Origin: Folioceros fuciformis | Taxonomy: Eukaryota | DNA: 64,000 nt | NCBI GenBank assembly: GCA_049999805.1 | Contig: JBNGIO010006060.1 | Span: 1 to 64,000 of the forward strand | Reading direction: 5' to 3' | In this document: positions 1 to 64,000 of the stretch, in pieces | How the letters are laid out: each line of letters starts with the position of its first letter | How positions within the stretch are numbered: the stretch's first letter is position 1 | Translations under genes and position numbers: made by a program | Notes under the pieces: generated by a model | Databases searched by the model: none | What the model saw: the letters and a program-made list of their open reading frames with translations, nothing else | Told to the model about the DNA's origin: nothing

Positions 1-1675
1 AACGTCGTGATGTGCAGGAACAAGTTCCTCCACTTGTACAAGAGGAGAGAGTGCAACCAGCTCCGGTCGAGGCGCCAGTACTTCGCAGGTCAGGAAGGAT
101 TTCACGTCCTCCTGACAGGTATGTTGCATCTATTGATTATGTCATGCAAACGGATTGTGGGGAGCCCTCTTGTTACCAAGAGGCCATGTCAGTGACTGAC
201 AAGGACAAGTGGGAGAAGGCGATGCAGTCGCAAATGGATTCACTCCACAAGAACCAAACTTGGGAATTGGTTCGGTTACCTAAGGGCAAAAAGGCGTTGC
301 CATGCAAATGAGTGTATAAGATGAAGGACAAACCCCATTATGGTAAACCCAAGTACAAAGCACGATTGGTTGCGAAGGGTTTTAAGCAACAGCAAGGTAT
401 TGACTTTGATGAGATTTTCTCACCGGTTGTCAAAATGACCACCTTGCGATGTGTTCTTGGTCTGGTTGCGAGGCTCGACATGGAACTTGTCCAGATGGAT
501 GTGAAGTCGGCATTTTTGCATGGTGATCTCCAGGAAGAGGTATTCATGCAACAACCAGAGGGTTTCATTGAGAAGGGCAAAGAGAATCTGGTGTGCAGGT
601 TAAAGAAGAGCCTTTATGGTTTGAAGCAGGCACCCAGGGAGTGGCATTTCAAGTTCCACTCATTTATGCTTTCTCAAGGCTACAAGCGTAGCGATGAGGA
701 TCATTGCCTCTATACGAAGCAAGCTAAGGATGGAAGCTTGCTCATTCTGGTCCTCTATGTGGATGATATGCTAATTGCTGGGACTAACAGTGATGAGATT
801 TCAACGTTGAAGTCAAAGTTGAATGGTCGCTTTGACATGACAGACTTGGGAGAGGCAAGCCATATTCTTGGCATGCGTATTCGTCGAGACAGACAGAAGC
901 GTTTGCTGTACTTGTCTCAGACTGAATACATTNNNNNNNNNNNNNNNNNNNNNNNNNNNNNNNNNNNNNNNNNNNNNNNNNNNNNNNNNNNNNNNNNNNN
1001 NNNNNNNNNNNNNNNNNNNNNNNNNNNNNNNNAGCTGTAGGGAGTTTGATGTATGCAATGATTGCTACACGTCCTGACATTGCCTTTGTAGTGGGAGTGG
1101 TTAGCAGGTTTATGTCAAACCCTGGCGGGAAGCATTGGGAGGCAGTGAAAGGAATTATGAGGTACTTGAATGGTACAAAAGCTTTGTGCTTATGTTTTGG
1201 TAGTGAAGATGCATCTGTTGTGGGCTATACGGATGCTGATTATGCAGGGGATATGGACAAAAGGAGGTCCACATCAGGTTATGTCTTCATGTGCACTGGA
1301 GGGGCAGTTTCATGGCGATCGCGTTTGCAATCGTGCATAACGCTTTCTACCACAGAGGCCGAGTATGTTGCAGCGACTGAGGCGTGCAAGGAAGCCATGT
1401 GGCTTGCTCGTTTAGTGGGAGATTTGGGGATCAAGGTTGAGCTGCCAGTGTTGCATTGTGATAGCCAGAGTGCTATCCAATTGGCAAAGAATCCAGTGTT
1501 TCATGCGAAGACCAAACATGTGGAAGTGAAGTATCACTTCATTCGAGAGGTGTTGGAAGACAAGAGGGTACAACTTGTCAAAGTTCACACCAGTCAGAAC
1601 CCTGCAGATGTTCTTACCAAGGGGCTCTCTTTGGAGCAATTCGCACAAGATCGGACACTCATGGGCATGAGGTAG
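1..1675 (+). mobile_element. Ty1/copia LTR retrotransposon pol, 3' part (reverse transcriptase + RNase H), defective
   Basis: Copia RT motifs KARLVAKGF, QMDVKSAFLHG, LKKSLYGLKQAPR and LYVDDML; RNase H motifs GYTDADYAG, EAEYVA, LHCDSQSAI and NPADVLTK. In-frame TGA at 309-311 where CKWVYK is expected. Assembly gap at 933-1032. Confidence 0.96.
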
Positions 1676-1705
1676 ATCACTCTCCTATCAAGGTAATTGG
1701 CCTTT

Positions 1706-2015
1706 AAGGGGGCGGTTGTAGGGTTATTAAAGCCCAATGTGCCTAGACTAATGTGTTTAGTCTAAGATTCGTGTCTAATTAAGTATCATTAGTTTAGATT
1801 AGCTTAAGCTAATCTCTAGGAAGCTTCTTGTGCAGCTTCCTATGGGCTTCTTGTGAAGCTTCCTAGGGAGCTCTTCTAGAGGGTATAAATACCTCCTTGA
1901 GCTCCCTTGTATGTGTGACTCTATTGTGAGAGTTTGACCTTTCTTTCTCCTCTTCTCCTTGCCTCCTCCTCTCCTTCTCCATGTAGCTCCTAGAGCGTTC
2001 TTTTCAATGTGTACA
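1706..2015 (+). mobile_element. Polypurine tract and probable 3' LTR of the copia element
   Basis: Purine-rich AAGGGGGCGG (1706-1715) lies just after the pol stop, followed by TG at 1717, TATAAAT at 1884-1890, a CT-rich stretch and a candidate ...TGTGTACA end at 2015. The right boundary is inferred because the 5' LTR is outside the window. Confidence 0.65.
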
Positions 2016-3874
2016 GTTACGCTAACCTGGTCACTGAGCTAGAAATGCTGGCCTCGCTGCACCTATGGAAGCCAGTTCACGATGTGAAGTGGAAGCCCGT
2101 TGAGCCAGCAAGGGCTGCCTCCAGCAGTTGGGAAGCTGACGGTGGGAATAGCTCGCACGAGGAAACCGCAGTCAAGCCCAGGAAGAGGATGGCGCCACAA
2201 AAGAAGACTCCTGCCAAGAGGAAAAGGACCAGGGGACGAAGTGTGAGCATGGGGGCTGATCAGGAGGAAGGGGGGACAACCCTGGAGCAGACGGGTCAGC
2301 AGGAGGCAGAACGAGAACCAGCTGTCTAGGGAATCAAGGACCGAAGGTTGGAGGAGCAAGGTCAGGGTGAGACAAGACCCGAGGAGCCACAGGATCAGGT
2401 GATGGCAGCCGACATAGTTTCCTCCAGACAGGAAGATAAGTTAGGGCACGTTTCAGCACAAGAGGGTTTCTCAAGGTGGAAGGACATTTTCAGGTGCAGG
2501 CCTCAGAGAGACAGGTTGCAGGTGGGGGACCTGGACAAGTTGCGAGAATTCTTGGGCAGACAAATTACGGCGAGAGGAATGGGCATCGGAGGGGTGCAGG
2601 AGGTGGACCTACCCGGGCTGACTGCTGCGATGGTGCAAGCCCAAGCAGACCTCCTGGATCAGGCTGCTAGGGCCCTGACATGGTTAAGTGTACAAGCGGA
2701 GCGAGAGGCCGAGGCTCGGGGAAAGGAGGAGAAGGCTCGTGAGCGAGAGGCTGAAGCAAGGAGGCAGCTGGCGGAGTCGTAGACAGCGTGGCAACTGTTG
2801 GAGGAGAAGCAGCGGGTCCTGGACAGGGAGAAGGCTCAAGCCGAGGAAGAGGCGCGCGAGGCGAGGGCTGAAGTGCAGGCGCTGAAAGAGCAACAGGGGA
2901 CCCTGCTAGCTCAGGTGAGGGAGGCTCACGAGACTAACCTGGAGATGCAACAGGAAATGGCCAAGGCACAGGAGATGGAGATAGCCGCTGTGGAGCAGGC
3001 TCAGAAGTTGGCTGACAGATACAAGCGGGGGCGGGATGAGGCCAGAGAGAGAGTGAAGGGGAAGGGCAAGGCTGGGCGTTCGAGTCAATCGGCGACCCCG
3101 GTAGCAGAAGGGGCTACCGGTAGCCGAACCAGGGGAACGGTAGTCCACGGGACTACCGATAGCCCTATAGTCCACGGGACTACCGGTAGTCGGGTAGCCG
3201 ACGGGGCTACCGGTGGCCCAGCAAGGCCCAAGATAGCTAAAGAACCAACCCTGGAAACGAAGGAGGAAGCAGTAGGGGCGCCTGTCCCTAGGCGCTCCAG
3301 GAGGGTGACCCGTACCAGGCGGACAGAGCCGGAGGAGGCAACAGCTAGGCAGGCAGAGAACCTTCAGGTACCCCAGCAGGAGGGGGAGTAGGCAACCCGA
3401 GGTAGCCCAAGGGAGGACGGGGTAAGCACCTCTGTTATGACAGAAGGTCGGATTGTGCTACAGTATGAGGAGGAGGCCTCCTATGTGCCAGGCCTGTATG
3501 TAGAAGGGGCCAGGGTTTTGAAGCTGTTTTTGTATGTACGTATGGGCACAGGAGGGACGCGGGGCTACGGCCTACAGTTGAGGACGTGCCTGGGACTCTA
3601 CCACTACAGCTGGTGGGTGACAAGACTGCCCCACTGCTATGCGGAGGCAGTTCTGGAGGAATTGACGGAAGAGGAGGCCCAGTGCTGGGTAGAACGGGGG
3701 CCTGTGGCTGTCCTCAGCAACCAGAGAAGGAGGAGGAGTGGTGGACCACAGCGGCGGGACCCACCTGTGCCGCAGCCAGGTCCAGCAGTAGCAGCAGTGA
3801 TGTGGAGAACTTTGGGAGGATCTGCCGGACCAACGGAGGGGCAGAAGAGCGAGAGGAGGAGCAACAAGGAGTGA
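2016..3874 (+). pseudogene. Decayed long coiled-coil ORF, probably an accessory ORF of a Ty3/gypsy-like element, truncated 5' by the copia insertion
   Basis: ORFs 2009-2329, 2348-2782, 2798-3391 and 3437-3874 are all in one frame, separated only by single TAG codons (2327, 2780, 3389). The product is E/R/A-rich coiled coil with no introns. TE origin is inferred from context. Confidence 0.55.
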
Positions 3875-4948
3875 CGCGCGAAGGCTAGGAGGAAGTCGCC
3901 AACGGCGTGGGAAAGGGCGATAGTAAATGCAGGCTAGAATAGGATTTTTTTAGCGTGCTTTATTTGGACCTAAGTCGCTCATAATTTAAGAGCGCAGCTC
4001 CCCTGCCTAACAGACTTCATGGCGGAAAAAACCGCCATCACCGTGTACAAGAGGCTGGTTTGAAGGCCTAAGAAATCAGCAAGAACCAGCCGAACAGTCG
4101 ACCTTGCAGGGACCTAGCGATGGCCGTTGCTGGACAGGAGGTCCAGGCAAGTGAGCGCACGTAGCAACCTGGGGTGCGGGTGTAGGTGGTGGGCGCTCCG
4201 TGATCAGGTCGGGGGACGAATCGGGAGGAGGAGCCTCGCCGAGGGGGAGAGAAGCTCCCCAGCTATCCTCGAGGTGGTCACGTGGGGTGGTGCGGGTGTC
4301 GGAGCCGAATCCGCGAGTTCGGATTGGAAGGGACTCCTCTTCCCTTAGCCCCAGTACCTCACCATTCCTCAAAGTTAATAGGAGCCCAGGAGGGGCATCG
4401 CTGAGAAAGAAGACTGAAGAACTGGAGAAAGGAGAGCGCGAGAGTGCGCGTGTGTGAGAAGGAGGAGGAGCGAGTGGCCGAGTAGTGGGTAAGAGCGAAT
4501 GTGAAAAGGACGCCATAAGGAGTGGAAGCAGGAAGTGAAGCGGAGTGGAAGTGATTGGACGACTATTAAGACGGGCAGAACGTATACAGAGGACTGGTGA
4601 GAGGGGTAAGAGAGAACAAATCCGGGGAAACCCTGGAGGCGAGGTGAGTAATGTGTGTGGGGTGCAACGAGACGTGGTGTGTATGTGTGACTGGTCGCGA
4701 TGAGACTGGAGAGGCTGTGAAGAAGCTGAATTGAGACCGCAGGGGGTGTATCTAAGGTGTGAGATCACGCGGGTGGAAGGCGTCCAACAGATTGCTGCTG
4801 TTCATGTGTGCGTGCGCTTGTTCTTGAGGTGAGTGAGGCGGTTTTGTGGTGAACTAAGGAAGGTAAGCGCAAAAGGGGATGCGCAGGCAGGAGGTAATCA
4901 GTCGGGTAGGAACGACCCGATGGGAGAGAGAAAACCCTAGAGAGAGGG

Positions 4949-4951
<3 letters not shown>

Positions 4952-4985
<34 letters not shown>

Positions 4986-5170
4986 ACCCACGAGCGGTAG
5001 ACCGTCAGGCGACCGTCGCCCGAAAGGCGACGGAGGTAGCCCAAAAGGCGACGGAGGTAGCCCGAAAAGCGACGGAGGTAGTCCAGGGGGCGATAGTAGT
5101 AGTCCATTGGGGAACGGAGGGTAGCCCAGTGGGCAACCAAGAGTAGTCCAGGGGGAGGTAGTCCCTGGGG
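4952..5170. repeat. (GA)n microsatellite followed by a 21-bp tandem repeat (GGCGACGGAGGTAGCCCRAAA x3, then degenerate)
   Basis: Seen directly at about 4952-4981 and 5026-5090. GGTAGYCC motifs recur here and at 3110-3215. Confidence 0.85.
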
Positions 5171-5607
5171 CGACTGGGTGGTTGAGGGGTCGTCTGGTGG
5201 GAGAAGTAAGGGGGCTTGGTAAGGTCCGAGCACTGGACGTGTGTGTGTGGGTCGGTCGAGCTTTAGGTGTTAATTGACTTTAGAAGCTAACCTGTGTAGT
5301 TTAACACAAATCATTCCCTTGAGATCGAATCCCTGAGCTACAACGACATAGAGGGCTTGTGTGGACCTCGCGGTACCCCCGGGTACCATATTTTAACCCC
5401 ACACCACCATCATGCCATACTGTAGATTGGGGTGAGGGACACAGATGAGTGCGCAAGTCTCGAATGTGAGGGCACATGCCATTGTGCATATTGTGGTAAG
5501 GGTCATGGATGAGTGTATATGTCAAGAACGCAATGTCACGCTTTCATTCCAATGCTCTTGGATGAATGTTGGATACCTTTGCAATGTCTTCTTAGCCCAA
5601 TCCACAC

Positions 5608-5685
5608 AAGTTCTGACTTTTCTAAGACCCAATGCACATAAGTTTTGACTTTTCTAAGACCCAATGCACATAAGTTCTGACTTTC
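5608..5685. repeat. 32-bp tandem repeat, about 2.4 copies
   Basis: AAGTTCTGACTTTTCTAAGACCCAATGCACAT at 5608 and 5640, partial copy at 5672. Confidence 0.9.
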
Positions 5686-6062
5686 GTTAAAATAGAATTG
5701 CTTAGCAGCCTATGGTAGTCCCTCCCCTCATGGCGGGAAAGCAGATTCCCTTCAGATCTGCCCTTATATCTAGCCTCACCAGACTTCTACCCTAGTACTC
5801 TCCTTCACCAAACTTCTACCCCCATTCATCACTACTCTCCTTTGACGAACAACCCACGCAACAAGTTGATTGCCCTCCATGTCTACAAGCTCCACTCAGC
5901 CTCCATCCATGTGCACACCTAGTCTTCTAGATTAACATTTGGTCACGAATGACTTGACCACGTTGGCAGTGCACCCTCACCCTAAGTGAGGGAGAGATGG
6001 TAGATACTCCATGAGAAAAGAATATATTAGGTAGACAGAGGGGTTGTCTTCTTTGGTATGCC

Positions 6063-6420
6063 ATAATATCCTCCTCGCCAAAGGAAACATGTTTACAGAA
6101 TGAACAATACTTTCCTCACCAAAGAGTACATGCCTGCATACCCTCTTTCACACCACCACACACATCACATGTGACTACTCTGGTGCTTGGATGAACAATA
6201 TCCTCCTCGCCAAAGGGAACATTTTCACAAGATGAACAATACCCTCCTCGCTAAAGAGAACATTTTCACAAGACAAACAATATCCTCCTCGCCAAAGAGG
6301 GCATATTCACAGGACAAACAATACCCTCCTCCGTAAAGAGGACATGTTCACATAGCAAAAAAACCATACACCTCGGATTTAGAGTTTAGGGGTTTAGCGA
6401 GGACATATTCACATGACAAA
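6063..6420. repeat. Degenerate minisatellite with a unit of about 40-41 bp
   Basis: Recurrent AACAATATCCTCCTCGCCAAAGRGRACATKTTCACA-like units, about 6-7 copies. Confidence 0.85.
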
Positions 6421-7631
6421 AAAACCAACGTGTATGGGCTACTATCTTGCTCTCGTACTCTTTCTTCTGTAAATCACACTGCTTAACTCACTTCAGTAGT
6501 GTTACATCGCAATTGCCCTCCATTTGTTCACAAGCCTTATGTATAGTATGTGAATAATAGAGGGTATCAATGTTTTTTACTTGGGTCTTATGGGCCCACA
6601 AAAAGGTGGCCCAAAATGCCAAGTCAATATTGGACCTAAACTACCTAGCATCTTGTTCACATGATTGGCCACTCCTATCTCATTTCCTTGTGTGCTCTCC
6701 TTTGTCACTTGTTAGTTAGCTCATTATTTTTAAGCTTTTGGCTATGGACGAAGTTAGGGTTTTTTTCTCCCGGCCATTCTTTAAAGATGTTCTTGAAATA
6801 AATTTCTAAGCCAATGTTCTTGCATGTACAGTGATGATATGTTATAAGTAATGTGATGAGCTCATTTATAATGTTGATAATGACTATAGGTAGTTTAATA
6901 GTTAAGGCTACAAGACCATGTGTTTTTAGGGTTTCATACAAAGCACCTAGCCATGAAGGTCTTTGAGAGAGGTTGCATTTGCAAGTATAGCAAATGCTAT
7001 CACCTTCAATATAAGATAAGACGTGGAGACGACAATATAACAATATTATATGACTTATAGTACAACTTTCATGGTTTTGGTTGAGCAACTTTCAAGAACT
7101 TCAATTCAACTTGAGAATGCTAATGCAACAGTGTTGTGTCGACTTAGGTGAGGGTTGCCCCTATCAAGGGATTGTGAAATATAGTGTAGGTGAGGCAATA
7201 GTGGTACAATACACAAAGGTTGTATTGACTATCTTGAGTGGTCCCAAGAAATTATCTGGCGTCTTTCATTAACATTCTATCAAGACAACATAAGTAAGCC
7301 ATTTTGACAAAGTTCGAAGAGTGTACACTACCACCTAACATTGTGCGTGGTATGGACAACTCTTTGATCAAGTTCATTGCTAAGCTATCACCAAGATACA
7401 CACCCACATCATATCATTGCAAGCATTATAATATGCATTATATTGTTCTACAAGCTGTATATGAATATGAAACTTGCTTGTTTTTAGGTATATGTGTGAA
7501 AAATTATATAGGAATTTTACAAAATAGTAATGTATGACAACATCTAATGTTACAATGTACATAATCTATACTGCCACAAGTAGATTTTTTGGTGACCAAT
7601 ATCTTTTTCCTTTACACGTTCCACATAGGAT

Positions 7632-8118
7632 GGGTTATAGCCCTCAGCTTTTGAAATTACTTTCTCCTAGCTTTATAGGTTCCCACCAATAGAGAGGATG
7701 GCTGCTTTAGTGCTAGTGTTATACGACACTAACGTTATACACCATTGTTACAAGAGTTTTCATAGTTAGAAGTAAAAGCTTTTACATCATAGTTTGTCAA
7801 AGTTGATACTTTCAATCCATAGGGTTATAACCCTTCCTTTTGAAATTGTTTTCTCCTAGCTTTGTAAATTCCCACTAATAGCGAGGATGGGTGCTTTAGT
7901 GCTAGTGTTATACAGCACTAACGTTATACACCATTGTTACAAGGGCTTCCATGGCTTAAAGTCAAACCTTCCAAGCCATATTTTGTCAAAGTTGATACTT
8001 CCAATCCATAGAGACTACGAATGTCAAACTTTTTTAACTTCTCCTTCGCTTTGTCAAAGTTGATACTTCCAATCCATAGAGACTACGGATGTCAAACTTT
8101 TTTAGCTTCTCCTTCGCT
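7632..8118. repeat. Nested direct duplications (about 190 bp x2, then 68 bp x2)
   Basis: 7632-7821 matches 7822-8011, and 7982-8049 matches 8050-8117. Confidence 0.85.
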
Positions 8119-8570
8119 TTAGCCAAAATTTGGGAGATGGTCTCCCTTGTAGCCCTCACCCCGCATAGCTTACAGCAACATCCCACGAGATGTTGCAACA
8201 GTGGGCCAGTTAACGGTTTCTTGTTATGCAACCGGGATTGCTTTTGACCAGTAGCAATCCTTGTTACCGAAAGCGTGTCAATGATGTGGCATCCAAATAC
8301 CCCATACTCCATGGCTGATTTTAGTGACAGCGGTGCTGCTCACTAGTCTCCCACAGGATGTTGCAGCGGAAGGCCGATGTAATGCTTTCTTGTCATGCAA
8401 CTAGGATTGCTTTCAGTCGACAACAATCCTCGTTACTGAAAGCGCGTTAATGATATAGAATCCAAATACCCCATACCTTATGGCTGATTTTCGTGACAGC
8501 GGTGCTGCTTGTTAGTCTCGCCCATGCAATACGTCGAACTCATCACAGCCTAAAAAGATGAATAGAGCGC
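8092..8570 (-). pseudogene. Decayed genomic copy of the RPL10A 5' region (upstream sequence, exon 1, intron 1, start of exon 2), partly duplicated
   Basis: Translation [18 protein letters not shown] vs [18 protein letters not shown] in RPL10A. Intron and UTR strings GCAATCC.GTTACCGAAAGCG, ATCCAAATACCCC and ATGGCTGATTTTAGTGAC..GGTGCTGC match 14500-14740. Confidence 0.9.
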
Positions 8571-9199
8571 AAATTGTTGGGTATCATTGTCACCCTAATT
8601 GTTTGTCATGATTTTAGGTTTGGTAATCGATGGAGGTTAAAAAGTTGGACGTGCTTATGTTTCTAGTAGTGTGTCCAACTTTTTATGCCCAACCAATGGA
8701 GCTATAAATTGTCAAGGAAAGTTCTTAAAAATTTCTAGACATGTGTAGATGATATCATATGGCTCAAACCCTTGAATCTTACAACACTTTGAATAGCCCT
8801 GATGTGGAAGCATGTTATTCAAGTTTTTAGTATAATACTCTCATCAAGAAGAGGCTGTGGAAATTGTTTGACCTCCTAGAAGGTCGAGTGTTAGTAGGTT
8901 TTCAAACTTCAGAGAGCTTTTAATGAAAAGTATATGAAGATACAAGCTTATGTTGTAGTGAAGCGGTATGCCAAGCTTTCTCATATGGAGTATGGGCAAA
9001 TATTTGCCTAGTTGCGAACTTCAATTCCATACTTTGTATGTTGTCAAACAATAGTTGTAATTTTTTACCTTGAAATTTTATGTATGTTATTTTCTATTAT
9101 TGAAAAACAAATGAAAATGCTGAAATGCTTGTAGATTGCCCATTCATTGTGTAGAGCGTGTCGCCTAGTTTGTTTGATGTCACTGCTCTTAATTAGGAA

Positions 9200-9700
9200 T
9201 GTAGCAAATGCAAATACATCTCTACGCCAAGTGTGGAGAAGGAAATGCGGACAGCTTTCATTTCGTGGATGTGTGTACCATATTTCATTACGAGGATGGG
9301 AGAGCTATCTCAAGCTCCCACAAGCTATTCTGTGATGAGTAGTAAGAAGAACGCAATTGTTGCTGGGGGACCTCTATTTCCCAAAGATGATATGGCTTGC
9401 AAACTCATGAGGTATAACTCACTCAATCTTGGTGAGGCACTTCAGTTGATGCCTTGTGTCTCACAATGTGTGTTCTTTTATAGGTTATCGTGTGCTTCTA
9501 GGTCTTCAGACTTACGTAATCCATAGTTAGAGGTAATTTGTGCTCCACAATCATCAAGCTTGGTTGCAAATAGGAGGTCACGGATAATGAAGGGTGAGAG
9601 TACTATGCATGGTTGTCAAGCTCATTTTACAGTAAAACAATTGTTGCTATGGTCAGAAGTTGGACAACTAATATTGTATGAGGACAAGATATACAGGTCG
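9200..9700 (+). mobile_element. Relic of a Mutator-like (MULE/SWIM-family) transposase N-terminus
   Basis: Degenerate peptides TAFISWMCVPYFI, RLSCASRSSDLR and KGESTMHGCQAHFTVKQLLLWSEVGQLILYE. From memory these resemble the plant SWIM/MULE-type motifs ALIPxxRVxxFI, YWCSFGPE and RGCxCHFxVKRLxxxPxxALIIY. Stops are present and no DDE domain is visible. Confidence 0.55.
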
Positions 9701-11384
9701 TAGGTGGTGAGTGGGCACCTCTCTTCTCCTTGTAGAGCAACGTAGGGGACAACAAGATGAAAAGAGTGGTACCCTTTTTCTCACTCCCCAAGAAGAAAAA
9801 GAAGCAAGTGAAGTGGAACCTTGGTAGTAGGAACCTAGGTAGGAACCAAATAAGAGGTCTATGAAAGAGAACGTGTCTCTATCCCCACTCTCGCTGCTTT
9901 AAACCAGAAGCCACCTCCCTGACACCTCCTCCTTAGTCTTGCTCGAGTTCACAAAACACAAAAGCAAAGTGCACGACAAAATCATTAGCAGTAGCAACAT
10001 CCGGGTGGTGGACACCTCGGAGCCTTCCCTCTTGTTGGGTGAGCCCAGTGCTATGGAGTGTTGGTTCCCGCCCCCTTTCCCTCTCCCTCCCTTAAACACC
10101 CTCACCTAGCAGCATCCCCGCACCTCCATCACTCACATACACTATTCTTCACCCACTGGGCCCTCACAAATTCTTCTTGCCCGCCTAATACTCCCTTCCC
10201 CCACCTTGTCGCCTGTCTTTGCCAGCTAGCCACACTTAATAGCAAAATTTGCCATAGGAGAGTGACATTTAATGCATGCACCACCCCAATTTCCCAAACA
10301 TCCTCCCATCCGGACTCTAGAAATTACAGCAACCATACCTTGGTAAGGCCATCGTCGTTCCCCCGCCTCCACCTCTTGGGAGCTAGGTCCTTGAAGTTGG
10401 AATCCTCCGCAACCTCGTCTTGATTCTCATCTTCCTGCTCATCGTCCATCTCGACTATTTCTGCTGAAGCAAACTCAAAACTCAAAACTAGTTTCACTAG
10501 AGGAAGTTAATACACGACCGGGCATATTCGGGGGAGAAGTTAGTAGGTATAGGAGAGAGGAGAGATGGAGAGCGGGCTCACCATGCCATGGAGGTGGCTT
10601 GCCCTCCGGATGGCTAGGCTATCTATAGCTTCAATCGTTGGATGAACATGTGCTCTAAGTTTGCAAGTTGGTGAAAGCCCTAGATGGCTAAAGACAATCG
10701 AGACGCGAGTGTCTATATCATTTAAGTTTATTAAATAATAAGAATAATATAAATTCTATCAATATTATTTTATATTTATTAATTTTAAAAATTATATTAT
10801 ATTGATTTCATAAGTCGGAACATGCTAATCTTATCTAATCTTCTTTTTAATTTGATTTGATTTGATTGATTTGGAGCCAATCTTATTTATGGTTCTTATA
10901 AGACTTTTTTCTTCTTATCGGGTCGGAAATGCAAGCGCAAGAATAGTCTTTGAAGTATCCTAGGTGCCAAATGTCTCCGTGGGTGAGGGTATGAGGCACC
11001 CTCCCTTCATGGCTAAGGCTATATTAATCGTCTTTATTGGATTAAAAAATAGTTTTTAATAAACTATGGTCATATTAATCTTCTTTTTGTTGTTCCAATT
11101 TCATTGAATTTTCTTAGATGGGTCTATGTCATGCTGATATTCTCTGTATCTTTTTAATTGTATTGAAATTTTATTCATTTTTAAATAGAATTCATTAGTC
11201 GTTGGCATGTCTATAGTATGCGTTTATGCGCGGTAGAAAAAAAAATCTTTCTAGAAATATGAATTCCAGCTATGCATTGGCATCCCAAGGTGTGAACTAG
11301 TTGTAGTGACCTTTTGGCATTTCAAGGTGTGAACTAGTTCTTTAATTTATTGGCTGGGATTAGCACTGGGCCTTCTTAATGTTG

Positions 11385-12150
11385 ACGACTTGAAGGATGC
11401 TCGTATCGTGTTTGATGGATTTAAGCAGAAAACGCTGGCGGCATGGAATCCATCACGGCGAAATATGCCCAGCAGCGCAAGGGTGAGGTGAGGAAGCGCT
11501 TGAACTTATTAGTGCTTTGAAAGAAAGCATCCCTCTTCCAGATTGAATAGCATTCGTGTGCCTGTGACAAGTGTGGGAACCCAGGCTTTGGAGAAGGGAG
11601 GGCAGCCTCATGCACAGATTTTAGTGCCAGAAAGGTCGAATACACTTTTTTGAGGCCAACAGTGTGCTGACCATAGATGCAGAGTGCGGCAGCCAAGAGG
11701 ATGGCGCGCTTGTTTGACGGACTAGGTCGGAAAACTGACACGGAATGCCATAATGGCAGGATATTGGAAGGATGTGCACTGAACGTCCTACAGTTTGGTG
11801 CTGTGTTGTGGAGTCTGTAGCTGTTGAGGTAGTATTACCTCTGCATCAATGTGGAGCTCCTGCTTTCAATGTTAAGTACACTATCAGGATCCAGAGTCGG
11901 AAATACTCCCATGCATTGCTCAATGCCAGTAACAGATGCGTGTAAAGTACCGTCACTTTTAGCAAAACCTCCTGCTTTTTTGGGAGAACAGCTTACGGAG
12001 ATGGAGTTCCAAGCGGGCACAGCCCGCCAGAGGCAAGAGATGGTCTCCAAACCGGTCAAAGTCTGTCCACCTCATTTTCCCTAGCTCCAGAAATTGATGC
12101 TAGTGGTGGTCACATATCTGTCACTTCCCAACTCGGTCTGCTCGGCTGTG
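11385..12150 (+). pseudogene. PLS-class PPR gene relic
   Basis: Frameshifted pieces DLKDARIVFDGFKQKTLAAWN, ITAKYAQQRKGE, ALELISALKESIPLPD*IAFVC, ALEKGGQPHAQIL and AECGSQEDG..LFDGL match PLS PPR motif consensus. Confidence 0.75.
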
Positions 12151-12202
12151 GCTGGACTTGCCTTGCCAGAGGAATTGCATTTACATACACATTTCTACTA
12201 GC

Positions 12203-13431
12203 CTACTTCTCGTACTCGGCCGGGGTCTTCGTGACCAACGAAAGAGCATGCACGCCAGTCTTGAGCTCATCGTGCAACAGATCGTAGATAAGTCGGTGCC
12301 TTTTCACCAGACTCCTACCTTCAAATTCCTTGGAAACAACCTTCAGACTGGCAACAAGAGACCCATTAACACGCAGAACTGAAAGCGCAACGGATGAAAC
12401 CCTTTCAACTACACAACTCACTTAAAGTGCGTTTCCGATGCACCCTTGTGCACCCCGGCATGCCCTGCATGTTGATGCGACACATCCTCCAGCTCGAACA
12501 CGGTTGGAGACAACGCTTCTCGTACCTATTCAAGCACACACACCAACGTGTTTACGAAGATGATACCGAGCCAAGGACAGTGCAGGAAATGTGCCATGAG
12601 GAAGCTAAAACCTACCTTTTTGCTGATGCTCGCGTATTTGGATTCCATCACGGCAGTAGCTTGGGCTGGCCTCGCGCTCTCTGCAGCAAGGCCCGTGTGG
12701 GCTGCACCCCCGGTTTCCTGTTCCCGGTTCCCCGACCCGCTACTGAGCTCCCGCACTCCCGCCCCAACCGCTGTCGATTGAGATGCTCCCAGTCGCTCGG
12801 CCTCCATGTACAGGTGCAATGTCTTCTTCTGAATCAACTTGAGCATGTTAAAAAAGCCATTGCTCCGGGAAGGTGTGAGGCTCTGCTTCAGGCCGAGCAT
12901 CTGAATGAAATCCGGGGACACCCTGAGTATCTCAGCAGGAGTTGAACCGGACAATCCCTCCACCAGGAGGGCTGCCAGACCCTTGGTGAGCGCGGAGTCC
13001 GACTCCGCCTCGAAGTAGAGCCGCTTGTCCGGGTCGAGAATCGGCCGCACCCAAACCTGCGACACACAGCCCTCGACTTTGTTCTCCTGGGTCAGATGCT
13101 CCGGCGCGAGGGGCTTTAACCTCTTGGCGTAGTGCAGCAGCTGCTCGTACTTGGCCCGAGGATCGGACACCGACTGGAACAGCTTCACGATCTCCTGCAG
13201 CTTGGGCGGCAGCTCCTCAACAGCCTGCTCGGCCACAACGCCTTTTCGCCTCCAGCAAGCGTGCCACCTCTTAGCTTGGCTGAATTCCAGCGACGACGAC
13301 GGTGCAACAAACAAGGCCGAGGAGGCGGACAAATGCGACGCCTTGGCAGACGCGATTCCCGCTACGAGAACCCCTGCCGGTATTGGAGATCGTATTCCAG
13401 GCAATACCAAGGCCTGATGGAACGCAGCCAT
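12203..13431 (-). CDS. SUFE1: Organellar SufE-BolA fusion protein (cysteine desulfurase activator, Fe-S cluster assembly)
   Basis: Exons 13431-12616, 12525-12422 and 12347-12203 with GT-AG ends. Transit-peptide-like N-terminus, SufE motif NKVEGCVSQVW, and BolA domain ELEDVSHQHAGH...ETHFNLKVVS...LVKRHRLIYDLL...GVHALS. Confidence 0.95.
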
Positions 13432-13745
13432 GCCTGCAGAAATGGTGCAGTGGATCCCTAATAAAGTTGCTATGAAAGACAGCTTGCGTTATATAACCGT
13501 GTAGAATTCCAGACGAAGGATTGGAGATGCCGCGAGAGCGACCCTTGCGGACCAGCACACTAGCCAGACAATTTTTGTATGACAACTCAATTTCGGCGCC
13601 GGCAGATTCCGCTCAGCAATTTGCACAGAAGCCACAGGCTGCCAAGGGAAGAGTGGAAGCTGCCAGACCACCAACACTATATCGGCAATCGTTTTGGTCA
13701 GAAGTCCTACAGTAACAAAAATTATTCTGCCTATCCTCTCAATAA

Positions 13746-14650
13746 TCAGTATATCCGGACGGGCTTTCCCATCGTGGTCTTGAGATAGAGCACCCTCACC
13801 TGGCAAAAGCAAGCTGAGATTCAGTACAAGAAGGGACTCGATGAAAAAGGGAGGAGGAAAGGAAGGGAGAATCCGACACTCACGTTTTGCCAGTTTTTCT
13901 TCAACAAGGAGACCAGGAAGTTGACGCTCAGCTGCACATTTTGGAAGATCTGCTTCTCTTCCATCTCGCAGTTTCCTATTGCCACCCCCATGCACAGCAC
14001 CTTCTTCAGCTGGAACTTCACCATGGACTTGGTCTCGATGACCTTGGACTCGAGAGACTCCTGGTGCGAGACGAGAGCCGGAAATTTGCCAGCCTTGTTC
14101 AAACCGGGGCCCAGTAGCCTAGGAATTTGCTTGATTACAGCCTCTGAAGCCAAAAACGCATGGTACTTCTTCGCCAGCTTCTTCACCAGCTTCTTGTTCT
14201 TATTGAGCTTCTTCAGGCTCTCCACATCCATATTGTCCAACCCGATCTTGACTGCCTGCGCGGCGAGAGGAAAAGGAAAAAACATGATGTACAAGGTGGC
14301 GAATCCCGTAATTGCTCTGAACAAGCTGATCAGAAGCTGGCGGCATCTTACCTACCTCCTCAATGTGCTGCGCGTCCCCGAGCATGCAGACTTTCATCTT
14401 AGGGCGGGGTTCATGCGGCAGCCGGACAGAGCCGCTGAACCGCTTATCCTTCTGCGGATCATAATTCTTCAACCCTATCTGCAGTTCCACTGTCTGCGAA
14501 AACTTCTTCGGCTTCTCCTTCACTTCAGCAAGAATCTGGGAGATGGTCTCCCTCACAACCTCAGCCTGCAGCTTACTGCAACATCCCGACAGCAATCCCC
14601 GTTACCGAAAGCGCGTCTACGACACGGAATCCAAATACCCCGTACCTCAT
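13746..14650 (-). CDS. RPL10A: 60S ribosomal protein L10a (uL1)
   Basis: Exons 14650-14646, 14575-14356, 14255-13884 and 13799-13746. Translation MSKLQ...[18 protein letters not shown]...[12 protein letters not shown]...[25 protein letters not shown]. Confidence 0.98.
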
Positions 14651-14909
14651 GGCTGATTTTAGTGACGAAGGTGCTGCCCGCTGTAAGTCTTCCCGCGCAA
14701 CACGTCGGACTCGTCGGAGCCTAAAAGAGTTAGTAGAGTGTCGTTACTCCCCGTTTACTCCTTCAGGTTCTAGGGCAAAGAAATGCTTACTTGAAAAGCA
14801 ACCTGACCTAACGACAGACGCCACGGTGGTTAGTCGTCATTTCACTTCTTACCACATGAAATTTTCAAAACAAGGTCAGGTCCGGTGACAGCGTAAGTCA
14901 TCCACTATT

Positions 14910-15045
14910 TAGGAGCTTTGGGCCTCGTCCCCAGGCGCGTGGCTTAGACAAGAAGCCCAGGTGGCGGGAGAGGAATGGAGAAGCCGCCACGTCGCCTTGT
15001 GCCAGCTTGCCACGGCAAGGCGCCACCCAGATGCATGCAAGCCAG
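14910..15045. promoter_or_regulatory. Divergent RPL10A/LEA promoter with site II, CE3-like, ABRE and RY motifs
   Basis: TTGGGCC at 14918-14924, CGCGTGGC at 14936-14943, GCCACGTC at 14986-14993 and CATGCA at 15034-15039. Confidence 0.55.
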
Positions 15046-15239
15046 GGGTGAAGGATGATGCCATTTATCCTGCCAGGGCCTCCAACTTCTGCACTGGATC
15101 CTGCTCAGCTTCGCACAGCACTCTTTGATTCGCTCTTGTACATATTTGGGATCGCATGCTTTGCGAGATCACACTGCGAGCTTCCAGCGTGTTTGGACTG
15201 TAAACTTCTTTGTATGTACTAGTACTCCTTCGAGCGATC

Positions 15240-16778
15240 ATGGCGGGGATCAGGACGTGGAGTGTGCTGTTGCTCCTGCTTGCTTTCAGTGCTCTGACGC
15301 TGCAGGTTAGCGGTTCCATTTTCGGGGACAAGTCTACTGGGGAGCAGTTTCAGGAGGGAGCCGAGACCGCGGGTTCCAAGGTCGGGGAGACTGTGAAGGA
15401 GGGACAACACCAGGTTGAGGACACCGTCAACCTGGCGGAGGAGCACTCTAGGTCGTGGGGCGATTGGGCCAAAGAGAAGATCGGCACTTTCGCAGACACA
15501 GCTGCCAAGTGAGTGTTCTGATGTACATCCATCAGTCGTGCTCTTTCCAGTTTCCCGGGCTGCATGTTGACTGCTATTACTTGGGACTGCGCCGGTTCGC
15601 AGGGAGGCTGGAGAACAGTATGAAACGGCTGAAGAGGCTGCTGAGGCAGCGGGCACGAAGTCCTCCGAGACTGCCCAGAGTATCATTCAGGAGATCGCAG
15701 CCAAAGCCAAGGAGACCTTCAACAAGGGCAAGGAAAGCTTCAGCGGCAGAGCTTCCAGTTATACCTCGTTGCTCTTCTTTAAGCTTGGCCTTCATGCTTA
15801 TAATATGTTGTTTTAAGGCGGGTGCACGGGTAATTAATTGACACAACTTCCATGAACTTCGTAACAGGAAGCCCACCCAGGCCTAATCTATGCAACGAGG
15901 TGTTATTAATGCCTGTTTGCTTGATTGTGTGCGAGACAGGCTTAGAGTCACGGCAATACGTAGTCGAGGGACAGATGTAGTACTTTGTGGTGTGGGAGTA
16001 CAGTGGTGTCAATCCTGACCTGATGTCGGTGTGTTGGGCCCTGCCTTTGTTGAGAATGATTTCCGGGGTAGACGTAGGCCTAAGACGGGAATTTGGGCTT
16101 TTTGCAGCTTATTACAAGCATTGGGCTTCCGTGGTCAGAAAGAACTTTGATTCATTGAGGAAAGGTTGTACAGATACACACAATACATGACTAGTCGGCA
16201 GAACCGTCTTTCTCGCGATGGGAACGTGGTCTTAGCAGCAGCAGCAGCATAGTTAACCTCGTAGATGTCCACAGTCCAGTCTATTCTTTCCATCTCTTTG
16301 TATCTGATCCCGACCTCTGCTTTCTCTCGTAGGCGTCGAGCCAGAGATCCGGCAGGTGGTGGATGAGACCAAGGACACTGCCCAGGAGACTGGTCAGAAG
16401 ACCAAGGACACTGTCGAAGAGACTGCTCAAAAGACCAAGGACACTGCCCAGGAGTCAGTTAAGGAGAACAAGGACACCGCTCAGGAGTCAAAGGACGCTT
16501 CCCAGCAGAAGGCCGAGAAAGTGATTGGTAAGTCGAAGGAGACCTTGGAAGATACTGCTAGGGAGACTGTTGAGAAGGTTGGCGAACAGGGGAGGGCTAA
16601 GTCCGATGATGCCGTGGATGCTGCTAAGCGAGTCTGGGAAGAAGCGAAGGGCAAGTCCACTGAGGCTGCCGAAGAGGCCAGGACCAAGTACGAGGAGGCG
16701 AAGGAACGAGCTTCGCAGACCGCCCGTGAGGTTGGTGAGAAGGTGAAGCAAACCGTTCCCCCAAAGGAGGAGCTGTGA
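15240..16778 (+). CDS. ER-targeted group 3 LEA (LEA_4-like) protein
   Basis: Hydrophobic signal peptide, SWGDWAKEKI motif, 11-mer repeats TKDTAQETGQK/TKDTVEETAQK and C-terminal KEEL*. Exons 15240-15508, 15603 to about 15730-15760 (donor uncertain), and 16333-16778. Confidence 0.88.
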
Positions 16779-17194
16779 AGAGATCATCGGAGTCCAGAAA
16801 CTTGTTACATTTTGTCACATCTGTTTCTCATGAACCGCATCGAGAAGGTGTACACGACGAGGTGAACAGACTGTTAGGGTAGTAGGCGAGGGAGTGTGTA
16901 CGATGAAAGATGCTGTAAAGGAGCTCAGTTGGTTTCAACTAGTGTTCTGTATATGACAATTGCAACTGGTTTGTAAGTGGGTTGTAATATTGAAGAGTTT
17001 AAACCTTGGTTCTCACTAGCTCCTTGTTGTCTTACTACTCAGGACTGTAGCTAAGATTTCAGTGTGTACACCGGCCACTATTAACATGTCACGCAGAGTT
17101 GTGAAGCCAACGACGAACCGACGAGTAATCGCCAGTGCGGAGGTTTTGTTTGAATGTTGGAACAAATTACTCCGACCCCGTGTTCTGCTTCTTC

Positions 17195-18260
17195 TTAAAG
17201 TTTGAACAAACCGAGTGCACATTTCCATTGGTTGCCTGTGAGCACATTGGATTTGGTAATGCACACCATGCCGCTGCTGAGGCGTCGAGAAGGCATCGCT
17301 GTTGTTGGCAAAGCGGAGAAACCTGCCTTGGGTGCGCCGATCGTTCCGAAGGAGCTGGTTCAACGCCAAGGCAGATGAGTGCTTGCCCAAGCTGTGGAAA
17401 AGGAGGAGAACGTTCCGAACTCTTGCGTGCTGCTAGAATCCAGATCTACGATGTTCTCGGCCTCCGGAGAGGTGCTGTCAGCACTGGTTCTGGCCAGGGG
17501 CGGGTCCAGCGATGGGTCCTGCGCCTCGCTGCCGTAAAGGGGTGTATCCTCTTGACGAAGAGTGGCAGTGCGCAAACCCTACGATGTGTGACCCGGACAG
17601 GGCCACCAGGTCGGTGCGCGTCTGGCCCAGGGAGAAGAAGCACGCCTGGATCTGATTGAAGGAGGAGTCGGTGGCAGGGAGATGAACCACGCTGGCTGCT
17701 GCAACCGTGATGTCCCGCGGCCCGAACTGCGCGGTCCACGATGGCCCGCCCGCCAGCACCACCAGGCCCGGCATTCCTGCGCCAGGATGTCGGCGCAGGA
17801 CATCCGTCCCCGGCACTTGGCCTCACCTCGGCCTTCACGCTGTCGATGGCGTCGAATCCGTTGGCGTACAGATCCGTGCTCCCGACCGCCTGCAGCACCG
17901 AGTGCGCACCACGGATGAAGATGGAGCCGTCCATGCCCTGCAGTCCTGAGTTTGATGATGCGCGGGATTGTTCCCACAGGAGAAGCTAGCGACCGTAATG
18001 TTTGGAACCGGGGATCGATACGAGATTCCCATTCCCCGCAAACGCGCCGTGGAAGCAGAGGCGGAGCGTAAAGGAGATGGAGAAGGCATCCGTGTTGAAG
18101 CAGTCAGTCATGGCCTCCTTGATGTTTGCCGCCGCGTCTGGGCAATAATGGTTGCAGAAATCCTGCGACAGCTGCGCATGGCCCGCGTCTGGGAGCCCTG
18201 GAGTCTGGGAGGGGAAACAGCTCGGAATGGCCGCAACGGACGGCAGGGCCCTACCTGTGT
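17195..18260 (-). pseudogene. Class III secretory peroxidase pseudogene
   Basis: Motifs LSQDFCNHYCP...LRLCFHG, GMDGSIFI, MSCADILA, GGPSW...GPRD, DLVALSGSHIVGFAHC, DPSLDP and NVLTGNQ occur in the expected order but across several frames. Confidence 0.9.
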
Positions 18261-18860
18261 TCCGCCTGCTGGCTTCCGCGTCGAGCAAAATTGTGCTTAC
18301 GGGCGGCAGTGTCGACGTGAAGGGGAGAGCGGGTGGTTAAATCTGGCAGCGAGGATACCTGGCGCTTCTGGGCGACCGGAGAGAGCTCGGGCACAGTGCA
18401 GTATCTTGGCCGACGCATCTTGCCGTAAGACACGGTGGGACTTCGGAACCATCGGGGCGTCTGGGGCGTGACTGCCGTGGCCATGCTACTTTCTACTTTG
18501 CAACCACAAAAATGATGGACTTCACCATCATCATTTTGCGAGCCTCGGTCGTCTCAGCTGGCGTACAGAATTGTGGCTCTGTCTAGAGTCGTGGACTTCA
18601 GAGTAGAGGCCCCACAGTTTTGATTCGCCCATGTATGCATACAGCATGCTGCTGGGTTTGGGCAGTGGAACTGTATTTAAGGAAGGGTGGATCTACCACA
18701 AAACTAGAGGTAACAACCTGCTGGATATCCATGAGCCGATGGAAATGTATCTGGAATGCTTGGGACAAGTTACAACTTCCAGACCGGTGTACAGTTTTCA
18801 TGAGTTTCTCCCCAGACTGACGAGATGGCCAGGCCTCTGGGGACATTGATTTGGCAGCAA

Positions 18861-20825
18861 CTAGTTTGATGCAGGTATGTTCAAAGCTCCCATAGACAAG
18901 AGTCTTGGCAGAATCTGTGCCCACATATAGAACACATCATCAGCCGGTTCATCCTTCTGACCCAAACAGTCACGATAACAAATTGCAAAGACACAATTAC
19001 CTCTCCAGACCGAGCTTCAACCTTCAGAGATACGAACTCATCTGCCCGCGTTGGGCCAATGTTCACAACTGCTATAGGTGCTCCACCCTCGTGAGCTGCT
19101 CTGCAATTGGAAGGAGGAACGCTGTTAGATAGCCTGTCCATGCGTACCAGCACAGTACTGGTGCATCACAAAGCGGGTGTGAGAAAGAGCAGGCCAATAC
19201 CGAGCAAGACGGAAAGCTGACAGAACCATCAGCGAGGACCCCACAACTAGCACAGCATCAGCTCCTTTCACCATTGCTGATGCAGCCTCCACTCTGGCTA
19301 CTGGGACATTGTCTCCAAACAGAACAACCTACACAAGGGCACCTGTTTCCGTTTCAGCCAAAGACTGATGAAAATGCAGCAGCTCGGCAAACCAATTTCA
19401 TTAGAACAAAAGACGCCACAATACAACAGCCTTCCCTTGTGCATAACTAAGGGACACTGTAAAAGATCAGAGGCTCACGTCAGGCTTGAAAACGCCTCCA
19501 CAGTTATCACAAGCTGGAATGTGGAAGTTTTCTTTCAGGACGAACTCGTCGCCGATCTCCACGTCACCATCCGGCCGTTGCTTCATTCCAAAACTTGCAT
19601 CTGATCCTGGCTCTCCTGCCATGGCCACCTCAAGTGCTAGACACCACTGTTTCGGGAGGAAACGCCAGGTTAGTGCTCACACAGTTCAACAGCGTCAGAT
19701 GTTGTCAACCACAGCGCTGGATACCTCTATGTTAAGCTGCTTCAATCTGTCTTGAAATGCAACACGGCTGACCATGTTGCCACAGCCTAGGCACACAACG
19801 TTGTGGGTTGTTCCGTGAAGTTCAATTGGATTACTGCCAGCCCTATGGTGGAGTCTGCCAGCAGCGAGATGCGGGTGCTGTCAAAAATTCGTTGCCCAAT
19901 CCACATAATGCATGTACCATAGCCAGGACTTCACATATACACCACAAGTCACTCACCTATCAACATTCTGTGTGATTAATCCCGTCGAGTACCCTCTTGC
20001 CTCGAGCTGAGAGAGTGCAATGTGAGTAGGACCCGGTTTGACCACAACAAATCGGTACCAGCCTGCATAACTTCTTGCCCAGTATCTTCGACGACTCGCT
20101 GCTGAGCGAACGAATTCCTGTGCAGAAGAAGCAGCTCATGGTAAATGCTGTCTGCTGGCCCGTGTGTGATCCTGTTAATAAGGGATGTTATGCAGAGCAA
20201 TATCAAGCACAAGGAAACACTGCACTGCACTGCGGGCTTACCTGGTGGGTTATGGGCTTGAATCCAGTGCTGTAAGCTCCATTCGGGCTGGCCACATGTA
20301 AACACGATAGGGGCTTTCAGCTACATTCGAAGAAAAACAGGAGACCACTTCAGACATGTCAGAGATGCACCTTCTGTAATCAGGGATTCCACTTTCAGTA
20401 CTCACTCCGGCACCTGTCAAAACCACGAGTCGTTTGCTGCAATTACACCAACAACACAAAAAAGCAGAAGTGAACCTGATTCCGGAAAACGAAGACCAGC
20501 ATCAAACCAGTCCATCTGCCAGACAAGAAAGTACTACACACGATTGCGCGAAGATGGCCTTAAGCACGGCATGCTTCCTTCTGTACCTTCCAACCACAAA
20601 GTCGTACAGGCGTTCAAGTTGGCGCAAATTTGGAGGAGGCGCATCCGGGACCAATTGACCTCTGCGTAACGTCTGCGTTTCGGTCACGGCTTCTTGTCGG
20701 CTTCTTACCGCAAATCCACACCAGTTCCTCTGATCACTACCAACCGGAGCAAGGCCAAACTGGAAATAAGGACGGAGTAAGGCAGATCGGCACACATCAA
20801 CCATCTTCGGCCTCAGCATGTTCAT
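18861..20825 (-). CDS. SRT2: NAD-dependent deacylase, sirtuin SRT2 (SIRT4-like class)
   Basis: Spliced exons encode LVVLTGAGVSTESGIPDYR, GFKPITHQ, RRRYWARSYAGW, LITQNVDRLH, ELHGT, CLGC...CDNC zinc motif, KPDVVLFGDNV, GSSLMVLSAFRL and VNIGPTRAD, ending ILPRLLSMGALNIPASN* (stop at 18861). The start codon is uncertain. Confidence 0.95.
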
Positions 20826-21199
20826 CACACGAGGACGACTGGTGGGAAGATCGAAGGAGGCTGTAGGGTGCAGTGCAGAGAACGTAATGGCAAGGCGGGG
20901 AGACTGCAGGACTTGCAAATCGGCAAGTGAAGTCGCCGAACATGAAAGGAAACGCAGTCCGGGAGTTTACGCTCTTCATCCACTGAAGACGGTGACGGTG
21001 CGAACAGCACTTTCATCGTCGGAACTTACGAAGTGGGACAACAGTTGCTCGAAGAAGGCCGGGCAGGTCGGGGCGTGCAGCCCTGGCTGAAGAACTCCTG
21101 GAAGCCAGGTTGGGTTGGGTGGATGCGTAGTTCCTCTGGATTCTTGATATGTAGCTGCTGGCATGCAGCGTGCACTATGGCCTCGACCCCTCGCGACAC

Positions 21200-22200
21200 G
21201 GAAGGTCCGGTTGGGGGGAAACTGTAGCCACCTATGGCAGCCAGGCACTTCACTGATGCTGTCCAGGCGATGGGAATCTGGTGCAGGCAAACTACAGGAT
21301 TTCTCAGTCTGACTCCTACTTTGCTGCAAAGTTGAGCGTTGCGGACGACGAAGTGCTGGGACCTTGCCCAGAGTCGTGAGCCCATGCTTTCGTTGTGAAA
21401 AGGCCCGGATCAAACACGGTCTTGTGCAACCACATCCCGCAGATGTATGCTTTTCACGCAGGTTGCAAGAAGGCACGAATGTATTTGAAGCTGTCGTCAA
21501 AGCAGATGTCATCCTGGGCCCTTCCATAATCTCCGCATATGTGAAACATGGACTGTATATCCAGCCTATCCCACTGCCGGTCAGGTTGTGAATCCTGCCT
21601 TCGTGGTTGTACTAGCAGCTTTTCATACCCTTGTTCAAAGGGCCCAGACTTGCAAACTGGGCACCAGGTGAATGCTGATGTGATGGCCGGTGAGATTGGG
21701 CCTAACATGTTGGTGGACATCTCTGCAAGGTGCGGCAACTTTCAGGACGCTTAAACAGTGTCTGACGGACCTGGTCGAAGAGTTGAGGCAACATGCACAT
21801 CTCTGTTAGCGGGGGTACCGGGCACCCCTAGCAGAGCATGGGTCCAGAAGTCCAGAAACCCTTAACGTTCTCAGTCCTCAGGATTTAGGGTTGAAGGTGC
21901 CTCGATGTTGTTCATCCGGAACAGGCTGGTGACCATGTGCCAAATGTGGAGCACCTGCATGTTCACTCCCCCATCCAGAAATACATGTAGGTGCCTGGAG
22001 AGGCGACTGCATTTACTAGCAGCCTCCTGCTGGACACGTATTCATAACGTGGTAGCTTGGAGGATATATTGAATGCTCTGCCTAGCGGCTACGCCGTAGG
22101 CGACCATGGTGACAAAGCAATCCAGTGCGGTGCAGACATGCAACGGCAGGAATCGGCCTGATGAGACGACTCATCTGTAATTAGAATCCATCCTTCACGA
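21200..22200 (+). pseudogene. Second PLS-class PPR gene relic
   Basis: Fragments HAFVVKRPGSNTVLCNH, RLQEGTNVFEAVVKADVILGPSIISAYVKHG and GPDLQTGHQVNA...NMLVDISARCGNFQDA*, with stops and frameshifts. Confidence 0.75.
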
Positions 22201-22640
22201 TCGGCATCTCACTTTGGTTTGGGGAAACGAAGCCTCCAGCTGTGTGTCCTAAATAGCCAACTACTAACAGGGCCTGCGCTTAATCTGTATAACACTCGAG
22301 AGCCAACGACAACAATTTTTAGATATTTGTTGTATGTACATCAGGCATAGGAAAACGAAAAAAAGACTGCGATTGACCAGACGGTCGACCACGACGGTAC
22401 AGTAGATACCCGGATGATAACCAACCGTTGTTGTGCAAGGTCAGGACAAAAGAGACCCGAATCCCAAAACAACTTTTCTCTGGAGGGAGCCTGGGATTGG
22501 CTCGCTAAGCATGCGATGATGCGACCAGATTAGAGCAAAACGCATGAGCTGTTGTTCCTTCGCCAACATGGCCTTCGGGGCCTGCCACTGCCGGGTCCTC
22601 AGAATGAGGTGAGACGCCTTGTGGATCCATCACCCGAAGT

Positions 22641-25600
22641 ATGACGTCTCGCAGGCGGTGTCTGGAGTTGGAGCAGAAGCGGCAACAAGAACCGGAGCAG
22701 CACCGCAAGCTCTGCGGCTTTGTCACCCTGGTCCTGGAGCCCTGTCCTGCGCAGGGGGCCCAGGGGGATGGAGAATTGGCGCAGCAGCTGTCATCGGAGT
22801 CCCTCTATGCGGCGGCTAGGGGTGGGGGTAGGATGGACTTGGCCGGTGCAGAGCCTGGAGCCGCCTGCTGGCTGGAAGGCAGAGGCGCAGACGCCTGTGT
22901 CGCGGTGGAGCGTTCCACGCTTGTACTGCGCAGCCTGGCGGGAGGGAGTGGCAGCAGTGACTCCGCCTCCTCTCCAGCCGACTCCCCGCACAGCTCCGTG
23001 ACCGTGGATGAAGCGCAGTCTCCTTCGTGCTCCTATACACAGGGCCATCGCCCGCGGAAGAGCGTTGTGCGAGGACGCAAGCGCAAAAGCCAGGACCCGG
23101 TTGCTGGCCAGAAGAGGAAAGGCCTTGCTGGCAGCGCTGCCTGTAGCAGCATTTTGCAGCAGCTCGCGGTTCTGGTGGCCAGGAATGCGGCCGACTTGCA
23201 GGGCCGGATTCTTGGTGTTTCTTGCCGCGGGGGACTGGCGCGGGTGGTCGTGATGCTGGATCTGTATGTCCCGGTCACCTTCTGGTCTGAGCGGAATTCC
23301 TGGAGGCCTTCCGTTGGAGTCGCAGCTGCTTTTGGTCATTTCAGGTGAATTTTGCCTCACCGAGAATCGTCTCCCTCCCTGTCAGACCCGATCTTGGTGC
23401 TGTAAGTTCTCTCGCTCGGGGTTATCGGAGACTTGACGAGCAAGCAAAAGTTTGCTAGTTGTTTTTTTTTTGGCGTTTTCTTGAGTACTGTGGATGGGAG
23501 TAGGCCGGTAGATTTCTTTCGATCCCTCGATTTTGTTTGTTTGTTGACGGCAGGCTTGGATGCAGCTGTGACTGGAAGGAGCGCAGGTCCATGCTCGAGA
23601 GGATATCTGCATCGTCGGATTTTGTGTCGTCATTTGAACCCAGTATATGGGATGTAGGGGAGTGCCTCGTTCTAGGTTGCCAACTCCACAAGCCTCTGTC
23701 GGACGCGGAAAAGCAGGCTAGGTTTGACCTCCCTACGATGTTCCAGAGTTTACCTGCGTACAACAATGATACCGGTTTACAAGTCTCATGCATACAGCCG
23801 CATCATGCTACCGGTGGTGTATCTGGTATATGCGATATTCCAGATGAGGTATTGGGGTCCATTTTGACTAGACTGGGACCAAAGGATTTGGTGCGAGTCG
23901 CATCTGTCTGCAGGCATACGAGGTCGCTGGCTGTATCCATTATGCCATGCATGAAGCTGAAACTATTTCCACATCAGCAGGCTGCTGTCTCCTGGATGCT
24001 GCAAAGGGAGTTGCATCCCAAAAGCTTCTCACATCCTTTATTCCGGGAACTGCAAACAGAGGATGGCCTTCCGTACCACCTGAATTGTGTCACGGGTGAG
24101 CTCTCACCAGATCTTCCTCCTAAGGAAGTGAAGGATTTTAGCGGGGGCCTCTTCTGCGATGAACCTGGTCTGGGTAAGACTGTGACTGCTCTGTCCCTTA
24201 TTCTTAAAACTCAGGGAACTCTCTCTGAACCGCCCGATGGGATTCAGGTCCGCTGGTGTGAACGTCAATCTCAAGAAAAAGTTGGATACTATGAGATCAA
24301 TGCAGATGCCTCCAGTCAGGGCGTTTCTTTGATGAAGAGATGCATGATGATGAAATCTCGCAGTTTCTACAATGGATTTGCGGGGGATGCTGCACTTGAG
24401 CCTTGTGTTGTTGAGTCCTCCCCTGTCTCCGTCAGAAGCCGTAAAAGATCCAGGGCTTCCTCAGACACAGATGGTTCAGACTCTGATTATGTGGCGGAGA
24501 GGTCCAGGTCTGGAACCCGAAGGTCCAGAGGAAGGTCTTCACAAACACGTTCAAGGGTGTCAAGAACGTCCTTAGCCCAAGGCCCTAGGAGAAAGTTGTT
24601 TGAAGCAGACGTTTCAGGAAACTCCACACAGCGCAGGAAAAGCAGGGGCCGTAAGTCAGCTATTATGGTTAACAGCTCTGCGCCACGAGCTCAAGTACCA
24701 TGCGCTTCCGGTGAAATCCATCCTGAGCCGGATGAGATATGGGTGCAGTGCGATGCTTGTAGGAAATGGCGGAAGCTTCCCATGGGAATGGAAGCACCTA
24801 AAGAGGGCCTGGCTTGGTTTTGCAGTATGAACATGGATCCAGATCGACAAGAGTGTTCATCCCCGGAAGAGAGCTGGGGCCTGGACGAGTGCATCCGTAA
24901 CCTTCCTGGTTTTGTGAGTATTGGGGCCAGCCCTGGGCAGGAACAGAATGTTTTGTTCTTCAAAAGCGTGCTCAAGGAGCATGCCTGTCTGTTGGACTCC
25001 GAGACAAAGAAGGCGTTAGAGTGGTTAGCAGGTCAGAATGTGGACAGTCTAGTCAAAGCGGCAACAGCAGGTCTTGAACTTCCCCCGGGTCTAAGGCTTG
25101 TATCATTTACAGGGGATCACCGGCATAATTACTTTACCCTGTTTCGAGCTTTTGGGCTGGTGGAAAGCAGGGGAGTCAGAGGAGTGATAAGATGGCGGTA
25201 CCCAGCAAGTTTGGACAATCTAATTCTTGATTCTGAGGCTCTCAAGATAGCGTACAGTGAACCTGTCGACGGTGTAAGGAGGCTGTATCTATCAAGAGCA
25301 ACCCTTGTTGTGGTCCCTCAAAACCTGGTCGATCATTGGAAGAACCAGATAGCGAAGCATACAAAGGCTGGCCAGCTCCGAGTTTTTGTGTGGGTGGATC
25401 AGAAGAAAGTCCCTCTTGCCCACAATCTGGCCTGGGACTATGACATTGTGATAACCACTTTCATGAGGTTAAGTATGGAGTGGGCTGTACGAGAGACCAG
25501 TCCCCTGATGCACATTCACTGGCTGCGCATCATGCTAGATGAGGGGCATACTTTGGGTGCTAGTTTGAGCCTGACAAACAAACTGCAGATGGCTATGTCA

Positions 25601-28099
25601 ATGCATGCATCTCGACGGTGGATACTAACCGGTACACCGATGCCAAACACTCCTAGCAGTCAAGTTGCTCATTTGCAGCCTATGTTGAAGTTTCTGCATG
25701 AAGATGTGTATGGGAAACAACAGAAATCTTGGGAGGGTGCAATCTTGCGGCCTTTCCAAGATGGCCGAGAGGAGGGGCGTTTGCGGCTGATGGATCTTCT
25801 GCACCGGTGTATGATAAGTGCCAGGAAGGCTGAGCTCAGAACAATTCCTCCATGTTTAAGAAAAATCAAGCTTCTAAGTTTCACGGAGAAGCACGCAGCC
25901 AGCTACAATGAGCTGGTCGTTACTGTAAAAAGGAATATTCTGATGGCAGACTGGAATGACCCGTCTCACGTTGAGTCGCTGTTGAATCCAAGACAATGGA
26001 AGTTCAGAAGCAACACAATTAAGAATGTCAGGCTATCCTGTTGTGTTGCTGGCAACATAAAGGTTAGGAATGCTGGCGAGGATATCAAGGAAACAATGGA
26101 CATGTTGGAAGAGCAGGGTATGGATCCTGCTTCAGAAGCGTTTCTCACTATCCGGCGTGGCCTCTTAGATGGAAGCCGTTGTGACAGGTGCGCACTGTTT
26201 GTTTCCCTTGTACGGTCCATCTTTGAGATAATTTGCAATCGGGTTTATTGCTTGTATCATATTCCATTAAAATATTACTGCAAATGTGCAAGGGTTATGG
26301 CTGGCTACTGCTAAACTTTGCAGCCCGTTGGAGCCCTGCAGGTGCAAACAATGGTGCAGGTTGCCAATTGTGACTCCGTGTAGGCACCTTCTCTGCCTGT
26401 CGTGCACAGCGTTGGACTCCGAGAAGTGCCCTATGCTTGGCTGTGGCAATCCTTACAAGATGCAAAGCCCTGCAGACTTAACGCGTCCAGAAAATCCGCA
26501 TCCAAAATGGCCTGTACCGCAAGATTTGATTGAGTTGCAGCCATCGTATGTTCAGGTACAGGCCTGCTGATCGTTAATGATCATCTGAAAGCCTCCCATA
26601 CCTGCGAACGCGCACATTGTCCGTGCTACAATGAGGAGAGGGCCTTGCTTTGTACGTAGAAATGGCTGACAGCCGTCTTTGGATGTTCACAGGACAACTG
26701 GAACCCTGACTGGCAATCCACATCCAGTAGCAAGGTTTCTTATCTAATTAATGAGTTGAAGGCTTTGCAGATGGCTTATGAATCTCAGGCAACAGAAAAT
26801 TTGGAACCAGATGTTCGGGAAATTTCGGATGAGATACTGTTTGGTATGAAGCATTCGTGGTGCACAAGGTCAAGCAAGGCAATGCCTCCGAAGGCCATTG
26901 TCTTCTCTCAGTTTTTGGAGCACATACATGTGGTGGAGAAACAGGTGGCTTATTCGTATGTATTCTGTGGATTGGATTGGTTGCCTTGAGGTGCTGAGTT
27001 GCCAAAAACTTCACATTGCTAGATTTGCAGAAGGAAGGTGGATGTCTCCTCTGTGCATCGTTATTCATTGATAGACATGCAGATGTTAGAAGCGATGTTT
27101 GTGGTTGTCAAGGACCCATCGTTGTCACAAGATGAATGAAAGCCGGTTTAAACTTACAAACGGCTCATTTGCAAGCTTTAGAGCACCTTGCGCAAGCTTG
27201 CCGGATGTGACAGGATCGATGTCTTTGACGACCATAAACGAGACACCTTCATCTTCTTACATTTTTGGGGTGGTTTTGGTCTGGTCTCCGTGTGGGGCTT
27301 TTTCATTTGACTGTACAGGCTCGTTTTGGCGTCTAACATCGCAGGTGGCTTGTTCAGTTAAGTGACGCGAAGCTGGAGCACGTTGGAATGTATAGCCCAA
27401 TGCACTCTGTGAATAAGGTGGGTCACTAAGAACAAGTTGGATTCACCTGTTGCGTCCGTGTTTTAGAGGTCAATCCCAGCTTCAAACTTGCCGTCACCGT
27501 TGCTCACAGGGATTTGCATGTGCAGGTGAAGTCACTTCACACCTTTCAACAAGATCCAGAGTGCATGGTTCTGGTGATGGATTCGAGTGCTGCCTTGGGC
27601 CTAGATTTAAGCTTTGTGACTCATGTGTATCTCATGGAACCAATATGGGACCGCAGGTACGAGCGACCCAAGTTATTCATTTTCTTGGCTACTGGATTGC
27701 AGCAAGTAACCTTGATGGCAAACAGCTTATGGTTCATTGATGGCGTCAATTCAGTGTCGAGGAGCAAGTAGTAAGCAGAGCGCACCGGCTGGGTGCCACC
27801 CGCCCTGTCTTAGTGGAAACTTTGGCCATGTCTGGCACCATTGAAGAGCAGATGTTGCGATGCCTTCAGGTACTGCCTCCGCCTTCGGCTTCTTCCATTC
27901 TCGTTTGTATGCCAAGTTTGTCTGACACGATGAACGAATCACACCGCAGGACTCGTCGAAAAGGAAGAGAGCGCGCCATTTGGAAGGAGCAGACAATTTT
28001 GATCCAAGTCGTCCAGGGTACCGCACGATGCACGATTTTGCGGAAAGCAATTATCTGGCTCAACTCGACTGCGTACGCACAGTTGCCTTCGAGGCATAA
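22641..28099 (+). CDS. F-box / SNF2-family ATPase / CW zinc finger / RING protein (At3g54460-like architecture)
   Basis: Exons 22641-23344, 23566-26187, 26342-26555, 26693-26944, 27358-27417, 27526-27656, 27755-27869 and 27950-28099. F-box DIPDEVLGSIL, motif I GGLFCDEPGLGKT, CW finger WVQCDACRKWRKLP, LDEGH, LTGTP, RING TPCRHLLCLSC, and helicase-C AIVFSQF. Confidence 0.93.
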
Positions 28100-28867
28100 C
28101 TAGAGTTGGGCATGTAGGGACAGATGAGAGGCGGAGCACATTCGCTCCCTCAACTTCCATTTAGCCTCCTCACATATAATAGTATGTATGATGTACCTAC
28201 TCTTGGTGATGGGCATGTACCCACCCGACATTTAAGTGAGCCAGTCCGGCGAGGTGGTAGTCGAATTCTCGAGCTTGGATTGTAGCAGGTTTTGGTGTCT
28301 AAACATTATCTACACGCATATATGTACGTACAATTCGTGTTGTATTCCCTGGCACTGGCAAGCTCTCTCGTCTTCCACGTACTGCACGTTTTCTGCCATG
28401 GGGAGACGCAGTGAATGTAGAACTTTGAAGGTGGCTTAGGGGGGCCTTCTTAGCAAGTGCGCAGGCGTAGACTGGGTGATAAAAAAAGTGAAGTCCTAAC
28501 TAAATTAGCTTGTAGACACGCCGTGGGTTGCTTGGGGGTGCCGGTGCGGCGCGGTGAGGAGACTTGGCTCGGAAATCTCTGGGCAAGCAGGCGTGAAAGT
28601 CTCTGTCTCTGTCTGCACCTCACTTTTGGAATCCCGGCATCAGCGAGGCGGCTGGAGTCAAGGATGTTATGTCGCAACACGCACCAATTTCGCACAAGTC
28701 TGGATCACTAGTCGGACAGTTGATGTGTTGAGCGGATCTGAGCTCCGTGGAATTCAGGTTTGAAGCTTCTCTGTGGATGGATGCTAGGTGGAATATGTGC
28801 GTGATGGATCCGGCTCAGGGCTGATGGATCGGCCCTCAGGAGTCTGGATTCGGATAGCTGTGTCGTG

Positions 28868-43111
<14,244 letters not shown>

Positions 43112-43934
43112 ATAGCAGTTAGGTACAGAATTTTTTTCGGTGCCTTCTGCACTATTCATTCCGTTTGCGCCAGTAGCCATGACCGGCTGGCATTTGGTGA
43201 GCTGGAGATCTACGTTGTCAATGTTCGAAGTGCTGATTCATTTTTGAGGTCGCGAAGTGAGTGTGCAACTTGTTCTGTCAAGCTGTGCGGATGGACTAGT
43301 TTAGGGACCCCGTTTGCTCCCTTGTGACTGGGTAATTTGTCCTGAAAATCAGGTTGGTCTCAAACATTCCCAATATTTGCGGACTTATTGAAATTCATCT
43401 ACCTTCTGTGTGGCAAGCATACCAAAATTCCATGAGTGTTGTTTCTGATCCCCGGTACCTCCAAATTCCTACAGCACACGCTTACCATATTTTCTCTCAG
43501 ATTGCGATACGACAAAACGAGGGATATGAGCTCATACTCTCATGTGCCCATGACGAACGTAGAAACGGCGTGATCCACAGTCAACCTCATAGTTACGACC
43601 AGGTCATAGTTACGACCAGGTCAGGGCTTCTACGGTAGGCAATGTATAGCATCCCATCCTATTGGTGAATAATTTAATTTTTTTGTTAATTCATTAATGA
43701 AATCAGTTTTGATTTAGAGAATAGCTCTGAATTTGGTGCGAAAAACAGTCCTATGTAGTTCATCTTTCACATTAAGTTTATATTTATAATATAAAATAGT
43801 TTTAGCTATAAATATATATTATTTAGTTCTTTGTATCAAACTAATCATAATATAATATTTCCATGCACAACATCATTCCATAAGCCAAACAAAGCTAAAT
43901 TGAAATATACCATCAAAGGCAATGCAAGGATATC

Positions 43935-44580
43935 TGACCACCTCCCATGAGTTCTCGAGCCTTCAGGACCTCCAATCACCTCCTAGAAGTTCTCATGCCT
44001 AAGGACCGCCAATCACCTCCTAGTAGTTCTCCTACCATGAGGACCTATAATAATCTCAGAGCAATTCTCATGCCTTGAGGACCTTCAAGCACCTCCTAGC
44101 ACTTCTCATGCCATGAAGACCTTCATTCACCTTCTAGCAATTCTTATGGTTTGAGGACCTCTAATCACCTCCTAGCAGTTCTCAGCCCTAAGGACCTCCA
44201 ATCATCTCCTCCTATCATCTCCTTGTAGTTCTCATGCCTTGAGTACCTCCAATCGCCTCCATAGCAGCTATTATGGCCTGATGACCTCCAATCACCTCCG
44301 AGCAAGTCTCATCCCCTGAGGACCTCCCATCACCTCCTAGCAAGTCTCATCCCCTAAGGACCTCCAATCACCTCCCAGCAAGTCTCATCCTCTGAGGGCC
44401 TCCAATCACCTCCAAGCAGGTCTCCTCCCTTGAGGGCCTCCTATCACCTCCTCGCAAGTTTCATCCCATGAGGACCTCTAATCACCTCCTAACAAGTCTC
44501 ATCCCTTGAGGACCTCCAATCACCTTCTAGCAGTTCTCATGCCATGATGGGCTTCAATCACCTCCTTGCAGTTCTCACGC
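43935..44580. repeat. 38-bp minisatellite, about 17 degenerate copies
   Basis: Unit GAGGACCTCCAATCACCTCCTAGCAAGTCTCATCCCCT. The period is not a multiple of 3. Confidence 0.93.
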
Positions 44581-44727
44581 TTACATACGACAAACCAAAG
44601 TCACCACAATATAGTCATATAAGAGTTCTTGAAAGATAATGCCCCCAACTAGATTCCCTCTTAACCTCTTCTGGTTTTCTTAGAGCAATTTAAGACCAAA
44701 GTTCTCCAACAATATTAAAAGAAGAGT

Positions 44728-47700
44728 TCACTGCTCTGGACGCCAGTATCGACTCTTCTTCACAGTCCACTCAAGGATATTGGTTGTTGGATGTGGACGT
44801 TTCTTTCTCCCTAGAGTTGTATTGGGATGTGTCTCTATTCTCAAAGCAGCACTCTCTTTAGTTACTACATGAGGACTTGTATGATCTCTTGCTTCCAACC
44901 TAGCCATCCCCGTAGATGTATGTGGATGTTTCCCCTGCCCTGGTGATGCATCCCTCTTGTTGCTGAGTATTGAAGGTCTTGAAATGTCCGTTGCTTTCAA
45001 CGTAGCCATTCCCATAGCTTGTCTCTCCTTTCTAGAAACCATCCCCATAGCTTGTCTGTCCTTTCTAGAAATATCCCTTTGTTTACTCATAAGTTTGGAA
45101 GGAATAGAAACAATTGTTGTTTTGAATCTAGGCACCCCCAAAGTTGAATTGCTGTGTTTCTTCTTCCCAAAAGAACTCTCCTTTGGACTCACTCTCCCAA
45201 GGGCCGGAGTATCTACTACATTCACTCTCAAAGGTGCTGGAGTATCTGCTGCATTCTTCTTTTGGCTCACTCTCAGAGGGGCCGGAGCATTTGCTGCATT
45301 CTTCTTTGAAATCCCTCTCATAGGAGCTAGAGTATGTGCTACATTCTTCCTTGGAATCCCTCTCAAAGAGGCCAGAGTATCTGTTGCATTCTTCATTGGA
45401 CTTAATCTCAGAGGAGCTGGAGTACCTGTTGCATTCTTCTTTGCACTCACTCTCAGAGGGGCTGGAGTATTTGCTGCATTCTTCTTTGAACTCCCTCTCA
45501 GAGGAGCTGGAGTATCTGCTGCATTCTTCTTTGGATTCACTCTTCGAGGGGCTAGAGTATCTGCTGCATTCTTCTTTGGACTCACTCTCCGAGGGGCTGG
45601 AGTATTTGTTGCAATCTTCTTTGGACTCACACTGTGAGGGGCTGGAGTATTTGGTACAATCTTCTTGGAACTCCCTCTTACAGGGGCTGGAGTATTTGTT
45701 GCAGTCTTCTTCGAACTCCCTCTCACAGGGGTTGGAGTATTTGCTGCATTCTTCTTCGGACTCACTCGCAGAGAGGCTGGAGTATTTGCTGCATTCTTCT
45801 TCAAACTCACTCGCAGAGGGGTTGGAGTAGTTGCTGCATTCTTTTTTAGACTCACTCTCAAAGGCATTAGACAAGTTGCTGCATTCTTCTTTGGACTCCG
45901 TCTCAAAGGGGCTGGAGCATTTGCTGCTTTGAACCTAGCCACACCATCCTCTCTCATACGACGGTTATCACCTTGTCCAAGCTTCATTACCTTTACGGCT
46001 TGGCTTCCCAAAAACACAATGTCTTGCATTCCTCTTTGTCGCATGGCAATGGGCAATGGAGCATGTTGTTGACGTTGAAGTGTATCATAAATATTTGCAG
46101 CAATGGCCAAAGTCATTGTTGGATCTTGAGTATACTCCAATTGTTGACATTGTGCAGCATATTCGTCATTCATACAAGGCAAGATGATACTTTTGGAGTA
46201 AATCACTTGCTTATCTGTTGCTTTCTCTTTACCTTCACTATCACGCTTTCTAGATTTCTCTGCTTCCAAACCAACTCTATAGTTAGATGAGATCCATAAA
46301 TTTCACACTAATAGTTCTCATCAATAACTTCATGGATGCAAGCAACCATACCTTTATTTTTCTTGACCTTTGCAACATTCCCATCATTCGATAGATGGGC
46401 TCTTTTCAAAGCCTTCTTTTGTTCAGGACGCGCATGTAAAGCTGCAACTTTCCAATATGTTTGTCAAGAATTTTCTGGAGTGATACAATGAAATTGGCTC
46501 AAAAGCTACACAAGTATCAATCACTTACCATTGAGATTCAAGTTTGATTTACTCAAGATAGAAGCCACATCATATTCACTGATGTGATAATTTGTGATTG
46601 CTTTAGCTCCATTGACTTCTATGGAGACTATATCATATGCTCTGAAATCATGATAACATTGATTAAACATGACAAACTTACAAATTATGAAATAGAATTA
46701 GACAATAGCACTCTTGCATACATAATGTCACGCACATAAAATATCATGTAAACTTGCATAGAGGACATTAATATAAACAGGAAATAAATACCTTGCCGCC
46801 TCTTCTTCAGTATCATGGAAACCTCGGGTCAAAGTACCATCCCTAGAAATAATAGATACAATATATCATAGATATCAATACTCCATACTATTTTACCAAA
46901 AATATGTAATGTCATAAAAAATGTCTTCTTACCTCTTGGCAGCTGGATTTTGAATCTTATATTCAGCCTTCCATTTGCTTCTTTGCGCTTCAAATCTTAT
47001 ACCAAAAAAGTTGGAATCTAAACTTCGTTTTGCCATGCATCTTGACCACTCAAGAAATTCATTTTTGGTCATCTGCTCAATCTGCATGCATCAAATGTAT
47101 GAGTTAGGTAACTAAATTTCTTCAAATCAAACCATTTAAGGAAGATAAGGAATAATTTAGAGCAATATGTTACAGTAGAGAAAAAGAAACGAATAGAAGA
47201 AAGTAAAGAGAAGTTCACTGTTGTTTTATCTCATGATATATTTGTTCCTATATATATGATAGTTACAAAAAAACAGAAACAAACCTCCTGGATACAGTCA
47301 TGATATGAACTCAATTTAAAGTTTGTTGGTGCTGATGATCCTCGAAACTTTAGAGACCCTCTATCATAATGTCTGCACATTCCAAATGTGTGTGACAGGA
47401 TCACAAATGAACTACTAACTTTCAATGGATACCTAAAATACTATTTAACAATTGTGCGAACATGTACCTCAGCCATTAGCAAAAGCAATGCAAAGACTAC
47501 TTAAGATTAGACTTAGTGATTGCCACACATTTTTATGACCAGCAACAAAGTTGATAGTTACAATTTCCTCTCTTGGATTAGATGCATTACTTCCAATCCA
47601 ACACGTACCTTGCAGCTTCAATCTCGTTGTGGCATGAACCTGAATAAAACACATCCAAAATATGCTATTAGAATTGTCATGCTTGTCAACAAGACTCTAC

Positions 47701-50391
47701 ATCAGACCATATATTATTACTTGGTTATATATATAACATATGAATACTATTTTTTTTGTTGTATAGATATTTTGAAGATGAGCCCATAGAATTTAGCGTA
47801 TGAATGAAGGCACAGAAGCCTACCGAGATATTGCTGTTTCCCATTTAGCCTTTTGGGTGTCTCCCTGAAAAATTTGCGAAAGAAGAGCAAAAGGTTAGCC
47901 AGTTAGTTACGACTGGTAGTCTGAAACTATGCTTGAACTTGGGACCATGTAGTTTACAAACCATATGTGTGCCTCCCATCTGTTGGTGCGACTGTAGCAA
48001 TTCACTCCCTGAAACTGTGACTTACGAGATACCATCTTCCTTGATTGGGGTTGCAAGTCCTTTGGTGGGCAGCATTTGCCTTTGGCAAGGGCTTCCTTGT
48101 TGTCTTGCAACCAGGTTCTCTCCCTGATCGCATACCTTAGGTAGAAAGACAGATTTCCTGTCTTCTCCGCTGCTGCTAGGGGCGTTCCCGGCAGTCCGTT
48201 GAACAGATCAGCAGGAAGCCTGTTCCACTTAGATCGTGGACCTTTGCCTCGGCATGCGCTGCTACTCGGTGAAAGCGGCACTTCGATAAGCGAGGTGTGA
48301 GCTGGACGAACAGCTGGTAAAGGCCGGATATCATTGGCTTTCGGATCACTTGACTGTGACACCACCACATCGACATAGATAACCTGTAAAGCACGCGGAT
48401 ATTAAAATGTGACTCGACTAACTGTATTTCGAACCTCTGTCAGACTTGAATCAAACAGCAAAAACTGAGGATGATCAAACTCTGAAAGCTTGCCATGATT
48501 CTCAACCTCGACGAAACAAGAAAGTTATGATTGACAAACATTGAAGACAGTCACATCTTAGCGCCCTCACTTACAGCTAGAGGCTCAGGGTCATGTCATG
48601 TAAAGAAACTCATCATTTCCACGACAGAATATCTCAAGATACGTCAATTCTACATGCACCTACAGAGCTGCACAAGCTTGACAAGAGCGGAGCTGACTTA
48701 CATTCGATGATGAACTTTCCTGATCTTGTTCCAGAAGGTAGGGCCCTGTAGACGAGCTTGGATCCTACACATGTCGTTGAACAACACATATAAGAACATG
48801 GGTATGGGAAGTGTGAGATTTCCGTCAAGTGGAAACGGAGCACACCAGGCAGCAAGCTTAATGCTGTGCACGTGTATACAAATCCATCCTGGTGTCGCGA
48901 AAAACACTGGGCTATATATACATTGAATTGAAGAATTGCAGCTGGAAAGTCTCAATTGAATTTGTCCCAGAAAATCTGGTTACATACCCGTGAGTTGTGC
49001 AACTGGATTTCTCTGATGGGATACCGCTGCATCCCCACCTCTCCAACAGAGGATTGAGACGTGGCCTCTGAACTTGCGGCAGGGAATTCATACACCGTGT
49101 TCCCAGATCGGCGGCACCCGGATCGAGACCTCTTATTTGCCCATATGTGCGCAGTGTCATCTTCACGGTACGGCATAGCTTTCCCGTGAAGACCAAGGCG
49201 AATTGACGAGGACGAAGCATCGTCGTCGGATTGTCCCGCCTGCACAAGTAGTTATCAGTCAAGAAGATTCAGATTGGACGAACCTGAACTGAGTCATCCA
49301 TAAGCACTGAGACGTCAACGCCTGCAATATTTTATTTTAAGCTTAAGACAGCAGTCATGATGCAAGCTCCCGAGCTAGTAGTGAAATGCATGGTCCTGAC
49401 AGCTCCATGAACTTAGGGCAGTAGAAATGCATGGTCATGAAGTTAGGCCATTTCACGACTGACTGTTAAAAGCAAGCTAAAGTGCGCTGCAAATCACAAA
49501 TTAGCACGTGAGCCACCAGACCTTAACAACGTCATTCTGCGGACGCTTCCACGGGCCAGCGCCAGCGGCTGGTAGAGATCCTCCTCCAAGGGGCTTTGGA
49601 GCTGTCGTTGCAGGGGATCCGGGGCTAGTTCGGCTGAGCATCGGGGCACGATAATCTTCTCTCCTCACTGCGCGCAGTTTGGCCAGGGCAAACGATCAGC
49701 AGAGAATCATTAGCAGGCCTTTGCAGGGCAAAGCAATCCAAGATCGGCCTGAACTAGGCAGGAGGAAGCAGATACTGCAGGCTTTACCTCGTGCGGAAGC
49801 TGGAGGGTGGGGATCCGCCCCGGGGTGAACCGCTGGTACTCGACGTGGCCCAGATGTGGGTGGAGGGTGCTCGGCAGGAAGGGGGAGTTGTGGAATGGAG
49901 AGTGGAGCGAGAGGATTTTGATGGGAATCTGCTGCTGGCGCCCTCAGATCTCTGCGTTCTGGTGGAGTGACCACAAGCGGGGAAAAAGGAGGGAGGGGTA
50001 CAGATGGCACGGGCACAGACTCGGGCGCTGATGTCGGCTCCGGGGACGGCTGGCGCAGCAAAAGGCGAGCACGCTCTCGCGCCCGATCTTTCGTCATATC
50101 ACACAAGGAAGCTTGAGGTTGTGGGGGAAGTGCTTTTGTAATATGTTTACCTTGGGGATGCTTCCTTGGCGTCCAGACTTGAAGGCGGCTCCAAGGTCGG
50201 GCGCGCATGATGGCCACTCCCTGCCTCCGTCGAGCTTCCCATGCCGCAATGCGGCGATCGTTTTCGTCCGGCTGCAAATTCAAGTCCACTGCGCTATGCA
50301 GCCGGCGTAGAGCATCCGCAACAGGACCGGCTGTAACCGCCGCCGCTGCCGTGGGTCTCACTGTCGGCTGCTGCTTCCTGATTCGAGCCAT
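44728..50391 (-). CDS. Divergent double-AP2 (euAP2-like) transcription factor, copy 1, with SPKK-repeat C-terminal tail
   Basis: Exons 48383-47962, 47864-47824, 47639-47609, 47372-47285, 47081-46933, 46842-46792, 46641-46529 and 46441-46352 splice in frame. R1 is SQFQGVNCYSRTNRWEAHIWETPKRLNGKQQYLGSCHNEIEAARHYDRGSLKFRG..TNF; the linker is MTKNEFLEWSR; R2 is FFGIRFEAQRSKWKAEY...GFHDTEEEAARAYDIVSIEVNGAKAITNY. Joining the last exon (ending 44728) needs the GAG acceptor at about 46275. Probable first exon 50391-49788 carries a DLNxxP motif; the 5' exons are not fully resolved. Confidence 0.82.
45170..45930 (-). repeat. Coding 45-bp (15-aa) tandem repeat TPAPLRVSPKKNAAx, about 16 units
   Basis: Visible in the DNA and in ORF 44728-46269. 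Confidence 0.93.
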
Positions 50392-52921
50392 CTTCCCTTA
50401 CTGATATTGGGAGCTGCGCAGTCAGGTCAACACTAATGTTAGCAAAGGCAATTTGTTCAGGCTGTCTTCCCCTGATAACTCCACTCACGACCTCCCAGCA
50501 GGAAAGGCACGGAATTCGAGGCTACCTGACGCTCCCAAGCGAGTGCGAACAGATCCGGAAAGCTGGAGCGCGACCACGGGAGTGAAAGAAGCCTGATGCA
50601 ATAGATAAGATCAAGGGAGCAATGAGCTGCTTGCTATGGCTCGAAACAGAAGGCTGGGAGTAGAACTTCAGGACCTCACAGTTTCATCAGCGAGCTGTGT
50701 AGGCGAATTCCTTACCGCCGCAGAGCGCAGTTGGCCGAGGAATGCTGGGTGTTCGAGCAGGATGTGGAAGCTTTAAGCAGTGCGTCGCAGACCGGTGATG
50801 GAGGAGCTCGGGCCCGCTGAGCTCGGGGGAGCTCAACGGCAGAGCTTCAGAGTGACGGGGGAGCGGGAAGGAGAGACAGAAGGGCCTTCAAGGTCCCAAA
50901 TGAGAGGAGAGAGGAGCGAGGAGAGAGAGAGAGAGTCGTGCTGGGAGAAAGAATGTACGAAATTCACCCAGCGGTTAAATGCCACACTAAGGCTCATATC
51001 ACAAACAAGCCAGTTAAGTTAATCTAGCGATGTCCAGTACCCACAGCTACGACACGTTCGGGCAGCGGGCAGGCCAATGACGCAGTTTTCCGGTACTGCG
51101 CCCTCCAGGGGAGTGGAGACGGTTAGAGGAAGGGCCCGCCTGTCCGAACCGGGACAATGGGCCCTTAAATCCTCTGCGTGATCATGGCGCAGTATCTGGA
51201 CACTGCGTCATCAAACTGCGACCGGCGACGGGGCAGGCTCAGAACGGGACGGGCGGGACAGGCGGGGACGGGAAGGACACCCCTGGGAAACGGGCACAAA
51301 CAGGATTTCCTCCATGTTCAACGGCACGGGACAGAGATGGCATCACTATGGATGCAGGGCATATTCCGAGCCCAGGCTCCTCAGCGTAATGATGTAGGCA
51401 CCCCTCAGCAACATCATGTGCAAGGGATGCAGCCAGTTCATCACCGGCCAGCCACCGCAGTGGTTTGCTTATGACGGCAAGCCACGATGCGCATTATCTG
51501 GAGTCCAGTCCGTGCGCTGGCCTCAAGACAGACGAACGCAGCTGCAACTGGTGAGAAATCCTTCCCAGGTTCACGAAACTGGCTGGTGAGCAGCTTTCCC
51601 AGGCTCTAGCATGCAAACTGGCGTACTGCATTGGTATGTACGTTCATACATGGATAGAGAAACCCCAAGGGTGCCTTCCCATTCCTTCAAGTCCCGAATC
51701 GCAGTCATCCATTCATGTCAGGCCTCGTCCTCGAGTTGCTTCAAGTGACAACATTGCTGCCGGCTATGCGAGGTTAGATTCCGATGTGGTTCCAAGGTTT
51801 TCACTCGTTGGATAAAGTTGGGACGGAACCAAGCGATGCTGAGCAGAGGCTCGGGCTCCCACGTAAGAATAGAAATGATCAAGCACTTGAGCCGGCTAAG
51901 AGCAGTCACATCTCCTAGCTGCTTAATTTTCAATGACAAGGCGAGTGGCTGTAGGCAGAGCCTCGCGCTGCTCAGTGCTATACGCCGCGTGAAGATGCAA
52001 GCGGCAGGTTTGTATCTTGCAGGGGACGGCTGCATTCATTAACCTCGTACACGGTTTCTAGCGCTCGGCCACCGCGGAAGGATGAGTTAAAGAAAAAGGA
52101 TGAGCTTGAAGGCGTTGATGACCGTACAGTGTACACTCTACCCAGGAGTCCCGTCCTGGTCGAGTTGCGTGCATGACCCTGGACCCTAAAGCTGAATCGG
52201 AACAGGCCCGTCGCTTACCACTCCTTGCCCAGCTGTAGCTGAAGGAGTGGACTTCAGAAGCGGCCGATAGCTGAGCTTAACACCTTGTTGGCAGGCTCGA
52301 CTGCCCACGAAAACGGGCACTTCTTCTAGCTGTTTGGAGAGATTGTCGCCAGCGAACGCCTAAATGCTGCCCTACAACCTGGCATAGCTGCAGACTCATG
52401 ACAGTGCTTGTCGATCGCGAAAATGCACACATGCTAGGATCCAGACATTTGCAACTCGATCTGTAATTCCAGATGGAGTTTATCATTTGTCCGCGCTAAA
52501 GAACTCTGCATAAGCAGACGGCAAGTTTGCAGAGTGCGATCCCACATTGACACTTGCAATGCGAGTCAGGAGTCCGAGCGCAAAAATCAATATCCACTGG
52601 AACCTGTGGAGCGTACGCTCCACAGCTTCCAACGAGCCCGAGCCCAAACCATTTTACAAGGTTGGGAAATCCTGCAGCTAAACTTGTTTCCAGCCCGGAA
52701 CTGGAATTGTGCATTCGGCAAAGCTGCACTCTCTAACGCGAGCCTGCATGTGGGAGACAGACCCACGCGCCATGATCGTGATTAGGGAAAAGGCAAGCCC
52801 GAACAATGCGTTGGAGCCAGCAGACTGTGGAGGCATTCATGCCAAGCTCAAACATCCACCCAAACATGAAAATGAAAACAGTTTCAACGGAAGGCAGCAA
52901 TATAAATCATACAATCATGAT

Positions 52922-53815
52922 CTATATGCATCGTAGATCTGGAAAACGCGTTGCAGCTGGCAGCATGCATACCTAGCCATGGAAGCAAGGTCGTGGTTTG
53001 TACAGATATGGAAAAAAGCCAAGTACGCACCTTCAGCAGGCGAAGAAGAAGAGGAAGAAGAAGCTCCCCCGGAAGTAGAAGAAGAATCTCCTCCAGAAGA
53101 AGAAGAGGGAGAAGTATTCCCTTCAGAAGAAGACGAAGAGGAAGAAGAATCTTCTCGAGCCTCATCAGATCCTTCCTCGGAGGTGGTAGGCGGGGCGTCC
53201 GGAGCCGGATCCTCAGCAGGTGGAGGTGCAAGAGCTGGAGCCTGTGGTACAAAACTTACAAGCAGAAGTCAAATGAGCAGCCCGCTGGGATACAAAGAGG
53301 CAGCCAGCTTCGGAACGGGTACTGCTGATGGAGTCTGCCAGGTAGCCAAGGGAGACCGTAGCCCTTACCTCTGCCAGGCTCATCGTTGTAAAAAACACTG
53401 CGACTTCGTCGGGTGTAAGGACGTTACGAAAGTACGTCCGGTATGCTATCTCCATCGGGTCGGGGTGCTCGACCTGAATCCTTGCTCGCTTCTCGGAGGC
53501 TGCCCGGATACGCCACCGAGTGGTGGCGTCATGAACGGCCATTGCAGCATCAGACTGGGCCTGCAGCTCCAGCCGCGTCCGCGAGGATCCTTCTTTCTGA
53601 TCCCGCATCGGAATGAGCAGAGGCGCCGCCGCTTCCTTGCTCTTGACCTCTTGCTTCAGCAAGGGCACTGCGGCGGTGGCGCCCAGTAATTCTGTTGGAC
53701 ATCCACTTGCTCCCAGAAGAGGGTGCGGTTCCCGTGCACGTGGACGTCGTAGAGTTGTTCGGTTGGGTGCATCCTTCCTCTCCATATCCTTCTCCGCCTT
53801 CAGGCTTTTGCCCAT
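52922..53815 (-). CDS. Unknown protein X1 (basic N-terminal exon plus Ser-rich exon), paralog of X2
   Basis: Exon 53815-53369 (149 codons, GTAAGG donor) and exon 53241-53031 (APALAPPP...EDSSSSSSSSEG, phase 1). The terminal exon is uncertain; candidate 52938-52922. Confidence 0.5.
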
Positions 53816-54649
53816 CCTGCAAACAAGCCAAGGTGATGAGCAAGCAGCGTGTCCACAGAGAGCTCGATCTGGCTCATACACAGCTAAGTCAGACCCTACA
53901 CAAGTAACATCCTTGGAACTCACAATGCAAACAGCAGGAGCATGGCAAGCGCCAAGGTTCAGCAAAGATGGAGTGTTCAACACAGAGCTACGGGCCGATT
54001 GCAGATTCGAAGTGCAGAAGGATATGGGGTTGCGAAGGAGGCACTTGCAAACTCCAAGATACCCGTTACCGGAGGTGGCGCTTGAGCTTGGAAAGCACTG
54101 GCGCAGCGAACGCCGTAGCAACTCCCCCTGTGCGGCCGAGCTCCCGTCCCGCCCCGTCCCGTCGCGGAGGTTTCTCCCACCAGCTCTCCCCTCCCTTTCG
54201 TCCCTCTGGGCAGCCCGCGTCCCCTTACGGAAGACAGAGACTGCTCCCCACCCGGGCTTCACCTTCCTTCACCCACATCGCCGGCCGCTAGTCATGTGTT
54301 TGCATTATGCGTATAATAAAAATACTTATATATAAGTAGATGATATAGCTCGTTATATGATCCGTTCAATCTGGGTAACCTAATGAGGAAGTAGGTTAGG
54401 CTAACACATATTAGTTATTTTAATTTTAATATATATTCATGTAAGCATATACTTTGCACATGACTATTGAGTGAAGCACTCGAACTCTCACATCTCTAAT
54501 GGTCAAAATATAATTAAAAATAATTAAAAATTTATAGGTTATTAAGAAAAATAAGAAACCATGGTTTGTGTCTTGACGCAACTACAACTACAAAAACAAT
54601 TGTATGTAATATACTCAACGTACATAGCGTTCTGCATTGTGGGTTATAT

Positions 54650-55350
54650 ATGCCCATGCTACATGGTCTGAGATGATTGGAGATTTGCTCTAGGTCACGT
54701 TATCATTGCACATGGCCAAGTTACATGGTTTGAGAGATTATCGTAGATTGCACGTGGTCATATTAAGTGGTTTGCGATGATCGTAGATTGCACATGGCCA
54801 TGTTACGTAGTCTCCAATGATCGTAGATTGCACATAGCCCTATTATGCATGGTTTGCGAGATTATCGTAGATTGCAGGTGGTCATATTACATGGTGTGCG
54901 ATGATCGTAGATTGCACATGGCCATGTTACGTAGCCTCCAATGATTGTAGATTGCACATAGCCATGTTACGTGGTCTGCGATGGTCGTAGATTGCACATA
55001 GCCATGTTACGTGGTTTGCGATGGTCGTAGATTGCACATAGCCATGTTACGTGGTTTGCGATGATCCTAGATTGCACATAGCCATGTTATGTGGTCTGCG
55101 ATGATCGTTGATTGCACATAGCCATGTTACGTGATTTGCGATGATCGTAGATTGCACATAGCCATGTTACGTGNNNNNNNNNNTTACGTGATTTGCGATG
55201 ATCGTAGATTGCACATAGCCATGTTACGTGGTTTGCAATGTTCGTAGATTGCACCCGGTCATGTTACGTGGTCTGGTCTGCGATGATTGTAGATTGCATG
55301 TGGCCATGTTATGTAGTTTGTGATGATTGTAAATTGTACATAGTCATATT
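54650..55350. repeat. 40-bp minisatellite, about 17 copies visible, with an assembly gap inside
   Basis: Unit GCCATGTTACGTGGTYTGCGATGATCGTAGATTGCACATA. N run at 55174-55183. Confidence 0.95.
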
Positions 55351-57714
55351 TCGACGTCAACTTCCCATACTACCTAATATGTTTGAACGGAGAACGGAGA
55401 TTCATCAAAACCACGTGTCACATAGCTTTGTGGATGTTCAGCGATTAAAGCTGCACATAGCTTATAGGGTTTCAATGTCGAAGTTACGAACAACTCAATT
55501 TCAGGGTTTAGGGCAAGCTGCATATGTTTTGCACTTGACACACTCACAAAAGATGTCCAAAAAGAGATGTACTACTATGCCTATATGTCCTTGCTAGAAC
55601 CACATGCTCTTACATATATGGTGTCCGACAAAGAGGTTTGTACATACACAAGGCCTTGGTCTATACTTCAGTGGTTAAAAATAATATTTATCTGATTAAA
55701 TATTCCATACGGAGCGAGTAAATATCCATTCTGGCAGTGCAACTTGGACAGCAGTGCATATATGTATGTGCAGGCCGGCTCTCTGCTTTGCATCACATCC
55801 GTTTCTTGGACTAGCCCTGGGTCGGCGCCCGGGCTGTTCTGTACCTATGTGGGGAAAATATCTTGCCCCAGTGCATACAGCGGGCAGAGGGCAGAGGGCA
55901 GAGGGCAGCGGGCAGCGGGAATCCAATGAGTCAGTTTTCTTACACGGCTTTCCAGCGTACAATCGACGCAGCTCGAGGAGGGACCCGGGCTGTCAGGAGC
56001 GACACACTGCGGGCCCTGGGGCCCTTAACGTACCGCATGATTATCCTCCTGCCAGGAAGACAGGAGGGGAAAGGGACCATGGCGGGAAGGGACGGCCCAG
56101 CACGGGATGGGATGGGCCTGGGAACTGGCGACATCTGCAAGGCCCAAGAGGCCACGGGTACTGGGAGCCCTCCACGCGACGCAGCAGCAGCTGCTCAACA
56201 GCGTAATGCAGTAAACCACCCCTCAACGCTTCCTGCACATCCTGGGATTCCAGGGGGGTTTGTTCACTCTACCAAGCCACCGTCCGTCCCGTTCCAGGGT
56301 TCCGGCTCTGCACTGGCTACCGGCCTCGGGACAGGCGCACGAAGCCGCACCCGCACCTGGTAAGTGGCGTTTTCAGACTCTTCCATGCAGACGGGAGTGC
56401 CCACAGTCTTCAGCGTTCAAGCCATCTCCGAATTCCAGCCATCTCACACCACTTGGCACGATCTCAACGAACGCAACCATGCGAACACATCTCGGCTGGC
56501 GATGCGAGCTCACATCCGGATGTGCAGTATGAACAGTACATACTGTTACCAAGGTTTTCAACTGTGGGAGGATGTCGGCGAGGAATCAAGCGACGTCGCC
56601 TGAAAACCGTTGTCCGGCTCCCGCGTGAGAGTACCATTAATTACGCACGTGAGTGAGGCCATCACTTCCCACACCCGCTTAACTTTTGAAAGGAGAGTGA
56701 GTGGCTGTAAACAGAGCCCCGCGCTGCTGGGACCTGTACACCGGTTAAAGAGCCGGGCCTGGCTGGGGCCAGCACGGACACCCGCACCGCTCAAATCTCG
56801 CTGTACTTTCTGGCCTGGAGCCCCGCTCGAGTTGAGGAATGGATGAGCTTGAAGGCGGGCCAGGAGCCCCGCATTGTACTTCTTTGCAGTTGGAGTTGGA
56901 CCCGGGCAAAAGCTACATCAGGGCAAGCTCTGCGATGCCGTCTTCTGTCCCGACATCGGCCCCTGTCAGCGGTCTGGTGCTCTGGTAGACATAAGCAGCG
57001 GCCTTCACTTCCAACTCGCAACTTGCCACGGCACGTCAGGAGTATTGTACTTTCTGCCGAGGTGCGAGATGACCCACCGTGCCCCTCACTCTTGGGGATA
57101 GACTGGCTGAGTTTACCCGACGCGTGTCCCTGAGTCCAGGTCATAAATTACACCTGTGTGGAATCTGTCGGGCTGCAGCGGCCAGGGGTCAGGGGCATGG
57201 CCGTATGGAGGGTCGACCGCGCTGAGCTTTCATTAATTTGCTCTGATTCTTAAGACAGTCTCGCAGTGTGGACGATGTACGTCATTCGGGCTGCAAGTGG
57301 AACTGCGAAGTCATGTTGCCGGTTTACCCAGCTAGCGGGTGCTTATTGCTGTGAAGAGTTCCTGGAAGAGTGGGAGCTCGACTGTGGAAGAGGGGGACGC
57401 AAGGATACTGTGCATTACATTAGCTAGAGTCATCAAAAAACGAAGTTTGATTGAGCGCTGTCAACCCGCACCAGCACTTGTAAGTCATGCCTTAAACAAA
57501 CACTAGTTTTGCAAAATCGCGAGCCGTTCGTTCCTTGTTCCAGCTCGGGGACCCGAGACTGGAATTGCACACTCCACATTACTGCCTAAAGCGAGCCTGC
57601 GTGCGGGAGGGAGACACAGGGATCATGATTAGAGATATACAACAATCCAGCATACACCCCTTCAGACAGAGGCCGCAGACAGTGGAGCCACTCATACCAA
57701 GCTCACAAATACAA

Positions 57715-58589
57715 TCAGCCACTGGATCCACCTAAACGTCTTCAAAAAAGTTTCCAAGCTTATCATCACGACCACATGGCCTTGAAAGCGTGCAGCATCA
57801 ACCATACCAGTTAGCCATGGAAGCAAGCTCAGGGATGGACCAGTCATGGAAACAGCCTAAAGAACGAACCTTCAGAAGAAGACGAAGAGGAGCTTTCCTG
57901 TCCTCGTCTAGGTTCATGAGAGCCTCCCTGATTGGTCGTGGCCAGGGTGGTCGGGGCCGGAAGTTGACGGTGAGGACGGGGACGAGCCGGATCCTGCACA
58001 ACAACAGAGGAAATGGAGAAATCAGTGCCGTGTCGAAGAAGCGGCCAGCCACAGTACCGGTACTGGTACTGCTGGTGCTGTCCGGAAACTAGCCAGGTAG
58101 CCTTACCTGTGCTGCATCATTTTGGGACTCGCCCAACCTCCGTAGAAAAACCCAGGCAACACTGGCGTGGACGGCATTACTCGTCTGGTATTCAGGAATC
58201 CCGTTGGAGTGCACTGACGTGGTGTGGTCCCCGGCCTGAAGGAGCAGCCTAGCGCGCCTGGAATTGCTAGCCCAATTTCTCCAAAAAGATTCCATCTCAT
58301 CAACGTCTGTTGGCTCATAAGCCACGACCTCCAGCTGCGGGGCCCGGGGCTGGGGCTGGGGCTGGGACTGGGGCTGGGACTGGGACTGGGACTGGGGCTG
58401 CGGCTGCGGCTGCGACGGCACCGGTACCGGCACCGGTACCGGTGCTTCCGCCTGCTGCTGAATGATCAGACTCAGAACTCTTGTCGTTACCTCTTCAAGT
58501 GACAGGGCCTCCGCGACGTGATCCACTGGACTCTGTGGGGACGGCGGGGGAGCCACAGGAGGATGGCTACGGCGTGGTCGTCGTGCCAT
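57715..58589 (-). CDS. Unknown protein X2 (Pro/Gln-rich, Ser-rich), paralog of X1
   Basis: Exon 58589-58107 (161 codons, GTAAGG donor), exon 57993-57870 (DPARP...GQESSSSSSSE, phase 1) and candidate terminal exon 57731-57715. Intron phases match X1, and flanking DNA about 56000-59000 is homologous to about 51150-54200. Confidence 0.5.
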
Positions 58590-60062
58590 CGCTGTTACGT
58601 AGCCTGAGAAACAGGCCGAGGTCAAGAGCTTTACAACACTACCGATCGAGCTCGATCCTGTGCAAACACAAAATACAGACTCTACACAGCATGCTCACTC
58701 GTGCATAACATCCTTGGAACTGGCACTACAAGCAGCAAGATGGCATGTATCAGCGCTCAGCAAGTTTGAAGTAAGAGGAATGTGCAAAGGAGAGGCCATA
58801 TTCAAAGGCGCGTGCAGGTGAAGCTGGGTAAGAAGCTGCAGGGCGCTGGCAAACAGCAAGCCACCCTTCACCTGCAGTTGGTGGCGCTTGCAAGCAAAAG
58901 CAAAATCCAGGGACTCGGTAGCAGCGCCCTCTGCACGCTCCAGCTGCCTCCGCGAACTTGTGTCGTGTCTTCGTTCGCTCCCGGTAACAGCCCTCCTGTT
59001 ATCGAATACCTCTCCCGTCCTCTCAGTCTCTGGACAACCCTGAGAAGTTTTCAGAGAGTTTTCTTTTTCTACGCAAAACTTAATTTATGTGCGTTATGTC
59101 AACGATATCTGGCTTACATCAAGCACACCTATATTTCTAATGTAGTATAAGGCGATTTTATTTGCCTTTAAATACCCATGCTTTCATTAGTTTTCCAAGG
59201 TTGTTTTTTTCTTTAAAAATTAAGTGCTTACGAGATCCATGACATTAAGAGCTAGTAGGCTCTAGAAACTAAGTAGATAGGTTTTTCAATCTCTTTTGCA
59301 GTAAAGTATGTATTCAATTAAATTTAATACCAATTATTAGAACAAATATACTTCAGAAAAACAAGCTTATGCATAAAGTAAGTTTATGTAAAAACAGTAC
59401 ATATGTCCAATTAATATAACCACAATGAATTCATATCAAAATATTTATAAGTAATGAGATAATTAAACACATAACAAGAATAACTTATGGTGTTAGAAGT
59501 ATATATACTTAGATTTATCTTATTTATTATATATTATCTTATATTTGATATTATCTTATATTTGTAATTATTATATATTTCTTGTAAGTGTTTGCTTGGG
59601 TTATGTTAGGTCGGGATGGATGTAGTGGAGTGGTATTTTATTGATTAGTAATTTTCAAATACATAAACTTGATCATTAAATAGTAACATAACTCAATACA
59701 AGTAGCTAATGTTGTTATAAATTGGCAGACCAAGCAAATGGGTTATGGGTTATATTTTGGAAGCCAATGATTGCCCCTTTCATAGGACTTAAGTTGAAGA
59801 ATGCATGAATAAATAAGAAAATCTTATAGATATTTGAGTTATATGATTAATAGAAAACTATGAAATAAGTCACAATCATTACAATCCAAGAGTTTGAACT
59901 CAAGATCCTTGCTATGCTGCATAAGTTTCAACCATCATATCAATCGCAACACTTAAAGTATGTAAAAATTATAAATATATGGAATGTATAAAGTATTTCA
60001 AATGTGAATGGGAACTAGCACAAGAACAAAGAGAGTTTAATTAGTAGGATGCCAAAGAGAGT

Positions 60063-63000
60063 TTAGTTAGCAGGATGCCAATATCTGCTCTTCTTTGCAG
60101 CCCATTCAGGGAGATCGATTGATGTAGCTGGATGTTTCTTCCTCCCAAGAATTTCGGTTGCCTCACTCTTTTTGGAAAGACTTGCAATACATGTTCCATG
60201 GAAGCTTGCAATCAAATTTGCACGAGGGTCATCACTACCTCCAAGTTTCAATACCTTTGTAGATAGAGGTTGCGCTCCTGTTAACTGTAATGTCATAACC
60301 TGGGGCAAATTAAGCTGTCTATGCAGAGCAGTTTCGAAAGCATTTGCAGCAATGGCCAGTGTCAAAGTTGGGTCGAATTCTCCAGCAACAAGTTGCCGAT
60401 TGTGTGCAATAGTCAACTCATAATTAGTAATCTGCCCCTCTTGCCTTGAAGCTCTCTCTTGAACACTTGTTCCCAGTTCTTTTCCCTTATCAGTGTGCCT
60501 CCTATGTCCTCCTCCTGTGAGAGGAAAGAAAGTTGGATGAGAGATTCATAGAATAACTACAATCAATACAGAAGATTGATGTCAACAAGCAAATATTACC
60601 TGGACGACTCTGGACGATTGCCTTATTTGCAGCTTTTGTCAGACGAGTTGGTGTCGGCCTTTGTTCTTGTTCTTGACGATGTAAAGCTAGTCATTTCAAT
60701 TTCCAAATGAAGAAAACAAGTTTATCAGAATGGATAGTTCCTTCCCCAACCCACATCTTCACATGGGCAATTCAAAAGCAATGTGTTTGAATGACCCACC
60801 ATGAAAGTTCAATTTCGATTCACTCTGGATGGAAGCAATATTGTATTCTTTGATGTCATAATTGGTGATGGCATCGGCTCCACTGACTTCAACAGATACT
60901 ATGTCGTATGCTCTTCAATCATAGTTCAGTGTAAGTTCAGGAAACTAGAAATTGGAAAGAGGCTCTTCAATCATAGTCTAGTGTAAGTTCAAGAAACTAG
61001 AAATTGGAAAGAGGCTCTTCAATCATAGTTCGGTGTAAGTTCAGGAAACTAGAAATTGGAAAGGGGCTCTTCAATCATAGTTTAGTGTAAGTTCAAGAAA
61101 CTAGAAATTGGAAAGAGGCTCTTCAATCATAGTTCGGTGTAAGTTCAGGAAACTAGAAATTGGAAAGGGGCTCTTCAATCATAGTTCAGTGTAAGTTCAA
61201 GAAACTAGAAATTGGAAAGAGGCTCTTCAATCATAGTTCAGTGTAAGTTCAAGAAACTAGAAATTGGAAAGAGGAACTTACGAAGATCAACATACACAAT
61301 TTATTAGCATAACAACATACTGTAAACCTACTCAAATGACCATGACAGACATATTGGGCAGCTCCTTCAATCATAGTTCACTGTAAGTTCAGGAAACTAG
61401 AAATTGGGAAGAGGAACTGACGAAGATAAACATACACAATTTATTAGCATAGCAACATACTGGAAAACCTACTCAAATGACCATGACAGACATACCGGGC
61501 AGCCTCTTCTTCAGTATCATGGAAGCCTCGATTCAGAGTGCCATCCCTAGAAATAAAACATAAAAACGATAAATAATAGTATTATTTATAAAATGATCAA
61601 AGAAGAACAGTGAAGTTAGAAGACTTCATGTTCTTACTTTTTGGCAACAGGATTCTGGATCTTATACTCAGCCTTCCACTTGTTTCTGAATGCATCGAAT
61701 CTTGTGCCAAAAAATTGTGAAGCCAAACAACGTCTTGCCATGCATCGAGACCATTCCAGAAATTGGTCTTTGCTCATTAGCTCCATCTTAAGGACATGGA
61801 ATATAGATGATAAGTCACTAGTGATAACAAATGTCTTCAAAACTTTGAGCTTGAACACACATGATGTGTAGGTTCAAGGGGAGTGTCAAGCTAAACCTTA
61901 TCCTCAATAACAAAATCTAGAAAGCTACAGCAAACCTCTTTGATGCAATCGTTGTAGGAGCATGAGTTGAAATTTATGGGAGCTTCGGGTCCTCGGAATT
62001 TCAGAGATCCTCTGTCGTAATGTCTGCATATTTTCAAGTAATAATTTCTATTTTAGTAACCACCACCAAAAACAAAAGGTGTACTTACTTGAACTAGTTC
62101 TCACCTTGCAGCTTCCAGCTCGCTGTAACATGAACCTGTACAGTGCATTCCAAACAAGTGTCAAAAGCAGCAGGTAATGAAAGACTGAAGATAGATGGTG
62201 CGAAAGTACTATCTGCGTATACAGTGAGGCAAGAAAGCTTACCAAGATATTGTTGTTTTCCATTTTGCTTTTTCGGTGTCTCCCTAAAAAATCACAAGAA
62301 AACAGAAAAAGACAAAGGTCACTTCAGCGCTTCCCTGTTACAACTTCAGCTATATGCAGGGCCCCTGACAAACCATGAATTGGTGACAAGCGTGAAGGTA
62401 GCCTTTAGCTCACGTACCATATGTGTGCCTCCCATCTGTTGGTGCGACGGTAGAAATTGACGCCCTGAAATTGTGACTTACGGGATTCCATCTTCCTGGA
62501 CTTGGGTTGCATGTCTTTTGGTGGGCAGCATTGCCCTTGAGCAAGTGCCACCTGGTTGTCTTGCAGCCAGGTTCTCTCCATGATGGCGTACCTTAAGTAA
62601 AACGACAGAGGTCCTGTCCTCTCCGCTGCTGCTAGTGTCGTCCCCGGCAGGCCGTTGAAAAGGTCAGCCGGAAGCCTGTCCCATGAAGACTGATCATTTC
62701 CGCCAGGGCTCTCCAGTGAAGTAGCGGCCACGGGAGGCGCGTTGAGGTCGACAATTGGCGTGATCACCTCAGGGGACAGATCACGCCGAGGTGGAGACCG
62801 ATCATAGGTTTCTGGAGCAGCTGCCGGTGCCACCTCCTGGTCCACATACCGAGCCTGAAAAGCACACAGTACAAGCATGTGAAGAAACTGCATCCATGCG
62901 CGCATATGACAATCTGCATCCTTGCGTACAGTTGCACTCTGCCGAACTTTGATCAAACAGCGCAAAACCAGGAAGTATTGAGGGATCGCTTGCCAGATCG

Positions 63001-63732
63001 TGAAATTGAGGAAAACGAGTAATTGACAAACAACAAAATGACAGTCACATTGCACACTGGATCATTATGTCGACGCGATGCCCTGAAGTGCAGCTACTTG
63101 ACGTGCACAACCCCATGAGTTCCACGACAGAGTATGTCATATACCTGAATTCTACATGCAGCTATATAATACAAAGGTGCACAAGCTTGAGAAGAGTGGT
63201 GATACACTCACATTTGAAGATGAAGAGCTTTCTTGGTGTTGTCCAACGTCAGGCCCTGTGGACGAGCTTGGAGCCTACAGACATCGTCGAGGAGCATAAG
63301 AACATCGCAACTGCATCGAGATGCATCGCATCGGGCACCCAGGCAGACAATTCAAGCTTGACGACGCACACACATTCATACAAGTCTTCTATCACCGGGG
63401 TGGAGAACAAGACTGGGCTATGGAGACATTTAGGAATTCCGTCCCAGAAAGTTCGAGATGCATCTTGGCTCACGTACCGGTGGCTTGTTCAGGTCGATTG
63501 CTCTCATGGGCTGGTTCCCCTCGAATCCAGCAGAGTATCCGGACTCGGACAATGAAGCATATGCAGACGAAGCTCTCCTTCTTGGTATTCGCGAAGTTGA
63601 GCGCACCCGATGGTGAGCCCATCGAGTTGGACTCCATACTTTCCCACGGCCATCTGCATGGTTGGGAATAGCACTCGCGTGAAGATGAATGGGTGCTAAT
63701 GCGGTTGTAGGCCTGTCCTTGGCGGCGCCCGC
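60063..63732 (-). CDS. Divergent double-AP2 (euAP2-like) transcription factor, copy 2 (5' end outside the window)
   Basis: Exons 62854-62418, 62283-62243, 62135-62105, 62023-61936, 61786-61638, 61546-61496, 60912-60800, 60686-60600 and 60514-60063 are all in frame. R1 is [49 protein letters not shown]; R2 includes GFHDTEEEAARAYDIVSVEVSG. DLNxPP motifs lie upstream. AP2-region exon sizes equal those of copy 1 (41, 31, 88, 149, 51, 113 nt). Confidence 0.85.
60910..61500. repeat. Intronic 52-bp tandem repeat (7 copies) plus a duplication of about 139 bp covering the whole original intron
   Basis: GCTCTTCAATCATAGTTCAGTGTAAGTTCAGGAAACTAGAAATTGGAAAGAG starts at 60910, 60962, 61014, 61066, 61118, 61170 and 61222. 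61222-61360 matches 61361-61500. Confidence 0.95.
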
Positions 63733-64000
63733 CTGCACAAGGTCTCAGAAAATCAATCGTGGTGCTGCGCTCAGATTGGAGTGGAACTGAAACTGACCAG
63801 GCTTAAAAATAGCTCAGGCGTGAAAGCACGCATTACTTTAGGCTAAGCAGAAAAAGCAGTCATGAATAGCAACTTCCTTCAATTTCCCGTCATGACAGAT
63901 CGAAGAAAAAGCATGGTCATGACGTTAGCCATTTCACGACAGACATGTCCGAGCTTTCGCGAATAGACAGATCAGACGTGTGCTGCAAATACCCAAATCA

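Follow-up and report, generated by a model that had tools for sequence, protein, structure and literature searches.

The last exon of one of two tandem AP2-type genes of Folioceros fuciformis contains a 45-bp coding minisatellite that the other gene lacks, and we consider it probable that this array is young and that its product, a basic disordered spacer, is tolerated by a strongly diverged, probably euAP2-derived factor. The window analysed here comprises bases 1-64,000 of a 190-kb contig (assembly of 87 Mb in 7,240 contigs), and both genes, copy 1 and copy 2, lie on its minus strand. The short introns, AP2 genes of land-plant type and H1-domain proteins with Arg-rich tails would suit a seed-free plant of small genome. 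The array-bearing last exon of copy 1 is transcribed and spliced in frame, and its protein is predicted. An earlier note on this DNA had proposed that copy 1 gained a basic, histone H1-like SPKK tail. A spliced basic tail, absent from the paralog and with its frame under selection, was indeed found; the SPKK/CDK-type H1-like module was not supported.

The RNA data come from one public run, marked as RNA by guess and with a depth of about 6. Six RNA contigs aligned to positions 43600-50600 with eight joints. Seven of these have GT-AG ends and match introns 1-3 and 9-12 of the gene model, that is, 7 of 12 introns were seen spliced; the eighth is a backward step inside a 38-bp array. RNA contig 2 covers 44590-46259 with no differing letters and no gaps and spans the whole 45-bp array in frame, the array sequence in this sole run being that of the genome. 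The same RNA contig joins 46352 to 46259 (GT-AG, 33 nt on the short side), and therefore the acceptor of the last exon is a canonical CAG at 46260-46262 and the exon starts at 46259. The earlier note had expected an in-frame join to need a GAG (46274) and not the adjacent TAG (46276); neither is the acceptor in this RNA contig. A transcript using the TAG or ending before the repeat, the outcome it had set against its own proposal, was not what the RNA contig showed. Between 46330 and 46200 there are 18 AG sites, 8 of them frame-keeping. The CAG is preceded, 3 nt upstream, by an AAG acceptor that is also in frame, and is one codon from the corresponding site of copy 2.

The model of copy 1 has 13 exons and 1,193 aa, is free of stops and frameshifts, and shares its intron phases with copy 2; introns 4-8 come from the model, exons 5-8 have no listed RNA cover, and the gene was pieced together from several contigs. 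On the minus strand, exon 1 (49788..50391, ATG at 50391; model, with the intron 1 joint in RNA) includes a DLNxxP EAR-type motif at about 50286-50269, as this motif is defined in the part of PMC8136505 cited here. Exons 2-4 occupy 48702..49667 (49667-49522, 49239-48988 and 48764-48702; introns 1-3 in RNA, and model). A block of about 70 aa (48030..48227) precedes AP2 repeat 1 (AP2-R1), which together with the start of the linker lies in the end of exon 5 and in exons 6-8 (47285..48029; exons at 47864-47824, 47639-47609 and 47372-47285; model and euAP2 profile). The linker and a strongly altered AP2 repeat 2 (R2) follow in exons 9-11 (46529..47081; exons at 47081-46933, 46842-46792 and 46641-46529; introns 9-11 in RNA, model and alignment). 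Exon 12, with a phase-1 donor, is at 46352..46441 (RNA and model), and the last exon is at 44728..46259 (1,532 nt; RNA contig 2 and model). Against the 513 open codons reported previously, the last exon contributes 509 residues after a split codon, followed by the stop. Past the stop lies a non-coding 38-bp x 16.5 minisatellite (43939..44577, minus strand; TRF), which contains indels of frameshift size, is transcribed (RNA contig 1, overlapping contig 2), and is probably 3' UTR.

TRF placed the 45-bp array at 45222-45927 on the minus strand (15.7 copies, 82% matches, 0% indels). In codon register it consists of 15 full units, from 45921 to 45247 (minus), plus a partial unit, in agreement with the previous count of about 16, and the consensus is NTPAPLRVSPKKNAA, within which SPKK is found. 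All 15 units are pairwise non-identical. Perfect SPKK occurs in exactly 4 of the 15, as had been noted (starts 45921, 45786, 45651 and 45606), and S/T-P-x-K/R sites number seven per 225 aa. The array was also correctly described as being flanked by two blocks that copy 2 has as well: DPTMTLAIAAN to KVMKLG (45976..46125, minus; dN/dS 0.34 between the copies; predicted helix) and a basic C-terminal block, LGRKK...EW..KKSRYW (44728..44814, minus; dN/dS 0.39), which we take to be NLS-like. Copy 2 has neither the array nor any SPKK. Head-to-tail units longer than 10 bp, located in a spliced reading frame and frame-preserving, make this a coding minisatellite. Both copies end in YW-R/H-P-x-x (44731-44745 and 60066-60080, minus), which presumably resembles the WRPW co-repressor-binding tails of animal factors only loosely and probably by chance.

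The last exon of copy 1 is 360 aa longer than that of copy 2. The rest of the excess lies in 44815..45256 (minus strand), where repeat finding and alignment revealed other in-frame duplications: 33-bp pairs (45189-45256 and 45006-45071) and decayed copies of the segment preceding the array (at about 45141 and 44910). The array contains 12% K, 8% R, 17% A and 14% P, with a net charge of +43 over 225 aa (+0.19 per residue); the net charge of the whole last exon is +68 in copy 1 versus +5 in copy 2. In a single-sequence AlphaFold model (mean pLDDT 42.5) the array is a low-confidence coil, a prediction compatible with disorder and little proof of it. Pfam matched no family on the copy 1 last exon, a single DNA search of the genome found no other locus with the array (a lower bound), and no single-copy seed of the unit was demonstrated in copy 2 (P 0.19).

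Openness of the frame despite divergence of the units had been remarked on, but the absence of stops is no more than chance would give (P of no stop about 0.37-0.39). Of the 135 single-base changes possible in the unit, just 3 introduce a stop in this frame, and over the 15 units another minus-strand frame, in which 9 changes would do so, is likewise free of stops, so the absence of stops is uninformative. The argument that the open frame shows selection was therefore rejected, stop-free frames being expected from this 45-bp unit. Frameshifts are informative by count: the array has 0 frameshifting indels per 45 substitutions versus about 6 expected (P 0.002, Poisson; 0.009, Fisher), the expectation being taken from five non-coding arrays, three in the window and two in control stretches, where 149 distinct substitutions are accompanied by 20 distinct indels of frameshift size. 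The array reading frame is thus kept by selection against frameshifts, and the need to reach the conserved C-terminal block is the simplest cause. In the part of PMC3899988 cited here, coding tandem repeats have unit lengths that are multiples of 3 and are under selection against frameshifts, which is also true of copy 1; the same source finds that most minisatellites belong to genes for cell-surface proteins, with microsatellites being the type found in transcription factors, so that a transcription factor with a 45-bp x 16 array is a less usual case.

The amino acids of the array change at about the neutral rate. Comparison of the units with their consensus gives 44 distinct alleles, of which 12 are synonymous (11.2 +/- 2.3 under random placement), distributed 16/17/11 over the three codon positions. 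Among units, dN/dS is 1.04 and dS 0.23 (all pairs, which are not independent). Between the two copies, dN/dS is 0.087 in the AP2 core (168 codons; dS about 1.4, near saturation) and 0.14 in the block upstream of AP2-R1. Comparison of these values and those of the flanking blocks with the among-unit ones indicates that the array arose after the gene duplication and is under far weaker constraint than the sequence around it. For the array, dN/dS values up to 0.35 are rejected (P 0.002), a value of 0.5 lies at the borderline (P 0.047), and 0.6-0.7 is compatible with the 44 alleles.

These rates bear directly on the suggestion that the array works as an H1-like module, attaching to AT-rich minor grooves or condensing DNA until CDK phosphorylation turns it off. 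SPKK is in the consensus, the four SPKK and seven S/T-P-x-K/R sites provide potential targets, and in the part of PMC9903204 cited here SPKK does bind AT-rich minor grooves and phosphorylation blocks the binding; sperm H2B variants there have five to seven SPKK motifs, and the motif is said to evolve easily. On the other hand, 11 of the 15 units lack SPKK, its Pro survives in 7 of 15 units, which makes it the least conserved of the 15 codons, and no deficit of replacements is seen in the SPKK codons (8 versus 9.6 expected, P 0.32), the Ser-Pro pair alone having 6 replacement alleles versus 4.8 expected. The S/T-P-K/R-K/R motif is thus not maintained by selection. Like histone H1 tails and the sperm H2B of sea urchins and hydrozoans, the copy 1 tail is basic, rich in Pro and Ala, likely disordered, and has several SPKK; it differs in having no H1 globular or histone-fold domain, only four decaying motifs in 225 aa, and 12% Lys.

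A PF00538 search of the genome gave three matches listed of five candidates, none in the window. The tails of these three H1-domain proteins carry +0.23 (cut by a gap), +0.66 and +0.53 per residue and contain no SPKK. Two of the genes have Arg-rich tails (43-51% Arg; L063 and L064, from about position 1500) and are candidate protamine-like sperm proteins, resembling the H1-derived protamine-like sperm proteins of a liverwort in the part of PMC10858212 cited here. These separate Arg-rich proteins (+0.53 and +0.66) would fit a condensing role better than copy 1, and a transcription factor would usually be too scarce for bulk chromatin condensation. A Lys-rich somatic H1 was not found in this genome, where short exons are easily missed, and a whole-word literature search turned up no paper dealing by title with SPKK in a plant AP2 transcription factor. 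Taken together, we consider the phosphorylation-controlled module very improbable.

Charge, as distinct from the motif, gives a different picture, and selection on the basic residues of the array is weakly indicated. Alleles that remove a basic residue number 2 versus 5.7 expected (P 0.028), a result that is one of seven statistics and is not significant after correction; alleles that gain an acidic residue number 1 versus 2.1 expected (not significant). The second Lys is present in all 15 units, and the Arg is missing from one of the 15. Nucleotides 30-44 of the unit show 1 of 9 possible silent changes versus 11 of 26 elsewhere (Fisher 0.12), and 7 of 36 replacement changes versus 25 of 64 elsewhere (Fisher 0.048). 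Because this segment is equally quiet at silent and replacement sites, homogenisation at the DNA level and selection on charge are inseparable there.

Bulk positive charge in a disordered tail might raise the chromatin residence of copy 1 or its entry into condensates, perhaps compensating for weakened AP2 contacts, with single motifs irrelevant and most residues drifting. The paucity of basic-loss alleles, the two nearly invariant basic positions, the excess charge over the copy 2 last exon, the selected frame, the loss from copy 1 AP2-R1 of one Arg of an RR pair kept in copy 2 and in euAP2, and an array charge near that of one H1-domain tail (+0.23) would all accord with such a tether. The retention of a 360-aa insertion in a gene under purifying selection also speaks against mere tolerance, and disordered regions can stay functional while their sequence drifts. 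Against selection for charge, the basic-loss result does not withstand correction, the silent sites of nucleotides 30-44 point to DNA-level homogenisation, and the C-terminal block alone explains selection on the frame. We therefore hold the charge-selected tether to be a tentative and rather unlikely reading, and the tolerated spacer to be the probable one.

Arrays of this kind recur around the two genes. Four arrays with a period of at least 20 and at least 7 copies (45, 38, 40 and 52 bp) occur in the 64-kb window, all within 43.9-61.3 kb, so that three non-coding arrays similar to that of copy 1 lie within 18 kb of it; none occurs in the 20 kb following the window. Control stretches contained two such arrays (38 stretches from four large contigs, 380 kb in total and 226 kb readable), which makes the enrichment modest (conditional P 0.024), given that the cluster was noticed post hoc and that the control is 40% N, whose gaps may conceal arrays. 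The 40-bp non-coding array lies between the two AP2 copies (54705-55341; 11.6 plus 3.8 copies). Other charged minisatellites that are stop-free in frame were observed elsewhere in the genome (39 bp x 11.6 at L013 2324-2779, a control array, and 60 bp x 4.2 at L019 6596-6845), and the stop-free control array indicates that coding-type minisatellites are not unique to copy 1. As for the remainder of the window, 312-3874 has frames that resemble those of a copia-type retrotransposon, with motifs of reverse transcriptase and RNase H, contain a gap and are followed by coiled-coil-like frames, and we take the neighbours at 12526-42671 to be SufE-like, ribosomal L1/L10a, LEA-like, F-box SNF2 helicase and BEACH/WD40 proteins.

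The protein that carries the array is probably a strongly diverged, euAP2-derived double-AP2 factor, judging from its domain sequences and exon structure. The spliced models match a profile of 119 euAP2 proteins (E 7e-26 for copy 1 and 2e-28 for copy 2) with both repeats aligned, and show the two AP2 domains and conserved linker of the AP2 subfamily; on single exons, Pfam gave E 0.17 for copy 2 and nothing for copy 1. Of 123 euAP2-conserved columns, from which those of one often-skipped euAP2 exon were excluded, copy 1 keeps 54 and copy 2 keeps 55. The boundaries of exon 10 match an exon skipped in 61 of 119 euAP2 isoforms, so that the gene has a euAP2-type intron position, and the pattern is unlike that of the genome's own euANT; the remaining exon sizes presumably match those of Arabidopsis AP2. 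The best tree (14 angiosperm euAP2, the first 14 of 56 with both YLG exons, three ANT and one algal sequence) places the copies on the euAP2 side (86/77) on a very long branch, with an ANT grouping not rejected (p-AU 0.196).

Several features depart from euAP2. AP2-R1 has 11 residues between WExHxW and YLG versus 6 in 119 of 119 euAP2 proteins, a 5-aa insertion that fits neither the euAP2 type, which has no 10-aa insertion, nor the ANT type. R2 is remodelled, new blocks stand upstream and at the C-terminus, the repeat tail is added, and the 1,193 aa compare with about 550-770 aa for non-angiosperm euAP2 homologues in the part of PMC8136505 cited here. Likeness to euAP2 lies in the two repeats with their linker, the position of exon 10 and, less clearly, DLNxxP, of which copy 1 has one instance and copy 2 has three, although the search pattern matched only 1 of 119 reference euAP2 proteins. 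Neither copy has the miR172 peptide signature (present in 106 of 119 euAP2 proteins) or LxLxL (107 of 119). Lycophyte euAP2 likewise lacks the miR172 site and LxLxL in the cited part of PMC8136505, so absence of the site is not decisive in a seed-free plant. On the ANT side, the copies share an R1 insertion and one extra residue early in R2, but the ANT lineage has 10-aa and 1-aa insertions in R1 and R2, respectively (the part of PMC6361745 cited here), whereas the R1 insertion of the copies is 5 aa and the euANT1 motif is missing. The exons of the genome's euANT are 83/9/89/74/51/77 against 41/31/88/149/51 in copy 1, and its two basalANT genes are, unlike copy 1 and the euANT gene, intronless in the double-AP2 region; these (L049 1423-2778 and L050 793-2640) are possibly retrocopies.

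The EAR-type motif near the N-terminus suggests that copy 1 is probably a repressor; its sequence-specific DNA binding is putative, many conserved AP2 positions being changed. The block of about 70 aa before AP2-R1 is conserved in copy 2 (about 62480-62690) and in a third fragment (L004 105-338), belongs to no known family, had no credible match in outside searches, and is possibly a small lineage-specific domain. Single-exon queries found no ortholog among 430 candidates searched for the exon-5 protein within longer proteins, nor among 8,000 scored with a three-row alignment. Four matches from a library of representatives, also with a single-exon query, were set aside: two are repeat-rich and apparently spurious, and two cover the AP2 start only. 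The Atlas gave no usable match for either last exon, and PDB sequences gave none for exon 9. No canonical euAP2 was found in this genome, in which short exons are easily missed; the conservation of euAP2 proteins among vascular plants is high in the cited part of PMC8136505.

The last 11 exons of copy 2 are modelled at 60063..63732 (minus), its first exon lying past the window end (L009). Intron 8 of copy 2 holds a 52-bp x 7 minisatellite (60910..61274, minus) in which the exon-9 acceptor is present seven times over. The frame is preserved by the last of these sites (AAG) alone, and use of any of the other six would bring in a stop at codon 380 of the partial model. Copy 2 is perhaps mis-spliced, or else its splicing has to pass over six decoys. 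A small contig holds exon 9 twice around gaps (L004), perhaps as an assembly duplicate. The 3' halves of both AP2 copies (43900-47900 and 60063-62420) are CpG-poor (obs/exp 0.20-0.39 versus 0.67 in the control), as expected under long-term CG methylation.

Copy 1 could itself be a decaying duplicate whose tail is a sign of lost function. The neutral tail, the 54 of 123 euAP2 columns kept, a stop-bearing relative of exon 9 on another small contig (L008 367-480) and the lack of listed RNA cover for introns 4-8 would agree with decay. However, 1,193 codons without a stop or frameshift, splicing of 7 of 12 introns, the AP2 core dN/dS and a branch of copy 1 (0.14) no longer than that of copy 2 (0.19) all speak against it, and decay is in our judgement very improbable.

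Under the tolerated-spacer reading, a tandem gene duplication would have produced copies 1 and 2 before the array arose, and 45 bp of the last exon of copy 1, which is under weak constraint, would then have been amplified about 16-fold, presumably by unequal exchange or slippage in a region prone to such arrays. The array would have survived because 45 is a multiple of 3, which leaves the conserved C-terminal block in frame. Its product would be a basic, Pro/Ala-rich disordered spacer whose charge probably has the side effect of some added non-specific affinity for DNA and retention in the nucleus, and SPKK would be a by-product of the founding unit, now decaying and not maintained as a device.

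If this reading is true, copy 1 is a modest, clean case of a coding minisatellite that produced a histone-like motif by chance and is now losing it, and it cautions against taking open frames or the number of SPKK motifs as signs of function. Should the tail instead be retained on account of its charge, the two tandem copies would allow a direct test of how a charged disordered tail is born. A joint reading, in which a seed-free plant remodelled its euAP2 factors to form a subfamily of its own, whose DNA-reading residues are altered and now under strong purifying selection, and in which the recent 360-aa basic tail of copy 1 is charge-kept and tethers the factor to chromatin or condensates, seems to us unlikely, slightly more so than the tether by itself; if true, it would make the paralog pair a natural experiment with and without the tail, leading from a minisatellite to an H1-like charged tail. 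That the pair keeps less than half of the conserved positions at a dN/dS of 0.09 suggests a changed DNA specificity, which may merit more attention than the repeat.

Follow-up and report, generated by a model that had tools for sequence, protein, structure and literature searches.

The closest described genes to those reported here belong to the euAP2 lineage (APETALA2, TOE, SMZ/SNZ; Selaginella P0251, Equisetum P0216). According to the available parts of PMC8136505, euAP2 proteins outside flowering plants show strong conservation and occur in single copy, functional change is attributed to regulation, and no euAP2 was found in non-vascular plants. Some double-AP2 genes carry one non-standard repeat, among them TOE2, SMZ/SNZ and the SMOS1-like basalANT clade, which lose exons or residues in the accounts given in the accessible portions of PMC5029118 and PMC6361745. 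For WRI1 (PDB: 7wq5), of the ANT/WRI lineage, the base-reading residues include H72, E79, W83 and Q98 as well as H175, E181 and R183, and the R183A substitution abolishes DNA binding (PMC9401623, in excerpt).

In the window, the whole 64,000-nucleotide stretch of DNA analysed here, four co-oriented genes lie on the minus strand in the order AP2-1, X1, X2, AP2-2, as an earlier note had proposed and as splice models with open frames bear out. On balance, we favor the view that a remodelled euAP2-type gene underwent an old local duplication at this locus, and that the two copies enclose two local duplicates of an orphan neighbour. Coordinates below are on the minus strand, except those of the unstranded minisatellites. 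AP2-1 (60063-63732) has 11 coding exons in the window (63732-63478, 63274-63212, 62854-62418, 62283-62243, 62135-62105, 62023-61936, 61786-61638, 61546-61496, 60912-60800, 60686-60600 and 60514-60063), encoding 588 amino acids. Its N-terminus is missing; the gene is cut by the window edge and runs past it, as the adjoining 63733-64000 is AP2-1 intron sequence with a homologue in intron 2 of AP2-2. AP2-2 (44728-50391) has 13 coding exons (50391-49788, 49667-49522, 49239-48988, 48764-48702, 48383-47962, 47864-47824, 47639-47609, 47372-47285, 47081-46933, 46842-46792, 46641-46529, 46441-46352 and 46259-44728) and encodes 1193 amino acids. All modelled introns (10/10 in AP2-1, 12/12 in AP2-2) are GT..AG and leave a single open frame, and the non-coding frames of the two spliced models contain 20-66 stops each. 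The exon sizes that the note described as common to the two genes agree closely in the models (AP2-1/AP2-2: 255/252, 63/63, 437/422, 41/41, 31/31, 88/88, 149/149, 51/51, 113/113 and 87/90).

Spliced transcripts of AP2-1, AP2-2 and X2 co-occur in one RNA run. In this run, joints fall at the modelled bases for 7 of the 12 AP2-2 introns and all three X2 introns are joined. No joints were observed for the remaining five AP2-2 introns, which lie between 48701 and 47082 and take in the repeat-1 junctions. The AP2-1 transcript was seen cross-mapped on AP2-2 with 38 differences, which is what 85.8% over 268 nt implies. Loose read ends at AP2-2 match AP2-1 exons 4, 7 and 11, and two AP2-1 junctions were read in this way.

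Both AP2 genes encode two AP2 repeats joined by a conserved linker. On our own profile of 122 double-AP2 regions, AP2-1 scores 132.5 bits over positions 17-194 and AP2-2 129.9 bits over 17-189; Pfam PF00847, run on single exons only, matched one of nine pieces (E 0.044). Repeat 1 has a euAP2-type signature in both (FYRRT in AP2-1, CYSRT in AP2-2; compare FYRRT in euAP2, HHCRT in algae and RHRWT in WRI1). The two repeats with linker, the YxRTxRWExHIW stretch and DLNxxP are all shared with euAP2, which also provides the best BLAST matches. The exon run 41-31-88-149-51-113 of the pair resembles what we take to be the euAP2 run, 26-31-88-146-45-104. The 45-nt exon 6 of AtAP2 corresponds to the 51-nt exon of the pair (PMC5029118, in the part at hand). 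DLNxxP motifs of the EAR type, as defined in the available text of PMC8136505, lie at 63478-63495 and 62732-62749 in AP2-1 and at 50269-50286, in the first coding exon, in AP2-2; the very start of AP2-2 holds none. In a FastTree analysis of 30 rows, containing no ANT or WRI sequence, the pair is sister to 12 land-plant euAP2 rows (support 0.87) on a stem of 1.27, although the placement of so long a stem can err. Judged from sequence, the pair is probably euAP2-derived.

The two genes are nevertheless divergent, and the note's expectation that they would not be ordinary euAP2 orthologues holds: identity to euAP2 proteins is only 42-43%, compared with 84-87% among euAP2, and the stem is long. 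The searches run returned no close relative of the pair. Repeat 1 (61950-62482 in AP2-1, across four exons, the lower bound approximate) contains a 5-amino acid insertion in both genes, whereas euAP2 has none. ANT/WRI proteins share the insertion site and the two-domain layout; however, their euANT1 insertion is 10 amino acids long and is not present here, the shorter insertion differs in sequence from that of WRI1, and the signature is euAP2-like. In repeat 2 (60828-61711 in AP2-1, across three exons), both genes have FFG, KWKAEY and RGFH in place of the euAP2 motifs YRGV, GRWEAR and YLG, so that the beta-sheet residues are remodelled, while the AARAYD helix is retained. Unlike the non-standard repeats of TOE2, SMZ/SNZ and the basalANT clade, as far as the sources at hand describe them, this repeat is complete and slightly lengthened, and it evolves under strong purifying selection.

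Compared with euAP2, the pair also has an altered basic KKSRR motif, a remodelled linker, tandem copies, a novel 67-amino acid block and two novel C-terminal motifs. The three non-AP2 blocks singled out in the note are present in both genes. The 67-amino acid block lies directly 5' of repeat 1 in AP2-1 (62483-62683) and at 48027-48227 in AP2-2. The motif DPTxTLAIAAN is at 46093-46125 in AP2-2 and at about 60342-60374 in AP2-1. The terminal motif EWxxKKSRYWxP with the stop is at 44728-44772 (counterpart at 60063-60107), in a region 45% identical between the genes over 38 amino acids (E 2.6e-6). The miR172 peptide (AAASS-F) was not found on reading the translations of AP2-2 and of the in-window part of AP2-1; lycophyte euAP2 likewise lacks the miR172 site, according to the available part of PMC8136505.

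Tandem arrays mark the locus at several points. The last exon of AP2-2 contains an in-frame 45-bp coding array (45222-45927, 15.7 copies) whose 15-amino acid unit is basic and rich in S-x-K-K, and which AP2-1 lacks. The note placed minisatellites after AP2-1 and between X1 and X2. The second is there, a 40-bp array at 54705-55341 between the X blocks, interrupted at 55174-55183 by an assembly gap of 10 N, but the first actually lies inside AP2-1 intron 8 (60913-61495, 583 nt), and the array truly downstream of a gene is a 38-bp one just 3' of AP2-2 (43939-44577). Intron 8, which falls midway through AP2 repeat 2, was enlarged by duplication of its first 140 nt and by a 52-bp minisatellite (60910-61274), each unit of which repeats the 3' splice site; among the 34 AG sites listed, only 60912 keeps exon 9 open.

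The two X genes lie in mutually homologous blocks of about 3 kb, as the note had it. The X1 block (55903-59063) holds a promoter and 5' UTR, the gene and about 1.7 kb of 3' sequence, and is colinear with the X2 block (51059-54246). The predicted X1 coding sequence (57586-58589; exons 58589-58107, 57993-57870 and 57596-57586) encodes 205 amino acids. The X2 transcript (52271-54059) has a 5' UTR exon at about 54059-53924, coding exons at 53815-53369, 53241-53031 and 52743-52733 encoding 222 amino acids, and a 3' UTR reaching at least to 52271. Over the 3.2 kb of colinearity, seven of eight matched segments score z 7-23 against shuffles, and the main coding exon z 1.6; by this alignment, X1 and X2 are true paralogues. 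Intron phases and stop position are identical, and the X frame is open in 14/5000 and 1/5000 shuffles, while pN and pS are 0.45 and 0.47 over 107 in-frame codons (pN/pS about 1). X thus keeps its frame, introns and stop but not its amino acids. Residues 77-148 of X2 are modelled as three helices, with pLDDT 74-90 from residue 81 on, and X would be a small protein, disordered over most of its length but helical in the middle, and weakly constrained in sequence.

How X came to stand beside AP2 admits more than one account. Under our preferred reading, X would adjoin AP2-2 through duplication of X with its downstream spacer and not through antagonism of AP2. A rather unlikely alternative, though the best placed, is that the locus repeats a two-gene unit (X0-AP2-1, with X0 beyond the window; X1 with its AP2 deleted; and X2-AP2-2), X being an unrelated partner or co-regulated gene. 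The X1/X2 homology continues for 1.7 kb beyond the stop codon, stopping about 670 nt short of the AP2-2 start codon, an AP2-X-X-AP2 order is impossible from one tandem duplication, and transcripts of AP2-1, AP2-2 and X2 share the RNA run. The duplication ages are also alike (dS 0.74 for the X pair, about 0.65-1.5 for the AP2 pair), a likeness that a shared unit would also give. However, no AP2 remnant is seen after the X1 block, and X changes its amino acids as fast as its synonymous sites whereas the AP2 surface stays conserved, which fits poorly with a stable partnership.

The note regarded X1 and X2 as AP2-less relatives of the AP2 genes and possibly half of a regulator/antagonist module. 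MicroProtein-type truncated antagonists are likewise short genes beside a transcription factor gene; X, however, has no conserved domain in common with AP2 proteins. Both X genes score below 0 bits on the double-AP2 profile and contain no AP2 repeat, 67-amino acid block, DLNxxP or C-terminal motif; there is therefore nothing evident in X to compete with, and the antagonist idea finds no support here. Kinship itself was not established, the hints (p 0.01-0.18) lying in low-complexity sequence. We consider it improbable that X1 and X2 are old 5' truncations of an AP2 gene, ending before the conserved block and acting as dominant-negative or decoy regulators. In its favour, phase 0 is the entry phase of X exon 2 as of the 63-nt AP2 exon; the two exons are alike at the start and close with a QESSSS-like run, and the first 5 nt of X exon 3 equal those of AP2-1 exon 3. 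X1 and AP2-2 both start MAR and both have RARLLL (shuffle p 0.010-0.019), and their first exons align with a score of 78, ranking first among the 58 non-self control segments at a shuffle p of 0.014. Across X-AP2 comparisons, however, protein shuffles span p 0.01-0.55, X2 giving 0.17-0.55. The best z against the AP2-2 5' region is 3.2 among 108 DNA comparisons, well below the 7-23 of most X1/X2 segments, hhalign assigns a probability of 0.6%, and Pro and Ser abound in the matches. No similarity is seen in the introns and exon on either side of the presumed shared exon (z -0.6 to 1.2).

Since the duplication, the AP2 core has evolved with dN/dS 0.11 at dS about 1.0, and the pair is therefore not decaying; the note had named a value near 1 as the mark of decayed duplicates. 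By region, dN/dS is 0.14 in the 67-amino acid block (55/67 identical), 0.10 in repeat 1 and 0.09 in repeat 2 (56/70). The description of the locus as fast-evolving thus applies to the stem before the split (1.27 changes per site, compared with 0.14 and 0.16 on the two branches after it), to X1/X2 and to the AP2 termini, but not to the AP2 core, which is now under strong purifying selection. The ancestral gene, once off the ordinary euAP2 line, may have changed rapidly, then stabilised and then duplicated.

Residue mapping to WRI1, which goes via two pairwise alignments and a gapped region, places Y/E/W/Q at H72/E79/W83/Q98, in euAP2 and both AP2 genes alike, and A/K/E at H175/E181/R183 in both AP2 genes, a replacement of the repeat-2 readers with a charge swap. 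The repeat-2 readers are lost, yet repeat 2 is conserved between AP2-1 and AP2-2. Most likely, the two proteins act in the nucleus as repressors of the EAR-motif type and have acquired a new DNA specificity. Repeat 1 would still read DNA in the euAP2 manner, and repeat 2, no longer reading the standard motif, may either confer a new specificity or serve in contacting a protein. The 67-amino acid block is probably helical (mean pLDDT 53), found no relative in sequence searches, and could be a partner-binding or domain-packing module beside repeat 1. DLNxxP motifs recruit a TOPLESS-type co-repressor in other plants and may do so here, and the basic repeat tail added in AP2-2 could give non-specific DNA contact. 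It is doubtful that the proteins instead lack specific DNA binding and serve as chromatin-associated or scaffold proteins, kept for the block, the remodelled repeat 2 and the AP2-2 basic tail. Besides the lost readers, the linker segment that holds F161 and R163 in WRI1 is shortened, and a single repeat-2 change abolishes WRI1 binding (PMC9401623, in excerpt), but all four repeat-1 readers are retained in both copies and repeat 1 is itself constrained.

Decaying duplicates or a dispersed, transposon-borne unit are very improbable and for the AP2 pair largely refuted: X dN/dS near 1, the several minisatellites and extra intron 8 acceptors that would truncate AP2-1 point that way, but the AP2 core is constrained, spliced and open, and no terminal repeats (at X block ends or among the 25 longest inverted pairs) or transposon family (among 12 ORF pieces of the cluster) were found.

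A fuller picture, to which we give little credence, is that a non-vascular plant keeps a rewired euAP2, whose DNA specificity and helical domain are both new, in X-AP2 units in which a fast-changing X, possibly an old 5' AP2 offshoot, tunes or opposes AP2 in reproductive tissue. X1 and X2 offer a clean case of frame and splicing kept while the main coding exon is more diverged than the introns. The AP2 pair shows, in a seedless land plant, a euAP2-type protein that was itself rewired and afterwards kept under selection, and it provides a natural system in which to test how the specificity of tandem AP2 repeats changes. If the host is a bryophyte, as we think somewhat more likely than not, a euAP2 lineage would exist where none has been reported; such genes may have diverged too far for earlier BLAST searches to pick up, and the view that euAP2 occurs only in vascular plants would have to be revised.

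The two double-AP2 genes on the minus strand, AP2-1 (60063..63732) and AP2-2 (44728..50391), each give a single open frame, 588 aa long in the first and 1193 aa in the second. The window contains 11 coding exons of AP2-1 and 13 of AP2-2, joined across 22 introns that are GT..AG without exception, and ten exon sizes are equal or nearly so between the two genes. Since the final 268 nt of the window align to AP2-2 intron 2, the start of AP2-1 lies beyond the window edge. Additional to the AP2-1 layout, AP2-2 contains a basic 15-aa unit in about 16 in-frame copies, which we take to resemble the SPKK repeats of histone H1. The 45-bp coding array of AP2-2 is open too in a second minus frame (45128-45934, 268 aa) and in plus frames (44885-45830), as expected because the repeat period is divisible by three. 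Both proteins carry YWxP two residues before the stop (44728-44772 and 60063-60107, minus strand), presumably reminiscent of Groucho-binding WRPW tails.

A profile built from 122 fetched double-AP2 regions scored AP2-1 and AP2-2 at about 130 bits each, and the two small genes between them, X1 and X2, below zero. The best match of the AP2 pair among 1.84 billion representatives was a euAP2 protein. In a FastTree phylogeny of 30 rows, which sampled 12 of 54 euAP2-type and 16 of 68 other, mostly algal, sequences and held no ANT or WRI rows, the pair came out as the sister group of euAP2 (0.87); its stem measured 1.27 and its two tips 0.14 and 0.16. The pair is only 42–43% identical to euAP2, whereas the euAP2 proteins of Selaginella and Equisetum reach 84–87%. 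Pairwise dN/dS between AP2-1 and AP2-2, calculated with a Nei-Gojobori script, was 0.14 in the 67-aa block (the conserved stretch directly before AP2 repeat 1), 0.10 in repeat 1 and 0.09 in repeat 2. Across the conserved AP2 core it was 0.11 at a dS of about 1.0, not near 1 as the earlier note would have expected of decaying duplicates, and at the termini it was 0.55–1.0. The stem and tip lengths, together with the core ratio, therefore indicate that the rapid change is old and that the core is now conserved. The description of the locus as fast-evolving holds today for X1, X2 and the AP2 termini but not for the AP2 core.

The 52-bp array, previously noted as a minisatellite after AP2-1, was found instead within intron 8 of that gene, where its units repeat the splice acceptor. 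This expansion (60913-61495, minus strand) multiplies the 3′ splice site approximately eightfold. Among the 34 AG sites listed in the intron, the last alone yields an open frame through exon 9. Splicing to any upstream copy would break off the protein within repeat 2, and the repeated acceptors may be an intrinsic source of shortened isoforms.

Spliced RNA in one public run bears out the gene calls of the earlier note for AP2-2, X2 and, by cross-mapping, AP2-1. The run, which contained the searched stretch, is not on record as RNA; its intron joints, all CT..AC on the plus strand and at modelled bases, show it to be spliced RNA. This single run was compared with 45950-54650 only. Within that stretch, it joins 7 of the 12 AP2-2 introns and all three introns of X2 (transcript 52271..54059, minus strand) at the modelled bases. 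Between 48701 and 47082, five AP2-2 introns were not seen joined; the run has no cover at 47114-47695 and 50315-52060. For AP2-1, one cross-mapped contig carries 38 differences across the shared exon, as many as the AP2-1/AP2-2 alignment implies, and two junctions were identified by eye from loose contig ends that match AP2-1 exons 4, 7 and 11. A contig of 1703 nt extends 1360 letters past the compared edge and, if colinear, is long enough for the AP2-2 repeat tail and stop. Another contig, at 49607-50226, connects two stretches of AP2-2 exons 1 and 2 at ends that are not splice sites, and could come from the missing 5′ part of AP2-1 or from a further paralogue.

X1 (coding 57586..58589, minus strand; 205 aa) and X2 (222 aa) are paralogous, with three coding exons each, identical intron phases and a stop codon three codons into exon 3. 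The homologous blocks around them are colinear over about 3.2 kb and show no terminal repeats at their ends; the homology breaks off sharply some 670 nt upstream of the AP2-2 start codon. X1 and X2 differ at 34–45% of aligned sites in the non-coding parts and at 51–60% in the main coding exon. For the 107 codons that are in frame, pN (0.45) and pS (0.47) are nearly equal, with an interval of 0.73–1.27 for their ratio. The three codon positions share the differences about equally (53, 47 and 46), and a protein-guided alignment gives a dN/dS of 0.70. Shuffling left the frame open in 14 of 5000 and 1 of 5000 trials, and neutral simulation did so in 85 of 2000 lineages. The best reading is that X is a genuine orphan gene whose sequence is weakly constrained, and it may be under positive selection.

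The start codons of X1 and X2 are non-homologous and 13 nt apart (58589-58604; 53815-53816), and 41 aligned codons are mutually out of frame in the DNA alignment. Where X2 has the donor site of its 5′ UTR, the aligned letters in X1 are GC, and a 15-nt insertion provides X1 with another GT. A 26-nt inverted repeat (51077-51211; 85% complementary, 83-nt spacer) lies upstream of AP2-2, where the X2 block ends. The conserved spacer at 51650-52150 folded no better than shuffles (z 0.74), and Rfam gave no match in 43000-64000. Residues 77–148 of X2 are modelled as three helices. No relative of X turned up among 260 metagenome matches, and a PDB search returned no match; the best Atlas score was 0.88, to unnamed viral clusters and under the lead threshold, the best Foldseek E was 1.0, and the best VIA Z was 4.8, to generic helices.

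There are hints that X derives from an AP2 gene. X1 exon 1 against AP2-2 exon 1 gave the top score among 58 non-self control segments (shuffle p 0.014), but X2 gave p 0.17–0.55, and the matching stretches are rich in Pro and Ser. Similarly, X exon 2 resembles the 63-nt AP2 exon at its beginning and its end, yet with one mismatch allowed a 13-letter pattern derived from the exon starts hit the two AP2 exons but no X exon. The introns and the exon that flank this supposed shared exon gave z of −0.6 to 1.2, whereas the AP2-1/AP2-2 and X1/X2 homologies are plain there, and hhalign of X with AP2 gave a probability of 0.6%. Even if X were AP2-derived, an antagonist role would have no sequence support, because X lacks every conserved AP2 element, and the proposed regulator/antagonist module is not supported. 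The analysis supports the AP2 pair as a euAP2-kind variant, not the four-gene system of the earlier note.

Structure prediction gave the 67-aa block short helices, though with low confidence (mean pLDDT 53), and a fold search from this low-confidence model gave a best Z of 2.9. Against 1.84 billion representatives, the block had 8 matches, none over profile positions 1–36 and seven of them AP2 repeats. No relatives emerged among 1113 candidates from longer proteins, which is weak evidence, or among 312 pattern matches in metagenome contigs; the best Atlas score was 0.80, and a PDB sequence search gave no match. A likeness of its first residues to an F-box was dropped, with no Pfam match at E 10. 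Complex prediction of the block with the X2 helices scored 0.00 and gave no answer. The blanks for the block and for X may perhaps reflect only an unsampled lineage.

The window is nuclear land-plant DNA with short introns, and the neighbours are a Copia-type reverse transcriptase, SufE, ribosomal protein L10a, an F-box/CW/SNF2 gene and a neurobeachin-type WD40 gene. In a SufE-domain tree of 41 rows (the window and 40 of 120 listed matches, with no named lycophyte or hornwort among them), the window fell outside ferns and seed plants (support 80/89), in an open fork with Sphagnum, liverworts and Zygnematophyceae. This placement makes the host a seedless plant, probably a bryophyte and less probably a lycophyte. 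At 312-1675 and 2330-3874 (plus strand), the Copia-type fragment, which has an N gap, is followed by GC-rich coiled-coil ORFs that resemble a piece of another retroelement. The 5′ end of the L10a gene (compared at 14500-14760) recurs 6 kb away, at 8094-8660 (plus strand), as two to three degenerate copies in tandem with about 80% identity. An ORF with 11-aa repeats at 16308-16778 (plus strand) presumably encodes a LEA-like protein; its Pfam matches were all sub-threshold.

According to one study, euAP2 is conserved and single-copy in ferns and gymnosperms, and was not retrieved outside vascular plants from Physcomitrella, OneKP or Phytozome (PMC8136505); another reports no euAP2 in alga, moss or fern (PMC5029118). 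BasalANT genes with incomplete repeats are described in PMC6361745, and PMC10855264, PMC6947164 and PMC3804621 served as background only. Full-text literature searches, by titles and abstract starts, found no published description of a comparably divergent AP2 pair, in a coverage that takes in few subscription journals.

The AP2 pair departs from euAP2 in three features, namely a repeat-1 insertion, the repeat-2 core and the miR172 peptide, and the linker between the repeats is shortened in both proteins. In WRI1, PMC9401623 names H72, E79, W83 and Q98 in repeat 1 and H175, E181 and R183 in repeat 2 as DNA readers, with binding abolished by R183A. Mapped through two alignments, AP2-1 and AP2-2 have the euAP2 state at 4/4 reader positions of repeat 1. 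The repeat 2 positions, likewise mapped through alignments, are A, K and E in both genes, a charge swap at two key positions. Both proteins also contain DLNxxP, at different places, described in PMC8136505 as an EAR repressor motif. We infer from these sequence features that the pair may be repressors reading DNA mainly via repeat 1, while repeat 2 and the 67-aa block could serve a new specificity or partner. AP2-1 and AP2-2 would thus work like a euAP2-type repressor, and are probably of the euAP2 kind without being ordinary euAP2.
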